Positions 1-50,369 of a DNA stretch of 50,369 bases are shown piece by piece. Under the pieces are notes generated by a model. That model did not search any database. It was not told the DNA's origin and saw only the letters and a list, made by a program, of their open reading frames with translations. This DNA is from Elusimicrobia bacterium RIFCSPLOWO2_12_FULL_59_9 (lineage in GTDB: Bacteria > Elusimicrobiota > Elusimicrobia > O2-12-FULL-59-9): contig MGUX01000066.1 of assembly GCA_001800185.1 (NCBI GenBank), forward strand, positions 1 to 50,369. The letters are read 5' to 3'. Both the position numbers and the translations under genes were made by a program. How positions within the stretch are numbered: the first letter of the stretch is position 1; each line of letters begins with the position of its first letter.

Positions 1-112
1 ACGACGAACGGCCGTCGGGGCAAAAATGTCAAAAAAACAGCGTGCGAATCTGCTCCCCGCCCATTCTCGTGCGGGCTTGCGGAATTATTGTTGGACAAGT
101 CTCTGAGTCAAG

Positions 113-140
113 TTGTATGACCTTATTTTTGTACTATATT
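113..140 (+). promoter_or_regulatory. Candidate sigma70-type promoter for the permease gene (TTGTAT-N16-TATATT)
   Basis: Read directly: TTGTAT at 113-118, 16-nt spacer, TATATT at 135-140. It ends 22 nt before the ATG at 163 and lies in an AT-rich patch of an otherwise GC-rich window. Weak -35; low-confidence call. Confidence 0.3.
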
Positions 141-162
141 GTGCGCTGTTTTTTGAAAGGCG

Positions 163-1650
163 ATGCCCACACCCACCGGCGAGTTTAAACGGGAATTCAA
201 GCTTCTGGATTCCACCATGGTCGTCATCGGCTCCATGATAGGGTCCGGGATATTCATCGTCAGCGCGGATATCGCCCGGACGGTCGGCTCGCCGGGCTGG
301 CTGCTCCTGGTCTGGCTCATCACCGGAATTCTGACCGTCTCCGCGGCCTTGAGCTACGGCGAGTTGGCGGGCATGATGCCGCAGGCGGGGGGCCAATACG
401 TCTACCTCCGCGAGGCGTATAGCCCGCTGGTCGGGTTCTTGTATGGCTGGACCCTCTTTCTGGTGATTCAGACCGGCAGCATCGCCGCGGTCGCCGTCGC
501 TTTCGCCAAATTCACGGCCGTTTTAATTCCATGGTTTAGCGAGGAGCATGTCCTGGCCTCCGCCGGCCGGTTTAAATTCTCGGCCGCGCAGTTGTTGGCC
601 GTGGGAAGCATCGCGGCGCTGACCGGGGTCAACCTCCTCGGCGTGCACCAAGGAAAGATCATACAGAATGTCTTTACCGCGGCGAAAACGGCCGCGCTCC
701 TCGGCTTGATCGCCATCGGGGCATGGCTGGGACGAAACCACGCCGCCATCGCGGCCAACCTCTCTTCCTTTTGGCCGCCCGCGTGGACGCATCTGGCTGA
801 AAATGGGACCGTGTCTTTCCTGGAGCCCCTGTCGGGACTTGGGATTGCTGCGGCCGTGGGCGTCGCCATGGTCGGCTCGCTGTTTGCCAGCGACGGATGG
901 AACAACATCACGTTCATCGCCGGCGAGGTGGAAAATCCGCGGCGCAGCATTCCGCTGAGCCTGGCCCTGGGATGCGGCGTGGTGACCCTTCTCTACGTTT
1001 TGGCCAATGTGGTTTATTTACTGGCGCTGCCCCTGGCCGGAAGCCCGGAGGGGCTGGATGTTATGGAGCGCGGGGTGCAGTTCGCCGCAAACGACCGAGT
1101 GGGAACCGCCGCGGCCTCCATGATTCTGGGCGCGCCGGCGGCGGCGCTGATGGCGGTGCTCATCATGATCTCCACTTTCGGCTGCAACAACGGGATGATT
1201 CTGACCGGCGCCCGGGCCTACTACGCCATGGCCCAAGACGGCCTTTTCTTCAAGCGCGCCGGCGGCCTGAACCGGAACGCGGTGCCCGGCGCGGCCCTTA
1301 TTCTCCAGGGAATTTGGGCATGCCTATTGTGCCTGTCGGGCACCTACGGGGATCTTTTGGACTACGTGGTCTTCGCCGTTCTGGTGTTCTACGGTCTGAC
1401 GGTGGCCGGCATCTTCGTGCTGCGGGCGCGGCGGCCCGAGGCCGAACGGCCCTACCGGGCCTTCCTCTATCCATGGCTGCCTCTGGCCTACGTGGCCGCG
1501 GTCGCCGCCATCTGCGTGGACCTGCTCATCTTCAAACCCGTCTACACCTGGCCCGGACTGGGCATCGTGCTTTCGGGCATTCCGGTCTATTTTTTATGGA
1601 AGAGGTCGGAGCGCCGGGGCGGGTCTCCCGCGAACGTTGAAGGGCTTTAG
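163..1650 (+). CDS. APC-superfamily amino acid permease (about 12 TM helices)
   Basis: 495-aa ORF, hydrophobic throughout. The N-terminal motifs STMVVIGSMIGSGIF and GELAGMMPQAGGQYVY are typical of the first helices of amino-acid/polyamine/organocation transporters. Confidence 0.85.
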   Translation: MPTPTGEFKREFKLLDSTMVVIGSMIGSGIFIVSADIARTVGSPGWLLLVWLITGILTVSAALSYGELAGMMPQAGGQYVYLREAYSPLVGFLYGWTLFLVIQTGSIAAVAVAFAKFTAVLIPWFSEEHVLASAGRFKFSAAQLLAVGSIAALTGVNLLGVHQGKIIQNVFTAAKTAALLGLIAIGAWLGRNHAAIAANLSSFWPPAWTHLAENGTVSFLEPLSGLGIAAAVGVAMVGSLFASDGWNNITFIAGEVENPRRSIPLSLALGCGVVTLLYVLANVVYLLALPLAGSPEGLDVMERGVQFAANDRVGTAAASMILGAPAAALMAVLIMISTFGCNNGMILTGARAYYAMAQDGLFFKRAGGLNRNAVPGAALILQGIWACLLCLSGTYGDLLDYVVFAVLVFYGLTVAGIFVLRARRPEAERPYRAFLYPWLPLAYVAAVAAICVDLLIFKPVYTWPGLGIVLSGIPVYFLWKRSERRGGSPANVEGL

Positions 1651-2723
1651 CCGGGTTCGTAGGTGCAGAAGGGCTCCTCGGCCAGAACGCTTTGAGAGGC
1701 GTAGTAGGCCCGGGCGCGGCAGCCGCCGCAAATATCCTTGAAAGAGCAAAGACCGCATTTTCCCGTCAGCAGATCGGGGTCCCTAAGCTGCTTGAGGACC
1801 GTTGAACTCGCCCATATCTCGCTCAGCGGCGTCTTGAGCACGTTGCCGCAGGCGACAGGCAGGTATCCGCACGGGAAGACATCGCCTTTGTGGGAGATAA
1901 AGCACATATTGATCGCGGCCAGGCACCCCCGCCGCACGCCGTTGCCTTCCTGCTCCCGGCGGGGCTTGGGAGCGGCGCCGCCCTTTTGAGCCAGGCTCAC
2001 CTCCACCAAGTGCTCATCCTGTTTTTCGATGCGGTAAAAATGGGGCGCGCAGATCGCCTTGATGGGCAGGCTGCCTGTTCTATCCTTGACGTAGACCCAG
2101 CGGAGCCAGGCCTCCACTTCTTCGGGGCTCAGCATCTGGGTATCGGCGATTTCAACGCCGCAGCCCACGGGGACCAAGAGGAAAAGGTATAGGGCGCAGG
2201 CGCCCATATCGGAAGCCATCTTATAGATGACCGGCACTTCGGCCACGTTTTGCCGGGTGACGGTGAAATTGATCTGCACCTTGATCCCCGCGGCTTTAAG
2301 ATTTTTGAATCCCTCTACGGCCCGGTCGAAATTTCCACGGCCCCGAAAGACGTCATGGGTTTCCGCGCGCACCCCATCCAAGGAGATCGCGGCGTAGTGG
2401 ATTCCCGCTTCCTTGAGGGATGCGGCGATTTTCCCGCTGACCAAAGTTCCGTTGGTGGCGATGCCGAGGGCCAATCCCCGCTCCTTGCCGTAGCGCGCGA
2501 TTTCAAAGATATCTTTTCTGAAAAGAGGCTCTCCGCCGGAAAGAATGAGGACGGGTTTGCCTATCTGCGCCAGTTCGTCGATCAACTGCTTGGCTTGTCC
2601 GGTGGTGAGCTCGTCCGGAGAGCCTTTGGTCAAGACGTCCTGACGGCGGCAATGGATGCAGCGCAGGTTGCAGCCCGCCGTCGTTTCCCAATAAACCCGT
2701 TTGAGAGGGCTCGCTAGTTCCAT
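1647..2723 (-). CDS. Radical SAM / SPASM-domain protein of the NirJ/AhbC/AhbD type (putative alternative haem biosynthesis enzyme)
   Basis: 358 aa. It has a CNLRCIHC (CxxxCxxC) cluster motif, a GGEPL SAM motif and a Cys-rich C-terminal SPASM-like region (CFISHKGDVFPCGY, CGLCSFKDICGGC). It is the last gene of the resB-ccsA-hemA string. The exact family member is not resolvable by eye. Confidence 0.7.
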   Translation of the reverse strand: MELASPLKRVYWETTAGCNLRCIHCRRQDVLTKGSPDELTTGQAKQLIDELAQIGKPVLILSGGEPLFRKDIFEIARYGKERGLALGIATNGTLVSGKIAASLKEAGIHYAAISLDGVRAETHDVFRGRGNFDRAVEGFKNLKAAGIKVQINFTVTRQNVAEVPVIYKMASDMGACALYLFLLVPVGCGVEIADTQMLSPEEVEAWLRWVYVKDRTGSLPIKAICAPHFYRIEKQDEHLVEVSLAQKGGAAPKPRREQEGNGVRRGCLAAINMCFISHKGDVFPCGYLPVACGNVLKTPLSEIWASSTVLKQLRDPDLLTGKCGLCSFKDICGGCRARAYYASQSVLAEEPFCTYEPG

Positions 2724-2744
2724 GTTAGTGCTCCAGCCGCAAAC

Positions 2745-3839
2745 TCAGGCGCCCTGGGGCCAGGCCAGCAAAGCGCCCGCAGGCCTGGAGGCGGGGAGGG
2801 GAGCTTTTCCCAGCCCTTGGTTGGCCCGCCAAAGCTCGAGGGCCCTGATTTGAACGATTTGTTCGGCTTTTTTAGCTTCACGTTTTTTACTCTTCGCGAA
2901 CTCTTCCACGATATGTTTTAAATCGTCGATGTCATAGAGAAAAACCTGCTCTATCTTTCCAACTTCGGGATCGACGTCGCGGGGCACAGCGATATCGATC
3001 AAAAACACCGGCTTTCCGCTGCGCCGGCGCATCATTTCCCGGATGCGGGCAGGAGTGAGGACGAAATGCGGGCAGGAGGTCGAGCACAGCACGATGTCGG
3101 CGTCCGCCATCCTGGACATCCCTTCCTCCCAATGCAGCGCCTCGGCGCCGAGGGAAGCGGCCAGATCCCTCGCTCGCTCGTAGGTTCGGTTGGAGACGAA
3201 AATCGCCTTGACCTTTTTGGAGGCCAAGTGCTTGGCGGCCGCCTCCGCCATTTTGCCCGCCCCGAGCACCATGACCCGGCAAAGGGAAAGATCCGAAAAA
3301 ACTTTTTCCGCCAGAACCACGGCCGCCGAAGCTACGGAGCTTATGCCGGCAGCGATTTGAGTCTGGTTTCGAACCTGCTTGCCCGCGGCGAAGGCCGTTT
3401 GGAAAAGCCGGTTGAAAGCGCGCCGCGTGAAGCCGTTTTGCAGGGAAATTTGGTAGGCGGTCTTGATCTGCCCCAGAATTTGCGACTCGCCGAGCACCAT
3501 CGAATCGAGCCCGGCGGCGACGCGGAAAAGATGAATCGCCGCGTCCAAGCCGTGGTGAACGTAGACCTGGCCGTCTAAAACCCGGCCCGTCTTTTGCTCC
3601 CATTCCCGCCGGACTTTATCGGCGATCTCCTGGGGCGAGCCGGACCAATAGAACTCCACGCGGTTGCAGGTGGAAAGCGCCACCGCCTCTTGGCAGCCCC
3701 ACGCGGCCAGGCGGCGAAGCTGCTCCAAAATCTCCTCCGGGCGCACGGATATTTTTTCGCGGATCTCCACCGCGGCGGTCTTGTAGCTTATGCCGATGAG
3801 GGCGATTTCCGGCTCGCGGCTTGTAACCTGTTCAAGCAT
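2745..3839 (-). CDS. hemA: Glutamyl-tRNA reductase
   Basis: 364 aa. It carries IGISYKTAAVEIREK, the catalytic-Cys loop LSTCNRVEFY and the Rossmann motif VMVLGAGKMAE. The C-terminal dimerisation region looks short. Confidence 0.9.
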   Translation of the reverse strand: MLEQVTSREPEIALIGISYKTAAVEIREKISVRPEEILEQLRRLAAWGCQEAVALSTCNRVEFYWSGSPQEIADKVRREWEQKTGRVLDGQVYVHHGLDAAIHLFRVAAGLDSMVLGESQILGQIKTAYQISLQNGFTRRAFNRLFQTAFAAGKQVRNQTQIAAGISSVASAAVVLAEKVFSDLSLCRVMVLGAGKMAEAAAKHLASKKVKAIFVSNRTYERARDLAASLGAEALHWEEGMSRMADADIVLCSTSCPHFVLTPARIREMMRRRSGKPVFLIDIAVPRDVDPEVGKIEQVFLYDIDDLKHIVEEFAKSKKREAKKAEQIVQIRALELWRANQGLGKAPLPASRPAGALLAWPQGA

Positions 3840-4620
3840 AGGAATGCAGCCCGCTCAACAAGTAGTTGACTCCAAAATAGGTGAAAAGGACGAAGGCGAA
3901 GCCGGACACGGCCAGCCAAGCGAAGCGCGACTCCCGCCAGCCCCGCGTGCGCCGCAGGTGGATGGCGATGGCGTAGAAAATCCAGGTCACCAAAGACCAG
4001 GTTTCCTTGGGGTCCCAGGACCAGTAGGTGCCCCACGCCGAGTTGGCCCAAACGGCCCCCGTCAGGATTCCGAGGGTCAAAAACCAGAATCCCAGGCTGA
4101 TGGCGCGGTAAAGGAGGCCGTCAAGCAAATCCGTTTGGGAAGCGGCCCCACCTTTCTTGAAGCGCCAAAGATAAACCAACGCCGCCAGAAAGGCTAAAGA
4201 CAGCGCCCCGTAGCCGACCATGACGGTGGCCACATGCAGCAGAAGCCAATTGGATTGCAGCGCCGGAACAAGGGGCTGGATGCTGGAGTCCAACAGCGAG
4301 GCCGTCGCCAAGCTCACGACCAAAAAGACGGTCAGCGCCGGAAGCAAACCCGCGAAAGAGAGTTTGGACGAATAAAAAAGAAAGAATACCCCCAGCACGG
4401 CCCACAGCAGAAACAGCATGGACTCGTATTGGTTGGCGAGCGGCGCCCGGGCGCCGATTTGCCAGCGCGCCAACAGGTTGGCGGCCAAGGCCACCCAGCT
4501 TAGAAAAAGGAGCGCCGTGGTCCAGCGCCGCGTTGAGGATTTGAGCAGGTACTCCGCTGCGCAGGCGCCCAGAGAGGCCAAGGAGAAAATCCACACGGCC
4601 TGAAAAGAAGTTTGAACCAT
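3832..4620 (-). CDS. ccsA: System II cytochrome c biogenesis protein CcsA/ResC (haem-handling WWD protein)
   Basis: 262 aa and multi-TM. It has the Trp-rich motif WANSAWGTYWSWDPKETWS. It overlaps the hemA start by 8 nt. Confidence 0.9.
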   Translation of the reverse strand: MVQTSFQAVWIFSLASLGACAAEYLLKSSTRRWTTALLFLSWVALAANLLARWQIGARAPLANQYESMLFLLWAVLGVFFLFYSSKLSFAGLLPALTVFLVVSLATASLLDSSIQPLVPALQSNWLLLHVATVMVGYGALSLAFLAALVYLWRFKKGGAASQTDLLDGLLYRAISLGFWFLTLGILTGAVWANSAWGTYWSWDPKETWSLVTWIFYAIAIHLRRTRGWRESRFAWLAVSGFAFVLFTYFGVNYLLSGLHSYA

Positions 4621-4632
4621 AATCTCTGCCGT

Positions 4633-5739
4633 TTAACGCCGTTTTGAGGAGTTCGGCCCCCAAAACGACCAAGCCAGTCCTATCACCAAGAAAGAAAATC
4701 CCGCGTAGATGACGGGCACGCCCGGGTCCTTGGCGATTTGTATGCCTGAAAAATTTAGATTTTTGGGGTCGAATCCGGACTGGTAAAGCCGGTAGCCCTT
4801 ATACTTCAGGGGCGAGTTCACGTAGATGGTTTGCGACAACTTGGTCTGTCCGTCTTCGACGATTTCTATATCGCTCTCATATTGGCGAATCCGGCCCGGG
4901 ATATATTCGTATACCAGGCGATAGGATTCCTTGTCCGGGCCGTGGAAATCCGGAAAATTGGCGAATACAAATCGACTCGCCCCGTCCTTGCGTCCGCCGA
5001 CTTTCAACTCCCAGGCGGGATTTTCGGGAGCGTCGGTTTTTGAGCCCGCCCCCGCCTCGGTGATGACAAAATCGGGATAATACCGAACCGGCTCGATCTC
5101 CAGACCCAAGGCGGGCAATCGCAGCTTTTCGCCGGCTCTGAGTTCGGCGGTTTGGTGACCTTGCGTCGAATCGCGGGGGACGACGTGGAGCGCGTGCCTT
5201 TCATTTTCCCAATATAGAAGCCGGAAATCTTTGAGCTGAACCGAGAAGGGAAGGTGGATTTTGCCGCTGCGGTCATCGTCAAAAGAAGAGAGGGCTTGGC
5301 CTTTTTCCATGGGAAGATAGCCGCGCTGCCCGTAGGCGCCCCGCAGCATACCCCCGGCGAAAATCAGCATGATGGCCAGGTGGGACAGGAAAACGCCGGG
5401 GCGCATGAAAAGAGCTTTGTAGCGCCGCAGGGAGCAGGCGGCCAAATTGACCCCGGCTAAAGCCAGAAGGCCTAGAAACCAGAAACTGCCGAAAAGATTG
5501 TTGAGGCCGAGCCGCCCAATCCAGCCGGTCAGAGCGGGGCCGAACATCTCCTGATAACTCTCGATGGGCTGGCCCTGGGGAATAACCCCTCCCAGGATGC
5601 AGGCCGCCAAAATCAGGATGGAGGTGATGAAAAATAGCCGGATGGCGCCCAATCGTTCCAGGAGCCGCATGCCCCAGCGGCTGTATGGATAGTCGGTGGC
5701 GCGTATGACTTTAAGGCCGATGATTGGATTGGCATCCAT
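4633..5739 (-). CDS. resB: System II cytochrome c biogenesis protein ResB/Ccs1
   Basis: The ORF track extends to 6120, but those first 127 codons cross a sigma54 promoter, a repeat and the 3' end of the upstream gene. The ATG at 5739 (MDANPIIG) gives 368 aa with N-terminal TM helices, a large periplasmic domain and a C-terminal TM helix. It is adjacent to ccsA. Confidence 0.8.
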   Translation of the reverse strand: MDANPIIGLKVIRATDYPYSRWGMRLLERLGAIRLFFITSILILAACILGGVIPQGQPIESYQEMFGPALTGWIGRLGLNNLFGSFWFLGLLALAGVNLAACSLRRYKALFMRPGVFLSHLAIMLIFAGGMLRGAYGQRGYLPMEKGQALSSFDDDRSGKIHLPFSVQLKDFRLLYWENERHALHVVPRDSTQGHQTAELRAGEKLRLPALGLEIEPVRYYPDFVITEAGAGSKTDAPENPAWELKVGGRKDGASRFVFANFPDFHGPDKESYRLVYEYIPGRIRQYESDIEIVEDGQTKLSQTIYVNSPLKYKGYRLYQSGFDPKNLNFSGIQIAKDPGVPVIYAGFSFLVIGLAWSFWGPNSSKRR

Positions 5740-5763
5740 ATATTTTTGACCGCTTATAGTATT

Positions 5764-5779
5764 TGCAACGAAATTGCCA
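5764..5779 (-). promoter_or_regulatory. Sigma54 (-24/-12) promoter P1 for resB-ccsA-hemA-radical SAM
   Basis: The minus strand reads TGGCAATTTCGTTGCA, against the consensus TGGCAC-N5-TTGCW. The -12 element lies 25 nt upstream of the resB ATG. It is identical to the promoter at 17156-17171. Confidence 0.7.
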
Positions 5780-5905
5780 CGGGGGGAGTGGGGGAGGGAA
5801 AGTGGTCGAGTGGTCCAGTGGTCGAGTGCTAGGGGGAAGAGTGTCGGGTGATAAATTGGCAGGCATGGCTGCCGCTCCGTCATCGGATCATGGAGCGTTG
5901 CGGGA
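5764..5905 (-). repeat. Copy A of a shared promoter-upstream module: sigma54 promoter, AGTGGTC octamer repeats and a 21-bp near-palindrome
   Basis: It aligns by eye with 17156-17273. Shared parts are tgcaacgaaattgcca, then ggtcgagtggtccagtggtcgagtg, then ggcatggctgccgctccgt(c/g)atcggatcatggagcgttgcggga. The near-palindrome CTCCGTCATCGGATCATGGAG is at 5875-5895. Confidence 0.8.
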
Positions 5906-5915
5906 TTGGACCCGG

Positions 5916-7274
5916 TTAATGCGAAAGTTCTTGCTCCTTCACTTCCCAGACGGTGAGGATGGGCAACAACCGGGTGAATAATAGAAAGAGCAGGGCAAAG
6001 CCGGCGAACCAGGCCGCCGTAATGGACCACTCCACCCAACTGGGGGTGTAATGGGACATTCCCCAAGAAAGGTAGGGGCGCGCCCCGCTGGGAACGATAA
6101 TGCTGTACCTTTCCAGCCACATGCCGATATTGATGACTATGCAGACCCAGGCGAGGTTGCGGACGGTTCTCAGCGGCTTGATGGCCAAGACGGGAAGGGG
6201 AATTAAGAAACAGCAGGCGAACATGGTCCAGAAAAGCCAGGCATACTCGCCAAAAAACTTGGCGTTAAAGACCGCCATGTGGGCCGTCTCGCGGCCATAA
6301 AAGGTCGTGATAAACTCCAAAAAGGTGAAGTAAAACCAGAAACAGCACAGGGCCAGCAGAAACTTCCCGATCCTATCGAAATGGTCGTCGGTAAGATAGG
6401 CGTGCAGGCGGAAGAATCTCCGGATAGCCAGCATGGCCACGATGACGGTGGCAACTCCCGAATAGATGGCGCCCACGACGAAATAGGGTCCGATCACCGC
6501 GGTGTGCCAGCCGGGCTTGGTGGTCAAGCCGAAAACAAATGAGACGTTTGTATGGACTGAGATGACAAGGCAGAATAGGAAGACCGACATTCCTCCCAAG
6601 ATTTTGTGGAGCATCTTCCATTGGGCCTTGGTTCCGGTCCAGCCCAGGGCCAATTTCCGGTAAATAAACACCCTGGCGGGATGAACCACCGTGGAAAGCC
6701 TGTCCCGGCAGAGAGCGATGTCGGGGATGAGAGCGAGATAGAAGTAAAGACATGAGGTCACCAGATAGGTCGAAATGCAGACCACATCCCACAGTATGGG
6801 CGAGGTGAAGTGGGGATAGAGCAGGACGTTCAGCAGCCGCTCCGGCCGCCCAAGGTCCACGATCACGGAACTTGCGCCAAATGGCAGGGAAAACACCGTG
6901 ATGGCCTCCGCAGCGCGGGTGAACGGTCTGCGCCACTCGGTTTCCGTGATCCGCAATATGGAGGATATCAGGGTCCCCGCATGGGAGATGCCGATAAAGA
7001 AGACGAAATTGACCAAGTAGATTCCCCAGAAGACGGGAACGTTAAGTCCCGTTACCTTAAGTCCATTTTTGACCTGCCAAGCCCAGGCTGAGAGACCCCA
7101 AAGAAAAATGCAAGCCAGGACCGCTGCCGCCAGCCAAAAACCTTTTCCTGGTTTCTCAATCAGGGGCTTGAGCATTATAGATTCCAAATTCGCCTCGCTG
7201 GACTTCGCATCCGTCCAGCCCCCTTTCCAACCAGTCAAGGTGTAATCCACATCCCCACTGCCGGGTCGCATCAC
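5916..7274 (-). CDS. NrfD/PsrC-family integral membrane quinone-interacting subunit (ACIII ActC-like)
   Basis: 452 aa with about 10 TM helices. It has the motif PVFWGIYLVNFVFFIGISHAGTLIS, shared with the paralog at 21391-22959. Its start overlaps the stop of the FeS gene. Confidence 0.85.
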   Translation of the reverse strand: MMRPGSGDVDYTLTGWKGGWTDAKSSEANLESIMLKPLIEKPGKGFWLAAAVLACIFLWGLSAWAWQVKNGLKVTGLNVPVFWGIYLVNFVFFIGISHAGTLISSILRITETEWRRPFTRAAEAITVFSLPFGASSVIVDLGRPERLLNVLLYPHFTSPILWDVVCISTYLVTSCLYFYLALIPDIALCRDRLSTVVHPARVFIYRKLALGWTGTKAQWKMLHKILGGMSVFLFCLVISVHTNVSFVFGLTTKPGWHTAVIGPYFVVGAIYSGVATVIVAMLAIRRFFRLHAYLTDDHFDRIGKFLLALCCFWFYFTFLEFITTFYGRETAHMAVFNAKFFGEYAWLFWTMFACCFLIPLPVLAIKPLRTVRNLAWVCIVINIGMWLERYSIIVPSGARPYLSWGMSHYTPSWVEWSITAAWFAGFALLFLLFTRLLPILTVWEVKEQELSH

Positions 7275-8077
7275 CCCTCCCTCAAATAAATCACTTTCGG
7301 TTTTGTCCCAAGCTCCTCCAGGAACCTGTAAGCCCTGTGGCTGTCGGCAAGCCGGGAAACCTCGCTTTCTGGATTATTGAGATCCCCAAACGCGATGGCC
7401 TGGGCCGGACAGGCCGCCTTACAGGCAGGGACGTAGTCCCTTTCTTGGATCTCACGGCCCTCCTCCCGGGCCTTGTCCCTCGCTCTTTGAAGGCGCTGAT
7501 GACAGAACAGGCATTTCTCAACCACGCCTTTGTAACGGACTGAAACATCGGGGTTGAACGACTGGTTTGCTTCCGCGGGCCATTGGGGCTCGCCCCAATT
7601 GAAGAACTTGCAGGTGTAAGGGCAGGCATTGACGCAGTATCGGCAGCCGATGCAGCGGTCGTAAACTTGCCCCACAATCCCTTCCGTGTTCATGAACGTG
7701 GCCGACGTAGGACACACCCGGGTGCAAGGAGGGTCCTCGCACTGCTGGCAAGGCATGGGGATTAAACTCTGGCGGACATGGGAGCCCTCTCCTTCGGTCC
7801 TCGGAAGTATCTTCAGCCATCGGATGACTCTGCCCATGGCGGCTTCTTCGGGACTGCCCAGCATCTGGTTGTTTTCGACGGAACAGGCTACCACGCAACT
7901 CTGGCAACCCGTACAGCGATCCAGGTCGATCACCATGCCCCAGCGGTGCTTGCCCCGGGCCTGAACGATTTCCCCTTCGCTGCCGTCGGAGGCGAAGGCG
8001 CGTGGGACAAAAACCAGAAGCCCGCCGGCGAAAGCCGCCAGCCGCTTCAATAAATTTCTTCGATTCTCAGGCTCCAT
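7271..8077 (-). CDS. Tat-exported 4Fe-4S ferredoxin-type subunit (ActB2/PsrB/NrfC-like)
   Basis: 268 aa with the twin-arginine signal ENRRNLLKRLAAFAGG. Four Cys clusters are present: CTGCQSCVVAC, CQQCEDPPC, CIGCRYCVNACP and CLFC...CKAACP. Confidence 0.9.
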   Translation of the reverse strand: MEPENRRNLLKRLAAFAGGLLVFVPRAFASDGSEGEIVQARGKHRWGMVIDLDRCTGCQSCVVACSVENNQMLGSPEEAAMGRVIRWLKILPRTEGEGSHVRQSLIPMPCQQCEDPPCTRVCPTSATFMNTEGIVGQVYDRCIGCRYCVNACPYTCKFFNWGEPQWPAEANQSFNPDVSVRYKGVVEKCLFCHQRLQRARDKAREEGREIQERDYVPACKAACPAQAIAFGDLNNPESEVSRLADSHRAYRFLEELGTKPKVIYLREG

Positions 8078-10217
8078 AGACTCTCACCCAAGTGTCCTGC
8101 CAGAGCAGTTGGCCGGAGGGGTCCTGCCGCTTCTCAACGATCCTTGCCGGACTCGTTCCGATCCCCTGGGCATACCGGCCCATGGAGGTGTGACCCAAAC
8201 CCAGGGGAAGGGACACAGTATCCTGGCGCATGCCTTCATAATGCCGTGCCCGGGCCAAGATCTTGCCGGCGGGAGACTCAACCCATACCATCTGTCGATC
8301 CGAGATGCCAAGTCTTCTCGCGGCGGCAGGATGAATCTCAACCCACGTCTCCCACTGTTCGCCCAGATGTGCCCCCGCCAAGCTGTGCAGATACGGAAGA
8401 TGCGCGCCCTCTCCGAAGGAAAAGGCCAACGGGGTATGGACGTAAAGTCGCAGGGGAAAATTGGGATATTCATGCGCAAAGGGCTTTGGCTCAATATTTT
8501 TCGTCGAAAACCGGAGCTTCCTGGATTTTGTTTTAAGAGTTGACTTAATGTCGGCTTTCGCTGCCTCGTACTCCCACCAACCTCCTTCTCGCATCTGGCC
8601 CTCGGCCTGAGCTCTTTTGGCTGATTTTTCTAAGGCTTCCACGAAAGTGCTCCAAGGCAGCGCTTTGGAGACGGGCCCGCCCAGGGAATGGGCCAAGTTC
8701 AGGATGAAATCCCCGTGGTCTTCCGTATCGTAGAGCGGCCGGAGCACGGGAGGCGCGAAGCTGATCACGCCCTGTCCCAGAAGAGTTCTCGAAAAGCCGT
8801 ACTGCCAAGACTCCAGGCTGTGGTGGGGCGGAAGGACCAAGTCCGCCAGGCGGGATGATTCATCCAGATAGGGGGAGAAACTTGCGATGAACGGAATTTT
8901 CTCCAGAGCCTTTTCCCAAGAGATGGACTGAGGGGTCGAGAAAACAGGGTTGACCCGCTCCATCCAAAAGACCTCAATAGGACTTTTTGTGGAAGCCAGG
9001 ATGGCTTCCGGAACTTGGTGCAAGGACGGCGCCAGCGGAGGTTTTGGGGGCTCGGAGGAATAGGCGGCGGGCAAGGTGAGTTGGTACCTTTCCGCCTCGG
9101 TAGCCAGGACGCCGCGGCGGACCCCGATGGAGCCCAACAGCGCGTTGAGACTATGAACAGCCGTCTGGTTAAAAAGGCTGCCCCGATAGGTGATGGCGAG
9201 GGCCGGCTGGATGCGGGCCATCTCATGAGCCAACTCTGAAATCTTTTGAGTTTTGACGCTGGTAGCCTCGGCCACCTTTTGGGGAGAATATTCCTTAAGG
9301 ACCAGGGTCTTGAACTCCTCAAAACCCGATGTCCACTGGGAAACGAAGTTCCTGTCATAGAGGTTGTCTCGGACAAGCACGTGAGCGACTCCAAGCGCCA
9401 GGAGCCCTTCCGTATCGGGTCTTATGGAGATCCACTCGTCCGACTTGGCGGCCGTGGTTGAAAGTCTGGGCTCAACCTGGATGATCCGCACTCTCCTTTC
9501 AGGCCTGGCTCGGCGAAGCTCGCTGAAGGCCCTTTGAGCCTCGACCGGTGAAGGGAAGCTCTGCAGCCAGTCCCAGCCGAAAGACACGAGAAGGTTTGCG
9601 TTTTGTAGATCATAGAAGAGGCCCTCCGAAGAGCCGTGCATCATTTTGAAAGCGTCCAAAGGGGCCTCCGCCAACGGCCAGTTCCACTCCCAGAAGTTGG
9701 GCGTCCCGAAGAGCCGTGCAAAACGCTCTTGGATATCGTGCCTGATATCCCGGATGGGCGCCGCCAATACGGCCAACGCCTCCGGCGCATTGCGCCTTAA
9801 GAGGTCTGACAGCTTATCGTGGAGTATCTGATGCGCCTTACTCCAGGGGATTCTTTCCCACTGGCCGGAACCCCTTGGGCCCTTTTGGAGCAGGGGAAAA
9901 CGCAACCGGTCCGGATGGTAGAGGTCCTGAAGGATTGCTCCGCCCTTGGGGCAGTGCGTCCCGAGGCTTACGGGATGGCCGGACATCCCCGAGATTCCCA
10001 CAGCCTTGCCGTTCACGACGCGAACTTGAAGCATGCAGAGGGCCGGACAGAGTTTGCAGAGGGCGGGCTTGTAGGCCTCGGAGTCCAATTTGGGAAGAGG
10101 CTTTTCCTTGGGGGTCAACACCTTGGCTTTGAGGGCCTTGGGAAGGGCAAGCGCCGCGGTTAAAAAGCTTCCCCACTTCAAGAAGTTCTTTCTGGAAATT
10201 TCTATTTCCATAGACAT
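8067..10217 (-). CDS. Molybdopterin-oxidoreductase-like large subunit (ActB1/PsrA-like), Tat signal
   Basis: 716 aa with the signal SRKNFLKWGSFLTAALALP. The N-terminal FS0 motif CKLCPALC...HCPKG (C-x2-C-x3-C...C) is present. Whether a pterin cofactor is retained cannot be judged by eye. Confidence 0.85.
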   Translation of the reverse strand: MSMEIEISRKNFLKWGSFLTAALALPKALKAKVLTPKEKPLPKLDSEAYKPALCKLCPALCMLQVRVVNGKAVGISGMSGHPVSLGTHCPKGGAILQDLYHPDRLRFPLLQKGPRGSGQWERIPWSKAHQILHDKLSDLLRRNAPEALAVLAAPIRDIRHDIQERFARLFGTPNFWEWNWPLAEAPLDAFKMMHGSSEGLFYDLQNANLLVSFGWDWLQSFPSPVEAQRAFSELRRARPERRVRIIQVEPRLSTTAAKSDEWISIRPDTEGLLALGVAHVLVRDNLYDRNFVSQWTSGFEEFKTLVLKEYSPQKVAEATSVKTQKISELAHEMARIQPALAITYRGSLFNQTAVHSLNALLGSIGVRRGVLATEAERYQLTLPAAYSSEPPKPPLAPSLHQVPEAILASTKSPIEVFWMERVNPVFSTPQSISWEKALEKIPFIASFSPYLDESSRLADLVLPPHHSLESWQYGFSRTLLGQGVISFAPPVLRPLYDTEDHGDFILNLAHSLGGPVSKALPWSTFVEALEKSAKRAQAEGQMREGGWWEYEAAKADIKSTLKTKSRKLRFSTKNIEPKPFAHEYPNFPLRLYVHTPLAFSFGEGAHLPYLHSLAGAHLGEQWETWVEIHPAAARRLGISDRQMVWVESPAGKILARARHYEGMRQDTVSLPLGLGHTSMGRYAQGIGTSPARIVEKRQDPSGQLLWQDTWVRVYGA

Positions 10218-10234
10218 ATCTTCATTGACGGCGC

Positions 10235-10744
10235 CTACCTATGGCACGCCATACAATCCGTAGTTATTTTTTCGCGCCTATGGCAGGCCATGCATCCTTC
10301 CATTCGGAGAGGCACGGTCTGTCTCGCCACGGGCCTGTCCATCTTTCCGACATCCCCGTGGCAGACCTTGCAGTCCAGGCCGCCCGACCCCACATGGCGC
10401 TTGTGGGAGAACCGGACGTGCTGCGGAACCGTATAGACCTTTTTCCATGGGATTTCCCGCATCTGCCGGATGTATTCCTCCAAAGTTTTTGGGGTTTTGA
10501 GGCCGGGTTTGTCAGGTTGATGGCACAAGGCGCAGGTGGAGGTGTTCGGGATGCCGGCTTTCGCGGAGTCCTTAGCCCCCACGTGGCAGGCGTCGCAAGA
10601 GATACCGAAGTCCACGTGCTTTTTATGGGTGAAGGGCACTGGCTGTGAGACCTCCCACGTCCTGTATGCCGACAAACCTATCCCCGCAATTCCCGCAGCT
10701 ACGACCATCCAACCGAGCCAAGCGTGCAGCCACTCCCGCGGCAT
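10235..10744 (-). CDS. Membrane-anchored pentahaem cytochrome c (ACIII ActA-like, cytochrome c3/c7 family)
   Basis: 169 aa with one N-terminal TM helix. Five CxxCH motifs are present (CDACH, CALCH, CKVCH, CMACH, CMACH). It is a paralog of 25818-26318. Confidence 0.85.
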   Translation of the reverse strand: MPREWLHAWLGWMVVAAGIAGIGLSAYRTWEVSQPVPFTHKKHVDFGISCDACHVGAKDSAKAGIPNTSTCALCHQPDKPGLKTPKTLEEYIRQMREIPWKKVYTVPQHVRFSHKRHVGSGGLDCKVCHGDVGKMDRPVARQTVPLRMEGCMACHRREKITTDCMACHR

Positions 10745-10771
10745 CCAATCCTCCCCAAGCTACGCCGTTGC

Positions 10772-11677
10772 TTATCTGACCGACTCTACCGCTTTTTCCG
10801 CCTTTCCCGGACCGGAGCCCTTGGTTGGGGCAAACTCCTTGGCCAAGGATGTCAACCCCGTCATAGCCCCAAGGCCCATCGTCTCCACCGCGCTGGACGG
10901 CACTATCACCACCGTGGAGTTCTGCCGCATTCCTTCCAGGAGGATGTTCATGGCCCTCAGGTGCAGAGCCACGGGACTCTCTACGTACGAATTGGAGGCT
11001 TCCTTGAACTTATTGGCTACCTGGAGTTCCGATTCAGCCAGAATCACGCGCGCCTGGCGCTCCCGCTCCGCCTGAGCCTGCATGGACATGGCGTCTTGGA
11101 GCCCCACCGGGATTTTCACGTCCCGGATTTCCACAGAAAGCGCCTTAATGCCCCAGGCTTCCGTGCGCTCATCAATCATCTGGCAGAGCTTCGCGTCGAT
11201 CTTCCGCCGTCCGATCAGCATTTCAGAAAGATCCGTCTCTCCGATCATGTCTCGCAACGCCGTCTGGGACGACCAGGAGATCGCCTCCTTGTAGTTTTCA
11301 ACCTCCAAGGCCGCTTTCACCGGGTCCATAACCCTCCAAAAAAGCACCGCATCCACGTCCACGGGCACGCTGTCTTTGGTCAGGGTCTCCTCCGCGGTGA
11401 AGGGCGTCGTGATCGTCCTTAGGTCAATCCAATAGGGGATCGTATCGAAGAAAGGAAAGACTCCGAACAAGCCCGGCCCCCGCAAGCGGTGGAACCTGCC
11501 AAGCCTTAGCACCACAGCCTTCTGCCATTGACGGGCCACCCGCAGAGATATGACCCCGAAGAGTCCCGTGGCTGCTCCTATCAATGCTGCCAGCGGGGTG
11601 CCAAGCCAAGCGCTGACCAATCCTCCGGTGACCGCCAAAACAACGAACAGGCTTAGCGTCATTGGGTGAATACCCAT
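10772..11677 (-). CDS. SPFH/band-7 (stomatin/prohibitin-like) membrane scaffold protein
   Basis: It has N-terminal TM helices, then WQKAVVLRLGRF...VDVDAVLFWRV...AQAERERQARVILAE. I prefer the ATG at 11677 (MGIHPM), 9 nt after AGGAGG; the ORF track starts at 11686. It is about 80% identical by eye to 26356-27249. Confidence 0.9.
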   Translation of the reverse strand: MGIHPMTLSLFVVLAVTGGLVSAWLGTPLAALIGAATGLFGVISLRVARQWQKAVVLRLGRFHRLRGPGLFGVFPFFDTIPYWIDLRTITTPFTAEETLTKDSVPVDVDAVLFWRVMDPVKAALEVENYKEAISWSSQTALRDMIGETDLSEMLIGRRKIDAKLCQMIDERTEAWGIKALSVEIRDVKIPVGLQDAMSMQAQAERERQARVILAESELQVANKFKEASNSYVESPVALHLRAMNILLEGMRQNSTVVIVPSSAVETMGLGAMTGLTSLAKEFAPTKGSGPGKAEKAVESVR

Positions 11678-11697
11678 GTCATGCACCTCCTATTTTC

Positions 11698-12243
11698 TTA
11701 TTCATCGCGCGCTTCCTCCACATTCTGTCCTGCCGATTCCTTTGGCTCCTGGCTTTCCGTTGGCGATTTGAGACTAAAAAGATAGTGAGCCAAATCCTCA
11801 ATTTCTCCATCAGACGCCACGCCTTCCCAGGACGGCATGGCCAGGGGAGGCTCCAACTTGTCGTCATCCAACTTGGCAGGATGGGCGCCTTTGCGGATTT
11901 TGTCCTTCAGGTCCTTCCAAGTGAAGGCGTCGGCCAGGTCGTAAAGGTTCGGCACCATGCCTTCGGGGTCCGCGTTCGGATTTTTCACGCCACCCTGGCC
12001 GTCGGGTCCGTGGCAAACCCCGCAACGGAGCTCCCGAAAAAAATGGCGGCCTCGTTTTATAGGCGACTCTTCTTCGGATGAGCCAAGTTTTGCGGCGGAA
12101 CCGTCGAAAGTCTTTTCAGTGGCTGAAATGGCCCATAAGGGGCTCCACAATCTGGCCCGATATGCCAAAAACCCGTAGAAAGAGAAAAGTCCACCCCATA
12201 CGGAAGCCACAAGGATAATGAGATTGCGGGCTACGCTGTCCAT
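11698..12243 (-). CDS. Membrane-anchored monohaem class I cytochrome c
   Basis: 181 aa with an N-terminal TM helix (IILVASVWGGLFSFYGFLAY). It has a single CGVCHGPDGQG motif and a distal Met region (LAMPSW). Confidence 0.75.
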   Translation of the reverse strand: MDSVARNLIILVASVWGGLFSFYGFLAYRARLWSPLWAISATEKTFDGSAAKLGSSEEESPIKRGRHFFRELRCGVCHGPDGQGGVKNPNADPEGMVPNLYDLADAFTWKDLKDKIRKGAHPAKLDDDKLEPPLAMPSWEGVASDGEIEDLAHYLFSLKSPTESQEPKESAGQNVEEARDE

Positions 12244-12251
12244 GGCATTTT

Positions 12252-12680
12252 TTACTCAGCGCTTTCCTCTCCCGTTTTTTTGATCAGCTCCTTTTTGCGG
12301 ACCGAGGAATCGTACTTTAGGAATTCGATGATTTTGCCCGCGCTCTTGGCGTCAAGCCCGGAGCGCTTTTTCTTCCGCATTTTTCCGACATAGGGCTCCC
12401 ATTCTTGCGCCCCATAAGGGGCGTTGATGGGTCTGGCCAAAGTGTGGCATTTGGAACATTTCTTGGCGAAGGTTTTGTAATTGGCCTGCTGTTCTTGCGG
12501 ATAGTTGGAAACGTCAATGCTATCCGGGCCGCCGTCCCAGGGGAAGGTCTTCTCGGACGATGCTTCCGATGGCGATACGCCCGCGGGGGCTTCGCTTTTC
12601 TGGGCATAGAGATGCGCGTTTCCAATCCCCAAGGCCGCGCTGAGAACCGCCAAGCCCAAAGTGCGACTATTCATTTTCAT
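12252..12680 (-). CDS. Small periplasmic monohaem cytochrome c, family copy 1 of 3 in this window
   Basis: 142 aa with a Sec signal peptide. The conserved core YPQEQQANYKTFAKKCSKCHTLARPINAPY...FLKYDSSVRKK is shared with 20918-21394 and 33749-34303. Confidence 0.7.
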   Translation of the reverse strand: MKMNSRTLGLAVLSAALGIGNAHLYAQKSEAPAGVSPSEASSEKTFPWDGGPDSIDVSNYPQEQQANYKTFAKKCSKCHTLARPINAPYGAQEWEPYVGKMRKKKRSGLDAKSAGKIIEFLKYDSSVRKKELIKKTGEESAE

Positions 12681-12796
12681 GATGACTCCTAAATCGTGAC
12701 CGGCCCCGCGGAGCGGGCTTCTCCCTTTTCGGGATCGGGATGCGCGGATTGCGCACCGCGCCGGTCTTTATTAAGAACCGCTAATGCTCCGGCGGC

Positions 12797-14071
12797 TTAG
12801 AAACCGACCTCTACTTGAGCCGTCCAGCGGGTGTCCTTCGACTGCTTGGCGCCCCCCTGTTTATCAGAAAGCTCATCGTAGTATTCCACGAAGCCGCGGA
12901 CGTTCTCGGCGAGATAGCAGGATAAGTTTGCGAGGAAATGGTTCTTTTTCCTTGCGGCCTTGTCCTTGTTGGTGTCGAAACGCAGCAAAGGGACGATCCA
13001 AGGGCGGTCATCCTTTTTGATCGTGTAAAACGCCTCCAGGTAGCCCCCGCTGTTCTTCGAGTTCAAGACGCCGGTGGCCGCCACTTTGTTCTGGGCGTTG
13101 ACGATCGCTCCGCGGATATTGAGGTCCATGACTTCGACCAGGGCGTCCACGGCGTAGGCCGACATCTTATTGATCGACGTGCCCGTGGCATTTTTGCTCG
13201 TCAGATCGTCTTTTCCAGTTCTAAAGAAGGCGCCGACGGAAAGGCCCTTGAGCGTGTCGGCCACCAGCCTCAGATTATAGTTGGGCGGGCCGTAGCCCTC
13301 CTGGGCCTTGGTCGCCGCCGTTGTGGCGGCCTGCCCGCCTCCGAGTCCGACCGCATAGCTCAGGGCGCCCAGGCCCTCCTGGCTCGCCTCGCCCCGGACA
13401 GCCAGATATTGCTGATCCAGCATGAGCAATTCGCGGACGTCGCTGGCGCGCCTCGTAAAGCCGCTGTGGGCAAGAGTCTGGTAGGGGTCCACTTTGTGAA
13501 GAAAGTCCCCGAATCCGGCGATCACGTTGAAGTATGGGCTGGGATGGTAGCCCAGCGAAAGATCCGCGACCTCGGCCTCGAAGCCCGTTCCCCCGTCGTC
13601 CTCGGCCTCGATCTCCGTGAAGTAGGAGAAGTTCTTGGCCACGCTCCCATCGGCAACGAAAAGCTCCAACTCGTGGAGCGCCCGGTTCTGGGTTTTCCGG
13701 GTCTGCCCGCCGGACTTCTGTATGTCCAGGGGCCGGGCTTTGACGAACGCCCCCCAAGGGAACACGCTCGGAATGAACATGTCGCTTGCTTCGATTTTTG
13801 CGCCGGACTCTTTCTCTCTCTCCCGAACGAAGCCGTTGTTTTTGAATTCTCGGCCATAGTCGTTGAGCACGGGGAAAGCCGTGTGGCATTGAGAGCAGCT
13901 TATGCCGTATTTCCGCGCGAAGACCGGCACCGCCCCGGCCTGGCGGACGCCGCCCGGCCGCACCGGGCACAACCTTAACATCCTTTGGCTTAGAGGCGGC
14001 ACCAGCCACGAGCTGAACAGCACCCCCAAGACCGCCGCTGCGATGAGCGGGCCTTTTCTGATTTTCATCAT
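12797..14071 (-). CDS. Cyc2-like fused monohaem cytochrome c / outer-membrane beta-barrel porin (candidate metal oxidase)
   Basis: The start is set at the ATG at 14071 (MMKIRKG), preceded by GGAGG, giving 424 aa. It has a signal peptide and a single N-terminal haem motif, FARKYGISCSQCHTAFPVLNDYGREFKNNGF. About 330 aa of alternating amphipathic strands follow, ending in the OMP-type C-terminus VEVGF. Confidence 0.65.
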   Translation of the reverse strand: MMKIRKGPLIAAAVLGVLFSSWLVPPLSQRMLRLCPVRPGGVRQAGAVPVFARKYGISCSQCHTAFPVLNDYGREFKNNGFVREREKESGAKIEASDMFIPSVFPWGAFVKARPLDIQKSGGQTRKTQNRALHELELFVADGSVAKNFSYFTEIEAEDDGGTGFEAEVADLSLGYHPSPYFNVIAGFGDFLHKVDPYQTLAHSGFTRRASDVRELLMLDQQYLAVRGEASQEGLGALSYAVGLGGGQAATTAATKAQEGYGPPNYNLRLVADTLKGLSVGAFFRTGKDDLTSKNATGTSINKMSAYAVDALVEVMDLNIRGAIVNAQNKVAATGVLNSKNSGGYLEAFYTIKKDDRPWIVPLLRFDTNKDKAARKKNHFLANLSCYLAENVRGFVEYYDELSDKQGGAKQSKDTRWTAQVEVGF

Positions 14072-14114
14072 GTGTTTCCTCCAGATCACGAACCTTGCGC
14101 TTCCCCCCTCTAAA

Positions 14115-14130
14115 GGCAACACATTGGCCA
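14115..14130 (-). promoter_or_regulatory. Sigma54 promoter P2 for the cyc2-like/ACIII-like operon
   Basis: The minus strand reads TGGCCAATGTGTTGCC. It lies 44 nt upstream of the ATG at 14071 and about 90 nt downstream of the response-regulator stop. Confidence 0.6.
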
Positions 14131-14218
14131 GGAATTTTTTGCCTCTGGCCGCGATAAAACGGATTTAACAGGCAAATGCTTCCAATTTCTTGGAAAGAGG
14201 TTTTAAGTTGTTGAAAAC

Positions 14219-15580
14219 CTAGCGGAAGGACTGGGGGTTGATTTGGTGCTTCTTGAGATACCAGTAGAGGTTGCTCAGGGGAAGTCTTGCCGTTTCTGCG
14301 GTGGTCTTGACGTTGCCGCCGTGCTTCTTGAGGAGGGATTCCAGGTACTCTTTCTCAAAACTTGCCCTCAAGGAGAAAAAGTTCTCCGTCCCCTTTTCCA
14401 TGCCGTTGGAGTTTGTCACCAAGAACTCCGGAAGATCCGTGGCTTTGAGGGTGTCTCCTTCGCAAACGACCACGGACTTTCTAAGGACGTTCTGGAGTTC
14501 CCGGATGTTTCCGGGCCAGCTATAATGCGCCAGAATCTCAACGGCCGAGTCATCCAGCCGCGTAACCGGCCGGCGCATTTCTTTGGCGATTTTGGGAAGG
14601 TAGTGCTGCGCCAGAAGGGAAACATCCTCAGCCCTCTCCCGAAGCGGGGGGAGGCGGAGGGAGATGACGTTGAGCCGGTAAAAGAGATCCTCCCGGAATC
14701 TGCCCGCCTTGATTTCTTGCTCGATATCCTTGTTGGTGGCCGTGACGATGCGGACATCGACCGAACGGATTTCGGCGCCGCCGACCCGGCGAAACTGCTT
14801 CTCCTGAAGCGCCCTCAGAAGCTTGGCCTGAAGGGAGCCGGGAAGTTCGCAGACCTCATCCAGAAAGAATGTGCCGCCATCGGCGAGTTCCATGAGCCCC
14901 TGAGCGGCCCGGGATGCGTCCGTGTAAGCGCCCTTTTCATGGCCAAAAAATTCGTTCTCAAGCAGATTTTCAGGAATCGCCCCGCAATCCACGGGGATGA
15001 AGCGGCCCCGCCTGCCGGAACGAAGATGCAGCCGCCGGGCGATCAGTTCCTTGCCGGTCCCGGACTCGCCCAAAATCAAAACATCCGCAGGAGTCGCGGC
15101 CACCCTGTCCGCCATATCCAAAACCCTGAGGATGGCCGGGCTCCGGCCGATGACCTCCACGGGCGCATATTCTCTGGACACATGGCGGGCCAAGAGCCGG
15201 TTCTCCTCCCCAAGTTGTTTCTCCCGCAAGGCGCGGCGGATCTTTGAGGCAAAATCCTCCGGGTGAAAGGGCTTAAGAAGATAATCCAAGGCTCCAGCCC
15301 GCAAAGCCTCCAGGGCCGAATCCAACTCCGGGAAGGCGGTGATCAAAAGAACGGGGAAAGCCGGGTCCATCTCCTTGGCGGCTTTCAGGAGCTCTATGCC
15401 GCTTAGTTTCGGCATCTTGATGTCCGTGACGAGCAGATCGAAGTTCTGCGCTTTGAGCTTTTCGAGAGCAACGGGCGAGCGATTCTCCAAAAACACCTGA
15501 TAGCCGTCCTTGGAAAGGGCGGCCGCGCAGGTGGACAACATGTCAGGCTCGTCGTCTACGATCAGCACTTTATATTTCAT
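14219..15580 (-). CDS. Sigma54-dependent response regulator (NtrC family bacterial enhancer-binding protein)
   Basis: 453 aa. It has a receiver domain (VLIVDDEPDM...TDIKMP). The AAA+ domain carries Walker A GESGTGKE and the sigma54-contact loop GHEKGAYTDA (a GAFTGA variant). A C-terminal HTH is also present. Confidence 0.95.
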   Translation of the reverse strand: MKYKVLIVDDEPDMLSTCAAALSKDGYQVFLENRSPVALEKLKAQNFDLLVTDIKMPKLSGIELLKAAKEMDPAFPVLLITAFPELDSALEALRAGALDYLLKPFHPEDFASKIRRALREKQLGEENRLLARHVSREYAPVEVIGRSPAILRVLDMADRVAATPADVLILGESGTGKELIARRLHLRSGRRGRFIPVDCGAIPENLLENEFFGHEKGAYTDASRAAQGLMELADGGTFFLDEVCELPGSLQAKLLRALQEKQFRRVGGAEIRSVDVRIVTATNKDIEQEIKAGRFREDLFYRLNVISLRLPPLRERAEDVSLLAQHYLPKIAKEMRRPVTRLDDSAVEILAHYSWPGNIRELQNVLRKSVVVCEGDTLKATDLPEFLVTNSNGMEKGTENFFSLRASFEKEYLESLLKKHGGNVKTTAETARLPLSNLYWYLKKHQINPQSFR

Positions 15581-17127
15581 GGCTTAATCGCTGTCCTCCA
15601 AGGAAACCGGACGCGGAAGCAGCTTCCCTTTCCGCGAGCGCTTTCGACCTTGATTTCCCCGCCGAGGGATCGGACGAGGGCCAGGCTGATGGAAAGGCCC
15701 AGGCCCGTGCCTTGCTCATGGGACTTCGTCGTGTAGAAGGGATCAAAGATCTTGTCCAGAAACTCCTCGGAAATTCCCGGGCCGGTGTCCGCGATGCTCG
15801 CTGATATCCACCCATCCGCGAGATGGCTCTCGACCTTGAGCGCACCCCCCCGCGGCATGGCATCGATGGCGTTGTTGAGGATATTTAGAAAGACATGCAG
15901 CAGGTCATTGCGCCGCGATTCGATTTTGGGCAGGTCTTCCGCCAAGGTCTCTTCCATGATGATGCCGGCCCGTGAAACTCGTCCCGACAAGATGTAAAGA
16001 GCCTCGGAAAGCACATCATTGAAGTCCGTGGGGGATTTTGGCTGGAGGTGGGGTTTGGAGAGGCTGAGCAGACTTCGGACGACGTTTCCCACGCGATCCG
16101 CCTGCCGGTCCACGATCTCCAGGGTTTCCTTGAGGAACTCCGGCGCCGCATATTCAGCGGCCCCCGACCGCGCCAGCTTCATGCGGGTGGAGATGATCCC
16201 GATGGGGTTATTGACCTCATGGGCGATATAGGCCACGAGTTGCCCCAGCGCGCCGAACTTTTCAGCCTGAAGGAGCCGCTGGTTGCTGGCGCGAAGACGC
16301 TCCATGATGGTCGTGGTAAAAAAGGTCGAGCCGCCCAGCAGGATTAAAAATGTGCCGGTCGTGCCCAACACGAACGGCAACTGATGAGACGCATGAGCGG
16401 CTTGCGCGCCATGCCCCTCATGGGGAAAAATAGCCAGGGTATAGTGGGGCAAGAGCCGGAAATACTCTCCGAAAGCGGCGAAAAGGAAGAACGCGGCGAT
16501 CAGCGCCGAGACCAGGTAGGCGTCTCTCTTGGGCAGGAGTATTCCCGCAATGATGACGTGGAATATATAGATGACAAAGAGGGGATTTTCGAGTCCCCCG
16601 GAGAAATGAAGCAGATGCGTGAGGATAACAAGGTCGGTGAGGATGAGCCACAGCATGCAGGACCGGAAGTTCCCGAACTCATTCTTCGTCCAATGGAAGA
16701 CCAGGCTTGTCAACCAGAGCGCCATGCATCCCATCCACAGATACGGCGTCACGGCGTCCGGAAGGAGGCGCAGCACGTGCTGCGAGACGAATATCGCGGC
16801 GGTCGTAACGGCGGCGACGATCCAGCGCATGCTGAGAAACCAGGCGATCTGCTCGCCGATCCCTTCCGAACCGACCAGAACGCCGACGTCTTGAGAGAAC
16901 AATCGTTGTGTCCGGCGGTTCAACCACCAAGCCGCTGCGAAGGTCCCAACAAGAGTGGCGCTGATTCCTCTTAAGATGTGGAGCCGGTGAAGCGTCTCCA
17001 TCTCCGCGCCTGGCAGCCCAAAGCGCTCGAGCAGTTCATAACCGCCGAATATCACGAGGATGACGGTGGCGATGATAGCTGGAAGCTGCCATCTGTCGTT
17101 AACGGCTGGTTCAACCATGTGTTCCAT
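15577..17127 (-). CDS. Sensor histidine kinase with a polytopic membrane sensor domain
   Basis: It has a HisKA H-box (IAHEVNNPIG) and HATPase N and G boxes (LNNAIDAM, GTGLGLSI), plus about 8 N-terminal TM helices. The start is set at ATG 17127 (MEHMVEP) because the ORF-track start at 17259 lies upstream of the sigma54 promoter. It overlaps the regulator start by 4 nt. Confidence 0.9.
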   Translation of the reverse strand: MEHMVEPAVNDRWQLPAIIATVILVIFGGYELLERFGLPGAEMETLHRLHILRGISATLVGTFAAAWWLNRRTQRLFSQDVGVLVGSEGIGEQIAWFLSMRWIVAAVTTAAIFVSQHVLRLLPDAVTPYLWMGCMALWLTSLVFHWTKNEFGNFRSCMLWLILTDLVILTHLLHFSGGLENPLFVIYIFHVIIAGILLPKRDAYLVSALIAAFFLFAAFGEYFRLLPHYTLAIFPHEGHGAQAAHASHQLPFVLGTTGTFLILLGGSTFFTTTIMERLRASNQRLLQAEKFGALGQLVAYIAHEVNNPIGIISTRMKLARSGAAEYAAPEFLKETLEIVDRQADRVGNVVRSLLSLSKPHLQPKSPTDFNDVLSEALYILSGRVSRAGIIMEETLAEDLPKIESRRNDLLHVFLNILNNAIDAMPRGGALKVESHLADGWISASIADTGPGISEEFLDKIFDPFYTTKSHEQGTGLGLSISLALVRSLGGEIKVESARGKGSCFRVRFPWRTAIKP

Positions 17128-17155
17128 CGCATTTAGCGAACGGCGAGGGGGTTGG

Positions 17156-17171
17156 TGCAACGAAATTGCCA
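17156..17171 (-). promoter_or_regulatory. Sigma54 promoter P3 for the kinase/regulator operon
   Basis: The minus strand reads TGGCAATTTCGTTGCA, identical to P1. It lies 29 nt upstream of the ATG at 17127. Confidence 0.7.
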
Positions 17172-17273
17172 TATAGGGGAAAGTGTTCGAGTGGTCCAGT
17201 GGTCGAGTGGTAGAGTGGTCCATTACGGCGGCATGGCTGCCGCTCCGTGATCGGATCATGGAGCGTTGCGGGA
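17156..17273 (-). repeat. Copy B of the shared promoter-upstream module
   Basis: It contains four tandem AGTGGTC-N octamers (17185-17216 region). The near-palindrome CTCCGTGATCGGATCATGGAG is at 17243-17263. It aligns with 5764-5905. Confidence 0.8.
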
Positions 17274-17283
17274 AAAGCAGCGC

Positions 17284-18561
17284 TCAAGCCGCGTCCCGGA
17301 AGTTTCCATGCCACACAGTCTTCGACTCAATATTCATGGCGGCAGACTCGCGCGGTGTAAGCTGCCCGGTCAGCACCGGGATGGTCATCTTCAGCAATAT
17401 AGTATAGAGCAGCATCCCGAAGCCCCATATCCCGGCGCAAATCAGCCATTCGTTGAGGGTCGGGAAGTACTCGACTATCTCGCCCAGGGGGCTGGGGATG
17501 AAGGCCGGGATAACCATGCCCATCCCCTTCTCGATCCAAATGCCCACGATGGCCAGCACACAAGCCAAGCTCAGGTATCTTAGACGGCGCGAGAACGGCA
17601 GCACCAGCAGGATGAGGGCCGCCGAATCGAGAACCATGGCTGTCCATATCCAAGGCACGAGGCCGTAGTGGCCGTGGAGGCCGAAGAATAAGTACTTGGC
17701 CGAGGCCACATGGGCTGAGTCGGTATAGAATTCCTTAAAAAGCTCGCAAAGCAAGAGGAAGACATTGATGATCATCGAGACCTGAACGATGTCCCGGAGC
17801 ATGAAGAGCGCCTTGTCAGTGACCTTGTAGGAGGACAGGCGGCGGATGACTTGCAAGGTCAGAATGAGGAAGCCCGGTCCGGCCGTGAAGGCCGAGGCCA
17901 AGAAACGCGGGGCCACGATGGCTGAGTTCCAGAAAGGCCGCCCCCCCAGGCCGACATAGAGAAATGCCGTCACGGTATGGATGCTGATAGCCCAGAACAT
18001 GGCGATGAAAACGAAGGGGATGTACCAGATTTTGGCCGGCTTGCGCTTGAGATACACCATATAGACCAAGTAGCCGGAGATTTGGACGTTCAGGGCCAGG
18101 TAGCCGTTGAGGACGATGACGTCCCAGCTCAGCATGGAGATGGGCCAATTAAACTTGCCGATCCCCGGAATCATATGCCAGAACCGGTCCGGGCGGCCCA
18201 GGTCCGCGGTGACGAAGAGCAGGCACATAACGATGACCGCCACGGCCAAGAGCTCGCCGAATATGACCACGTCGTGCAGCGTCTCGTCTTTGTAGACATA
18301 GACCGGCACCACCAGCATCACCGCGGCCGCCGCCATCCCCACAAGGAAGGTGAAGTTGGCGATATAGAGTCCCCAGGAGACCTGGTCGCTCATGCCGGTG
18401 ACGGTGAGGCCGGCGACGAGCTGCTTGCAGTAGGCGTTGAGCCCCAGAAGGGACACGGCTGTCAGTGCCGTCATCCATAGGTAGTAACGCCAATCCCCGT
18501 CGAGGGTCTTGCGGGCGCAGCGCCCGACGAATACCGCGTAGTCCTTGATGGCTTGGGTCAT
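17284..18561 (-). CDS. NrfD/PsrC-family membrane subunit (DsrP/HmeB/ActF-like)
   Basis: 425 aa with about 10 TM helices. The N-terminal pattern GLTVTGMSDQVSWGLYIANFTFLVG matches the NrfD-type first helices. It follows its FeS partner after a 2-nt gap. Confidence 0.85.
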   Translation of the reverse strand: MTQAIKDYAVFVGRCARKTLDGDWRYYLWMTALTAVSLLGLNAYCKQLVAGLTVTGMSDQVSWGLYIANFTFLVGMAAAAVMLVVPVYVYKDETLHDVVIFGELLAVAVIVMCLLFVTADLGRPDRFWHMIPGIGKFNWPISMLSWDVIVLNGYLALNVQISGYLVYMVYLKRKPAKIWYIPFVFIAMFWAISIHTVTAFLYVGLGGRPFWNSAIVAPRFLASAFTAGPGFLILTLQVIRRLSSYKVTDKALFMLRDIVQVSMIINVFLLLCELFKEFYTDSAHVASAKYLFFGLHGHYGLVPWIWTAMVLDSAALILLVLPFSRRLRYLSLACVLAIVGIWIEKGMGMVIPAFIPSPLGEIVEYFPTLNEWLICAGIWGFGMLLYTILLKMTIPVLTGQLTPRESAAMNIESKTVWHGNFRDAA

Positions 18562-18563
18562 GG

Positions 18564-19493
18564 TTAGAGGTTGAAGTAGTAGTAGAACCGGGGTAAAGTG
18601 CCGACCTCCTCCTTAAGGACATACACCCTTTTAGTTTTGATGATGTTGGCGATCTCGCTGTCGGGATCGAGAAGGTTGCCGAACTTGCGCGAGCCTGTGG
18701 GACAGACTTCGACGCAGGCCGGGTACTTGCCCTTTCGGGTGCGGTGCAGGCAGAAGTGGCACTTCTCCACGACGCCCTTTGGACGCGGCCGGTTGGAGAG
18801 GTAACCCATCTCCGGATTAAGTTCGTCTTTGGGGATCTCGGGCTTCTCAAAGTTGAAGCGCCGCGCCCCGTAGGGGCAGGCGGCCATGCAATAGCGGCAG
18901 CCGATGCACCAGTTGTAGTCGATGACCACGATGCCGTCGGGCTCCTGCCAGGTGGCCTGCACGGGGCAGGCCTTCACGCAGGGCGCCTTGCGGCACTGGT
19001 GGCACTGCACCGGCATGTAATAGAAGCCGTCCTTGGGGACCTCGCCCTCGTAGTCGGTCTTGGCGCTCTCCACGTCGATGGAACCCTTGCGCATCTGCAG
19101 GACACGGATGTATTGGATCTGAGGATTGCGCGACTGGTTGTTCTCCTTGGCGCAGGCGTACACGCACTTGCGGCAGCCGATACAGCGGCCGATGTTGAGG
19201 GCGTAGCCGAACTCGACGCCGGGAATGGGAGGAGGGTCGGTGACATTGGGGCGCACGCCGTAGTCCTTCTCGACCTGCGCGGCGATCCGTTCGAGAATGG
19301 CCTTCTTGTCCTCAGGGGTGAGCTCCTTGTAGTGCAGGCGGAGGAATTCCTCCAAAGTCGGCAGATCGACGACGTCTTTGAGGGGGGACAAGGCGGCCGC
19401 CGTGGCCGTCACGGCGCTGGTGGTCAACGCGGCCAGGAAGGCCCGACGAGAGATCTCATTGGCCGGTTCGCCCGGCTTGCGTTCCTCAGACAT
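18564..19493 (-). CDS. Tat-exported 4Fe-4S cluster protein (NrfC/DsrO/HmeA-like)
   Basis: 309 aa with the signal ISRRAFLAALTTSAVTATAAA. Cluster motifs are CIGCRKCVYAC, CHQCRKAPC, CIGCRYCMAACP and CHFC...CVEVCP. Confidence 0.9.
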   Translation of the reverse strand: MSEERKPGEPANEISRRAFLAALTTSAVTATAAALSPLKDVVDLPTLEEFLRLHYKELTPEDKKAILERIAAQVEKDYGVRPNVTDPPPIPGVEFGYALNIGRCIGCRKCVYACAKENNQSRNPQIQYIRVLQMRKGSIDVESAKTDYEGEVPKDGFYYMPVQCHQCRKAPCVKACPVQATWQEPDGIVVIDYNWCIGCRYCMAACPYGARRFNFEKPEIPKDELNPEMGYLSNRPRPKGVVEKCHFCLHRTRKGKYPACVEVCPTGSRKFGNLLDPDSEIANIIKTKRVYVLKEEVGTLPRFYYYFNL

Positions 19494-20134
19494 CAGTCGA
19501 GTCCTCCGTGGTTTTCGGCGCCGGCTGTCTTGCCGCCCTTAGCGCGTGTGCGCGGGTTGATATGGGGCGGCGGAGCGGCCTTCAGGGGCTTGAAGATGGG
19601 CCAGTGCGGGTTGTGGCAGGCGATGCAGACCTGAGTCTTGAGGGGGCCCTTAGCAGTGTCCCAAAAGCCGCTGCGCCGTCCATGGATGCCCAGGCCCCAG
19701 TCACGGTAGATCGTGCCGTGGCACTTCGCGCAGAGCAGTTGGATATTGTCGAGCTTGATGGGGCTGCCGTCGAAATTGGAGAAGTCCGCCGGCTGCATGC
19801 GGTGGTGGCAGTTGAAACAGTGCTGGTTGCGGCCGTGCTTAAGCTCAATGTGTTCATGGAAAATCCCCTTCTCATGGGGATTTCCCTGGAGCGGTTCGGC
19901 GCCCTCGTGGCAGGCCTGGCATGGAGCGCCATCGAAGGTCATCTCCGTGCGGACTTTGCGCACGGTGGAGGGGTCGGCGTATTCCGGGGATAGCTTGGGA
20001 ATGTCGTCGCGGCCCGGTCCTTTGCCGATGAGGTCCTTCGTGAAGACCACGGCCAGAGCGAGCAGGCAGGCGACGGCCGCGCCGGCGGCCGCCAAAGGAA
20101 TTCTCTTCGAGCCTTCGTCACGGTCCAAGGTCAT
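19493..20134 (-). CDS. Membrane-anchored tetrahaem cytochrome c (c3 family)
   Basis: 213 aa with an N-terminal TM helix. Four CxxCH motifs are present (CQACH, CFNCH, CAKCH, CIACH). Confidence 0.8.
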   Translation of the reverse strand: MTLDRDEGSKRIPLAAAGAAVACLLALAVVFTKDLIGKGPGRDDIPKLSPEYADPSTVRKVRTEMTFDGAPCQACHEGAEPLQGNPHEKGIFHEHIELKHGRNQHCFNCHHRMQPADFSNFDGSPIKLDNIQLLCAKCHGTIYRDWGLGIHGRRSGFWDTAKGPLKTQVCIACHNPHWPIFKPLKAAPPPHINPRTRAKGGKTAGAENHGGLD

Positions 20135-20910
20135 TTTCGCCCGGAGGCATCTTCCTTGTGCGCCTCAACGTAAAGGGTCTTGAGTTCCACCAAGAGGTCC
20201 TGGGAGCGGGGCAGGAGCTTCTTAAAGTCGAACTCATGCCAGAACCGGATGACGTCTTCGTAGGCCTTGTCGACCTTGGCCATTGCCCCGGGTTTCTTGA
20301 TGGACTTGTAGTAGAACTTGAGGCCCTTGCGGTATCCGTTGGCATGGTTGAGCCGCTCGAGAATCTCTTCGGCCTGGGCGATGACCTCGGGGTGGTTCTT
20401 GGTCCTGGGGTTGTGGCAGTTCTTGCAGGCCCGCTGGAGAATGGTCTTGGAATAGACGCGCGTGTTGAGCGAGCCGTGGCAGGTGATGCAATTGGGCCCT
20501 CGCCCCGCGGCATTCAACTGGTCGTAGTGTCGGCTCATGGCGAAGCGCGCGAGAATGGGCGCGTGGCAGTTGCCGCAGGTCTTTGGGATGTTCTTAAAAT
20601 AGAACGGGCTGTTAGGATTGGATTGAGGGAGGATGCCCTTATGAGCTTCCTCCTTGGATGCCTTAGTTGGTTCGCCGTTATGACAGGCCGTGCAGGAGAG
20701 CCCCGCTAAATCATGGGCGGAGCCGCTCCATTCCCGGTAGTAGTTGTATATCTTTTTATTCTGGACGCGGAATTTCTCATCCTGGTGGCACTCGCGGCAA
20801 GACTCGCGAGGCTCGGCGGCCACGACTTGTTGTCCCCAGGGAATCGACAGCAGGACCAAGAACAGGGCGGCTTGGACCATGAGCCTCGTGTTCTTCATTA
20901 AAATCGCCAT
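20131..20910 (-). CDS. Periplasmic pentahaem cytochrome c with a non-haem helical C-terminal domain
   Basis: 259 aa with a signal peptide. Five CxxCH motifs are present (CRECH, CTACH, CGNCH, CITCH, CKNCH). The last roughly 90 aa carry no haem motif. Confidence 0.8.
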   Translation of the reverse strand: MAILMKNTRLMVQAALFLVLLSIPWGQQVVAAEPRESCRECHQDEKFRVQNKKIYNYYREWSGSAHDLAGLSCTACHNGEPTKASKEEAHKGILPQSNPNSPFYFKNIPKTCGNCHAPILARFAMSRHYDQLNAAGRGPNCITCHGSLNTRVYSKTILQRACKNCHNPRTKNHPEVIAQAEEILERLNHANGYRKGLKFYYKSIKKPGAMAKVDKAYEDVIRFWHEFDFKKLLPRSQDLLVELKTLYVEAHKEDASGRK

Positions 20911-20917
20911 GCGGTTT

Positions 20918-21394
20918 TTAATCGGGGTTTGGAGGTCTTGATTGGTTTGCGAACAAATCTTTGAGTTTTTCCTGCTGAGCCTGGAATTCGCCCTGCTTTA
21001 AGATTTTCCTGACCTTGGAATCGTAGGTGAGAAAGTCCATGATCCTTTCCTCATCCGCCTTGCTCAATTCGATTCCGCGGCCTTTCATCTTGAGATGCAT
21101 CCTGCGCACATAGCGCTTCCAGACGTCCGCCTCCATGTACGGAGAGTTCAGGGGACGCGCCGTCGTATGGCAGGAGCCGCAGACGCCCAGGAAGAACCGG
21201 TAATTCGCCTTCTGATTCTCGGGGTAGCCGGACACGTCCACGGTGGGGGAGCCCAGGTCGTAGTAAAACGGCGGGACGGCCTTTGCGGAGGCAGCCGGGT
21301 TCTTCGGCGAGGGGGATTCTTCTTTTCCGCCGCAGGCCGCCAAGGAGAGCCCCGCAAGAAGGAGGACGATGAGGCCCGACGTTCGTATCCTCAT
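20918..21394 (-). CDS. Small monohaem cytochrome c lipoprotein, family copy 2 (ActE-like position)
   Basis: The ORF track extends to 21637, but ATG 21394 overlaps the upstream stop (ATGA). That start gives MRIRTSGLIVLLLAGLSLAAC with the lipobox LAAC. The core is YPENQKANYRFFLGVCGSCHTTARPLNSPY...FLTYDSKVRK. Confidence 0.75.
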   Translation of the reverse strand: MRIRTSGLIVLLLAGLSLAACGGKEESPSPKNPAASAKAVPPFYYDLGSPTVDVSGYPENQKANYRFFLGVCGSCHTTARPLNSPYMEADVWKRYVRRMHLKMKGRGIELSKADEERIMDFLTYDSKVRKILKQGEFQAQQEKLKDLFANQSRPPNPD

Positions 21395-22959
21395 GATGGG
21401 AAATAGGTGCGGATTCTCGCCACGACTTCCCCCTCGGCCTGCTCCTTTCCCTCCCGCACCTCCCAAATGGAGACGATGGGGAACACTCGGGTAAACATCG
21501 CATAGAGCATGACAAACGTCGAGATGCATCCCGCGAAGAGCGATATCTCCACCCAACTGGGCGTGTAGCCGCCGGTCGTATAGGGCAGCCGGGGTCGGAT
21601 CAAAGTGGGCACCACGATCAGAAATCTCTCCAGCCACATGCCCACGATCACAGTCGATGAAGCGATCACCGTCCCTCGGACCGTCTTCCCCAAGGGGGAG
21701 ACCAGGACGCCGAAGGGAACTACGAAGCAGGTGACGGCCATCAGCCAGAATGCGGGAGCGTAGGGCCCGCTGATCTTCAAGTTAAAGATCACCATGTGCT
21801 CGGGCTCGCCGCCGTACCAGGTCGTCAGGTATTCGGAGAACGTGAAGTAGAACCAGAGGCAGCACATCACCAGCAAGAGCTTGCCTAGATTCTCGAAGTG
21901 TATCGCCCGGAGATGGTTCTCCAGGCCATAGCCCTTGCGGAGCACCGCCATGGCGATGATGAGCGCCGCGATCCCCGAGAAGATGGCGCCGACCACGAAG
22001 TAGGGGCCAAAGATGGTCGAGTGCCACATCGGCTGGACCGTCATGCTGAAGACGTAGGAAACCACCGTGTGGACGCTGACGGCGACGGGAATCACCAGGA
22101 TGGCCATGATGGCGATGCATTTCTCCAACACTTCCCGTTCCTCGTGGCTGCCGCTCCAGTTCAAAGAAAGCAACTCGTAAAGGGGCTTGCGCCAGCCTTG
22201 AGCGCGGTCTCTGAGGATGGCGATGTCCGGGATAAGGGGAAGGTAGAGATAGAGGGTGCTGCCGATAAGATAGGTGGTGATGCTGCAGACGTCCCACATC
22301 AGCGGCGATTGAAAACGGCCTGCAAGAAAGACGTTAAGAGCGCGATCGGGACGGCCCAGATCAAGGATGATGTTGCCCGCCCCGAAGACGAGTACTAGGA
22401 CCGTGATCACCTCCGCCGAACGCGTGATGGAGCGCCGCCACTCCGCCTGGACGATCCTGAGTATGGCTGAGATCAGCGTTCCCGCGTGCGAGATGCCGAT
22501 GAAAAAGACGAAATTGGTGATGTAGAATCCCCAAAAGACCGGATTATTGAGACCCGTCACCGCGAGCCCGTAATACATCTGGTAGCACCAGGCGAAGATC
22601 GCCCAAAGGCTCACGCAGGTCAGGACCGCCATGGTCGCGAGGAATCCCCCCGTGGGCGCTTCGAAGATGGGGGCCACCAGGACTTCCTCCTCAGGGAATA
22701 TCTCCAGGGGGGCGGGGCTTTTTCCGCTTTTTGTTTTCCGCAACGCGATCTTGAAGAAAAGACGGGAGATGATCCAGGAAAGGATGATGAAGATGGGGCC
22801 GATGATGCTGCCCATGACCACGGCCGGCAGCCAGGCGTCGCCGAGCCGGTACGACGCGGCGGCGCGCCAGACGAACCAGCCGTTGGCCGCGACCGCGAAC
22901 GCGCAGAAGCCGGCGAAGCCCGCAAGCTGAACGTAAAAGGTCCAGTTCCTTGGTCTCAT
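21391..22959 (-). CDS. NrfD/PsrC-family membrane subunit (ActC-like) with an extra N-terminal roughly 110-aa TM extension
   Basis: 522 aa. From NPVFWGFYITNFVFFIGISHAGTLIS onward it is collinear with 5916-7274. The extra N-terminal segment holds 2-3 hydrophobic helices. Confidence 0.85.
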   Translation of the reverse strand: MRPRNWTFYVQLAGFAGFCAFAVAANGWFVWRAAASYRLGDAWLPAVVMGSIIGPIFIILSWIISRLFFKIALRKTKSGKSPAPLEIFPEEEVLVAPIFEAPTGGFLATMAVLTCVSLWAIFAWCYQMYYGLAVTGLNNPVFWGFYITNFVFFIGISHAGTLISAILRIVQAEWRRSITRSAEVITVLVLVFGAGNIILDLGRPDRALNVFLAGRFQSPLMWDVCSITTYLIGSTLYLYLPLIPDIAILRDRAQGWRKPLYELLSLNWSGSHEEREVLEKCIAIMAILVIPVAVSVHTVVSYVFSMTVQPMWHSTIFGPYFVVGAIFSGIAALIIAMAVLRKGYGLENHLRAIHFENLGKLLLVMCCLWFYFTFSEYLTTWYGGEPEHMVIFNLKISGPYAPAFWLMAVTCFVVPFGVLVSPLGKTVRGTVIASSTVIVGMWLERFLIVVPTLIRPRLPYTTGGYTPSWVEISLFAGCISTFVMLYAMFTRVFPIVSIWEVREGKEQAEGEVVARIRTYFPS

Positions 22960-23783
22960 GCTCCTTCCTTCAAATAGGTCACTTTGGGTTCGGCGCCCAG
23001 TTCTTCCAAAAGATGGAAGGCGCGGGGGTCCTTGGAGAGGTTGGCCGCGTCGCTGTCGTTGTTATTGAGATCCCCGAAGACGATGGCTTTCGCGGGACAA
23101 ATCTCCGCGCAGGCGGGCTGGTAATCATTTTCCCGCAGTGGCCGTCCCTCCGCCACAGCTTCCTCCTTGGCCCGTTGCAGGCGATGGTGGCAGAAGAGGC
23201 ACTTCTCAACCACGCCTTTGGGACGAATCGAGACGTCGGGATTAAAGGAGGCCTGCATCTCCTTCGGCCAGACCGGCGCTTTCCAGTTGAAGTCCTTGCA
23301 GGTGTAGGGACAGGCGTTGAGGCAGTAGCGGCAGCCGATGCAGCGCGAATAGACCTGGCCCACGATCCCTTCCTCGTTGCGAAACGTGGCGTAGACCGGG
23401 CACACCTTGGTGCAGGGGGGGGTGTCGCATTGCTGGCAGGGCATGGGCAGAAGCCTCTGCTTCGGCGCGGGAAACTCCCCCTCCTGAGAGGGAAGAATCT
23501 TGAGCCAACGGATGATCCTGCCCATCGCGGCTTCTTGAGGGTTTCCCAATGCCAGGTTGTTTTCCGTGGAGCATGCCACCACGCAGGAGCCGCACCCGGT
23601 GCACTTGTCCAGATCGATCACCATCCCCCAACGGTGCTCCCCCGGCTTGAGAGGCCTCTTGCCATGCCCCGCATCCCCAGGCGCGGTCCCCCACGCTTTG
23701 CCGATTCCACTCAGTAAGAACACGCCGAGAGTTCCAAGGAGACCCCGAAGGAATCCGTTGCGAGAGGTCGTCAAGCTTTCCAT
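22956..23783 (-). CDS. 4Fe-4S ferredoxin-type subunit (ActB2-like), paralog of 7271-8077
   Basis: 275 aa with the same four Cys-cluster pattern (CTGCGSCVVAC, CQQCDTPPC, CIGCRYCLNACP, CLFC...CAEICP). The Tat motif is degenerate (SRNGFLRG). Confidence 0.9.
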   Translation of the reverse strand: MESLTTSRNGFLRGLLGTLGVFLLSGIGKAWGTAPGDAGHGKRPLKPGEHRWGMVIDLDKCTGCGSCVVACSTENNLALGNPQEAAMGRIIRWLKILPSQEGEFPAPKQRLLPMPCQQCDTPPCTKVCPVYATFRNEEGIVGQVYSRCIGCRYCLNACPYTCKDFNWKAPVWPKEMQASFNPDVSIRPKGVVEKCLFCHHRLQRAKEEAVAEGRPLRENDYQPACAEICPAKAIVFGDLNNNDSDAANLSKDPRAFHLLEELGAEPKVTYLKEGA

Positions 23784-25813
23784 AGCTTCACCTCGGTCCC
23801 TTCCTCGCCTATCTCCAACGGGTTGGAGCCCAAGCCCTTGGCCCAGCGTCCGTAGCCGGCATGTCCCAATCCAACGGGGAGGCTGACCACTCCGGGCATG
23901 GCCGCCCGGGACAGACGCGCCCTGGCCTTGATCTTCCCTCTCCGGGATTCGACCCAGATCGCTTCTCCGTCCGATAGCCCCGGAAGCGAAGCGGTTTCAG
24001 GGTGCATCTCCGCCCAGGTCTCCCACGCCTCCTGCGTCTGAGGTCCCGCGACGCTTTGCAGATAGGGGAGATGCGCGCCCTCTCCGAAGGAAAAGGCGAG
24101 GGGCGCGTAAAGGTGCAGATGGAGAGGAAACCCCCCGTCCTCCCGCGCCTTTTTAACGTCCTGCAGTTTCAAAATGTCCGTCAATGCGTCGAACTCAAAC
24201 TTTCCCGAGCGGGTCGCATGGGGCTTGCCGGAGGCAGCAGCGCTCATCTCCCGCCAGATCTTTCCCCCGCTGCTTTCATGGAACATCTTTTCTGCCCGCA
24301 GTTTCTTCATATGGCCCATGACGTAGGAGTCAAAATCCGCTGGAACTCTCGTCCCAGCCAAAGCTCGCGTCAACGCCAGGAATATATCCCCGGGGTCCTT
24401 GGTCGCGTAGAGCGGCGCCACCGCTTCGGGGGCGGCGCCCAAGACCGCGCTCCCGTTCGCGGACACATGGAAAGAACAGTGGCCTCTTTCCAGGGGCGTG
24501 TGGCAGGGCAACACGAGATCGGAAGATAGCGCCGTCTCGTTTAGAAAAGAAGAGACCGTCGCCACAAAGGGCGTTTTCGCCACGATCTCTTTCCATCCCG
24601 ACGGCGACAGAAAGAGAGGATCGACACGATCGACCAGAAGCAGTTCCGGCGGCCGCGCCTGGAGACTTTGGTCGGCCAAGCCGTCCGCCCAAAAGCCTTC
24701 CCGTCCCTCCATCCCTGAGAATACGCCCCCCGTGCCGATGTTCCCCAAGAGGGCGTTGAGCGCGTGGACTGCCATCTGGGTCAGCAACGGCCCGCGGTTG
24801 GTGATGGCTGCCGCGGGTTTGAGGCTGGAGAGCTTGACCGCCAGCAAACGGATCTCCTTTTCGGGGACTTCCGTTGTCTTTGAAACATCATCAAGAGAAA
24901 GGGCGTCCAGGCTCTTTTTGAAGGCCTCGAAACCCCGGGACTGCGCGTGGATGAAGGCCTTGTCGTAGGTCTCATTGGCGATCAACTGCTTGGCCAGGAT
25001 CAACGCCAGAAGACCTTCCGTCCCGGGCCGGACGGGTACCCATTGGTCCGCCTTGCCCGCGGTCACGGAGAACCTCGGCTCGATCTGGACGATTTCGGCG
25101 CGGTCTCGAGACGGCCCTCGCCGAAGCTGCGCGAAAGCCATCTGCGCCTCGACCGGAGACGGGTAGGACTGGAGCCAGTCGAATCCAAAGGAGACCAGGA
25201 GCTTTGCGCGGCTCATGTGGAAAGCCACTCGGCGGCTTCCATGCATTCTCTCGTAAGCGTCGCTGGGAAACTCAGACTTGGGAAAGCCTAGGGCGAAAAA
25301 ATTATCCTTGCCTATGGAATCGGCCAAGCCCCGGAGCGCCTCGCCTTGTATGTCCCACGCCCGCGCCCGCGTTAGCGCGGCCAGCGGCTTAATCTTGCTC
25401 CCTGACTTCGCGCGGGTGATCTTCTCCGAGAGGGCGCGCAGGGCCTCATCCCAGGAGATCTCTTTCCACTCCCCGGATCCACGGGGGCCGCGTCTGAGCA
25501 GGGGAGTCCTCAGTCGATCTGGATGGTAGAGCTCTTGCAGGGAGGCCGCGCCCTTGGGACAGAGCCCGCCCTGATTGATCGGATGATCCGGGATCCCCGA
25601 GATTCCGACGGCATGGCCGTCGACCTTGCGCACGCGGATGCCGCAGCCCGCCGGACACAACCCGCAGATGGTGTAGGCGAAGCCCTCTTCCCCCATGGGC
25701 GGCGGCGCGTCTTCCTTGGGCGTGAGCACCGCCTTCTTGGCCCAGACCGGCAAGGCGGAGGTCAAGCCAGAGAAAATGCCGAACTTGAAGAAATTTCTTC
25801 GGGATATTTCCAT
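23771..25813 (-). CDS. Molybdopterin-oxidoreductase-like large subunit (ActB1-like), paralog of 8067-10217
   Basis: 680 aa with the Tat signal ISRRNFFKFG. The FS0 motif CGLCPAGC...LCPKG is present, and the protein is collinear with the 716-aa paralog. Confidence 0.85.
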   Translation of the reverse strand: MEISRRNFFKFGIFSGLTSALPVWAKKAVLTPKEDAPPPMGEEGFAYTICGLCPAGCGIRVRKVDGHAVGISGIPDHPINQGGLCPKGAASLQELYHPDRLRTPLLRRGPRGSGEWKEISWDEALRALSEKITRAKSGSKIKPLAALTRARAWDIQGEALRGLADSIGKDNFFALGFPKSEFPSDAYERMHGSRRVAFHMSRAKLLVSFGFDWLQSYPSPVEAQMAFAQLRRGPSRDRAEIVQIEPRFSVTAGKADQWVPVRPGTEGLLALILAKQLIANETYDKAFIHAQSRGFEAFKKSLDALSLDDVSKTTEVPEKEIRLLAVKLSSLKPAAAITNRGPLLTQMAVHALNALLGNIGTGGVFSGMEGREGFWADGLADQSLQARPPELLLVDRVDPLFLSPSGWKEIVAKTPFVATVSSFLNETALSSDLVLPCHTPLERGHCSFHVSANGSAVLGAAPEAVAPLYATKDPGDIFLALTRALAGTRVPADFDSYVMGHMKKLRAEKMFHESSGGKIWREMSAAASGKPHATRSGKFEFDALTDILKLQDVKKAREDGGFPLHLHLYAPLAFSFGEGAHLPYLQSVAGPQTQEAWETWAEMHPETASLPGLSDGEAIWVESRRGKIKARARLSRAAMPGVVSLPVGLGHAGYGRWAKGLGSNPLEIGEEGTEVKLWKA

Positions 25814-25817
25814 TTCG

Positions 25818-26318
25818 TTACTTATGGCAAGCCAGGCAGTCGTTGGTCACCTTCATCCTGTGGTGGCAGCCCATACAGCGCGCCATGCTGATAGTCACCG
25901 CTTGCCGCGTGACCGGCGCCTCCACCTTGGACATGTCGCCGTGACAGAGGGCGCAGTCCAGTTTGGCTAACCCCACGTGCCTGCGGTGGGAAAAATAGAC
26001 GTGGGTCGGCACGTTGTAGACCTTCTTCCAGGGGATCGGCTTGTTGGCCGAGACATAGTCGCGCACGGCTTTGGCTCTTGGATTTTCGTCATCGGAGGTG
26101 TGGCAGGCCGCGCAGACCTCCACCGTGGGAAGCCCTCCGCGCGCCTTCCCATCAGCGATGCCTGTGTGGCAGCCGGCGCACTCCAATCCCAGGGCGATGT
26201 GCTTCTTGTGGTTGTAAGCGACGGGTTGTTTTTTAGATCCCGACTGGTAACCGGCCAGCAAAAGCCAGACGAGGCCGATGAAGGCTAGGGACAAAACGGC
26301 CGCCGCAAGGTCTTTCAT
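25818..26318 (-). CDS. Membrane-anchored pentahaem cytochrome c (ActA-like), paralog of 10235-10744
   Basis: 166 aa with an N-terminal TM helix. Five CxxCH motifs are present (CAGCH, CAACH, CALCH, CMGCH, CLACH). Confidence 0.85.
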   Translation of the reverse strand: MKDLAAAVLSLAFIGLVWLLLAGYQSGSKKQPVAYNHKKHIALGLECAGCHTGIADGKARGGLPTVEVCAACHTSDDENPRAKAVRDYVSANKPIPWKKVYNVPTHVYFSHRRHVGLAKLDCALCHGDMSKVEAPVTRQAVTISMARCMGCHHRMKVTNDCLACHK

Positions 26319-26355
26319 CTATTTCCTTTTGCCGCAAGATGAAGTTCATTCCCGC

Positions 26356-27249
26356 CTACGGCGTTGAGGAAGCCGAGCCTCCCTTGACTCCAGGGTCGCC
26401 CGCGTACTCTTTGGCCAAAGAGGTAATTCCGGTCATGGCTCCTAGACCCATGGTTTCCACGGCGCTGGAGGGAACGACCACGATGGTGGAGCTCTTCCGC
26501 ATTCCTTCCAAAAGAATGTTCATGGCGCGAAGGTGAAGCGCGACGGGGCTATTGACGTAGGCCTTGGAAGACTCCTCAAAGACCTTCGAAACCTGTCGCT
26601 CCGACTCCGCCAAAATAACCCTGGCTTGTCGCTCCCTTTCCGCTTGAGCCTGCATGGACATCGCGTTCTGCAGGCTTGAAGGGATTTTCACATCACGGAT
26701 CTCCACTGACAGAGCCTTGATGCCCCAGACCTCCGTTCGCTGCTCGATCATCTCGCAAAGGTCCTTGTCGATTTTTTCTCTTCCCCGGAGCATTTCCGAG
26801 AGGTCGGTTTTGCCGATTACGTCCCGCAGGGCGGTCTGGCTGGACCAAGCAATGGCCTGCTGGTAATCCTCCACTTCGAGGGCCGCCTTCTTAGGATCCA
26901 CCACCCGCCAGAAAAGCACCGCGTCCACGTCCACCGGCACGCTGTCCTTGGTCAATGTTTCTTCCGCGGTAAAGGGGGTGGTGATCGTCCTCAAATCTAT
27001 CCAGTAGGGGATGGTATCCACGAAGGGAATGACGCCGAATAGGCCCGGCCCCCGCAGATCGTGGAACTTTCCCATCCGGAGGATCACCGCCTTCTGCCAT
27101 TGGCGCGCGACGCGCACGGCCAAAAAGAACAAGATGGCGAAAAGCGCGATGGCGGCCCCTACGGTTGGATTTTCGAATCGGACGCTCAACGCTCCCCCCG
27201 CGGCAAGCATCAAAACAAACAAAAGCACCGTAAATGGATGGATTCCCAT
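26356..27249 (-). CDS. SPFH/band-7 membrane scaffold protein, paralog of 10772-11677
   Basis: 297 aa. The RBS AGGAGG lies 7 nt upstream of the ATG. The sequence is nearly collinear with the first copy. Confidence 0.9.
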   Translation of the reverse strand: MGIHPFTVLLFVLMLAAGGALSVRFENPTVGAAIALFAILFFLAVRVARQWQKAVILRMGKFHDLRGPGLFGVIPFVDTIPYWIDLRTITTPFTAEETLTKDSVPVDVDAVLFWRVVDPKKAALEVEDYQQAIAWSSQTALRDVIGKTDLSEMLRGREKIDKDLCEMIEQRTEVWGIKALSVEIRDVKIPSSLQNAMSMQAQAERERQARVILAESERQVSKVFEESSKAYVNSPVALHLRAMNILLEGMRKSSTIVVVPSSAVETMGLGAMTGITSLAKEYAGDPGVKGGSASSTP

Positions 27250-27303
27250 CGTTTATTCCTCCTCTTAGGCGACGCCGGATCAAGCGATGCGTCTGGATTG
27301 ATA

Positions 27304-27319
27304 TGCAACGAATTGGCCA
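27304..27319 (-). promoter_or_regulatory. Sigma54 promoter P4 for the second SPFH/ACIII-like operon
   Basis: The minus strand reads TGGCCAATTCGTTGCA. It lies 55 nt upstream of ATG 27249 and 13 nt after the stop of the upstream gene. Confidence 0.65.
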
Positions 27320-27331
27320 AAAAAAGGTGAG

Positions 27332-28570
27332 TTACCGCTTTCCCAGGGACTTCATATAAGCCACCAAAGCCCGGATCTCATCGTCTCGAAGATCGAGCTT
27401 TGGCATGGAAGAGCCGGGGCTCACGGCCTGGGGGTCGCGGAAGTGTTTCGTGAGCCACTCTTCTGCCTTCTTGCCGGCCACTTTATCCAATTCAGGTCCA
27501 ACGACCCCGCCCCTTGCATTGAGCTTGTGGCAGTAGGCGCAGTTCAAGTTGCGGTAAAGCCTCCGCCCCGCCAAAACCAGGGGGTCCTTTTCGGCGGCGG
27601 CAGCGGCAGGCGGGCCGTTGAATTTCTGGGCGGCGATGTAGCGGGCCAAGTCCTCTATCTGCGTGTCGGCCAACTGGCCCTTGAACCCCGGCATGGTGGA
27701 GGACTGGTTCAGTTGGGTAGGATCCAGGATATATTTCTTGATGTAGGTTTTGTCGCGAGCGGAACCGATGAGAGAGAGGTCGGGACCCCCGTCCCCGCCC
27801 TCCCCGCCGATGCGGTGGCAGGCGGCGCAATTGTCGGCAAAGAGTTTGGGCGCTTCGCCCGTGAAGGGCCCGCCGGCCAGAGACTTCATGTAGGCGACCA
27901 GGGCTTGAATCTCATCATCCAAAAGATTGAGTTTGGGCATCTCGGATCCCGGGTTCGCGGCTTTGGGATCGCGAAGGTGTTTTACCAACCAATCCTCCGT
28001 CTCCTCCCCGACCACCTTGTCCAACTCCGGGCCGATCTCACCCCCTTTGCCTCCAATCCTGTGGCAGTAGGCGCAGTTCAAAGCGCGGTAAAGCCGCGTC
28101 CCGGCCATCACCGCCGGGTCTTTTTCGATCACCGGGTTGAGCATGGGGCTTTTGGCGCCGTAATAGGTCAGAAGCCCAATGCCCGTCAAAGCGGCCAAGC
28201 CCAGGCTCAGCCAAAAAGGCCGATTCAAGGGGTGCCTTTCAGGCGAGCGGTCCAAGAAGGGCAGAAACAAGAGCACGCCGGCCGCCGCGCCCGGAAGGAT
28301 GACGGCGGCCACGGCTTCCAATTTACCGGGAAAGAATTTGAGGGCCTGGAATATGAACAGAAAATACCATTCAGGGCGAGGATTGTAGGTGCTGTCGGTG
28401 GGGTCGGCCAGATCTTCCAGAGGGGCGCCGAGTTTCAAGGCCAGAACGCAAAGAGCCGCCAGGATCAAGGCCGCGACGCAGATATCCTTGAACACCGCAT
28501 ACGGGAAAAAAGACTGGCCTTTTTCCTTCAATTCCTTGTATTGCTTTAAGTAATCCTGTCTCCAACTCAT
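27332..28570 (-). CDS. Cytochrome b C-terminal (subunit IV-like) domain fused to three monohaem cytochrome c domains
   Basis: 412 aa. The N-terminal part has TM helices and the PEWYF motif (YNPRPEWYFLFIFQ). Then come CAYCHRIGGKGG, CAACHRIGGEGG and CAYCHKLNARGG. Haem domains 1 and 3 are clear internal duplicates. Confidence 0.85.
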   Translation of the reverse strand: MSWRQDYLKQYKELKEKGQSFFPYAVFKDICVAALILAALCVLALKLGAPLEDLADPTDSTYNPRPEWYFLFIFQALKFFPGKLEAVAAVILPGAAAGVLLFLPFLDRSPERHPLNRPFWLSLGLAALTGIGLLTYYGAKSPMLNPVIEKDPAVMAGTRLYRALNCAYCHRIGGKGGEIGPELDKVVGEETEDWLVKHLRDPKAANPGSEMPKLNLLDDEIQALVAYMKSLAGGPFTGEAPKLFADNCAACHRIGGEGGDGGPDLSLIGSARDKTYIKKYILDPTQLNQSSTMPGFKGQLADTQIEDLARYIAAQKFNGPPAAAAAEKDPLVLAGRRLYRNLNCAYCHKLNARGGVVGPELDKVAGKKAEEWLTKHFRDPQAVSPGSSMPKLDLRDDEIRALVAYMKSLGKR

Positions 28571-28573
28571 GGA

Positions 28574-29248
28574 TTATTGGTCTTTGCGGCGCGGAGTTTC
28601 CGAGATGCCGTGCCAGACCACCAAAAACAGGTGCAGGCCCACAAACAGAATCAGCAGCGCCGGAAGCACCAGCACATGGAAAGCGTAGAAACGGCTCAGG
28701 GTCAGCGCCCCCAAAACATCTCCGCCCTTAAGCACCTTTCCTATGTAGGGTCCCAGCGTGGGAACCTGCGCCGCGATATTGGTTCCTACGGCGGTCGCCC
28801 AGTAGGCTTTCTGGTCCCAGGGCAGCAGATAGCCTGTAAAACTGAAGCCCATGACCACCATAAACAAGGCGACGCCCGCCATCCAAGTTCCTTCGCGGGG
28901 ATACTTGTAGGCCCCCATAAAAAACACTCTCAGCATGTGCAGGGCGACGATCACCACCATGAAGCTGGCTCCCCAGTGGTGAAGTCCGCGCACGAAACTT
29001 CCCAGGAGCACTTCCCGTTCTATGTAGCGGATGGAATCGTAGGCGTGGTCCGGCGAGGGGACATAGTTCATCGCCAGAAGCATGCCGGTCAGAGCTTGAA
29101 CGGCGAACAGGAGCAGGCTGGCGCTGCCCAAGGTGTAGAGCCATGCCTGCCAGCCGGACGCTTCCGGGATGCGGCGGTCCAAAAGGGCTTCCTTCACCTT
29201 TTTCCAACCGGTGCGCTCGTCCAATTCGCTCAAAAATTTAGCGATCAT
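28574..29248 (-). CDS. Cytochrome b (b6-type N-terminal four-helix subunit)
   Basis: 224 aa with the His-bearing helices GLHHWGASFMVVIVALHMLRVF and RFYAFHVLVLPALLILFVGLHLFLV. The YLLPWDQ motif (consensus LPWGQ) is also present. Confidence 0.9.
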   Translation of the reverse strand: MIAKFLSELDERTGWKKVKEALLDRRIPEASGWQAWLYTLGSASLLLFAVQALTGMLLAMNYVPSPDHAYDSIRYIEREVLLGSFVRGLHHWGASFMVVIVALHMLRVFFMGAYKYPREGTWMAGVALFMVVMGFSFTGYLLPWDQKAYWATAVGTNIAAQVPTLGPYIGKVLKGGDVLGALTLSRFYAFHVLVLPALLILFVGLHLFLVVWHGISETPRRKDQ

Positions 29249-29736
29249 GCCTTGCCGGATTCGAGAGCTTGAGGGATGATTTGCAGGCGCTCGCGCACCA
29301 CTTTGACGGGAAAGCGGTCCAGGGGTCTGGGAGGAGGGCCGGAGACGACGCGGCCGTCAACGGCGAAAGTGGCCGTGTGGCAGGGGCACAAAAATTGCTT
29401 TTTGTCGGCATCCCAGCGGTAAGGGCATCCCAGATGGGTACAGCGGGGGTCGAAGGCCACAAAATCCCTTCCATTGGAGGTCAAAAACCAGGCCGAAGAC
29501 CTGGTTTCCACCGTCATCCAGCCGTCTTTTTTTCTCTGGGTAAATTCCAATTTGACCGGGGCGCCCCGGGAAACTTCCCGTACCGAGCCGACATCGATCC
29601 AGCCCTCGTCTTCTTTTTTGAAGGCGGGAGACAGAAAATAGCCCGTCCCCGTTCCTCCCAGCACCAAGCCGATGGCCGCCGAGAGCGAGGCGATGATCCA
29701 CTGCAAAAACGTACGGCGGCTCACTTCATTTTCCAT
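29245..29736 (-). CDS. Rieske [2Fe-2S] iron-sulfur subunit
   Basis: 163 aa with a Tat-like signal (SRRTFLQW) and a TM anchor. Rieske boxes CTHLGC and CPCHTATF are present. Confidence 0.9.
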   Translation of the reverse strand: MENEVSRRTFLQWIIASLSAAIGLVLGGTGTGYFLSPAFKKEDEGWIDVGSVREVSRGAPVKLEFTQRKKDGWMTVETRSSAWFLTSNGRDFVAFDPRCTHLGCPYRWDADKKQFLCPCHTATFAVDGRVVSGPPPRPLDRFPVKVVRERLQIIPQALESGKA

Positions 29737-29882
29737 TCAGACCTTCCCAATCGGCGAAATTATGGCCCGCGTAGGTTTCGGAAGAAAGCCCGCGATGGCA
29801 CTCGATGCAAAAATTAGCCCGAATTCCCTGGTTGGGGAATTCCCTGCGCAGCGCGCAGGACGGGCTTCGCCCCGGGCTGCCT

Positions 29883-29917
29883 CGTGCAGCGTTGTCGCAG
29901 AGCGACAACGCTGCACG
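29883..29917 (-). other. Perfect 16-bp-stem hairpin inside the roughly 340-nt leader of the Rieske operon
   Basis: CGTGCAGCGTTGTCGC-AGA-GCGACAACGCTGCACG, read directly. It is flanked by further palindromes at 29843-29859 and 29954-29976. Confidence 0.6.
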
Positions 29918-30086
29918 CCCTGCGGGGAATTCTGCACAATCGTGTACGTCGCATTGAGACGGCAATCGCGTCTCAACTGCAGAATTCAGGTTAGGCTTCT
30001 GTTGGGACCAACGGGGACGGGGCGCAACCGTCAAAAATCATAAAAAACATAAGTGATTTAAACATTTTGCTCTCTCGGATTGCAAG

Positions 30087-30102
30087 CGCAACATCATTGC
30101 CA
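30087..30102 (-). promoter_or_regulatory. Sigma54 promoter P5 upstream of the Rieske/cytochrome b operon
   Basis: The minus strand reads TGGCAATGATGTTGCG, 5 nt after the stop of the upstream cytochrome gene. A possible overlapping sigma70 pair (TTGCAA-N17-TTTAAA) also exists on the same strand. The distance to the Rieske ATG is about 350 nt. Confidence 0.5.
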
Positions 30103-30106
30103 AGCC

Positions 30107-31228
30107 CTACGGGGCGTGGCAGGTCCGGCAGACCGCATCGCCCTTGAACTTGACCGACTTATGCCGGCCGAAGTCATGGCAGGCGGTGCAGGACAGCAAC
30201 TGGGTGTGCTCAAGATGGGGCATGCTCTTGCCTTGATGGCGGACCGTCACGGGAGGAACTTTCACCCCGACTTTGCTGTGGCATAAGGTGGCGCAGAAGC
30301 CCCCCGAGATGAGGGGGCGCTCCGAGAGGTCCTGCAGGGAAGCGTCCAGCTTCTTGCCGGCGCGCGCGATCTCTTGGTCCGATTCCCGCAGAAGGCCGGC
30401 GGCCAGATAGATGTTGTGAACCGCGTGGGCTTCTTTGATCAAAGTCATTTTTTCCGCCGCCTGGGCCAGGTTCTTGCGAGCCTCCTTGAGCGGAGCCTTC
30501 CCAGATTCTTTTTCCTTGATGGCCAGCGCCGTTTGCGCCAGCGCCAGGTTTTCTTCAAGCTCCTGCAAAGTCTCAGCGATAAGCTGCTTGGAATCCGCGA
30601 CGATGCCCCGGTATTTTTCTCCGTGGCATTTGATGCAGCCCGCCTCCGTGGCTTTATATGTTTTTTCCGAGTGAGTGCGGCCGGTCTGGCTGTGCAGGTG
30701 GCAGCCGACGCAGTCCACATTGGCCAGGTACATGGGGCTTGGCATCGCCTCCTTGCGCCCGCCCGCCTTGCCGGCGTAGAAAGCCGCCTGAACCTGGTGC
30801 ATTTCGAGATGGCATTTGGAGCAGTCGAGCGGAAGGCTCTCATGGGGCGTCTGGTGGTTGGCCTCCGTAAATCCATGCTTCATCTCTTTGTGGCAATGGA
30901 AGCAGGCCACGTTGTGCTTGGTGACGTGGTTTTCGTGGATAAACGCCGTGTCGGAGAATTTTGCCAGCTTCTCGGGCTGATTGTGGCAGGTGTAGCAGCG
31001 GTCCTGAGTCGCCTCGCCGCTTCCCTGGATCACGTTCAAATGGCAGTTTTGGCAGGAAACGCCTTTCTGCGTCACGAAAGCCTTATGGTTGTAGGTGATG
31101 TTGCCGATCATAAATGATTTTTTGGGAAGTTCATGGCATCCCAGGCAGCCGGCGACCGGTTTGAGTTCCCTGCCGCTTTTTGTTCCCATAAAGTGGCAGA
31201 GGTAGCAGGTGTCCCAGGTGACCTCCAC
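30107..31228 (-). CDS. 11-haem c-type cytochrome domain with no signal peptide; same frame as the upstream NapC/NirT-like ORF across one TGA
   Basis: 373 aa starting at a GTG. It has ten CxxCH motifs plus one CX3CH (CATLCH) and no N-terminal hydrophobic segment. The minus strand reads CHSQIVV-TGA-AAA-CAT-GTG(EVTWDTCYLCH), all in one frame. Confidence 0.7.
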   Translation of the reverse strand: MEVTWDTCYLCHFMGTKSGRELKPVAGCLGCHELPKKSFMIGNITYNHKAFVTQKGVSCQNCHLNVIQGSGEATQDRCYTCHNQPEKLAKFSDTAFIHENHVTKHNVACFHCHKEMKHGFTEANHQTPHESLPLDCSKCHLEMHQVQAAFYAGKAGGRKEAMPSPMYLANVDCVGCHLHSQTGRTHSEKTYKATEAGCIKCHGEKYRGIVADSKQLIAETLQELEENLALAQTALAIKEKESGKAPLKEARKNLAQAAEKMTLIKEAHAVHNIYLAAGLLRESDQEIARAGKKLDASLQDLSERPLISGGFCATLCHSKVGVKVPPVTVRHQGKSMPHLEHTQLLSCTACHDFGRHKSVKFKGDAVCRTCHAP

Positions 31229-31234
31229 ATGTTT

Positions 31235-31795
31235 TCAGACCACGATTTGGGAATGGCAGGAGACGCATCTGAGTCGTCTTCCGCGGCGGACGCCCAATAA
31301 GTGAGGTGTGTGGTCGAAATGGATGCCTTTTTCGCTGATGACTTTTCCCTGCAGGAGGCGGGTGGAGTGGCAGCCCGGGCGCAGGCAGGAAGAGTCTTCG
31401 ATCTCGGCGAAGGGTTTGGAAGAGTAGGTTCTCGTCACGTATTTGGCTACTTGGGAAAGCGCCTGGAATTTCTTCCATAGAAGCGTCCTCGGGGAGCCGG
31501 GCGGATAGTGGCATTCCACGCAGGCGACGAATTTGTGCTTGGACGTCGCCCAGGCGTTGTAATAGGGCTCCATGATGTGGCAGGAGCGGCAGAACCTCGG
31601 GCTTTCGGAATACTTCGCTAGTCCCGCCAGAACCACGACCGCGGCCAGAAAAGCGCTTCCCAAAAGCGCGAAGAAGCGCGGCCTTAAGTGGACGCTCCAT
31701 ATCTTCTCGGCCGGGACGTGGATGCCGGCGGCGTAGAGCCAGCGTCTCCACCAGGCGGCTCGTCCATAGAGCGGTTTTTCTTCCCCCTGAGTCAT
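31235..31795 (-). CDS. NapC/NirT/NrfH-family membrane-anchored tetrahaem quinol dehydrogenase-like protein
   Basis: 186 aa with an N-terminal TM helix (FFALLGSAFLAAVVVLAGL). It continues FCRSCHIMEPYYNAWATSKHKFVACVECH, then CLRPGCH (CX4CH) and CVSCH. It ends at a TGA that is in frame with the next ORF. Confidence 0.8.
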   Translation of the reverse strand: MTQGEEKPLYGRAAWWRRWLYAAGIHVPAEKIWSVHLRPRFFALLGSAFLAAVVVLAGLAKYSESPRFCRSCHIMEPYYNAWATSKHKFVACVECHYPPGSPRTLLWKKFQALSQVAKYVTRTYSSKPFAEIEDSSCLRPGCHSTRLLQGKVISEKGIHFDHTPHLLGVRRGRRLRCVSCHSQIVV

Positions 31796-33633
31796 CTCAT
31801 TTTTCTCCTTACGTAGCCGGTAAGCCAGGCCCAGTTCATCGGGTAAACGTCGGGATCAAAAATGACCCAATAGAAGTGCCATGCCGCGATGGCGGCGCAG
31901 GCCAGGATGGCCTCATAGAAATGGACGGCCGTGGCCAGGTCGGATACCCACATGGGAAAGTGCTTGAGGGTGAAATCGGAAAATACGAGAATCCCTCCCG
32001 AAATCACCATCACCACGGAGCCCCAGATGAGGGCCCAATACTCCGACTTCTCGATGTAGTTGTAGGGGGTGGAAAGATGCGGCGGAACGCGGCGCAGCCC
32101 CGCATTGAAGGCCGGCATGCGCAGGGCCTGCAGGACGTCTTCGGGTCTTGGCAGCATGGACTTGAGGACCTCTCTGCCCCTGGGGCTGAAGGCGAGATAG
32201 GCCGCATGGTAGACTCCGAGCAGGCAGAACAGGAGGGCGGCCCAGCGGTGGAAAGAGCGCCTTAAATCTTCCGCGGCGAGGGCCAGGGGATAAGCCCACC
32301 AGGTCTCCGAATATTTGAGGGCGAAGCCGGTGTAGCCTAGCCAGAAGAAAGCGAGCAGCAAAACGCCGTGCTGCAGGCGTTCGTTGAGGCTCATGCGCAT
32401 TTCATCCTGCGGGTGGCCATGGGGCGGCGGCGGGCCGGCGCGCAGAAGCTTTTTGACAAAGTCCAGGCCGTTATGTAATATCATCCCGCCGATCACCAGC
32501 GGGATGAGGATCAGGTAGAACCAGGTGGCGGCCCGCAGCGACCAGTGCTGGTTGGCGGGCGGAGGCCCATGAACGTAGCCATGGGCAAGCTGCGCCCCCG
32601 CGCCGGGATGGCATTTCCCGCAGGTGTTGCTGAGGTTGGAGCGGTGAGTGGACGAGCGGGGATCGGTATGGGCCAGCACGTCATGAAAACCGTGGCAGGA
32701 GGCGCAGTTGGCCACCATCAGGTCGCCTCTTTGGTAAGCCAGGCCGTGGTAGGTGTCCATATAGGTCTTGAGGCGGTCCACCGGAAGGTCGAACTTGCGC
32801 GTCAGCCTTTCGGAGGCGTGGCAGCCGGCGCAGGTTTTGGTGATGGCGCCGGTCCAACTGGAGGAGAAGGGGTCTTTGGGGGAGCGGATGGTATGCTCGC
32901 CATGGCAGTTCGTGCACACCGGCGCCTCCTTGATGCCCGCGCGTGTGGCCTGACCGTGGATGCTGACCTGGTAGGCTGAAAGAGCGTTGTTGTGGCAGCG
33001 GCCGCAGGTTTCAGGGATGTTGCGCCAGAAAATGCGGCTTGAGCTGTTGGCGGCGCCGTGCAGGTCGTGAGAGCCGTGGCAATCGCTGCAGACGGCGGCG
33101 TTGATTTTTCCTTGAGCGAAGGCCTCGCCGTGAACCGTATGAGCGTAGGAATCGACGGGCTGTAGCTCCGACAGCTTGAATTTTTCCATCCGCTTCAGGT
33201 CCTTATGGCAGCGGCCGCAGGTGTCCGGGATGTTCTTGCGGTTGACGGGAGATTGCGGATTTCTGGAGTTGAGCAAGGTGTGGGTCCGTCCGTGGCAGTC
33301 TTTGCAGGCCGCCGCTTCGCTCAGGCCCCGCGCCACGGCCTGGCCGTGGTCGGAGTTCATGTAAATTTGGGACTCGATGCGGTGGCAGGTTTTGCAGGAG
33401 ACCGGAGCGAGCTTCTCCGGATGCGGCAGATTGGCGGCGTCCGCGTGGCAGGAAATGCACAGATGCCGGCCGTGGATGGAGGCTTTGTGGCTTTTGAAGT
33501 CCACGCGGGGCGCTCCCATCAGCCCCTCGGAATGGCAAGCCATACAGTCCTCGTTTTGCTGCCCCCAAGCGGGGAGGCCGGTCGACAGGATGGCCAGGAC
33601 CCAAACGCTCGACAGCGCGGCTTTGATAGTCAT
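31792..33633 (-). CDS. CbcL-like fusion: periplasmic 11-haem cytochrome c domain plus C-terminal dihaem cytochrome b (FdnI/HydC-type) membrane domain
   Basis: 613 aa with a signal peptide and 11 CxxCH motifs in the first roughly 345 aa. About 5 TM helices with conserved His follow (LQHGVLLLAFFW, FHRWAALLF, AVHFYEAILA). Confidence 0.8.
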   Translation of the reverse strand: MTIKAALSSVWVLAILSTGLPAWGQQNEDCMACHSEGLMGAPRVDFKSHKASIHGRHLCISCHADAANLPHPEKLAPVSCKTCHRIESQIYMNSDHGQAVARGLSEAAACKDCHGRTHTLLNSRNPQSPVNRKNIPDTCGRCHKDLKRMEKFKLSELQPVDSYAHTVHGEAFAQGKINAAVCSDCHGSHDLHGAANSSSRIFWRNIPETCGRCHNNALSAYQVSIHGQATRAGIKEAPVCTNCHGEHTIRSPKDPFSSSWTGAITKTCAGCHASERLTRKFDLPVDRLKTYMDTYHGLAYQRGDLMVANCASCHGFHDVLAHTDPRSSTHRSNLSNTCGKCHPGAGAQLAHGYVHGPPPANQHWSLRAATWFYLILIPLVIGGMILHNGLDFVKKLLRAGPPPPHGHPQDEMRMSLNERLQHGVLLLAFFWLGYTGFALKYSETWWAYPLALAAEDLRRSFHRWAALLFCLLGVYHAAYLAFSPRGREVLKSMLPRPEDVLQALRMPAFNAGLRRVPPHLSTPYNYIEKSEYWALIWGSVVMVISGGILVFSDFTLKHFPMWVSDLATAVHFYEAILACAAIAAWHFYWVIFDPDVYPMNWAWLTGYVRRKMR

Positions 33634-33687
33634 GACGATTCATCACAGGCAACAAATCCGCCGTTACCGGACTGCGGACTCCTTTAT

Positions 33688-33703
33688 TGGCAAGGTTGTT
33701 GCA
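33688..33703 (+). promoter_or_regulatory. Sigma54 promoter P6 for the monohaem lipoprotein gene
   Basis: The plus strand reads TGGCAAGGTTGTTGCA, 46 nt upstream of the ATG at 33749. Confidence 0.6.
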
Positions 33704-33748
33704 GGAAGGGTCTGCGACCGGTTTCGGCTTTAAACCGGAGTGAGGCGC

Positions 33749-34303
33749 ATGAAAATATTTTCCATAAAAAACGGATGGATAGGCGCTCTGACGGCGGCTG
33801 CGGGACTCAATCTGGCGAGCTGCAAGAAGCCTCCGCAGGCTTCGCCCGAGCCGCGCTTCAGCGCGGAGCAGTTTGAGGCGCGCTTTTATTACGATCTCGG
33901 AGCCGCGGAGATCGACATCAGCTCATATCCTAAGAAACAGCAGGACGGCTACGCCGTTTTCGCCAGGACGTGCTCTCAGTGCCACACTTTGGCGCGGCCC
34001 ATCAACGCTCCTTTCGCCGTTCGTAAAGATTGGGAAAGATACATCCAGCGCATGCATATCCGGACGGAGAGCCGGCCCGGCACCGGCATATCCAAAGCCG
34101 AAGCCGCCGTCGTCCTGGATTTTTTGGTTTACGATTCCAAGATTCGTAAACTGGATAACAAAAGCGAATTCGCGGCCAAGACGGAGGAACTGCGCCGGCT
34201 TTTTGATGAGGTGGTGAAGGAACGCGACAGGCTCAATCTGGGGAAAGTCGAAGGCAAGGCGCGCCCCCCCGGCCCGTATACGGGAGACAAGCCCCGGCCT
34301 TGA
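33749..34303 (+). CDS. Small monohaem cytochrome c lipoprotein, family copy 3
   Basis: ATG 33749 lies 8 nt after GGAG. The signal MKIFSIKNGWIGALTAAAGLNLASC carries the lipobox LASC. The core is YPKKQQDGYAVFARTCSQCHTLARPINAPF...FLVYDSKIRK. Confidence 0.75.
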   Translation: MKIFSIKNGWIGALTAAAGLNLASCKKPPQASPEPRFSAEQFEARFYYDLGAAEIDISSYPKKQQDGYAVFARTCSQCHTLARPINAPFAVRKDWERYIQRMHIRTESRPGTGISKAEAAVVLDFLVYDSKIRKLDNKSEFAAKTEELRRLFDEVVKERDRLNLGKVEGKARPPGPYTGDKPRP

Positions 34304-34304
34304 T

Positions 34305-34320
34305 TGGCCGTTTTGTTGCA
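34305..34320 (+). promoter_or_regulatory. Sigma54 promoter P7 for the decahaem/porin operon
   Basis: The plus strand reads TGGCCGTTTTGTTGCA, 63 nt upstream of ATG 34383. Confidence 0.65.
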
Positions 34321-34382
34321 AATGAGGATAGCGTGAGATGGCGTTCGACATAAGCTGTAAATCAAGATAGGGAGAAAAGACG

Positions 34383-35348
34383 ATGAAGAAAACCATCCAT
34401 TGGATCGCATCGGTTATGGCTGTGTTGACCGTCCTGTTGTTTAGCCGGGGCATAGAACCCCGCGTATCCGCCCAAGAGGGGGAAGCCGTCTCAACCGCCC
34501 CGTCCACCGAGCAGCCCGCGGCAAAAACCGCCGAATTTGTGGGCGCTGAAACCTGCATCGCCTGCCACGCGGACAGGGCTTCCTTCAAGGATAATATCCA
34601 TGCCAGAGCCTGGCCGGCCGCCAAAGGGATCGATTTTTCAAAATCCTGCGAGACCTGCCACGGGCCCGGCTCCTTGCACGGCGGGGCTGCCGGGGACAAG
34701 GGCAATGCCGATTTTTTCACCATCAAAAATCCGAAAACCCTTTCCAGCAAGAACGTTGCAAAATTGTGCCTGGAGTGCCACCAGGGCGGTAATCGCTTTC
34801 ATTGGGACGGTGGTTCCCATGATTCGCGGGACGTTTCCTGCCTTTCCTGCCACAGCCTGCACCACGCCAAGAGCAAGGAGGAAAAATTCCTCCTGGCGAA
34901 AACCACGGAAATGGAAACCTGCTATCAATGCCATAGCGTGAAAAAGGCGCAGTTTCAGCGCTCCTCCCATATGCCTCTGCATGAGGGCAAGCTGACCTGC
35001 ACCAGTTGCCACAATCCCCACGGCAGCGTCGGCCCCACTTTGTTGAAGCAGGCTTCCGTCAACGAAAACTGCCTTTCCTGCCACGCCGAGAAAAAAGGGC
35101 CGTTTTTGTGGGAGCATGCCCCGGTCCGCGAGAACTGCTTGAACTGCCACACCCCTCACGGCTCGAAACATGAAAAGCTCCTTAAAACCAAGCGGCCCAG
35201 GCTTTGCCAGCAGTGCCACATCATCACGCGGCACCCTTCCACCGCCAGCACGCCCTCCAGTATTACCCTTGTGGGACGGAGCTGCACGGAGTGCCATTCG
35301 CAAATCCACGGGTCGAATCATCCCGCAGGCGTTCGCTTCCAGAGGTAA
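34383..35348 (+). CDS. Periplasmic decahaem cytochrome c of the MtrA/DmsE/MtoA/PioA family
   Basis: 321 aa with a signal peptide and ten CxxCH motifs. It has the family-typical C-terminus CTECHSQIHGSNHPAGVRFQR. An MtrB/PioB-like barrel gene follows immediately. Confidence 0.85.
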   Translation: MKKTIHWIASVMAVLTVLLFSRGIEPRVSAQEGEAVSTAPSTEQPAAKTAEFVGAETCIACHADRASFKDNIHARAWPAAKGIDFSKSCETCHGPGSLHGGAAGDKGNADFFTIKNPKTLSSKNVAKLCLECHQGGNRFHWDGGSHDSRDVSCLSCHSLHHAKSKEEKFLLAKTTEMETCYQCHSVKKAQFQRSSHMPLHEGKLTCTSCHNPHGSVGPTLLKQASVNENCLSCHAEKKGPFLWEHAPVRENCLNCHTPHGSKHEKLLKTKRPRLCQQCHIITRHPSTASTPSSITLVGRSCTECHSQIHGSNHPAGVRFQR

Positions 35349-35357
35349 GGAGGAAAT

Positions 35358-37541
35358 ATGCGTTTACAAAAAATCATCCCGGCCACGTTGGCAGCCCTCA
35401 TTTTGGCGCCCGCCGTATGGGCCTCCGACCCCAGCGTCAGTTTGGACTTCGGGGGACAGGCGGTTCGAGGCGACGTCGCCTCTTCCAAATTCGATGAGTA
35501 CATAGACATTCCGCGTGGATTTTACGTGGAAAGTTTGGGCTTGCGGAATTATGGAGACGATTATTATTTCCGGCTGGACGGAGCGAAGCCCGGATTTAAG
35601 GACCAGAGCCTGAACATCGAGACGGGCATTTGGGGACTCCATAAGTTTTCTCTCGGTTACGATCAAACTCCCCACAACCTGTCCAACAGCGCGCGGACGT
35701 TTCTCAGAAACGACGGGGAGGGGGTTTTCACGTTGCCGGACAATCTGCAATCAAGCTTGCAGACGTCCACCACCAACGCGGCGGGTTTCTTTCCGTGGGC
35801 GCCCGGCATTCCCTTAAGGGTGGACCGGACCAAGAGCAGCCTTGCCTACACCTACAGCCCGACGGGACCTTGGCGGGTCAATCTCGGCTACTCCGCTGAG
35901 AAGAAAGACGGGCAGAAGAACATCGGCGTAAACTTCGGTTTCCAGATCGCAGAGGCCCCGGAGCCAGTGGATTACCTGACTCAGGATCTAAACTTCGGGA
36001 CGGAGTATGTCGGCAAAACTCTGGGCTGGAGGGCGAATTACAACTTTTCAGCCTTCGCCAACGGCATTCACTCGTTGACGGTCGACAATCCGGTCAATTT
36101 GACCGATACCGCGGCGAGCGCCAGCGGGAGCTCCACTCCCGGCACGGCCCGGCTTGCGCTGCCTCCCAACAACCATTCCCACCAGTTCAGCACCGACTTT
36201 TCCGCAAAGACCACGGCCAAAAGCCATCTAAACGCCAACGCCTCCTTCACGTCTCTAAGGCAAAACGATCCCTTCCTGCCTCCGACCTCCAATGCGGTTA
36301 TTTTGAGCAAGGCCCGGGTGGCGGGCTTCGTGCCTCAATCGAGCCTGGACGGCATGGTCAACACCCTCAACGCGGCTTTGAGGTGGAATTGGAAGCCGGT
36401 AACCCCCGTGTCGGTGAACGTTCGCGCCAAGCACTACGACATCGACAACCGGACGCCCGAACTGACGCTCGAGCGGATTCCGTACGATTCTTCCTATTCC
36501 ACCGGAACCCCAACGAAGTCGTTTAAATACGGGAATGTCAGGCGGAGCCTTCCTTACAGCTACGATAAGACCAACGCCGGCGCCGACTGTTATTACTCCA
36601 TCGCCAAGCCTTTGAGCATGAAGCTGGCCTATGACTGGGAGAGGATAGGGTACGACTTTTTCGAGGCGAAGGCCACCCAGGAGGATATTTACGCAGTGTC
36701 CTTTAAGGCGGGTCCATTCTATGACTTGGTCGTGAGGCCGAGCTATCAATACGCGCGCCGCATCGTGAAGGATTATAACGAGGAGCTTCACTGGGCCGAG
36801 GAGTCATTCCCTCTGGGCGAGGGCACGGCTCTTGGGGAAATGCCGCAGTTGAGAAAATTTGACTTGGCGGGCCGCAAACGCCATAAGGTTACGGTGCGCG
36901 CCGACTGGGATCCGCTGGATTATCTCAATGCCGGAGTGGATTACGGCTTGACTAAAGACGATTATGACGCGGAATATGGGGTCCAGGACGGGCGGACTCT
37001 CTATTACTCGGTGGACGCAAGCGTTAGTCCCTCGGATAGGCTGGGCATTTACGCAGATTATAGCTGGGAACAGATGTCCGCATTCACCCGTTCCCGCTAT
37101 CGCAGTTCAACAGCCGACGATCTCGTTGCCAACGACTGGGCGGGAGTCCTCAAGGACACGGCCCATTCCGTGGATGTCGGCGTCCAATCCGTTTTGCTAA
37201 AAGACAAACTAGACGCGGATTTGGGCTGGGGCATGACCTATCTCAAGGGCCTGCAGCAGGCGAGCAATCCGGGCACCATCACCACCGCCAGCGCTTTGGC
37301 CACGGATTTCCCCAATACTTATTCTCGCCTGCAGAAGCTCCGCGCCAGCATGCGCTACCGCTGGTCTCAAAGCCTGACGGCCAGGCTTGGTTACGAGTAT
37401 CAGCGCTACACCGAAACCGACTGGTCGCAGGATGACTTGGAAGTCTATCAGAAGGATTGGGCCACCTCGGTGTTTCTGGGGGCCGCGCAGACCGGCTACG
37501 AGGCGCACTTGATTTCGTTGGGCCTGTCCTACGCGTTTTAA
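35358..37541 (+). CDS. MtrB/PioB/MtoB-family outer-membrane beta-barrel (porin partner of the decahaem cytochrome)
   Basis: 727 aa with a signal peptide (ALILAPAVWA). The N-terminal motif region is SSKFDEYIDIPRGFYVESL. Alternating beta-strand pattern runs throughout, with the C-terminal OMP signal LSYAF. Confidence 0.8.
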   Translation: MRLQKIIPATLAALILAPAVWASDPSVSLDFGGQAVRGDVASSKFDEYIDIPRGFYVESLGLRNYGDDYYFRLDGAKPGFKDQSLNIETGIWGLHKFSLGYDQTPHNLSNSARTFLRNDGEGVFTLPDNLQSSLQTSTTNAAGFFPWAPGIPLRVDRTKSSLAYTYSPTGPWRVNLGYSAEKKDGQKNIGVNFGFQIAEAPEPVDYLTQDLNFGTEYVGKTLGWRANYNFSAFANGIHSLTVDNPVNLTDTAASASGSSTPGTARLALPPNNHSHQFSTDFSAKTTAKSHLNANASFTSLRQNDPFLPPTSNAVILSKARVAGFVPQSSLDGMVNTLNAALRWNWKPVTPVSVNVRAKHYDIDNRTPELTLERIPYDSSYSTGTPTKSFKYGNVRRSLPYSYDKTNAGADCYYSIAKPLSMKLAYDWERIGYDFFEAKATQEDIYAVSFKAGPFYDLVVRPSYQYARRIVKDYNEELHWAEESFPLGEGTALGEMPQLRKFDLAGRKRHKVTVRADWDPLDYLNAGVDYGLTKDDYDAEYGVQDGRTLYYSVDASVSPSDRLGIYADYSWEQMSAFTRSRYRSSTADDLVANDWAGVLKDTAHSVDVGVQSVLLKDKLDADLGWGMTYLKGLQQASNPGTITTASALATDFPNTYSRLQKLRASMRYRWSQSLTARLGYEYQRYTETDWSQDDLEVYQKDWATSVFLGAAQTGYEAHLISLGLSYAF

Positions 37542-37556
37542 GAAGGAGGGAAACGC

Positions 37557-38537
37557 ATGAAACGGTTTGTCGCCTTATGCTTGTTGTTTTGCGTTTCCGG
37601 CGTCCGCGCGGCCGACAGCGGCAAGGGCAAGGAAGTTTTCGGCGCCAAATGCGCCTCCTGCCACGGCAAAGAGGCCAAGGGCAATCTTGCCATGGCCAAG
37701 ATGTTCAAGCTGGAGCCGGCGGCTTTGGACTTGGCGGACGAGGCGACCTTGACCAAGACCGACGATGAGCTTATTGCGATCGTGACCAAGGGAAAAAACA
37801 AGATGCCGGTATTTGAGGGCAAGCTTTCCAAAAAGGAGATTGCTGATTTGATCGCCTACCTGCGCGGGCTGGGAGGAGGCAAGGCCAAGGCTGCCAAGAA
37901 AGCCGATGGAGGGCCCGGCGCCAAGTTGTACGAGGCCAAGTGCGCCTCCTGCCACGGCAAAGACGGCAAGGGCAAAGAGGCCATGGCCAAGATGTTCAAG
38001 CTGGAGCCTGCGGCTTTGAATTTGATAGACGAGCCCACCTTGGCCCAAACTGACGAGGAACTGATCGCCACTACGACTAAGGGAAAGAACAAGATGCCGG
38101 CCTTCGAGGGCAAGCTCTCGGGCGAGGAACTCGCCGTCCTGGCCGCCTACATGCGCGAGCTGGGCGGGGGTGTGCCCAAGGCCGCCGGCGCGGGCGACGT
38201 GGAGGCCGGCGCCAAGCTCTATGAGGCCAAATGCGCGTCCTGCCACGGCAAAGACGGCAAGGGCAAAGAGGCCATGGCCAAAATGTTCAAGCTGGAGTTG
38301 GCGGCCCTGGACCTGATTGACGAGGGGAGCCTTTCTAAAACCGACAAAGAGCTCTTCGACCTCACGGCCGAGGGCATCAACAAGATGCCGGGCTATAAGG
38401 ACAAAATGAAGGCCGAAGAGATAGACGCCGTCATCGCCTATATGCGCTCGCTGGCTCCGGCACCGGTACCGGCGGAGGCGGCGCCCGAGGAAGAGGCAAA
38501 ACCTCAAGAGGGCGGGCAGGAGCCGGAAGGCGACTAA
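37557..38537 (+). CDS. Periplasmic trihaem protein made of three tandem class I monohaem cytochrome c domains (MtoD-like position)
   Basis: 326 aa with a signal peptide. It has three copies of KCASCHGK(D/E)(G/A)KG...KGKNKMP...(I/A)AY(L/M)R. The C-terminal tail is rich in Pro, Glu and Ala. Confidence 0.85.
   Translation: MKRFVALCLLFCVSGVRAADSGKGKEVFGAKCASCHGKEAKGNLAMAKMFKLEPAALDLADEATLTKTDDELIAIVTKGKNKMPVFEGKLSKKEIADLIAYLRGLGGGKAKAAKKADGGPGAKLYEAKCASCHGKDGKGKEAMAKMFKLEPAALNLIDEPTLAQTDEELIATTTKGKNKMPAFEGKLSGEELAVLAAYMRELGGGVPKAAGAGDVEAGAKLYEAKCASCHGKDGKGKEAMAKMFKLELAALDLIDEGSLSKTDKELFDLTAEGINKMPGYKDKMKAEEIDAVIAYMRSLAPAPVPAEAAPEEEAKPQEGGQEPEGD
37626..38498 (+). repeat. Three tandem 291-bp (97-codon) repeat units inside the cytochrome c gene
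   Basis: The TGCGC(C/G)TCCTGCCAC haem-motif anchors lie at 37650, 37941 and 38232, exactly 291 bp apart. There are long identical runs, for example ggcaaagacggcaagggcaaagaggccatggccaa. Confidence 0.9.
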
Positions 38538-38550
38538 ATCGTCGGGGGCT

Positions 38551-38566
38551 TGGCAATTTTGTTGCA
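38551..38566 (+). promoter_or_regulatory. Sigma54 promoter P8 upstream of feoB
   Basis: The plus strand reads TGGCAATTTTGTTGCA, 14 nt after the cytochrome stop and 126 nt upstream of the feoB ATG. Confidence 0.6.
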
Positions 38567-38601
38567 TGATATCGGGCGGGAAAGCCCCGGCCGCGGCGCA
38601 G

Positions 38602-38647
38602 TCGCGGAGAGGCCTCTTCCCCCCAACGGCAGCCCGCGAGGTTTTTT
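38602..38647 (+). terminator. Terminator-like or attenuator-like stem followed by a T6 run in the feoB leader
   Basis: TCGCGG (38602-38607) pairs with CCGCGA (38634-38639) around an internal AGAGGCCTCT palindrome, followed by GGTTTTTT. A second hairpin, GGGCCGG...CCGGCCC, lies at 38651-38679. It may terminate the upstream operon or attenuate feoB. Confidence 0.3.
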
Positions 38648-38691
38648 AAAGGGCCGGGGGTTCACAGAATCTCCGGCCCTTCCTTATTAAG

Positions 38692-40671
38692 ATGCATTCT
38701 CACGATTCTTCCATCCTGGATAATCCGGAGCACAAGCAGGTCGCCGACATGCGCGCCGTGCTGGTCGGCCATCCCAACGTCGGGAAGTCAGTCCTGTTCA
38801 ACGCCCTGACGGGCAAATACGTGACGGTTTCAAACTATCCGGGCACCACGGTGGACGTGGCTCAGGGCACAGGCCGCGTCCGCGGGCATCTTGTGGAGTT
38901 CGTCGACAGCCCGGGCATTTATTCTTTGGTGTCGCACAGCGAAGAGGAAAAAGTGACCCGGTCTCTGCTGCTGCAGTCTCCCGGCGTTTTGATTCAGGTG
39001 GCCGACGCCAAAAATCTCGCGCGGACGTTGAGCCTGACCTTCGAGCTCTCCGAACTGAACATCCCCATGGTTTTGTGCCTCAACATGATGGACGAGGCCG
39101 ATTCGTGGGGCTACCGCATCGACGCCGAGCGCTTGTCGGAAATCCTGGGCATTCCGGTCGTGAAAACGGTCGCCACTACCCAAGAAGGACTCGAGGAATT
39201 AAGAAAAAGCCTTTTCCAGGCCGCGCCTCCCAAGTGGAAGAACAGCTATCCTCCCGAGGTTCAGAGGGCGATACGGAACCTTCAGGCCGAGCTGCCGGAC
39301 AAGCTCCGCTTTATATCCGCCCTCCTGCTCCAAAACCACACACCTCCCGAGGATTTTCCATTGCTGCCGCCCCAGATTTCCGGCCGCATCGCGCATTGCC
39401 TGGAAAATATCCGCAGGCGCTTCCTCCGGCCTCTTCCGGCCATATTCATCGAGTCCAGAAGGGAGCAGGCGGCTTTGGTATTGGCGGAAGTTTTGACCTC
39501 GCCTGCCGCGCCTTTTTCGGTCCCGGCCGGCCGCGGCCTGCAGGTTCTGGGGCAATGGTGCTTGCGGCCCTGGCCCGGCTACCTGATCGCCGTCCTGGCG
39601 CTTTGGGCCCTGTATGAATTTGTCGGAGTGCTGGGAGCCCAGATTGCGGTTGATTTTTTGGAAAACACCGTTTTCGGCGGCACCGTCAACCCCGTGTTGA
39701 CGCGGGCGGTTCACCTTCTCGTCCCCTGGCCGTTTCTAAGGGATATGCTCATCGGCGATTACGGCGTGTTCACCATGGCGCTGACCTATGCCTTCGCCTT
39801 GATACTGCCTATCGTGACCACTTTCTTCCTGGCCCTTGGATTTTTGGAGGATACCGGCTACCTGCCCAGGCTCTCGGTCTTGCTCAACCGCGCTTTTAAA
39901 ATCATCGGCCTCAACGGCAAAGCGGTGCTGCCCATGATTTTGGGCGTAGGCTGCGGAACGATGGCGCTTCTGACCACGCGCATTCTGGACACCAAGAAGG
40001 AAAGAATTCTGGCCAGCTTTCTCCTGGCCTTGGCCGTGCCCTGCTCGGCGCAACTAGGGGTCATCTTCGCCATGACCGCCGGCCTCAGCGGGTCCGTTTT
40101 CGCGCTGTGGCTTTTTGTCGTCGTCGCCACATTTTTGGGCGCGGGCTGGGTGTCTTCGAAGCTTTTGCCCGGCGCTCCGGCCCCGTTTTTGATGGAGATT
40201 CCGCCGATGCGTCTTCCGCAGATGAAAAATCTGCTGACCAAGGTCGCCTCGCGGCTGAAATGGTATGTGTGGGAGGTGGTGCCGCTTTTCATTTACGGCA
40301 CTCTGGCGCTGTATTTTTTGGATGCCCTGGGCTGGCTCGGGGCCGTGGAGCGTTTTTGCGCTCCTCTCATCACCGGGCTTTTGGGCCTGCCGGAGAAGGC
40401 CACCGAGGCTTTTTTGGTCGGCTTCCTGCGCCGCGACTACGGCGCGGCCGGTCTCTACCAGCTCCAACGCCAGGGGCTCTTGAGCCTGAGGCAGAGCGCC
40501 GTGAGCCTGGTGGCCATCACGCTCTTTATGCCCTGCATCGCCCAATGGTTCATGTCGGTTAAGGAGCGCGGGCTCAAGGTGACGCTTGCGATCAGCGGCT
40601 TGGTCATTTTTTATGCGCTTTTAGTCTCGGCCGGCGTCAATCAAATTCTGCTGGCCCTGGGTTGGTCCTGA
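38692..40671 (+). CDS. feoB: Ferrous iron transporter FeoB
   Basis: 659 aa. The N-terminal G domain has GHPNVGKS, NYPGTTVD and DSPG motifs. A polytopic membrane domain follows. Confidence 0.95.
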   Translation: MHSHDSSILDNPEHKQVADMRAVLVGHPNVGKSVLFNALTGKYVTVSNYPGTTVDVAQGTGRVRGHLVEFVDSPGIYSLVSHSEEEKVTRSLLLQSPGVLIQVADAKNLARTLSLTFELSELNIPMVLCLNMMDEADSWGYRIDAERLSEILGIPVVKTVATTQEGLEELRKSLFQAAPPKWKNSYPPEVQRAIRNLQAELPDKLRFISALLLQNHTPPEDFPLLPPQISGRIAHCLENIRRRFLRPLPAIFIESRREQAALVLAEVLTSPAAPFSVPAGRGLQVLGQWCLRPWPGYLIAVLALWALYEFVGVLGAQIAVDFLENTVFGGTVNPVLTRAVHLLVPWPFLRDMLIGDYGVFTMALTYAFALILPIVTTFFLALGFLEDTGYLPRLSVLLNRAFKIIGLNGKAVLPMILGVGCGTMALLTTRILDTKKERILASFLLALAVPCSAQLGVIFAMTAGLSGSVFALWLFVVVATFLGAGWVSSKLLPGAPAPFLMEIPPMRLPQMKNLLTKVASRLKWYVWEVVPLFIYGTLALYFLDALGWLGAVERFCAPLITGLLGLPEKATEAFLVGFLRRDYGAAGLYQLQRQGLLSLRQSAVSLVAITLFMPCIAQWFMSVKERGLKVTLAISGLVIFYALLVSAGVNQILLALGWS

Positions 40672-40673
40672 TT

Positions 40674-41384
40674 ATGGATGTCAACAAGAAATATCCGATT
40701 CCCAGCACCGAAGAGGAGGATGTTGAGCAGGCGCTGGGCATTTTGTGGACTCAATTCGAGCAGGGCGTGATCAAAAAAAGCGAGCTGGAAGCGCTGCTCC
40801 AGGAGGCGATTCGTCCGGGGATATTGGAGGACCTGATCCAAGGCGGCTTCGTTTCTCAAACGGACGGCAACCTTTGCATGTCGGGCAAAGGCCTGACCAT
40901 CGCCCACGACATGGCCCGGCGGCACCGGCTGGCCGAAAGGCTCCTCACCGACGTTTTGGAGCTTCCCCGCGAGCAAATCGATCCCAACGCCTGCCGGCTG
41001 GAGCATGTCATCACCCGCGATGTCGAGAACGCGATCTGCACCTTGTTGGGCCACCCGCAAGCCTGCCCACATGGATTTTCCATCCCTCCCGGGGAATGCT
41101 GCATGAAGGCTTTGAAGCATACCGGCCCCATCGTGGCGCCGCTGAGCTCCATGCTGGAGGGCCAGGAGGGGCAAATCGTCTATCTCTCGCCTCATAACCG
41201 GCCGGAGCTGCACCGGCTGCTTTCCATGGGGCTTGTTCCCGGCAGCGTCGTCCGGGTCGTTCAAACCTCTCCCGCCGTCGTGGTTTCCACGCCGGACGGC
41301 ATTCTGGCGATGGACCCCGTTTTGGCCGACCACATTTTTCTGCGCCGCAAGAACGGCGCTGGAGCGCATCATGAAAAACAGTGA
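40674..41384 (+). CDS. DtxR/MntR-family metal-dependent regulator with a C-terminal FeoA/SH3-like domain
   Basis: I prefer the ATG at 40674 (MDVNKKYP); the ORF track starts at TTG 40662. It carries RRHRLAERLLTDVL, HPQACPHGFSIP and the FeoA-like EGQIVYL...LGLVPGSVVRV. Confidence 0.8.
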   Translation: MDVNKKYPIPSTEEEDVEQALGILWTQFEQGVIKKSELEALLQEAIRPGILEDLIQGGFVSQTDGNLCMSGKGLTIAHDMARRHRLAERLLTDVLELPREQIDPNACRLEHVITRDVENAICTLLGHPQACPHGFSIPPGECCMKALKHTGPIVAPLSSMLEGQEGQIVYLSPHNRPELHRLLSMGLVPGSVVRVVQTSPAVVVSTPDGILAMDPVLADHIFLRRKNGAGAHHEKQ

Positions 41385-41985
41385 CGAGCATTCAAGTCCC
41401 GTGATTCCTTTCGCGCTCGGGCTTGCCGCCGGAGCGGCGGTCGGGGCGTTGATCGCGTCGGCGGCTTTCGCCGACGTCCGCCGCAGGCTCAAAAATTGGG
41501 TCGGCGAGCACCTGAAAATGAGGCTTCTGGCGGAGATGAAGCGCCAGAGCCTGACCGACGAAATCCTGGCCGATCACCGCGCCATCCTGGGCGATCTGGG
41601 ACGCCTGGAGGGCCTGCTGGCCGCCTCTCCCGGCGGCGCGGAGCTCTCCTGCGCGGAGGTGCAGCGGCTGCTTCAGTCCTTGCGCAAGCGCCTGGCCGCC
41701 CATTTCGAGCTTGAAGAGTCGGGAGGCAAGTTCGAGGAGGTGACGGAGTTTCGCCCCGAGTTCAACCGGCAGGTCGCGGCGCTTTATGAGGAGCACCGCG
41801 AGCTCCTGCGGCGCGCCGACGGCCTGTGCGAGCTGGCCGAGACCCCCGCGTCCCAGGAAGCTTCCGGCGCCAGGACGCTTCAAAGGGCCTTTTTGGAGTT
41901 TGCCGCCGACCTCAGGCTGCATGAGAGAAAGGAGAACGACATCATCTTGGAGGCTTACCTAACCGACGTTGGCACCGCGGGTTGA
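41371..41985 (+). CDS. Membrane-anchored hemerythrin-like (HHE cation-binding) domain protein
   Basis: ATG 41371 (MKNSDEH) gives 204 aa with one TM helix (FALGLAAGAAVGALIASAAF). His/Glu pairs are spaced as in hemerythrin repeats (DHRAIL, AAHFELEE, EEHRELL, LHERKEND). The assignment is tentative. Confidence 0.4.
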   Translation: MKNSDEHSSPVIPFALGLAAGAAVGALIASAAFADVRRRLKNWVGEHLKMRLLAEMKRQSLTDEILADHRAILGDLGRLEGLLAASPGGAELSCAEVQRLLQSLRKRLAAHFELEESGGKFEEVTEFRPEFNRQVAALYEEHRELLRRADGLCELAETPASQEASGARTLQRAFLEFAADLRLHERKENDIILEAYLTDVGTAG

Positions 41986-41991
41986 GAGCGC

Positions 41992-42252
41992 ATGACGACA
42001 AGACGCCCGGTCAATTGGACTTCCGCCAAAATCCCGCAGGGGCAGGTTTATGTCCTGCCGGAGCGCTGCAAGGGCTGCCGTTTCTGCATCGAGTTTTGCC
42101 CCAAGAAGGTCCTGGCGGAGTCCGGGAGCATCAACGCCAAAGGCTACCACTACCCGGTCGTCGCGCCCGGCAAGGAAGCGGACTGCGTCCACTGCCGGTT
42201 CTGCGACCTGGTTTGTCCGGAATTTGCCATCTTTACCGAGGAGAGGAAATGA
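41992..42252 (+). CDS. korD: 2-oxoacid:ferredoxin oxidoreductase delta subunit (2x[4Fe-4S] ferredoxin)
   Basis: 86 aa with CKGCRFCIEFCP and CVHCRFCDLVCP. It overlaps the alpha-subunit start (ATGA). Confidence 0.8.
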   Translation: MTTRRPVNWTSAKIPQGQVYVLPERCKGCRFCIEFCPKKVLAESGSINAKGYHYPVVAPGKEADCVHCRFCDLVCPEFAIFTEERK

Positions 42253-43400
42253 GCTCCGGCAAGCGGGTGAGCGGCGGCGAGCACTTCATGGTGGGCGATC
42301 ACGCCTGCGCCGAGGGGGCGCTCGCGGCGGGGCTTGAGTTTTTCGCCGGCTATCCCATCACTCCATCAACGGAGATCACCGAGCATTTGTCCCGCAGAAT
42401 GCCCGAGCTCGGCGCCAGCTTCGTCCAGATGGAAGACGAGCTCGGGAGTTTGGCCGCCGTCCTGGGAGCATCGGCGGCGGGAGCGCGCAGCATGACGGCC
42501 ACCTCGGGTCCCGGCTTCAGCCTGATGATGGAAAATATCGGCTTGGCCGCCATGATGGAAATTCCCTGCGTCATCGTGGACGTGATGCGGGGCTCGCCTT
42601 CGACCGGGCTTCCCACCGCGGTCGGCCAGGGGGACGTCATGCAGGCGCGCTGGGGCTCGCACGGCGATTACAGCATCGTTGCCTATTGTCCCAACTCCGC
42701 GCAAGAGTGCTTCGACCTGATGATCAAGGCCTTCAACACCGCGGATCAATACCGCATTCCCACGCTCGTCTTGATGGATGAGATCATCGGCCATATGACC
42801 GAGCGCGTCGTGATTCCGGAGGCGGTCAAAATCGCTTTTTCCGGCCGCAAGAGGCCGGTTAGGCCGGCTTCGGAGGCGGCTTTTCTCCCCTTTAAGGCCG
42901 ATGGAAACGGCGTTCCACCGATGGCCCATGCGGGCGAAGGCTACAAAGTCCATTTTACGGGCCTCACTCATGATGAAAAAGGCTACCCCGCCTTGAACGC
43001 CGAAGCCCACCGGATCTTGGTGACGCGGCTGATCGATAAGGTCCGTCTCAACGCTGCGGCGATCGTGGAATACGAGGGGCTGCATTTAGACGACGCCGAG
43101 GTCGTGGTCGTGGCGTACGGCTGCACCTCGCGTTCGGCCAGGCAAGCCGTGTTCACGGCCAGGGAAAAGGGCGTCCGGGTGGGACTGCTGAGGCCGATCA
43201 CCCTTTGGCCCTTTCCTGAGGATAAGCTCCGCCGCTTATTAAGGAAGGGGGAGGTGAAGCGATTCGTCGTGGCCGAGATCAACATGGGCCAGATTTCCAG
43301 GGAGGTGGAGCGCTTGACCCAGATTCCGGTGGCGCGCGTCAATCATCCCGGCGGAGCGATGATACTGCCCGAGGATATTTTGGAGGCCGCGCTTTCATGA
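42249..43400 (+). CDS. korA: 2-oxoacid (probably 2-oxoglutarate):ferredoxin oxidoreductase alpha subunit
   Basis: ATG 42249 (MSSGKRVSGGEHFMVGDHACAEGALAAG...GYPITPSTEI) gives 383 aa. The ORF-track N-terminal extension overlaps the delta gene. The gene order delta-alpha-beta-gamma matches OorDABC-type enzymes. Confidence 0.85.
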   Translation: MSSGKRVSGGEHFMVGDHACAEGALAAGLEFFAGYPITPSTEITEHLSRRMPELGASFVQMEDELGSLAAVLGASAAGARSMTATSGPGFSLMMENIGLAAMMEIPCVIVDVMRGSPSTGLPTAVGQGDVMQARWGSHGDYSIVAYCPNSAQECFDLMIKAFNTADQYRIPTLVLMDEIIGHMTERVVIPEAVKIAFSGRKRPVRPASEAAFLPFKADGNGVPPMAHAGEGYKVHFTGLTHDEKGYPALNAEAHRILVTRLIDKVRLNAAAIVEYEGLHLDDAEVVVVAYGCTSRSARQAVFTAREKGVRVGLLRPITLWPFPEDKLRRLLRKGEVKRFVVAEINMGQISREVERLTQIPVARVNHPGGAMILPEDILEAALS

Positions 43401-44302
43401 GCGTCGAGGGCGCAAAAATCGTCCCAAGTCATCATCTGGATTCGCTTTTCCGGGCCGATCGGCTGCCCCATATTCTTTGTCCGGGCTGCGGCATCGGGCC
43501 GGCCATGCATTGTTTTGCCCAGGCGATGCTGGACTCTGGAATACCCCTGGAGCGCCATGTGTGCGTTTCCGGAATCGGCTGCACCGGCCGCGTGGCGGGC
43601 TACGTCAACGTGGACTCCTACCATACGACCCACGGCCGGGCCATTCCTTTCGCGCTGGGCATTTCGGTCGTCCGGCCCGATCTTAAGGTCACGGTTTTCA
43701 GCGGCGACGGCGACCTCATCTCCATCGGCGGCAATCACTTCATCCATGCCGCCAGGCGCAACATCAATCTCAACGTCATCTGCGTCAATAATTTCAATTA
43801 CGGGATGACCGGCGGCCAAGCCGGGCCGACCACGCCTTTGGGAGCCAAAGCCGCCACCGCCCCTTACGGCAACGCCGAAAGGCCTTTCAGCCTTCCCTAT
43901 CTGGCGGCGGCGGTGGGAGCGACGTTCGTGGCGCGGTGGACGGCGCTGCACGTGCGGCAGCTTAAAGAGGCCATGGTCCGGGCCATGAAGAAAAAAGGCT
44001 TCACCTTCATCGAGGTGCTCGCTCCGTGCCCGACCGGCTTCGGACGTCCTAACAACATCGGCGACGGCCTGGAGGAGATGGAGCGCTACCGCAGCCGCTG
44101 CGTCGTCAATCACCGGGCGGCTCTGCATGAGCTGGACCTGGATTTGCGCCGCATCGACCAGCCGTTCATCCTTGGAAATTTTGTGGACATCGACCGGCCG
44201 CATTTCCGGCCGCCCGTGATCGAGCAGGGCCCCGCCGCGGAGTTTGGCCGCGACGACAGGAGCGCCGACGGCGGCGGCGCCGCCATGGAGGGGGCTCCAT
44301 GA
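43397..44302 (+). CDS. korB: 2-oxoacid:ferredoxin oxidoreductase beta subunit (TPP-binding)
   Basis: 301 aa with CPGCGIGP, SGIGCTGR and GDGD...NNFNYGMTGGQ (TPP/Mg motif). Confidence 0.9.
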   Translation: MSVEGAKIVPSHHLDSLFRADRLPHILCPGCGIGPAMHCFAQAMLDSGIPLERHVCVSGIGCTGRVAGYVNVDSYHTTHGRAIPFALGISVVRPDLKVTVFSGDGDLISIGGNHFIHAARRNINLNVICVNNFNYGMTGGQAGPTTPLGAKAATAPYGNAERPFSLPYLAAAVGATFVARWTALHVRQLKEAMVRAMKKKGFTFIEVLAPCPTGFGRPNNIGDGLEEMERYRSRCVVNHRAALHELDLDLRRIDQPFILGNFVDIDRPHFRPPVIEQGPAAEFGRDDRSADGGGAAMEGAP

Positions 44303-44838
44303 GGACGGAGATTCAAATCGCCGGTTTCGGCGGACAGGGCATCGTGTTGACCGGACTCCTTCTGGGCAAGGCCGCGGCGCTCTACGACGGCAAACAGGCG
44401 GTTTTCACGCAGTCCTACGGCCCGGAGGCGCGGGGCGGCGCTTCCTGCGCCAACGTCGTCATCAGCGACGCGCCCATCGACTTTCCTCTGGTCACCCGTC
44501 CGGACATCCTGGTGTGCATGTTTCAGGAGGCCTACGCCAAATTCCGTCCAGGCCTAAAGAAGGGCGGCACGCTGATATTGGACTCCGGCCTTGTCCGGCC
44601 CTCTCCCATGGACGCGTCGGCGCCGTCGATCTTCGCGACGCGCCTGGCTGAGGAGCTCGGCAAAAAAATAGTGGCCAACGTGGTGATGTTCGGCTATCTG
44701 GTAGGTTTGACCCGGGCGGTCAGCTTCGCGGCTGCGGAGAAAGCCATCGCTTCGACGGTCAAGGCCAAGACCGTGACCCTCAATTTGAAGGCTTTTGCCT
44801 TGGGATTGGATCAGGTCCGGAGCAAGGCGGCAAGATGA
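44299..44838 (+). CDS. korC: 2-oxoacid:ferredoxin oxidoreductase gamma subunit
   Basis: 179 aa with the typical start IQIAGFGGQGIVLTG...SYGPEARGG. It has 4-nt overlaps with both neighbours. Confidence 0.85.
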   Translation: MRTEIQIAGFGGQGIVLTGLLLGKAAALYDGKQAVFTQSYGPEARGGASCANVVISDAPIDFPLVTRPDILVCMFQEAYAKFRPGLKKGGTLILDSGLVRPSPMDASAPSIFATRLAEELGKKIVANVVMFGYLVGLTRAVSFAAAEKAIASTVKAKTVTLNLKAFALGLDQVRSKAAR

Positions 44839-47800
44839 GCGACTCGATTCTGGTCATCGGCGGCGGCATTGCGGGCATTCAGGCCTCTCTGGATCTGGCC
44901 GAGGCCGGGGCTCACGTGATCCTGATCGAAAAATCGCCCTCCATCGGCGGCAAGATGGCCGTGCTGGATAAAAACTTTCCCACCTTGGACTGCTCGATAT
45001 GCATCGAGGCTCCGAAGATGAGCGAGGTCGCCCAGAATAAAAACATCGAAATTCTCAGCCCGGCGGAGGTCGTCGGCTTGGAGGGCGGGCCGGGGCGATT
45101 TACCGCCAAGATTGTCAAGCGAAACCGCTTGGTCACCGACGAATGCACGCGCTGCGACCTGTGCTCGCAGGCCTGCCCCCAGGTTTTGCCCAATGAGTTC
45201 GACTCCGGCATGGCTTTTCGCAAGGCCATCTACACGCCCATCACACAGGCCGTGCCCGGCGCCTATTTGGTGGACTTGGACAATTGTCTCAACGATCCCC
45301 CCAATTATCTGCCGTGCCAGCGCTGCGTGGAGGCTTGCGGGCCGCGCTGCATCGATTTCGGCATGCCGCGCCAGGAGACCCTCGTGCGGGAGGCGGCTTC
45401 GGTCATCGTGGCCACGGGCTACGACCTCATGCCAGCGGAGCGCATCAAGGAATACGGCTACGGGACCCACCCCGACATTCTCACCTCCATGGAGCTCGAA
45501 AGGCTCTTGACCTCGGCCGGTCCCACGGGCGGCGAGGTCATACGGCCCTCGGACGGGCGGCATCCGCGCAACGCGCTTCTGGTTTTGTGCGTCGGCTCCA
45601 GGGACCGGCGCTTCTTCAGGCACTGCTCGCGCTTCTGCTGCATGTACTCCGCCAAGCACGCTTTCCAACTCATGGACCACGGGGTCAAGGACGTCACCGT
45701 TCTTTATATGGACCGCCGCGCCTACGGCAAAGGCTTCGACGATTTTTGGGCGCGCACGGCCCAAGAGGGGGCCAAATTCATTCGCGGCCGGCTGGCGGAG
45801 CTCTCGCCCAACGGGGAGGGCGGCCTCAGGGCCGTCTATGAGAGCACGGCGGAGGGTCGCCTCGTGAAGCAGGATTTTGATCTCGCCGTTCTGGCCACCG
45901 CGGTGCAGCCTTCGGCCGGCCTTAATGACCTTGCCAAGGCCCTGGGCGTGGAGACGGACCCCGACGGTTTTTTTAAATCGGAGGAAACCCAGGGGGGTTT
46001 GATCGCCAGCACGCGGCCCGGCGTGTATATCGCCGGCTGCGCCTCCGGCGCCAAGGACATCCCGGACTCGGTGGCCGAGGGCGGCGCGGCGGCGGTGCTG
46101 GCCTTGGGCCATTTGGATTCCCGGCATTGGGCCGAGGAGGAGAAGGCCGCGCCCATGAAGGGCGTCGAAACGCCGCGCGTGGGGGTTTTCATCTGCCACT
46201 GCGGCTCCAACATCGCGGGAGTGGTGGACGTCAAGCGCGTGGCGGAATTCTCCAAGAAAATTCCGGGCGTGGTCTACGCCCAGACGCAGATGTTTTCCTG
46301 CGCCGGAAACACCCAGAAGGACATCGAAAAGGCCATCCGGGACAACAAGATCACGCGCGTCGTTTTGGCGGCCTGCTCTCCCAAGACCCACGAGGTCACC
46401 TTCCGCGGCGTGTGCCGCAGGTCGGGCTTAAACCCCTATTTGCTGGAAATGGCCAACGTGCGCAATCAGGATTCCTGGGTGCATAAGGAGGACAAAGAGG
46501 CCGCTACCTTGAAGGCGATGGATTTGACCGCCATGGCCGTGGAAAAAGCCAAGCGCTTGAGCCCGCTGGAACCGACGCAGCAGCCGGTCTCGCAGCAGGC
46601 CCTGGTGATCGGCGGCGGAGTGGCGGGCATGACCGCCGCGGCCGCCCTGGCCCGCCAAGGCTACGTTACACATTTAGTTGAGCGCGGCCCTCGCCTGGGC
46701 GGCATCGTGGCCGATCTAACGACTTTGGCGCCTTCCGGCGTCAACGCCACGGAATTGATCGCGGCCTTGATCAAACAGCTCGACCAGACGGGCGTGCGCG
46801 TCCACACGCAGACCGCGGTGGAGCAGATCGGCGGCTACGTGGGCAGCTTCCATGCCCGGCTTTCCACGGGGGAGGAGTTGCGCGTCGGGGCCGTGGTGAT
46901 GGCCACCGGCGCGGCGCCTTACCAACCGACGGAGTTCGGCTGCGGGACTGACGCAAGAGTTTGGACCAACTTAGATTTGGAGCGGCGCCTGGCGGGCGGC
47001 GAGCTTGAGGGGGATAAGTTCACCTTCGTGGGCTGCGTCGGCTCGCGCAAGGGAAACGCCGGCTGCTCGCGCTACTGCTGCGCCTCCATGATCAGCCAGG
47101 CGCTGCACTTGAGGCGGCTGGGCAAGAAAGTGCGGGTGCTCTACAAGGACATCCGCAGCTTCAGCCGCAATGCCGAGGAGATTTACGAACAGGCATGCAG
47201 GGAGGGCGTCCAGTTTTTCCGCTACAATCCAGAAAAAGCGCCCGAAGAAGCCGTCCGTTTCGAGAATGGAAACGCGGTATTGTGGGACGAGTTGTCAGGC
47301 CGCGAGGTCCACATTCCCACCGACCGCCTGATTCTGGCGGCGGCTCTGACGCCGCAAAACGACGGCGTTGCCTCGCAGCTCAAGCTGGCGCAAAGCCAGG
47401 ACGGATTCTTGTTGGAGCGCCACCCCAAGCTGGGTCCGGCCGAAACGGCCTCGCAGGGCATCTACTTGGCCGGCTCGGCGCAGGCGCCCAAAGACGTGCG
47501 CGAGGCCGTGGCTCAGGCTCTGGCGGCCGCCTCCAAGGCTTCCGGTCTTCTGGCCAAGGACCACATAGAGAAGGAGCCGCTGACGGCCAAGCTTGACGGC
47601 GAAAAGTGCACGGCCTGCATGGCCTGCGTGCGCGTGTGCCCCTTCGGGGCGATCGAGCAGATGGGGAAAGTCAAGACGGGCTCGATCAATATCCTCGCCG
47701 CGCTGTGCATGGGCTGCGGCACCTGCGCCGCCCAGTGCAATTTCGGCGCCATCGACATGCCCTATTTCACCCAGGACCAGGTTCTTTCGCAGATCGACGC

Positions 47801-48401
47801 CGCCTTGAGCGACAAACCCGAGGAAAAAGCCTTGGTGTTCGCCTGCAACTGGTGCTCTTACGCGGGGGCCGATCAAGCCGGCATCGAAAAGGTCCAGTAT
47901 CCGGCCTCTTCGCGGGTCATCCGCACGATGTGCTCGGCCCGCATCGAGAAGTCCTTCATCGAGCGCGCTTTTGGAAAAGGCGCCGGAGCGGTTCTCATCA
48001 CCGGCTGCCGGCTGACGCTGCAAGGCTCCGACTGCCACTACAATTACGCCAACACCAATACGCTCAAGCGCTACCGGGCTTGGAAGGCGATGTTCGCCCG
48101 CAAGGGGGTCGCGGAGGACAGATTCCAGCTCCAGTGGATTTCGGCGGCGGAGGGAAAGGAGTTCGCGGCCAAGATGAAAGAGATGCATGCGGTGGTGAAA
48201 AACTACGCGGCGGCACTCTCCGCAGCCCCTTCGCGGAGCTCAGGGACGATGGAAACCCCAGAGGGGCGTGACGATCTGCGAGGTCCCGGATGCGCCGGCC
48301 CTTTCGCGGAGCTCAAGGACGATGGAAGCACCGGTGGTGCGAGACGTGGCGCGGCGGGACTCGGGGGCAAGGCGGCCCCGGCGCCCGCGGAGAAGATATG
48401 A
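44835..48401 (+). CDS. Giant HdrA-like flavoprotein: two HdrA-type FAD/FeS modules fused to a C-terminal MvhD domain
   Basis: 1188 aa with two dinucleotide-binding motifs (VIGGGIAGIQASLDLAEAG and VIGGGVAGMTAAAALARQG). HdrA Cys motifs are present (HCSRFCCMYS, GCSRYCCASM). There are ferredoxin clusters (CTRCDLCSQACP, CTACMACVRVCP, CMGCGTCAAQC). The MvhD-like segment is ALVFACNWCSYAGAD...ITGCRLTLQGSDCHY. Confidence 0.85.
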   Translation: MSDSILVIGGGIAGIQASLDLAEAGAHVILIEKSPSIGGKMAVLDKNFPTLDCSICIEAPKMSEVAQNKNIEILSPAEVVGLEGGPGRFTAKIVKRNRLVTDECTRCDLCSQACPQVLPNEFDSGMAFRKAIYTPITQAVPGAYLVDLDNCLNDPPNYLPCQRCVEACGPRCIDFGMPRQETLVREAASVIVATGYDLMPAERIKEYGYGTHPDILTSMELERLLTSAGPTGGEVIRPSDGRHPRNALLVLCVGSRDRRFFRHCSRFCCMYSAKHAFQLMDHGVKDVTVLYMDRRAYGKGFDDFWARTAQEGAKFIRGRLAELSPNGEGGLRAVYESTAEGRLVKQDFDLAVLATAVQPSAGLNDLAKALGVETDPDGFFKSEETQGGLIASTRPGVYIAGCASGAKDIPDSVAEGGAAAVLALGHLDSRHWAEEEKAAPMKGVETPRVGVFICHCGSNIAGVVDVKRVAEFSKKIPGVVYAQTQMFSCAGNTQKDIEKAIRDNKITRVVLAACSPKTHEVTFRGVCRRSGLNPYLLEMANVRNQDSWVHKEDKEAATLKAMDLTAMAVEKAKRLSPLEPTQQPVSQQALVIGGGVAGMTAAAALARQGYVTHLVERGPRLGGIVADLTTLAPSGVNATELIAALIKQLDQTGVRVHTQTAVEQIGGYVGSFHARLSTGEELRVGAVVMATGAAPYQPTEFGCGTDARVWTNLDLERRLAGGELEGDKFTFVGCVGSRKGNAGCSRYCCASMISQALHLRRLGKKVRVLYKDIRSFSRNAEEIYEQACREGVQFFRYNPEKAPEEAVRFENGNAVLWDELSGREVHIPTDRLILAAALTPQNDGVASQLKLAQSQDGFLLERHPKLGPAETASQGIYLAGSAQAPKDVREAVAQALAAASKASGLLAKDHIEKEPLTAKLDGEKCTACMACVRVCPFGAIEQMGKVKTGSINILAALCMGCGTCAAQCNFGAIDMPYFTQDQVLSQIDAALSDKPEEKALVFACNWCSYAGADQAGIEKVQYPASSRVIRTMCSARIEKSFIERAFGKGAGAVLITGCRLTLQGSDCHYNYANTNTLKRYRAWKAMFARKGVAEDRFQLQWISAAEGKEFAAKMKEMHAVVKNYAAALSAAPSRSSGTMETPEGRDDLRGPGCAGPFAELKDDGSTGGARRGAAGLGGKAAPAPAEKI

Positions 48402-49603
48402 GCGGGCCTGCGCCTGGAAACGGGGCGGTGTCGCTCGATGACGCCCGCTGGCAGGAGGTTCTGGAGGCGACCAACGGGGACGCTTGGCCGTGCTATCAGT
48501 GCGGAACCTGCACCGCCGTTTGTCCGTGGGGCCGGGTGCGGGAAGAGCCTCTCAACGTCCGGCGAATCATCCGCGCCGCCCAACTCGGCGTGGAGGAAGA
48601 CGGCCGGATGCTGTGGTTGTGCACCTCCTGCGGCGCTTGCGAGCCGCGCTGCCCGCGCGGGGTGCCCATCGTCCGCGTTCTCCGGGCGCTGCGCTCCCTG
48701 GCGTGGAAAAAAAGGCAGGTTCCAAAGGGACTTCCCTCCGTGTTGTGGGGAATTTATCAGGACGGAAACCCCTACCGCCTGCCGCCTTCCGCGCGCTCCG
48801 ACTGGGCCAAATCGCTGGAGGTGCGGCGCTTCCAGGCCGGCGATGAAATGCTGCTCTACCTCGGCTGCACGGCCTCCTACGACCGTCGCATGCAGAAAAT
48901 CGCCCGGGCGCTGGTCCGGTTGCTGCGCGAGGCGGGCGTGAGCTTCGGCACTCTGGGAGATGAGGAGCCCTGCTGCGGCGAGGCCGCCATGGCCCTGGGG
49001 CACGCGGCCTACGCCGCCGAGATCGCCGCGGCCAACGCGAGGCTTTTCGCCGCAAAGAAGGTCCGCACTTTGGTCGCGATTTCGCCGCATTGCTACGACA
49101 TGTTTCTCAACCATACGCCCCGGCTTGAGGCGGGTTTTAAGACGCTGCACTACACGCAGGTATTGGCTGATCTTCTCAAAGCGGGCCGCCTCAGCTTCAA
49201 GGGCAGCGTGCCCAAGCGAGTCGCCTTTCATGATCCCTGCTATTTGGGCCGCAGGAACGGAGAATATGAGGCGCCGCGCGAGGTGTTGAGGCATATCCCC
49301 GGCGTGGAATTGGCGGAGCTGGCCGAGTCCAGGGAAGGCGCTCTGTGCTGCGGGGCCGGCGGCGGCAGGATGTTTTTGGAGACGCCCGCGGCGGAAAGAT
49401 TTTCGCGGCTGAGGGTTCGTCAGGCCGGCGAGGCGGGCGCCCAGATTCTTGCCGCGGCCTGCCCGTTTTGCATTTCCTGCCTGGAAGACAGCGCCAACCA
49501 ACTTGAGGCCGGGCCGGCGGTGATGGATGTGGCCGAGTTGGCGCTTGAGGCGCTGGGCGCGCCCGCTCCGGCGCTCGGAACCGCCGTGCAAGGAGGCCGG
49601 TAA
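48398..49603 (+). CDS. HdrC/HdrB-fusion (HdrD/GlpC-like) Fe-S protein with two CCG domains
   Basis: ATG 48398 overlaps the hdrA-like stop and gives 401 aa. It has CYQCGTCTAVCP and CTSCGACEPRCP, then the CCG motifs EPCCGEAA and ALCCGAGGG. Confidence 0.85.
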   Translation: MSGPAPGNGAVSLDDARWQEVLEATNGDAWPCYQCGTCTAVCPWGRVREEPLNVRRIIRAAQLGVEEDGRMLWLCTSCGACEPRCPRGVPIVRVLRALRSLAWKKRQVPKGLPSVLWGIYQDGNPYRLPPSARSDWAKSLEVRRFQAGDEMLLYLGCTASYDRRMQKIARALVRLLREAGVSFGTLGDEEPCCGEAAMALGHAAYAAEIAAANARLFAAKKVRTLVAISPHCYDMFLNHTPRLEAGFKTLHYTQVLADLLKAGRLSFKGSVPKRVAFHDPCYLGRRNGEYEAPREVLRHIPGVELAELAESREGALCCGAGGGRMFLETPAAERFSRLRVRQAGEAGAQILAAACPFCISCLEDSANQLEAGPAVMDVAELALEALGAPAPALGTAVQGGR

Positions 49604-49604
49604 G

Positions 49605-50228
49605 GTGGCTGATTCCCTTTACGGAGCGGAGCAAGCCCGGGGCGTCTGGGTTTGGCTGGAGCACGATGGAGAGTTGCTGGCGAGCGTTTCCTTGGAGCTC
49701 CTGGCCAAGGGCCGCGAGCTCGCCGATAAAGCCGGCGAGCCGCTGACGGGATTTATTCTGGGACACGAGGCCGGAAGCTTGGCCGAGGAGGCGCTCTCCC
49801 GCGGCGTCGATGAGATCGTTTTGGGAGAAAACCCGCTTTTAAAGAATTATACCACCGACCTTTATTGCGCCGCCGCGGCCGAGGCGGTTTTGAAGCACAA
49901 GCCCAACCTCCTGCTGCTCGGCGCCACGCCCGATGGACGCGATTTGGCGGGCCGCTTGGCTGTCAGGCTCAGGACCGGCCTTACCGCCGATTGCACCAAT
50001 ATGGAGATGAAGCCGGAGGACCCGTCGCTGCTCTTGAGCGAGGTGACGGGTTTTGGCGGCGGCATCGCGGCCATCATCGCCTGCCTAAGCCGGTCTGGCC
50101 GACCATGTGCTCCTTTCCTATCCAGCCTTCATCCACCGCCACCCTTGAAGCGCCGATCTCCGCGCCAATCAGCCCGGCCAACTCCATCAGCAGGCCGAAC
50201 TCGCCCCGTATCCCCCGCCCTCCGATGA
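49605..50228 (+). CDS. etfA: Electron transfer flavoprotein alpha subunit (EtfA/FixB), N-terminal domain only; homology stops at 50084
   Basis: The GTG at 49605 lies 8 nt after AGGAGG. It reads GVWVWLEHDG...LLLLGATPDGRDLAGRLAVRLRTGLTADCT...GFGGGIAAIIAC. From 50085 onward the frame becomes Pro/Ser/Arg-rich nonsense. Confidence 0.7.
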   Translation: MADSLYGAEQARGVWVWLEHDGELLASVSLELLAKGRELADKAGEPLTGFILGHEAGSLAEEALSRGVDEIVLGENPLLKNYTTDLYCAAAAEAVLKHKPNLLLLGATPDGRDLAGRLAVRLRTGLTADCTNMEMKPEDPSLLLSEVTGFGGGIAAIIACLSRSGRPCAPFLSSLHPPPPLKRRSPRQSARPTPSAGRTRPVSPALR

Positions 50229-50369
50229 CCATAAATTTTGCTTTGGTGATGTCCACCTCCGCGCCGATGCTGCGCTCGACAATCTCGGCGCGCCTGGGGA
50301 CGCCCTCCAAACCCGGCGAAAACCGCCGCAGCGCGGCGCCGGGTTTTTTGGCGGGCGCGGCCGCCAAGA
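50074..50369 (-). CDS. Fragment encoding the EtfA C-terminal (FAD-binding) domain in inverted orientation; runs off the window edge
   Basis: The minus strand reads ...KAKFMVIGGRGIRGEFGLLMELAGLIGAEIGASRVAVDEGWIGKEHMVGQTG. Homology is lost at 50088 and a stop follows at 50074-50076. This region normally follows the N-terminal domain on the same strand. Confidence 0.65.
   Translation of the reverse strand, partial: LAAAPAKKPGAALRRFSPGLEGVPRRAEIVERSIGAEVDITKAKFMVIGGRGIRGEFGLLMELAGLIGAEIGASRVAVDEGWIGKEHMVGQTGLGRR

What the first reader, a model, noticed from the sequence alone, without database searches (positions are those of the whole stretch)
17284..27319. A 10-kb, ten-gene operon encoding two complete NrfD-type modules plus three extra cytochromes
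From promoter P4 the genes are tightly coupled, with several ATGA overlaps. In order they are:
- SPFH, ActA-like, ActB1-like, ActB2-like;
- ActC-like, with an extra N-terminal roughly 110-aa TM extension;
- a monohaem lipoprotein, in the position and type of ActE;
- a pentahaem c, a membrane-anchored tetrahaem c, a Tat FeS protein and a second NrfD-family protein.

Canonical ACIII has two NrfD-like subunits (ActC and ActF) but only one FeS/haem arm. Here the second NrfD protein brings its own FeS and tetrahaem partners. I see no separate ActD; the N-terminal extension of ActC could be a fused ActD.

This looks like an ACIII variant, or a two-module supercomplex, that I cannot match to a described architecture.
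Basis: partly seen in the sequence, partly recalled or inferred. Interest (0 to 1): 0.65.

Follow-up and report, generated by a model that had tools for sequence, protein, structure and literature searches.

The report
Two quinone-linked cytochrome complexes, one operon
A groundwater Elusimicrobia genome strings two separate, already-recognised kinds of membrane electron-transfer complex into one ten-gene operon inside an iron-respiration gene island; this is an unusual arrangement, not a new kind of machine.

Summary
Ten co-directional minus-strand genes (17284-27249) have gaps of -13 to +37 nt. A sigma-54-type promoter lies at 27304-27319. No internal promoter or terminator signal stands out.

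The string is two autonomous units.

- **Unit A** is SPFH, ActA (5 haems), a QrcB/ActB1-like protein, ActB2, ActC and a monohaem lipoprotein. Its four-gene ActA-B1-B2-C core recurs in all 80 related loci with enough sequence, across many phyla, with no ActF nearby. This is Qrc-style architecture with an ActC-fold membrane subunit.
- **Unit B** is a pentahaem, an anchored tetrahaem, a Tat FeS protein and an NrfD scored as DsrP. It has the architecture of Geobacter Cbc4 or DsrJOP. It stands alone in 80 of 80 metagenome loci; none of the 26 well-flanked ones has unit A nearby.

The closest relative (93-99% identity) keeps a sigma-54 motif between the units, which the window has lost. Another relative has neither unit B nor the paralogue, and another fuses the units in reverse order.

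The ActC N-terminal extension is a real, conserved two-helix hairpin, but it shows no ActD similarity or hallmark.

My reading is two independent quinone:cytochrome c complexes, co-expressed in an island that also holds Cyc2, MtrAB/PioAB and Rieske/cyt b genes. A supercomplex is not excluded but unsupported.

The parts
27304..27319 (-). sigma-54-type promoter (-24 TGGC / -12 TTGCA) upstream of SPFH
   Evidence: the motif class occurs 8 times against 1.2 expected. It is conserved at the same place in L006/L009, with a variant in L010.
26356..27249 (-). SPFH/Band-7 membrane protein (297 aa), first gene of the operon
   Evidence: Pfam Band_7, 129 bits. An SPFH gene precedes ActA-B1-B2-C in L006/L009, L010 and Omnitrophota L053/L080, precedes unit B in L001 and lies upstream of it in L128. 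A 74%-identical paralogue lies at 10772-11686.
25818..26318 (-). ActA/QrcA-like membrane-anchored pentahaem cytochrome c (166 aa)
   Evidence: 5 CxxCH and TM 1-26. PDB ActA chains score 69-88 bits. NCBIfam QrcA scores 97 bits, below the 180 cut-off.
23771..25813 (-). QrcB/ActB1-like molybdopterin-fold subunit (680 aa), Tat signal, CX2CX3CX27C motif
   Evidence: Pfam Mo-oxidoreductase domains. NCBIfam QrcB aligns full length at 259 bits, below the 440 cut-off. ActB N-terminal domains score only 41-46 bits. The residues aligned with the Mo-ligand Cys of ArrA and PsrA are Lys179 and Leu175.
22956..23783 (-). ActB2/QrcC-like four-cluster FeS subunit (275 aa)
   Evidence: 205 bits to residues 796-1023 of R. 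marinus ActB. NCBIfam QrcC 297 bits, below 400. Four 4-Cys groups.
21391..22959 (-). ActC-type NrfD-family quinone-binding membrane subunit (522 aa)
   Evidence: 258 bits to 6f0k_C. The AF2 model (pLDDT 79.7) matches the four ActC chains with target-normalised TM-scores of 0.87-0.88, against 0.65-0.69 for ActF. Asp200, Ser218 and Asp223 are invariant in 121 relatives. The canonical ActC residues His139 and Asp253 are replaced by Asp and Val.
22651..22959 (-). codons for the clade-specific N-terminal extension of ActC (about residues 1-103): two TM helices plus a linker
   Evidence: Helices 6-38 and 44-72 have pLDDT about 77-92. Residues W6, Q11, F18, W28, F29, R32, G50, F57 and E91 are invariant in 16 sequences. 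About 22 of 121 relatives have the extension. No ActD similarity.
20918..21394 (-). monohaem lipoprotein (158 aa), accessory of unit A (ActE-like in position and type only)
   Evidence: Lipobox LAAC and one CxxCH. No Pfam or PDB similarity. Co-conserved after ActC in L008, L010, L011, L013, L053 and L080; weaker relatives lie upstream of ActA in L022 and L026.
20131..20910 (-). periplasmic pentahaem cytochrome c (259 aa), accessory of unit B in Elusimicrobia
   Evidence: 5 CxxCH and a signal peptide. It precedes the tetrahaem in unit-B-only loci L007, L088, L089, L093, L094 and L154.
19493..20134 (-). membrane-anchored tetrahaem cytochrome c (213 aa), CbcS-like in architecture
   Evidence: TM 11-38, a linker and 4 CxxCH. 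Four further invariant His (H93, H100, H151, H177) in 58 sequences imply four bis-His haems. Some relatives carry NapC/NirT Pfam hits.
18564..19493 (-). Tat-exported four-cluster FeS protein (309 aa), DsrO/CbcT-like
   Evidence: Tat motif SRRAFL and four 4-Cys groups. The best NCBIfam hit is DsrO at 177 bits, below the 200 cut-off.
17284..18561 (-). second NrfD-family membrane subunit (425 aa), DsrP-type
   Evidence: NCBIfam DsrP 423 bits, above the 350 cut-off. Only 26% identical to the ActC-like protein. No ActF chain is matched in the PDB. It always follows a tetrahaem and FeS gene in the 80 related loci where enough sequence is held.
17156..17171 (-). next sigma-54-type promoter; marks the 3' limit of the operon
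   Evidence: It lies in a roughly 150-bp element repeated downstream of NrfD3.
14219..17127 (-). histidine kinase (probable true start Met45 at 17127) and NtrC-type sigma-54 activator; candidate regulators of the operon (inferred)
   Evidence: Pfam HisKA/HATPase_c and Response_reg/Sigma54_activat. Sigma-54 activator genes lie next to ActA-B1-B2-C in many phyla.

Best explanation
The ten genes encode two separate periplasm-facing membrane complexes, each with its own quinone-binding NrfD subunit, plus an SPFH scaffold protein.

**Complex 1** is ActA, B1, B2 and ActC, with the monohaem lipoprotein as entry or exit cytochrome. It belongs to the ACIII/Qrc family and has the four-subunit Qrc layout. 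Quinone binds near the periplasmic face of the ActC-fold subunit, at an Asp-Ser-Asp site. Electrons pass through the FeS chain of B2 to the five haems of ActA and the lipoprotein haem. B1 is probably a cofactor-less structural remnant.

**Complex 2** is the anchored tetrahaem, the Tat FeS protein and the DsrP-type NrfD, with a soluble pentahaem partner. It is a Cbc4/DsrJOP-type quinol:cytochrome c oxidoreductase.

Both connect the quinone pool to the periplasmic cytochrome pool. The surrounding island suggests iron redox chemistry: a Cyc2-type porin-cytochrome, an MtrA/MtrB-PioB conduit, Rieske/cyt b, CbcL-like and NrfH-like quinol dehydrogenases, and cytochrome c maturation genes.

In this strain the two units are probably co-transcribed from one sigma-54 promoter, because the spacer holding unit B's own promoter has been lost.

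Shown: gene content, motifs, folds, synteny and promoter motifs. Inferred: co-transcription, cofactor content, direction of electron flow, independence of the two complexes, and the SPFH role.
For: **Identities.**

**Unit A's core is autonomous.** ActA-B1-B2-ActC is found in all 80 GTDB loci with enough sequence, from Acidobacteriota, Nitrospirota, Planctomycetota, Zixibacteria, Omnitrophota, Myxococcota and others. No second NrfD gene lies within 10 kb, even at E<=0.01, unless unit B is there.

**Unit B is autonomous.** In 80 metagenome loci with NrfD2 relatives, tetrahaem, FeS and NrfD are always together where flanks exist. None of the 26 well-flanked loci has unit A. L007 has pentahaem-tetrahaem-FeS-NrfD alone, next to Rieske/cyt b.

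**The units come and go at one site.**
- L010 has unit A followed directly by ResB.
- L006/L009 have A then B, followed by ResB.
- The window has A, then B, then regulators, Cyc2 and a paralogous unit A', followed by ResB.

**Promoters.**
- L006/L009 have the motif TGGCAACTTCGTTGCA in a 130-nt spacer between the lipoprotein and pentahaem genes.
- Unit-B-only loci L088, L089 and L093 have the motif upstream of the pentahaem.
- The window has a 7-nt gap there and no motif.

**Quinone-site residues.** The Asp of the DLGRP motif and the Asp of the WD motif are present in both NrfD subunits; the Ser between them is invariant in the ActC-like family.

**Precedent.** Such modules sit side by side in iron-metabolism loci of MBNT15 (PMC9386147). 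For Cbc4 see bioRxiv 10.1101/2025.04.14.648717.
Against: The two units have been joined more than once.
- In L001 the order is reversed: SPFH, tetrahaem, FeS, NrfD, ActA, B1, B2, ActC. The NrfD stop overlaps the ActA start by 4 nt.
- Looser pairings, with a sigma-54 regulator between the units, occur in three Nitrospirota loci and one Myxococcales locus.

This recurrence argues for functional coupling beyond chance. SPFH leads both arrangements.

No RNA, protein or interaction data exist. Orthology to Geobacter CbcSTU could not be tested, because no sequences were available. The direction of electron flow in either complex is unknown.
Confidence: 0.65

Rival explanations
1. The two modules assemble into one supercomplex. 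NrfD2 takes the ActF position beside ActC, possibly docked through the ActC N-terminal hairpin and organised by the SPFH protein. The result is an ACIII-like machine with two FeS/haem arms and two quinone sites, for example for quinone cycling.
For: - The two units were fused into one gene string in two different orders (the window and L006, and L001), and lie near each other in Nitrospirota and Myxococcales.
- SPFH leads both fused strings.
- ActC and ActF dimerise in canonical ACIII (PMC5928083).
- The N-terminal hairpin is present in the ActC of both fused lineages.
Against: - Each unit is overwhelmingly found alone: 0 of 26 well-flanked unit-B loci have unit A, and 5 of 80 unit-A loci have a unit-B-like neighbour.
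- The hairpin-bearing ActC also occurs without unit B, in L010 and L002.
- The sister strain has a promoter motif between the units.
- NrfD2 matches no ActF chain. Unlike ActF, it keeps quinone-site-type residues and has its own FeS partner.
Confidence: 0.15
2. Module 2 is the DsrJOP half of a dissimilatory sulfite-reductase membrane complex, whose DsrMK and DsrAB/C partners lie elsewhere in the genome.
For: NCBIfam DsrP scores 423 bits, above the 350 cut-off. DsrO is the best hit for the FeS protein. NCBI's pipeline names relatives in Elusimicrobiota as DsrP.
Against: - DsrO scores 177 bits, below the 200 cut-off.
- The cytochrome has four bis-His-type haems and no DsrJ hit; DsrJ is a trihaem.
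- No DsrM- or DsrK-type gene lies beside the module in the window or in the gene tables of L001, L006 and L007.
- The neighbours are Rieske/cyt b, multihaem cytochromes and cytochrome maturation genes.
- The three-gene unit matches Cbc4, whose CbcT falls in the DsrO orthogroup (PMC11434368).
Confidence: 0.05
3. Module 1 is a true molybdoenzyme, a Psr/Arr/Phs-like reductase of an unknown periplasmic substrate that uses ActA as an extra wire, rather than a cofactor-less ACIII/Qrc-type quinone:cytochrome c oxidoreductase.
For: B1 keeps the Tat signal, the CX2CX3CX27C cluster motif and all three Mo-oxidoreductase Pfam domains. Its best solved relatives are ArrA and PsrA.
Against: - Only the N-terminal third aligns well with ArrA or PsrA.
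- The positions aligned with their Mo-ligand Cys are Lys179 and Leu175.
- The only full-length model match is QrcB, a protein reported to lack the cofactor (PMC8076601, PMC6303296).
- The partners are ActA, ActB2 and ActC homologues.
- The same split B1 with this cluster motif is known in the ACIII-like clusters of iron oxidisers (PMC4643136).
Confidence: 0.08
4. The ten genes are not one transcript even in this strain. An unrecognised promoter inside or after the lipoprotein gene still drives unit B separately.
For: Unit B has its own sigma-54 motif in the sister strain and in unit-B-only loci. Consensus scans are weak evidence of absence. No RNA data exist.
Against: The gap is 7 nt. No sigma-54-like motif, allowing up to 2 mismatches, occurs on this strand anywhere in 17284-27249. 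No sigma-70-like hit lies on this strand inside the operon, and terminator-like hits are not above shuffles.
Confidence: 0.2

Closest known systems
Alternative complex III (ActABCDEF; Rhodothermus marinus 6F0K, Flavobacterium johnsoniae 6BTM, Roseiflexus 6LOD, Chloroflexus 8K9E)
   Same: - Pentahaem ActA with an N-terminal anchor.
- FeS domain ActB2 (205 bits).
- An ActC-fold membrane subunit (258 bits; target-normalised TM-score 0.87-0.88).
- A monohaem lipoprotein after ActC, in the position and of the type of ActE.
- Periplasmic orientation.
   Different: - No ActD and no ActF.
- ActB is split, and its B1 part is closer to QrcB and keeps a [4Fe-4S] motif.
- Two of the four >95%-conserved ActC quinol-site residues are changed (His139 to Asp, Asp253 to Val).
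- ActC has an extra two-helix N-terminal hairpin.
- The lipoprotein shows no detectable similarity to ActE.
QrcABCD menaquinone reductase of Desulfovibrio
   Same: - Four-gene layout: multihaem c, cofactor-less Mo-fold protein, FeS protein and a 10-TM NrfD protein.
- One NrfD subunit only.
- Asp at the position of QrcD Asp120.
- B1, B2 and ActA have Qrc models as their best NCBIfam hits.
   Different: - All four scores are below NCBI's equivalog cut-offs (97/180, 259/440, 297/400, 36/570).
- The membrane subunit is ActC-type, not QrcD-type.
- Five haems, not six.
- The organism and context are not sulfate-reducing.
ACIII-like clusters of neutrophilic iron oxidisers (actAB1B2CDEF; Ferriphaselus, Gallionella, Mariprofundus; PMC4643136)
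   Same: - Split ActB, with the identical CX2CX3CX27C motif in B1.
- A genome context with Cyc2, Mto/Pio-type conduits and bc complexes.
- A proposed link between periplasmic cytochromes and quinone.
   Different: Those clusters keep actD, actE and actF. This one does not.
Geobacter sulfurreducens Cbc4 (CbcS-CbcT-CbcU; bioRxiv 10.1101/2025.04.14.648717)
   Same: - The same three parts in the same order: an N-terminally anchored tetrahaem with a linker and four bis-His haems, a protein with four [4Fe-4S] motifs, and an integral membrane subunit.
- A setting among extracellular-electron-transfer genes.
   Different: - Sequence orthology was not tested.
- Here a soluble pentahaem gene is attached.
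- The unit is sigma-54 driven and sits in Elusimicrobia.
DsrJOP module of DsrMKJOP
   Same: The NrfD subunit passes NCBI's DsrP model. The FeS subunit is closest to DsrO. The cytochrome is anchored and faces the periplasm.
   Different: Tetrahaem rather than trihaem DsrJ. No DsrMK partner nearby. DsrO scores below its cut-off.
MBNT15 bacterium SHF-111 'ACIII-like' loci and Melioribacter roseus cytochrome-FeS-NrfD complexes (PMC9386147)
   Same: ACIII-like clusters lie in the same locus as multihaem-FeS-NrfD quinol-oxidising modules, and are interpreted as iron respiration.
   Different: There the modules are in separate, oppositely oriented operons, and the Act clusters keep ActD (one also has ActE and ActF). 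Here they form one co-directional, tightly packed string led by SPFH.

Membership tests
Alternative complex III | ActA: membrane-anchored pentahaem cytochrome c | tested here: met
   5 CxxCH and TM 1-26. ActA chains of four ACIII structures match at 69-88 bits.
Alternative complex III | ActB: Mo-fold domain B1 plus FeS domain B2 | tested here: met
   Present as two genes. B2 scores 205 bits to ActB 796-1023. B1 scores only 41-46 bits to ActB and is closer to QrcB.
Alternative complex III | ActC: 10-TM NrfD-fold subunit with quinol-site residues His139, Ser164, Asp169, Asp253 | tested here: inconclusive
   Fold and homology are met. Ser and Asp169 are kept, but His139 is Asp and Asp253 is Val. 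Both changes are invariant in 121 relatives.
Alternative complex III | ActD: two-TM subunit with terminal beta-alpha-beta motifs and a conserved Glu in TM2 | tested here: not met
   There is no separate gene. For the N-terminal hairpin of ActC, single-sequence and profile searches of the PDB give no ActD hit, and scans of the 16 sequences give no ActD Pfam hit. Helix 2 has no acidic residue, and only 5 residues precede helix 1.
Alternative complex III | ActE: monohaem lipoprotein cytochrome c | tested here: inconclusive
   Lipobox, one CxxCH and the position after ActC all fit. No similarity to any ActE chain or cytochrome c Pfam family was found.
Alternative complex III | ActF: second NrfD-fold subunit without a quinol site, paired with ActC | tested here: not met
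   NrfD2 matches only ActC chains weakly and no ActF chain. It is DsrP-type and has its own FeS partner. No ActF-like gene lies near ActC in the 80 related loci.
QrcABCD | four subunits passing NCBIfam equivalog models QrcA, B, C and D | tested here: not met
   Scores against cut-offs are 97/180, 259/440, 297/400 and 36/570. The four-gene layout itself is the same.
DsrMKJOP (DsrJOP part) | DsrP membrane subunit | tested here: met
   NF045798 scores 423 bits against a 350 cut-off, aligned over positions 3-344 of 346.
DsrMKJOP (DsrJOP part) | DsrO FeS subunit | tested here: not met
   NF045797 scores 177 bits against a 200 cut-off. It is the best hit but falls below the threshold.
DsrMKJOP (DsrJOP part) | DsrJ trihaem cytochrome and adjacent DsrMK | tested here: not met
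   The cytochrome has four CxxCH and no DsrJ model hit. No DsrM- or DsrK-like neighbour was seen. The rest of the genome was not available.
Cbc4 (CbcSTU) | anchored tetrahaem with four bis-His haems, a four-[4Fe-4S] protein and an integral membrane subunit, as one gene cluster | tested here: met
   TM anchor, linker, 4 CxxCH and 4 further invariant His. Four 4-Cys groups. An NrfD subunit. The three genes are contiguous in the 80 related loci wherever enough sequence is held.
Cbc4 (CbcSTU) | sequence orthology to GSU0068-GSU0070 | not testable with these tools
   No Geobacter sequences could be obtained. The preprint's supplement holds the CbcS sequence only as an image. Foldseek on the tetrahaem model gave no hits.

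The most novel reading that the evidence does not exclude
In a few lineages, an ActDEF-less ACIII/Qrc-type complex and a Cbc4/DsrJOP-type complex have been brought together repeatedly behind an SPFH gene because they work as one unit. This would be an SPFH-organised supercomplex, or an obligate pair with two quinone sites. One site would reduce and the other oxidise quinone, coupling iron-derived electrons to energy conservation. The clade-specific ActC hairpin would serve as the docking element that replaces ActD and ActF.
Probability: 0.12. Interest if true: 0.75.

Novelty: new variant of a known kind. Interest (0 to 1): 0.4.

Why it matters
The four-gene ActA-B1-B2-C complex is widespread. 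It has an ActC fold, a Qrc/Dsr-like Asp-Ser-Asp quinone site, and no ActD, ActE or ActF. I found no paper describing it as such, so it may be an uncharacterised branch between ACIII and Qrc.

Here it sits with a Cyc2-type iron oxidase candidate, an MtrAB/PioAB conduit and a Cbc4-like module in a groundwater Elusimicrobia genome. That makes the phylum a candidate for iron-based respiration. It also offers a natural test bed for how NrfD-type modules are combined.

Two further points could guide experiments on the assembly and regulation of such complexes: the repeated association with an SPFH gene, and the sigma-54 control.

The headline claim does not hold up on present evidence. This is not a new two-module machine.

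Tried and rejected
1. **RNA-seq operon mapping.** Only DNA metagenomes hold the sequence, and no RNA run was found.
2. **Foldseek on the AF2 model of the tetrahaem** (pLDDT 72.8). No match better than E=5. Multihaem folds without haem are uninformative.
3. **ActD test.** I searched the PDB with the single N-terminal extension and with a 16-sequence profile, and scanned the 16 sequences against Pfam. The only hits were spurious TM-helix matches such as influenza M2.
4. **ActE test.** The lipoprotein searched against the PDB at E<=10 gave nothing relevant.
5. **Direct comparison with Geobacter CbcS.** The sequence is held only as an image in the preprint's supplement.
6. **Sigma-70 and terminator consensus scan.** Not above shuffles. 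The real signals are sigma-54 type.
7. **My first guess that 'ERMHGS' in B1 marks the Mo-ligand position.** I dropped it, because HMMER alignments place the ArrA and PsrA ligand Cys at Lys179 and Leu175 instead.
8. **A full phylogeny against curated ActC, ActF, PsrC, DsrP, QrcD and NrfD sets.** Reference sequences could not be imported, so I used NCBIfam model scores, PDB matches and fold matches as the classifier.
9. **I considered and rejected that NrfD2 is an ActF substitute**.

Full report
**1. What is there**

The feature lies on the minus strand. Ten ORFs run from 27249 down to 17284. The gaps between them are +37, +4, -13, -4, -4, +7, -4, -1 and +2 nt.

The 82-nt gap upstream of the first gene holds TGGCCAATTCGTTGCA at 27304-27319. 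This has the GG/GC spacing of a sigma-54 promoter. The motif class TGGC-N7-TTGCW occurs 8 times in the window, against 1.2 expected from shuffles.

No such motif occurs on this strand inside the operon, even allowing two mismatches. The sigma-70 and terminator consensus scans find nothing above shuffles.

A second motif at 17156-17171 follows the last gene. It lies inside the mechanically called start of the histidine-kinase ORF, so the kinase more likely begins at Met45 (17127). Kinase and NtrC-type activator then form the next unit.

Contigs from independent groundwater and soil metagenomes tile the junctions. No RNA run holds the sequence. Co-transcription is therefore inferred from spacing and motifs only.

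**2. The genes**

| Gene | Evidence |
|---|---|
| SPFH/Band-7 | 129 bits |
| ActA-like | 5 CxxCH, N-terminal TM helix; 69-88 bits to the ActA chains of all four solved ACIII structures |
| B1 | Tat motif SRRNFF; CX2CX3CX27C; three Mo-oxidoreductase Pfam domains |
| B2 | Four 4-Cys groups; 205 bits to the C-terminal FeS domain of R. marinus ActB |
| ActC-like | 258 bits to 6f0k_C |
| Lipoprotein | Lipobox LAAC, one CxxCH; no family or PDB match |
| Pentahaem | 5 CxxCH, signal peptide |
| Tetrahaem | TM anchor, linker, 4 CxxCH |
| FeS2 | Tat motif SRRAFL; four 4-Cys groups; closest NCBIfam model DsrO, 177 bits against a 200 cut-off |
| NrfD2 | NCBIfam DsrP, 423 bits against a 350 cut-off |

For B1, the only full-length model match is QrcB (259 bits, cut-off 440). 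ActB N-terminal domains reach only 41-46 bits. The residues aligned with the Mo-ligand cysteine of ArrA and PsrA are Lys179 and Leu175. This fits the cofactor-less state reported for QrcB and ActB1 but does not prove it.

An AF2 model of the ActC-like protein (pLDDT 79.7, pTM 0.80) matches the four ActC chains with target-normalised TM-scores of 0.87-0.88. ActF chains reach 0.65-0.69 and PsrC 0.58.

In the tetrahaem family, four further histidines are invariant in 58 relatives. That is enough for four bis-His haems.

**3. Whose genome**

The ActC-like protein is 99% identical to one in 'Elusimicrobia bacterium NC_groundwater_1363' (GCA_016206405.1). Its other close relatives are groundwater Elusimicrobia MAGs. 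Lineage IV groundwater Elusimicrobia have already been reported to encode an 'alternative complex III' (bioRxiv 10.1101/765248).

**4. Unit A is a widespread, ActDEF-less branch of the ACIII/Qrc family**

I mapped the window's proteins onto 80 loci from GTDB species representatives. ActA-B1-B2-ActC appears in that order wherever enough sequence is present. The phyla include Acidobacteriota, Nitrospirota, Nitrospinota, Planctomycetota, Zixibacteria, Omnitrophota, Thermodesulfobacteriota, Myxococcota, Ignavibacteria and others. The cluster is usually followed by a class-I dihaem cytochrome c and often preceded by a sigma-54 activator.

No second NrfD-like gene lies within 10 kb, even at E<=0.01, except where unit B is present. 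The layout is therefore that of QrcABCD, but the membrane subunit is ActC-type. NCBIfam QrcD gives only 36 bits.

Across 121 family members, Asp200, Ser218 and Asp223 are invariant. Aligned to R. marinus ActC, Ser164 and Asp169 are kept. His139 is Asp and Asp253 is Val. So two of the four quinol-site residues reported as more than 95% conserved in canonical ActC (PMC8076601) are changed. The resulting Asp-x18-Ser-x4-Asp spacing equals that listed for DsrP of D. vulgaris and is close to that of QrcD.

Two further genes travel with unit A. SPFH and the monohaem lipoprotein accompany it in Elusimicrobia (L006/L009, L010). In Omnitrophota (L053, L080) SPFH does too, followed by a weaker lipoprotein relative (29-32% identity). 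All these loci lie next to Rieske/cyt b genes.

**5. The N-terminal extension**

About 22 of 121 relatives carry a roughly 100-residue extension.

- It is conserved: W6, Q11, F18, W28, F29, R32, G50, F57 and E91 are invariant in 16 sequences.
- It is modelled as two long helices, 6-38 and 44-72, with pLDDT of about 77-92, followed by a short helix and a linker.
- An even number of added helices keeps the ActC N-terminus cytoplasmic.

ActD is defined by three features (PMC5928083): two crossing TM helices, beta-alpha-beta motifs at both termini, and a 98%-conserved Glu in helix 2. The extension has the two helices only. Five residues precede helix 1, and helix 2 has no acidic residue.

Single-sequence and profile searches of the PDB do not find any of the four ActD chains. 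Scans of the 16 sequences do not find Pfam's ActD family.

The paralogous NrfD3 in the same window lacks the extension. 'Fused ActD' is therefore not supported. The extension is a real feature of unknown role.

**6. Unit B is an autonomous Cbc4/DsrJOP-type unit**

In 80 metagenome loci holding NrfD2 relatives (60-87% identity), tetrahaem, FeS and NrfD are adjacent wherever sequence allows. In the closest, Elusimicrobia-like loci a pentahaem gene precedes them. None of the 26 loci with at least 8 kb upstream and 5 kb downstream has any unit-A gene.

In Elusimicrobia MAG GCA_016196755.1 the four genes sit alone. They lie between CbcL-like and NapC-like cytochromes on one side and a Rieske/cyt b complex on the other.

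The architecture matches Geobacter Cbc4: an anchored tetrahaem with four bis-His haems, a protein with four [4Fe-4S] motifs, and an integral membrane subunit (bioRxiv 10.1101/2025.04.14.648717). CbcT falls in one orthogroup with DsrO (PMC11434368).

NCBI's pipeline names the Elusimicrobiota relatives 'DsrP'. However, no DsrJ, DsrM or DsrK homologue accompanies them. I could not test orthology to GSU0068-0070.

**7. How the two units came to be one string**

Three related Elusimicrobia genomes differ stepwise at this site.

- L010: Rieske - cyt b - SPFH - ActA - B1 - B2 - ActC - lipoprotein, then directly ResB/CcsA.
- L006/L009 (93-99% protein identity to the window): the same, plus pentahaem - tetrahaem - FeS - NrfD2, then ResB.
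- The window: a further block between NrfD2 and ResB. This block holds kinase - activator - Cyc2-like - cytochrome c - SPFH_b - ActA_b - B1_b - B2_b - NrfD3.

The extra block in the window is bounded by a roughly 150-bp direct repeat that includes the sigma-54 motif. L006 keeps a 41-residue remnant of NrfD3 just after NrfD2, so it lost the block by deletion.

L006/L009 have a 130-nt spacer with TGGCAACTTCGTTGCA between the lipoprotein and pentahaem genes. The unit-B-only loci L088, L089 and L093 carry the motif in the same position. The window has 7 nt there and no motif. The ten-gene operon is thus a strain-level fusion of two units, one of which has its own sigma-54 motif in relatives.

Against pure chance, the two units were also joined in the opposite order in L001: SPFH - tetrahaem - FeS - NrfD - ActA - B1 - B2 - ActC, with the NrfD stop overlapping the ActA start. 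They also lie within 10 kb of each other, separated by a sigma-54 regulator, in three Nitrospirota loci and one Myxococcales locus.

A similar side-by-side placement has been described in an MBNT15 genome and read as iron respiration (PMC9386147).

**8. Context and likely function**

The window is a respiratory island. It holds:

- a Rieske / cyt b / cyt b-C fused to three class-I haems, directly upstream;
- a CbcL-like multihaem-cytochrome b fusion, an NrfH-like gene and a multihaem gene;
- a DmsE/MtrA-family decahaem and an MtrB/PioB porin, both above NCBIfam cut-offs;
- FeoB;
- System II cytochrome c maturation and haem synthesis genes;
- a 441-aa protein carrying the published Cyc2 signature, AVPVFARKY-x3-CSQCH-x3-PVL.

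I therefore read the operon as two parallel links between the quinone pool and the periplasmic cytochrome pool of an iron-redox network. They are co-regulated through sigma-54, probably by the adjacent two-component system.

Direction is not determinable from sequence. One plausible split:

- Unit A carries electrons from cytochrome c to quinone, as proposed for the ACIII-like complexes of iron oxidisers (PMC4643136).
- Unit B carries electrons from quinol to cytochromes, as proposed for Cbc4.

The SPFH protein may organise or stabilise these complexes in the membrane. This rests only on conserved gene adjacency.

**9. Verdict**

Module 1 is an ACIII/Qrc-family variant. Module 2 is a Cbc4/DsrJOP-type unit, not an ActF arm. 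The extension is not demonstrably ActD. A two-module supercomplex is possible but not favoured (about 0.15).

Novelty lies in three things:

- the arrangement of the two units in one string;
- the hairpin and SPFH accessories;
- an apparently uncharacterised, widespread ActDEF-less ActC clade with an altered quinone site.

Noticed in passing
window 12797-14122 (-): A 441-aa protein with no Pfam or NCBIfam hit carries AVPVFARKY-GIS-CSQCH-TAF-PVL. This matches the published Cyc2 signature (AXPXFAR[Q/K][T/Y], CXXCH, PXL; length above 365 aa), and the protein ends in Phe like outer-membrane barrels. It is a candidate fused cytochrome-porin Fe(II) oxidase in an Elusimicrobia genome. It sits between the sigma-54 activator and the second ACIII-like unit.
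   Followed up: partly
window 5916-12243 (-): A second, paralogous unit: monohaem cytochrome c, SPFH_b (74% identical to SPFH), ActA_b (46%), B1_b (42%), B2_b (63%) and NrfD3 (49% to the ActC-like protein, without the N-terminal extension).
   Followed up: partly
window 17090-17300 and 5700-5930 (-); L006 11260-11545: A roughly 150-bp direct repeat, including the sigma-54 motif TGGCAATTTCGTTGCA, follows both NrfD2 and NrfD3. The sister genome has one copy plus a 41-aa remnant of the NrfD3 C-terminus, so it lost the roughly 11-kb block from the kinase to NrfD3 by deletion.
   Followed up: yes
window 34383-38537 (+), 38692-40671 (+): A DmsE/MtrA-family decahaem, an MtrB/PioB-family porin and a trihaem class-I cytochrome c form a porin-cytochrome conduit, followed by FeoB. 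Sigma-54 motifs lie just upstream, at 34305 and 38551.
   Followed up: partly
window 27332-33633 (-): Directly upstream of the operon lie a Rieske protein, a split cytochrome b and a cytochrome b C-terminal part fused to three class-I haem domains. Beyond these lie a multihaem gene, an NrfH-like gene and a CbcL-like multihaem-cytochrome b561 fusion. A sigma-54-like motif sits at 30087-30102 (-).
   Followed up: partly
window, eight sites (5764, 9019, 17156, 27304, 33688, 34305, 38551, 47736): Sigma-54-type -24/-12 motifs are about seven-fold over-represented. Most sit just upstream of respiratory gene clusters, which suggests the whole island is a sigma-54 regulon.
   Followed up: partly
L001 (GCA_016207645.1) 11729-19120: In this related Elusimicrobia MAG, the fused NrfD-ACIII-like string is followed by a cytochrome c and a NarG/NxrA-type GHJI cluster. 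This hints at a link to nitrate or nitrite respiration.
   Followed up: no
window 41982-49603 (+): 2-oxoacid:ferredoxin oxidoreductase genes are followed by a 1188-aa HdrA-like/MvhD fusion and a CCG-domain HdrD-like protein. These look like a cytoplasmic electron-bifurcation-type module unrelated to the finding.
   Followed up: no

What the first reader, a model, noticed from the sequence alone, without database searches (positions are those of the whole stretch)
21391..27249. Duplicated SPFH-ActA-ActB1-ActB2-ActC cassette; the SPFH scaffold is the best-conserved member
The five-gene order at 5916-11677 is repeated at 21391-27249. By eye the two SPFH proteins are about 80% identical over the whole domain. 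The pentahaem, molybdopterin-like and FeS partners are only roughly half identical.

An SPFH/stomatin-type scaffold as the first cistron of an ACIII-like operon is not part of the canonical actABCDEF description. Its stronger conservation suggests a constrained, shared role, for example organising respiratory supercomplexes or membrane microdomains. ActB is also split into separate molybdopterin-like and FeS genes in both copies.
Basis: partly seen in the sequence, partly recalled or inferred. Interest (0 to 1): 0.7.

Follow-up and report, generated by a model that had tools for sequence, protein, structure and literature searches.

The report
Stomatin gene wired to respiratory complexes
A distinct branch of the stomatin (SPFH) membrane-scaffold family sits next to genes for quinone-linked cytochrome complexes in this groundwater Elusimicrobia contig and in every assessable relative from several other labelled phyla, which points to a likely natural client for a bacterial stomatin.

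Summary
Two minus-strand cassettes (10772-11677..5916 and 27249..21391) share the order SPFH, five-haem cytochrome, molybdopterin-like protein, FeS protein, NrfD-type membrane subunit. Amino-acid identities are SPFH 73-75% (85% over the SPFH domain), FeS 61-63%, NrfD 46-49%, Mo-like 42-44% and cytochrome 43%.

The duplication is old. Synonymous sites are saturated in all five pairs. There is no sign of gene conversion, and the two SPFH copies were never sisters in 100 bootstraps.

Cassette 1 lies in an 11.4-kb module flanked by ~140-bp direct repeats. That module is missing from a relative whose shared proteins are mostly 91-99% identical.

The complexes are ACIII/Qrc-family. The NrfD, FeS and cytochrome subunits match ActC, ActB and ActA best. 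ActD and ActF are absent, and a split ActB is already known from iron oxidisers.

The slow evolution of SPFH is a family-wide trait, not something special to this locus.

The linkage is real and conserved. Of slipins in the window's clade with enough flank, 25 of 25 sit beside NrfD-type cytochrome complexes, in four gene arrangements and several labelled phyla. In the sister clade the count is 0 of 26. My full-text searches found no paper describing this.

Most likely the slipin is a dedicated scaffold or assembly partner of the NrfD-type membrane subunit; the mechanism is inferred.

The parts
26356..27249 (-). SPFH2: stomatin-type slipin, first cistron of cassette 2
   Evidence: Pfam Band_7 3.1e-37. 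Human stomatin 1.6e-44, PH1511 5.5e-42, QmcA 8e-31. GGAGG Shine-Dalgarno sequence. Clade-i slipin.
27304..27319 (-). sigma-54-like -24/-12 box TGGCCAATTCGTTGCA in the gap between the cyt b/c gene and SPFH2
   Evidence: The same box lies 74 nt upstream of SPFH in L005, and a similar one upstream of SPFH in L010. This is a consensus match only.
25818..26318 (-). Membrane-anchored five-haem cytochrome c, ActA/QrcA-like (cassette 2)
   Evidence: Five CxxCH motifs and one N-terminal TM segment. ActA 8k9e_A 4.4e-24. QrcA 96.8 bits, below the 180 cut-off.
23771..25813 (-). Molybdopterin-fold subunit, ActB1/QrcB-like, with a twin-arginine leader (cassette 2)
   Evidence: Pfam. QrcB 259 bits, below the 440 cut-off. 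Four FS0 cysteines (CX2CX3CX27C) are invariant, while the Mo-ligand column is variable: Lys here, aligned to the ArrA Cys.
22956..23783 (-). Four-cluster FeS subunit, ActB2/QrcC-like (cassette 2)
   Evidence: ActB C-terminal domain 6f0k_B 1.1e-59. QrcC 297 bits, below the 400 cut-off.
21391..22959 (-). NrfD-type membrane subunit, ActC-like, with an extra N-terminal ~70 aa carrying two predicted TM segments (cassette 2)
   Evidence: ActC 6f0k_C 1.6e-75. Pfam NrfD. Hydropathy.
20918..21394 (-). Monohaem cytochrome (158 aa) with a lipobox-like LAAC; its start overlaps the NrfD2 stop (ATGA); paralogue of 12252-12680
   Evidence: No PDB or NCBIfam match. Homologues follow NrfD in L010, L013 and L024.
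10772..11677 (-). SPFH1: stomatin-type slipin of cassette 1
   Evidence: Pfam Band_7 2e-34. GGAGG before the ATG at 11677. Groups with L013 and L023 in the NJ tree, with moderate bootstrap support of 65 and 54 of 100.
10235..10744 (-). Five-haem cytochrome, ActA/QrcA-like (cassette 1)
8067..10217 (-). Molybdopterin-fold subunit, ActB1/QrcB-like (cassette 1)
7271..8077 (-). FeS subunit, ActB2/QrcC-like (cassette 1)
5916..7274 (-). NrfD-type membrane subunit, ActC-like (cassette 1)
11698..14071 (-). Genes upstream of SPFH1 on the same strand: Cyc2-like fused monohaem cytochrome-porin (12797-14071), monohaem cytochrome (12252-12680), cytochrome c (11698-12243)
   Evidence: One CxxCH each. AF2 model of the 424-aa protein shows a signal helix plus 16 long beta strands, pLDDT 68.7. 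The same gene run precedes SPFH in L013 and L023, and a similar one in L165 and L003. A sigma-54-like box TGGCCAATGTGTTGCC lies upstream.
14219..17259 (-). Histidine kinase and sigma-54-dependent response regulator heading the cassette-1 module
   Evidence: Pfam. The same pair heads the module in L003, L023 and L165.
5764..5905 (.). Right copy of a ~140-bp direct repeat (sigma-54-like box, tandem octamers, 44-nt block) bounding the 11.4-kb cassette-1 module
17156..17273 (.). Left copy of the same direct repeat
   Evidence: In L005, NrfD3 is followed directly by ResB.
17284..20910 (-). Third NrfD-type complex: two multihaem cytochromes, DsrO-like FeS and DsrP-like NrfD. This is the type that carries the slipin in other genomes.
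   Evidence: Pfam. DsrP 423 bits, above the 350 cut-off; DsrO 177 bits, below 200. Slipin adjoins this type in L001, L002, L007, L008, L085, L086, L089 and L168.
27332..29736 (-). Rieske / split cytochrome b / cyt b C-terminal part fused to three cytochrome c domains, directly upstream of SPFH2
   Evidence: Pfam. The same juxtaposition occurs in L005, L092, L105 and L117, and Rieske/cyt b genes lie downstream in L167.

Best explanation
**The cassettes.** Each encodes a periplasm-facing, quinone-interacting electron-transfer complex of the ACIII/Qrc family. It has four parts:
- a membrane-anchored five-haem cytochrome (ActA-like);
- a Tat-exported molybdopterin-fold protein that keeps the FS0 [4Fe-4S] cysteines but has no conserved Mo ligand (ActB1/QrcB-like);
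- a four-cluster ferredoxin (ActB2/QrcC-like);
- a polytopic NrfD-type subunit (ActC-like) that carries the quinone site.

**The SPFH gene.** It encodes a stomatin-type slipin from a distinct clade whose members are genomically tied to NrfD-type cytochrome complexes. Those complexes are either this ACIII/Qrc-like type or a DsrOP-like type.

**Proposed mechanism (inferred).**
- Like human stomatin, E. coli QmcA and HflK/C, the slipin would be anchored by an N-terminal helical hairpin.
- Its SPFH domain would sit on the cytoplasmic face, judged from three positive charges after the second helix.
- It would oligomerise into a ring or cage that delimits a membrane patch around the only polytopic subunit, the NrfD/ActC protein.
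- The effect would be to aid assembly or stability, or to tune quinone or proton handling.

**Electron flow (inferred).** In the cassette-1 module, electrons probably pass between a Cyc2-like outer-membrane cytochrome-porin, two small periplasmic cytochromes and the complex, as proposed for iron oxidisers. The direction is not known.

**Shown here:** gene content, homologies, conserved linkage, age of the duplication. **Inferred:** physical interaction, topology, oligomeric state, electron direction.
For: **Family assignment**
- Pfam and NCBIfam hits.
- PDB hits: ActC 1.6e-75, ActB C-terminal domain 1.1e-59, ActA 4.4e-24.
- The Mo ligand Cys of ArrA and PsrA aligns to Lys or Gly, in a column that varies across 13 homologues; the four FS0 cysteines are invariant.

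**Slipin identity.** Human stomatin 1.6e-44 over residues 34-258; PH1511 and QmcA also match.

**Linkage, seen from the slipin**
- The NJ tree splits slipins into two clades with 100/100 bootstrap support.
- In the window's clade, 25 of 25 members with enough flank adjoin NrfD-type complexes: 14 directly upstream of the ActA-like gene, 1 downstream of NrfD, 7 at the end of a DsrOP-like cluster, and 3 at the head of one.
- In the sister clade the count is 0 of 26 (Fisher p = 4e-15, not corrected for phylogeny).
- Sister-clade neighbours are heterogeneous.

**Source labels.** These contexts come from genomes labelled Elusimicrobia, Planctomycetes, Omnitrophica, Nitrospirae, Betaproteobacteria and Anaerolineales. 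One further context (L165) has no label of its own; related slipin clusters are named Acidobacteriota.

**Operon signals**
- Gaps of 27 and 37 nt here; a 4-nt overlap in L003.
- Strong Shine-Dalgarno sequences.
- No terminator-like site in either gap.
- A sigma-54-like box upstream of SPFH2, L005 and L010.

**Constraint.** SPFH has the lowest dN of the five pairs, 0.19. It is the best-conserved protein in 9 of the 10 orthologous cassette comparisons I tabulated.

**Precedent.** Mitochondrial SLP-2 and prohibitins promote respiratory supercomplex formation (PMC7246575).
Against: - No experiment or interaction data exist. Every slipin-positive locus is from a metagenome-assembled genome or a metagenome contig.
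- The linkage is patchy when viewed from the cassette. Only 8 of 68 assessable species-representative cassettes carry the slipin: 8 of 10 with Mo-like identity of at least 46% to the window, and 0 of 58 below that. The close Elusimicrobia loci L012 and L032 lack it. The slipin is therefore dispensable for this type of complex.
- All redox subunits are periplasmic, while the SPFH domain is predicted to be cytoplasmic. Contact would be limited to the membrane subunit or the TM anchors.
- The AF2 model of the slipin was unusable (pLDDT 46). Topology rests on sequence rules alone.
- The high conservation of SPFH carries no locus-specific information.
Confidence: 0.6

Rival explanations
1. The slipin works mainly as a protease-control device. 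Like HflK/C with FtsH, or SLP-2 with mitochondrial AAA proteases, it would cage a membrane protease and so set the turnover of the cofactor-rich NrfD-type complexes. It would not scaffold the complex itself.
For: HflK and HflC are detectable homologues (4e-10; NCBIfam hflK 67-74 bits, below cut-off). SPFH proteins of mitochondria act through AAA proteases (PMC7246575). No NfeD partner is present, so a different protease partner is conceivable.
Against: No FtsH or other protease gene lies in the window or in any of the annotated clade-i loci. The protein is far closer to stomatin, PH1511 and QmcA than to HflK/C. This reading overlaps with the best explanation and cannot be separated from it by sequence.
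Confidence: 0.2
2. Adjacency has no specific function. The slipin would be a general membrane-stress or housekeeping gene that travelled with these operons by descent or by transfer of whole islands.
For: Many slipin-positive loci are from related groundwater Elusimicrobia. The whole HK / sigma-54 regulator / Cyc2-like / cassette module looks mobile, so some repeated adjacency reflects a single ancestry. The slipin is absent from most cassettes.
Against: The slipin occupies four different positions relative to two different types of NrfD complex, in several labelled phyla. It always stays next to an NrfD/FeS/cytochrome set. The sister clade has none in 26 assessable loci. Rearrangement that still keeps the genes adjacent is hard to explain by hitch-hiking.
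Confidence: 0.1
3. The excess similarity of the two SPFH copies comes from gene conversion or recent duplication within this genome.
For: SPFH is the most similar pair at 69% nucleotide identity; the other four pairs are 52-63%.
Against: dS is saturated (2.99). Identical-codon use among identical residues is 0.44, the same as the other four pairs. The longest identical run is 17 nt, against 29 nt in the Mo-like pair. The two copies are sisters in 0 of 100 bootstraps, and each groups with orthologues from other genomes.
Confidence: 0.02
4. The cassettes encode true molybdoenzymes, such as an arsenate-, thiosulfate- or polysulfide-type reductase with a cytochrome partner, rather than cofactor-less ACIII/Qrc-type electron-transfer complexes.
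For: The best solved-structure matches of the Mo-like subunit are ArrA (5e-39) and PsrA (7e-30); ActB scores only 2e-11. The FS0 cysteines are kept. PhsA is the second-best NCBIfam hit.
Against: The residue aligned to the Mo-ligand cysteine is Lys or Gly here, and the column varies among homologues (K, L, W, S, P). The only full-length family match is QrcB. The partner subunits match ActC, ActB and ActA best. Iron-oxidiser ActB1 proteins have the same FS0 motif (PMC4643136).
Confidence: 0.08

Closest known systems
Alternative complex III (ActABCDEF), including the actAB1B2CDEF variant of neutrophilic iron oxidisers
   Same: Five-haem ActA-like cytochrome, ActC-like NrfD subunit (1.6e-75) and ActB-like FeS module (1e-59). 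ActB is split, and ActB1 carries CX2CX3CX27C exactly as described for iron oxidisers (PMC4643136). A Cyc2-like protein and small cytochromes sit nearby, as in the iron-oxidiser electron-transfer model.
   Different: No ActD and no second NrfD-type ActF in either cassette. An ActE equivalent is at best the unrelated monohaem lipoprotein-like cytochrome at 20918-21394. A slipin gene is present, which no description of ACIII that I found mentions.
QrcABCD menaquinone reductase of sulfate reducers
   Same: The same four-gene order: cytochrome, Mo-like, FeS, NrfD. QrcA, QrcB and QrcC are the top NCBIfam hits. The molybdopterin-fold subunit has no Mo ligand.
   Different: All scores are below the equivalog cut-offs, and QrcD scores only 36-45 bits against a cut-off of 570. 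There are five haems rather than six. The FS0 cysteines are present, whereas the review table lists no cofactor for QrcB (PMC8076601). The organism shows no sulfate-reduction context in this window.
Stomatin / slipin homo-oligomeric membrane scaffolds (human stomatin, Pyrococcus PH1511, E. coli QmcA)
   Same: Full-length similarity across the SPFH domain, coiled coil and C-terminal motif. N-terminal hydrophobic hairpin. Very slow evolution (PMC2258279).
   Different: No NfeD partner gene, which I recall as the classical prokaryotic operon partner. Instead it is fixed next to respiratory NrfD-type complexes, and it forms a separate clade with its own signature residues (P92, S103, R115, K188, I245, L247, M250, G268).
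Mitochondrial SLP-2 and prohibitins as respiratory supercomplex assembly factors
   Same: An SPFH-family scaffold functionally tied to respiratory chain complexes (PMC7246575). Here Rieske/cyt b genes often adjoin the slipin-ACIII-like unit.
   Different: This is an analogy only. Those proteins act with AAA proteases and cardiolipin in mitochondria. Nothing here shows an interaction, and the clients differ.

Membership tests
Alternative complex III (ActABCDEF) | ActA: membrane-anchored pentahaem cytochrome c | tested here: met
   Five CxxCH motifs and one N-terminal TM segment in both copies. ActA chains 4e-24 to 4e-18.
Alternative complex III (ActABCDEF) | ActB: a single polypeptide fusing the molybdopterin-like (B1) and FeS (B2) domains | tested here: not met
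   Two separate genes in both cassettes. A split form is known in iron-oxidiser act clusters (PMC4643136).
Alternative complex III (ActABCDEF) | ActC: NrfD-type quinone subunit | tested here: met
   6f0k_C 1.6e-75, 6btm_C 1.3e-70.
Alternative complex III (ActABCDEF) | ActD, ActE and ActF (a second NrfD-like subunit) encoded in the cluster | tested here: not met
   Cassette 1 is followed by ResB and CcsA. Cassette 2 is followed by a monohaem cytochrome with no ActE similarity, then by a DsrOP-like complex. There is no second ActF-like gene beside either ActC-like gene.
QrcABCD | Gene order: cytochrome c, molybdopterin-like, FeS, NrfD | tested here: met
QrcABCD | Scores reaching the NCBIfam equivalog cut-offs for QrcA-D | tested here: not met
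   QrcA 88-97 bits against 180; QrcB 259-300 against 440; QrcC 276-297 against 400; QrcD 36-45 against 570.
QrcABCD | Hexahaem QrcA | tested here: not met
   Five CxxCH motifs. Six haems are listed for QrcA in PMC8076601.
QrcABCD / ACIII | Molybdopterin-fold subunit without a Mo cofactor | tested here: inconclusive
   The Mo-ligand position is not conserved. Cofactor content cannot be read from sequence.
Stomatin/slipin (SPFH superfamily) | Band_7/SPFH domain above the Pfam gathering score, with full-length similarity to solved stomatins | tested here: met
   119.6 and 128.8 bits against a cut-off of 23.6. Stomatin 1.6e-44, PH1511 5.5e-42.
Stomatin/slipin (SPFH superfamily) | N-terminal hydrophobic membrane anchor or hairpin | tested here: met
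   Two hydrophobic segments at residues 7-21 and 30-44. Helices 5-25 and 28-61 are the only confident part of the model.
Stomatin/slipin (SPFH superfamily) | Homo-oligomeric ring or cage | not testable with these tools
   Only monomer prediction was available, and it was poor.
Prokaryotic stomatin-NfeD operon | NfeD gene adjacent to the stomatin gene | tested here: not met
   No NfeD family among the window neighbours or in the annotated clade-i loci L001-L004 and L165-L168.
Cyc2 fused cytochrome-porin (context gene 12797-14071) | Signal peptide, a single N-terminal CxxCH, then a 16-strand beta barrel | tested here: met
   One CSQCH motif and a C-terminal ...EVGF. The model has 16 long strands, with pLDDT 68.7 overall and mostly 75-87 (some loop blocks lower) in the barrel.
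Cyc2 fused cytochrome-porin (context gene 12797-14071) | Sequence homology to a characterised Cyc2 | not tested
   No reference Cyc2 sequence or model was available. All 34 homologues are unnamed. Cyc2 has been reported in an Elusimicrobia genome (PMC8357290).

The most novel reading that the evidence does not exclude
Clade-i slipins are dedicated structural partners of NrfD-type respiratory complexes. A stomatin ring or cage would enclose the ActC/DsrP-like proton- and quinone-handling subunit, possibly together with the neighbouring Rieske/cyt b complex. It would control assembly, the local lipid and quinone environment, or ion leak. This would be the first prokaryotic stomatin with a defined, genetically hard-wired client, and a bacterial counterpart of SLP-2/prohibitin action on mitochondrial respiratory complexes.
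Probability: 0.35. Interest if true: 0.75.

Novelty: new variant of a known kind. Interest (0 to 1): 0.6.

Why it matters
What bacterial stomatins do, and which proteins they enclose, is still largely open, even though cage structures are now solved for stomatin, QmcA and HflK/C. A slipin clade that is always encoded beside one class of membrane complex offers a concrete client to test.

It also adds a candidate accessory factor to the ACIII/Qrc/DsrOP group of NrfD-type complexes. Their energy coupling is under active study. They are also proposed to carry 'uphill' electrons in Cyc2-type iron oxidation.

The locus shows as well that groundwater Elusimicrobia carry a dense, apparently mobile set of extracellular-electron-transfer genes.

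Tried and rejected
- **Gene conversion between the SPFH copies:** rejected.
- **dN/dS ratios:** not usable, because dS is saturated or undefined and YN00 failed.
- **AF2 model of the slipin** from an 11-sequence alignment: pLDDT 46, too poor for a fold search, so none was run.
- **ActE identity of the monohaem cytochrome 20918-21394:** no PDB or NCBIfam similarity.
- **NfeD partner:** not found.
- **Promoter and terminator scans:** counts at chance level. They are used only to note that no terminator-like site lies in the SPFH-cytochrome gaps.
- **Sigma-54 consensus search:** the total count equals chance (25 against 24.6). Only the intergenic, correctly oriented boxes are mentioned, as leads. 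My first regular expression for these boxes had the wrong spacer and was corrected.
- **Paper search for 'ActB1/ActB2':** returned only zebrafish actin papers.
- **Paper searches pairing SPFH, stomatin, slipin or band 7 with ACIII, Qrc, NrfD or Cyc2:** searches found no paper combining an SPFH-family term with ACIII, Qrc, NrfD or Cyc2. A broader search returned only reviews on cyanobacterial membranes, FtsH and mitochondria. That library lacks most subscription journals.
- **True molybdoenzyme reading:** considered and judged unlikely.

Full report
**Source.** The window is the 50,369-bp contig of the metagenome-assembled genome 'Elusimicrobia bacterium RIFCSPLOWO2_12_FULL_59_9'. An exact protein match names it, and its longest contig has the same length as the window. 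G+C content is 57-66%.

**1. Checking the observation**

All genes of interest lie on the minus strand. Pfam gives the same five domain types in the same order at both sites: Band_7/SPFH; multihaem cytochrome c; Molybdop_Fe4S4 + Molybdopterin + Molydop_binding; 4Fe-4S dicluster; NrfD.

Global alignments give these amino-acid identities:

| Pair | All aligned columns | Ungapped |
|---|---|---|
| SPFH | 73.0% | 74.5% |
| FeS | 61.3% | 62.7% |
| NrfD | 46.4% | 48.7% |
| Mo-like | 41.7% | 44.3% |
| Cytochrome | 42.6% | 43.6% |

- Within SPFH, the Band_7 region is 85% identical and the N-terminal hairpin 41%.
- dN ranks the same way: 0.19, 0.35, 0.48, 0.58 and 0.58.
- dS is saturated in every pair.
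- Both SPFH genes have GGAGG ribosome-binding sites. The ATG at 11677 is the likelier start of SPFH1.
- The gaps to the next gene are 27 and 37 nt, with no terminator-like site.

**2. What the four redox genes are**

- NCBIfam ranks QrcA, QrcB and QrcC first, all below their equivalog cut-offs. QrcD is weak.
- Against solved structures:
  - the NrfD subunit matches ACIII ActC (1.6e-75);
  - the FeS protein matches the C-terminal domain of ActB (1.1e-59);
  - the cytochrome matches ActA (4.4e-24);
  - the Mo-like subunit matches ArrA and PsrA better than ActB.
- The residue aligned to the Mo-ligand cysteine of ArrA and PsrA is Lys or Gly. That column varies among 13 homologues, whereas the four FS0 cysteines (CX2CX3CX27C) are invariant.
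- Kato et al. 2015 describe exactly this split ActB1/ActB2, with this motif, in the actAB1B2CDEF clusters of iron oxidisers (PMC4643136).
- Méheust et al. 2020 already annotated ACIII in lineage IV groundwater Elusimicrobia (10.1101/765248).
- No ActD or ActF gene is present.

The cassettes are therefore four-subunit members of the ACIII/Qrc family. The split ActB is not new.

**3. The duplication is ancient, and cassette 1 sits in an indel module**

- Each cassette has closer orthologues elsewhere:
  - cassette 2 against L005: shared proteins 91-99% identical;
  - cassette 2 against L007/L008: 64-76%;
  - cassette 1 against L013: 60-83%.
- In L005, a species-representative Elusimicrobia genome, the DsrP-like gene is followed directly by ResB and CcsA.
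- In the window an 11.37-kb block lies between them. It contains a histidine kinase, a sigma-54 regulator, a Cyc2-like protein, two small cytochromes, SPFH1 and cassette 1.
- That block is bounded by ~140-bp direct repeats (5764-5905 and 17156-17273). The repeats contain an identical sigma-54-like box, tandem octamers and a 44-nt block that is 98% identical.
- The same module, regulators included, occurs in a Planctomycetes genome (L003), in a contig with no label of its own (L165) and in Elusimicrobia (L023, L013).
- The pair is best read as two old paralogous lineages, one of them recently gained here or lost in the relative.

**4. Is the conservation of SPFH special?**

No.

- Slipins with about 70-75% identity to the window proteins occur under the labels Betaproteobacteria, Anaerolineales, Planctomycetes, Omnitrophica, Nitrospirae and Acidobacteriota.
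- The sister clade, which has unrelated neighbours, is at least as conserved (mean pairwise identity 0.76 against 0.70).
- Green and Young 2008 report 50% identity between bacterial and human stomatins (PMC2258279).
- Synonymous divergence in the SPFH pair equals that of the other genes. The two copies were never sisters in 100 bootstraps. Gene conversion is excluded.

**5. Is the linkage conserved?**

Yes, and this is the main result.

*From the cassette side.* I scanned one genome per species with a Mo-like alignment and ran tblastn with the window proteins.
- The four-gene cassette turned up in 80 loci, including Elusimicrobia, Armatimonadota (among them Candidatus Fervidibacter sacchari), Acidobacteriota, Nitrospirota, Geobacteraceae and Chloroflexi.
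- Of 68 loci with enough upstream sequence, 8 carry the slipin.
- These 8 are among the 10 loci whose Mo-like subunit is at least 46% identical to a window copy; none of the 58 more distant loci has it.
- L012 and L032 have the Cyc2-like gene run but no slipin.

*From the slipin side.* I scanned metagenome contigs with a slipin alignment, read contexts and built a tree.
- Two clades separate in 100 of 100 bootstraps.
- In the window's clade, all 25 members with enough flank adjoin an NrfD/FeS/cytochrome set.
- The arrangements number four:
  - SPFH directly upstream of the ActA-like gene (14);
  - SPFH downstream of NrfD (1, a Nitrospirae genome);
  - SPFH at the end of a DsrO-like / DsrP-like / cytochrome cluster (7);
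  - SPFH at the head of such a cluster (3).
- In the sister clade, none of 26 assessable loci is linked. Its neighbours are heterogeneous and include no NfeD.
- The window's own third complex (17284-20910) is of the DsrOP-like type. NrfD3 scores 423 bits on the DsrP model, above the cut-off of 350.
- Rieske/cyt b genes often adjoin the unit: in the window, L005, L092, L105, L117 and L167.

Adjacency that survives rearrangement across phyla and across two complex types argues for functional coupling. The shared element is the NrfD/FeS module with its cytochromes.

**6. Likely mechanism**

- The slipin aligns to human stomatin over residues 34-258 (1.6e-44), and to PH1511 and QmcA.
- It has two N-terminal hydrophobic helices followed by three positive charges. 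This places the SPFH domain in the cytoplasm by the positive-inside rule, which is an inference.
- The cytochrome, Mo-like and FeS subunits are periplasmic, judged from TM anchors and Tat-type leaders. The NrfD subunit is therefore the plausible contact.
- By analogy with solved stomatin, QmcA and HflK/C assemblies, I propose an oligomeric ring or cage that organises or stabilises the NrfD-type complex.
- A protease-control variant of this idea cannot be separated from it by sequence.

*Context of cassette 1.*
- A 424-aa protein has one CxxCH motif and a modelled 16-strand barrel.
- Two small cytochromes follow it.
- Sigma-54-like boxes lie upstream of the Cyc2-like gene and of SPFH2.
- This fits the Cyc2 / Cyc1 / ACIII scheme proposed for iron oxidisers (PMC4643136).
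- Cyc2 has been reported in an Elusimicrobia genome (PMC8357290).
- The direction of electron flow is unknown.

**7. Novelty**

- Full-text searches pairing SPFH, stomatin, slipin or band 7 with ACIII, Qrc, NrfD or Cyc2 found no paper that combines them.
- The library lacks most subscription journals, so this is absence of evidence, not proof.
- The complexes and the slipin family are both known; the dedicated pairing appears to be undescribed.
- I rate it a new variant of a known kind, of moderate interest. It mainly matters because it nominates a client for a bacterial stomatin.

**Limits**

- All evidence is genomic.
- Counts are not phylogenetically independent.
- The trees are neighbour-joining on a very conserved protein.
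- Taxon labels are those of the depositors.
- The slipin structure model failed.

Noticed in passing
window 5764-5905 and 17156-17273: A ~140-bp direct repeat flanks an 11.37-kb block (HK, sigma-54 regulator, Cyc2-like, two cytochromes, SPFH1, cassette 1). The repeat holds an identical TGGCAATTTCGTTGCA box, tandem octamers CACTCGAC/CACTGGAC and a 44-nt block that is 98% identical. A relative (L005) whose shared proteins are mostly 91-99% identical lacks the whole block. This points to a recent insertion, or to a recombination-mediated deletion in the relative.
   Followed up: partly
window 12797-14071 (-): A 424-aa protein with no Pfam or NCBIfam hit. It has a signal helix, a single CSQCH motif and a modelled 16-strand beta barrel ending in ...EVGF, which is the Cyc2-like fused cytochrome-porin architecture. 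All 34 homologues found are unnamed, mostly from Elusimicrobia genomes.
   Followed up: partly
window 34383-37541 (+): A DmsE/MtrA-family decahaem cytochrome (NCBIfam 265 bits, above cut-off) followed by an MtrB/PioB outer-membrane porin (Pfam 1.7e-111). This is a second, porin-cytochrome type of extracellular electron conduit on the same contig. An unannotated 187-aa ORF precedes it and FeoB follows.
   Followed up: no
window 30107-33633 (-): A run of large cytochromes: an 11-CxxCH cytochrome fused to a cytochrome b561-like membrane domain (613 aa), a NapC/NirT-type cytochrome (186 aa) and a cytochrome with about ten haem motifs (373 aa).
   Followed up: no
window 17284-19493 (-): The NrfD-type subunit scores 423 bits on the NCBIfam DsrP equivalog model (cut-off 350). 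No DsrMK or other sulfate-reduction gene is nearby. Its FeS partner is just below the DsrO cut-off (177 against 200). Automated annotation would probably call it DsrP, wrongly.
   Followed up: partly
window 27332-29736 (-): A Rieske/cytochrome b complex with a split cytochrome b, whose C-terminal part is fused to three monohaem cytochrome c domains. The same unit sits directly upstream of the slipin in L005, L092, L105 and L117.
   Followed up: partly
window 20918-21394 (-) and 12252-12680 (-): Two paralogous monohaem cytochromes with no match in Pfam, NCBIfam or the PDB. One overlaps the NrfD2 stop codon (ATGA) and has a lipobox-like LAAC. Homologues recur before or after the cassette in Elusimicrobia and Armatimonadota loci, including Candidatus Fervidibacter sacchari.
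   Followed up: partly
window 30087-30102 (-), 33688-33703 (+), 34305-34320 (+), 38551-38566 (+): Further TGGCA-N6-TTGCA boxes (sigma-54-like) lie in intergenic regions, correctly oriented upstream of the Rieske operon, the MtrAB-like genes and feoB. The contig-wide count equals chance, so these are leads only.
   Followed up: no
window 21391-22959 (-), residues 1-100: The cassette-2 NrfD subunit has an N-terminal extension of ~70 aa with two extra predicted TM segments that cassette 1 lacks. The tblastn match spans in L005 and L010 are of similar length, and the Nitrospirae locus L166 has a 555-aa NrfD.
   Followed up: no
window 41982-48401 (+): 2-oxoacid:ferredoxin oxidoreductase subunits, followed by a 1,188-aa HdrA-like flavoprotein fused to an MvhD/FlpD domain.
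   Followed up: no

Follow-up and report, generated by a model that had tools for sequence, protein, structure and literature searches.

An in-frame TGA at a conserved glycine codon of a predicted 15-haem NapC/NirT-family cytochrome gene in an Elusimicrobia genome

Described relatives and architecture of the interrupted gene

The closest described relatives of the gene analyzed here are the tetrahaem quinol dehydrogenases NrfH, NapC, NirT and CymA, together with ImcH and CbcL/MtoC/MtrH, inner-membrane multihaem quinol oxidases of extracellular electron transfer that likewise possess a NapC/NirT-like region (PMC6295460). In the account of Zhong & Shi (2018, PMC6295460), ImcH spans the membrane with three TM helices, has 6–10 haem-binding motifs in total and carries a CX3CH motif adjacent to its membrane domain. 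The same paper describes CymA and CbcL/MtoC, and the 15-haem fusion considered below is absent from it. The stop codon within the gene has two kinds of precedent of its own. Bacterial selenoprotein genes, e.g., fdhF, also have an in-frame UGA within a redox protein. The second precedent is the nonsense pseudogene or split-gene annotation artefact in a metagenome-assembled genome (MAG): there, too, one substituted base puts a stop where a sense codon is conserved, the halves are annotated separately, and intact alleles occur in near-identical assemblies. The present case differs from these in nothing of kind. A literature search returned no paper naming Elusimicrobia bacterium RIFCSPLOWO2_12_FULL_59_9, the source of the DNA, and a paper on groundwater Elusimicrobia (10.1101/765248) mentions neither multihaem proteins, NapC or NrfH nor selenocysteine.

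The window, i.e., the whole 50,369-nt stretch of DNA analyzed, carries a 186-aa ORF (31235..31795 including the stop, the protein ending in ...CVSCHSQIVV) and a 373-aa ORF (30107..31228) on the minus strand. Both lie in the same frame, and translation of the region yields 562 codons with a single internal stop (Table 1). Around this stop the minus strand reads ...TGC CAT TCC CAA ATC GTG GTC TGA AAA CAT GTG GAG GTC ACC TGG GAC ACC TGC TAC CTC TGC CAC, and the frame then goes on as KHVEVTWDTCYLCH... up to a TAG at 30107–30109. The ORF finder had placed the start of the 373-aa ORF at a GTG located two sense codons (AAA CAT) past the TGA. The junction segment can be written SQIVV-X-KHVEVTWDTCYLCHFMGTK, where X is codon 187. 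The same-frame layout of the two ORFs is not a matter of chance, since every homologue found runs continuously across the junction.

The 186-aa part scored 42 bits against the NapC/NirT family (PF03264), above the gathering threshold of 24.1, and has the N-terminal TM anchor and four haem sites of this family. The anchor, FFALLGSAFLAAVVVLAGL, occupies residues 41–59, with a Kyte–Doolittle mean of 2.49 over 19 residues. The NrfH model of NCBIfam (TIGR03153) aligned through its positions 12–136 of 138 to residues 50–184 with 70 bits; since this is below the cutoff of 134.2, the module is NrfH-like rather than an NrfH equivalog. A family profile search matched PDB entry 2j7a (D. vulgaris NrfH) at the N-terminus (E 7.5e-11) and the uncharacterised multihaem protein 6i5b at profile positions ~246–475 (E 2e-18), and Pfam places the C-terminal part among cytochrome c3/c7-type multihaem families. 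In the first 60 residues of the C-terminal part every 19-residue hydropathy window is at or below 0.43, and neither a signal peptide nor an anchor was found there. The haem motifs comprise three CX2CH and one CX4CH in the N-terminal part (CRSCH, CVECH, CLRPGCH, CVSCH) and ten CX2CH and one CX3CH (CATLCH) in the C-terminal part, 15 in both together. An exact-sequence look-up at NCBI retrieved the parts as separate entries, both annotated 'hypothetical protein': OGS04709.1 (186 aa) and OGS04708.1 (360 aa), the latter being the C-terminal part called from a later ATG.

What the initial annotation had observed in this gene was confirmed, and its interpretation was partly supported. Its codon string around the TGA matches the sequence letter for letter, the sequence and ORF coordinates agree with its two same-frame ORFs separated by one TGA, and a recount of the haem motifs (4 + 11 = 15) gave the same numbers. 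The downstream ORF is, as stated there, without signal or TM segment, and this lack of an export signal supports the claim that the C-terminal half cannot work alone. Homology confirmed the joined protein that had been proposed, all homologues being one polypeptide: the ORFs are the predicted halves of a single NapC/NirT-type cytochrome of ~560 aa with 15 haems.

The atypical CX4CH and CX3CH motifs flagged in the initial annotation are real haem-site candidates, invariant in the family, and are unrelated to the stop codon. In a 31-sequence alignment, all 15 haem motifs, these two included, are invariant columns. Within the NrfH-like module, CLRPGCH (residues 137–143; window 31385–31405, minus strand) is the third of the four haem sites; one homologue, P0004, has the canonical CLQCH at this place. 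The CX3CH site consists of C501, C505 and H506 and is invariant in 31 of 31 aligned sequences.

The protein shares with NrfH, NapC, NirT and CymA the single N-terminal TM anchor and the four haem sites in NrfH order (residues ~50–184), but here another 11-haem domain follows this module in the same polypeptide, which thus carries 15 haems. It departs from NrfH also in its score below the equivalog cutoff, in the CX4CH form of the third haem site and in the pairing of its gene with a CbcL/MtoC-like gene instead of nrfA. With one TM helix and 15 motifs, it is likewise set apart from ImcH by the published description of the latter. The 15-haem fusion does not obviously fit any of CymA, CbcL/MtoC and ImcH (PMC6295460), and the family apparently has no name. 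Its intact members are one-TM, 15-haem NapC/NirT fusions of about 560 aa, of which at least 586 stretches were confirmed in GTDB species representatives; by MAG label, the hosts are Elusimicrobia/Elusimicrobiota, Omnitrophota, Planctomycetota, Riflebacteria, Methylomirabilis (NC10), Anammoxibacter and others. Separately from the TGA, this intact family may deserve attention with regard to the membrane step in extracellular electron transfer.

Table 1. Features of the interrupted gene and its surroundings, in window coordinates
Feature	Position	Strand	Evidence
Whole gene, NapC/NirT-family 15-haem cytochrome, interrupted at codon 187	30107..31795	-	Continuous translation with a single stop; P0001 identical except Gly187; homologues all fused
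Premature TGA, codon 187; GGA (Gly) in intact alleles	31235..31237	-	Alignment of the window with L001–L003
N-terminal fragment, residues 1–186: TM anchor and NrfH/NapC-like tetrahaem module; annotated as OGS04709.1	31238..31795	-	PF03264, TIGR03153, 2j7a, hydropathy
C-terminal remainder, residues 188–562 and TAG: 11 haem motifs, no export signal	30107..31234	-	Pfam Cytochrom_c3_2 and Cytochrome_C7, motif count, hydropathy
Upstream partner, 613 aa: 11 CX2CH and cytochrome b membrane domain, CbcL/MtoC/MtrH-like	31792..33633	-	Pfam Ni_hydr_CYTB and multihaem domains
MtrA/MtoA-like periplasmic decahaem cytochrome	34383..35348	+	10 CX2CH; Paired_CXXCH_1, 130 bits
MtrB/PioB-type outer-membrane porin	35358..37541	+	PF11854, E 1.7e-111
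Rieske / cytochrome b / cytochrome b C-terminal domain with c-type haems, bc-type complex just downstream	27332..29736	-	PF00355, PF00033, PF00032 and Cytochrom_C

Codon 187 in homologues and in near-identical assemblies

The alignment of orthologues, which had been suggested as a check, places Gly at the TGA site. A homology search with the joined sequence matched 1024 proteins (protein clusters), and in the best 120 of these, which were examined at position 187 (46–100% identity, 515–724 aa, all fused), Gly187 is invariant. The residue lies between haem motifs 4 and 5, within the best-conserved segment of the protein, CxSCH-SQ-xVV-G-x-H-xEVT-x-D-T-CxLCH, and two residues ahead of the invariant His189. 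Because a protein database would not reveal split genes, the codon was also read at the DNA level, independently of gene calling, in 80 genomic loci from GTDB species representatives. Gly was encoded in 77 of them, with GGC, GGA, GGT and GGG all in use, and Asn in the other three; neither a stop nor Cys was read at codon 187 in any of the 80, and the tblastn match ran uninterrupted through residues 180–195 in every case. The closest species representative (L004, Elusimicrobia NC_groundwater_1363, 94% identity) has GGA at this codon.

The three Asn codons (AAC) belong to Elusimicrobia MAGs (L060, L063 and L065) that make up a divergent subgroup, whose motif is CVSCH[GS]QV[MT]LNKHIEVNFKTCYLCH; Gly187 is, on account of these, not absolutely required across the family. 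Two tblastn matches contained in-frame stops, neither at codon 187: the one in L027 is the natural terminator, and the one in L063 lies in poorly aligned N-terminal sequence. In a Planctomycetota MAG (L067, match 6001–7662), tblastn showed the residues equivalent to ~170–184, with the fourth haem motif, to be missing and 18 residues to be inserted past the fifth haem motif, which may be genuine variation or may stem from a local assembly error or frameshift.

The same comparisons bear on the reading of the locus as two genuine genes, one for a free NrfH-like subunit and one for a separate 11-haem subunit. The NrfH profile does end at residue 184, just ahead of the stop, and NCBI annotates two proteins. 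However, not one homologue is split at the junction among the best 120 proteins or the 80 loci, so the arrangement that the initial annotation had named as evidence for separate genes, i.e., two genes in orthologues with a signal peptide on the second, was encountered in none of them. Moreover, the stop interrupts the best-conserved contiguous motif rather than a linker, and the C-terminal part, which has no signal peptide or anchor, also lacks a Shine-Dalgarno-like purine run upstream of the GTG of the 373-aa ORF. We regard a two-gene layout as extremely improbable.

The top match of the homology search (P0001) is a protein of 562 aa, identical to the joined translation except that residue 187 is Gly. 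Three ENA metagenome assemblies carry its gene (ERZ4903185, ERZ27254759 and ERZ27254836; loci L001, L002 and L003), all of which read GTC GGA AAA against GTC TGA AAA in the window. The changed base is window position 31237, which on the plus strand is A in the window and C in the intact alleles, and on the sense strand T and G, respectively. It is the sole mismatch between L002 and the window in 12,649 nt and between L003 and the window in 8,103 nt; L001 has 19 differences in 16,406 nt, one of them at 31237. The TGA thus corresponds to one substitution, G to T on the sense strand, in a Gly codon whose background is otherwise identical. Close relatives have an intact allele that is one base away; the family conserves a sense codon at this position, which is GGA in all of L001–L004. 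Relative to the near-identical contigs, the cytochrome gene is the only one interrupted.

Of the other 18 differences of L001, 15 are clustered within ~750 nt (window 25394–26133), near the end of the fetched L001 sequence (15660–16406), which suggests strain variation or a neighbouring paralogous region.

Judged from these sequences, the TGA is a single-base change of the Gly codon that would be either a strain-level nonsense mutation or a base error. The T is not confined to the contig of the window. The same pair of 186-aa and 373-aa ORFs was found on a second assembly (ERZ28563660, ANAN16-1_SAMN03842440, scaffold_2563, 32,987 nt), from which the 6,561 nt fetched are an exact substring of the window. 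Since two assemblies with different contig ends (32,987 vs 50,369 nt) agree, the T is probably present in the reads of the study and did not arise from a single assembler; both TGA-bearing assemblies come from the same study and may derive from the same read set. A query of JGI metagenome_contigs with the exact pattern and N at the variable base gave 0 matches, and hence no further counts of T and G alleles.

A sequencing or consensus error would mean that the organism really has GGA and that the sense-strand T at 31237 came from low-coverage assembly or from damage to the library. That the window equals L002 and L003 at every other base is what one isolated error would produce. G-to-T is, moreover, a classic oxidative-damage artefact, and the change seen here is of this type. 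The '_9' in the MAG name, which under the usual Banfield-lab naming convention would indicate a coverage of only about 9x, points in the same direction, as a minority path or a local error is conceivable at such depth. On the other hand, the same T was recovered by a second assembly of the study with different contig boundaries, random errors in individual reads should not prevail in two consensus sequences, and damage artefacts are normally present at low allele fraction. We give a base error a small but appreciable chance, and infer that the T is a genuine allele and not a miscalled base. The TGA is probably a true and very recent nonsense allele (GGA to TGA); all explanations other than a nonsense allele and a base error are, even taken together, improbable.

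Recoding at the TGA

Among the options listed in the initial annotation, recent nonsense mutation and sequencing error survive the comparisons, while selenocysteine and programmed readthrough do not. Insertion of selenocysteine at UGA187, directed by a downstream bacterial SECIS, had been suggested by the position of an in-frame UGA within a redox protein and by a hairpin that can be drawn 7 nt downstream. The aligned residue, however, is Gly in 120 of 120 proteins and 77 of 80 loci and never Cys or Sec, and GGA occupies codon 187 in other assemblies of essentially the same strain. The hairpin itself is the predicted minimum-free-energy structure of the 66 nt starting just before the UGA, at -14.3 kcal/mol. 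Dinucleotide shuffles of this segment reached -13.6 +/- 2.7 kcal/mol (z -0.27), and 76 of 200 folded at least as well, which argues against a stable stem-loop right after the UGA. An identical hairpin is present in the GGA alleles, where it simply codes for the conserved VEVTWDTCYLCH. In these respects, the lack of Cys/Sec orthologues, the lack of a significant hairpin and the Gly codon in the same strain, the gene differs from bacterial selenoprotein genes. ARAGORN detected no tRNA-Sec, nor any tRNA at all, in the window, and a scan with Rfam gathering thresholds gave zero matches; 50 kb is a weak test for a whole genome in both cases. The selenocysteine reading is almost certainly wrong.

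A full-length protein could also be produced by leaky or programmed readthrough of the UGA, or under a reassigned code in which UGA means Gly (table 25) or Trp (table 4). UGA is the leakiest bacterial stop codon, and the aligned residue, Gly, coincides with what UGA encodes in table 25. Against this, TGA ends 24 of the 44 crude ORFs and is the most frequent genuine stop of the window, in agreement with the earlier statement that it serves as a normal stop elsewhere, and it forms ATGA stop/start overlaps, including the one at 31792–31795 by which the stop of the 613-aa gene overlaps the ATG of the interrupted gene. The GC content of the window (59.7%) is unlike that of the known lineages with reassigned codes. 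Code tables 4 and 25 were rejected on this stop-codon census and GC content.

As for readthrough under the standard code, no stimulatory structure is present and none of the 80 loci has a stop at codon 187. Near-cognate readthrough of UGA inserts Trp, which would here replace an invariant Gly, so that it is unlikely to rescue function. Readthrough and reassignment together are very improbable. As a recoding candidate the site has no importance, being neither a new selenoprotein nor a new readthrough signal.

Predicted consequence and genomic neighbourhood

Under the favoured reading of the TGA as a nonsense allele, a recent G-to-T change in the first base of an invariant Gly codon would have occurred in the Rifle-aquifer Elusimicrobia population of the source MAG, and no recoding would be involved. 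The gene would normally encode one 562-aa, membrane-anchored, 15-haem cytochrome of the NapC/NirT family. In the TGA allele, translation is predicted to end after residue 186, so that no more than a free tetrahaem anchor of NrfH-like type would remain; the 11-haem C-terminal part would either not be made or remain in the cytoplasm as an unmatured apoprotein. Attachment of c-type haem is periplasmic, and the 11-haem remainder would be lost because it is not exportable. The 186-aa fragment could in principle be inserted and matured, since the whole NrfH-like module is present.

We infer loss of function for the truncated product, although the 186-aa tetrahaem protein may still be functional. There is a slight chance that the TGA is a true segregating allele whose effect is not simple loss of function, with the free anchor used alone or with a low level of readthrough; a segregating functional allele of this kind would be a natural variant rewiring electron flow between the quinone pool and the neighbouring CbcL-like/MtrAB-like pathway. 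For annotation, OGS04709.1 and OGS04708.1 should be flagged as fragments of one gene.

The interrupted gene belongs to an electron-transfer cluster and is divergent from the MtrA-like and MtrB/PioB genes. It adjoins MtrA/MtrB-like genes and a CbcL-like gene. Of the 68 related loci with enough flank, 32 have a CbcL-like gene immediately upstream in the same orientation, and a Rieske gene is found in the flank of 20 of 70.

Two minor features of the surrounding region were also recorded. Between the CbcL-like and MtrA-like genes, the plus strand carries a 187-aa ORF (33740–34303) with one CXXCH motif (CSQCH), for which no Pfam match was found; the near-identical contigs retain it as a gene call of 184 aa, and it was found in only 2 of the 80 distant loci. 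Further along, window segments 37644–38006 and 37935–38297 are overlapping repeats of ~365 nt with ~80% identity. They lie inside a plus-strand gene that is called as 326 aa in the near-identical contigs and has repeated Cytochrom_C domains, and the repeat looks like an internal domain duplication.
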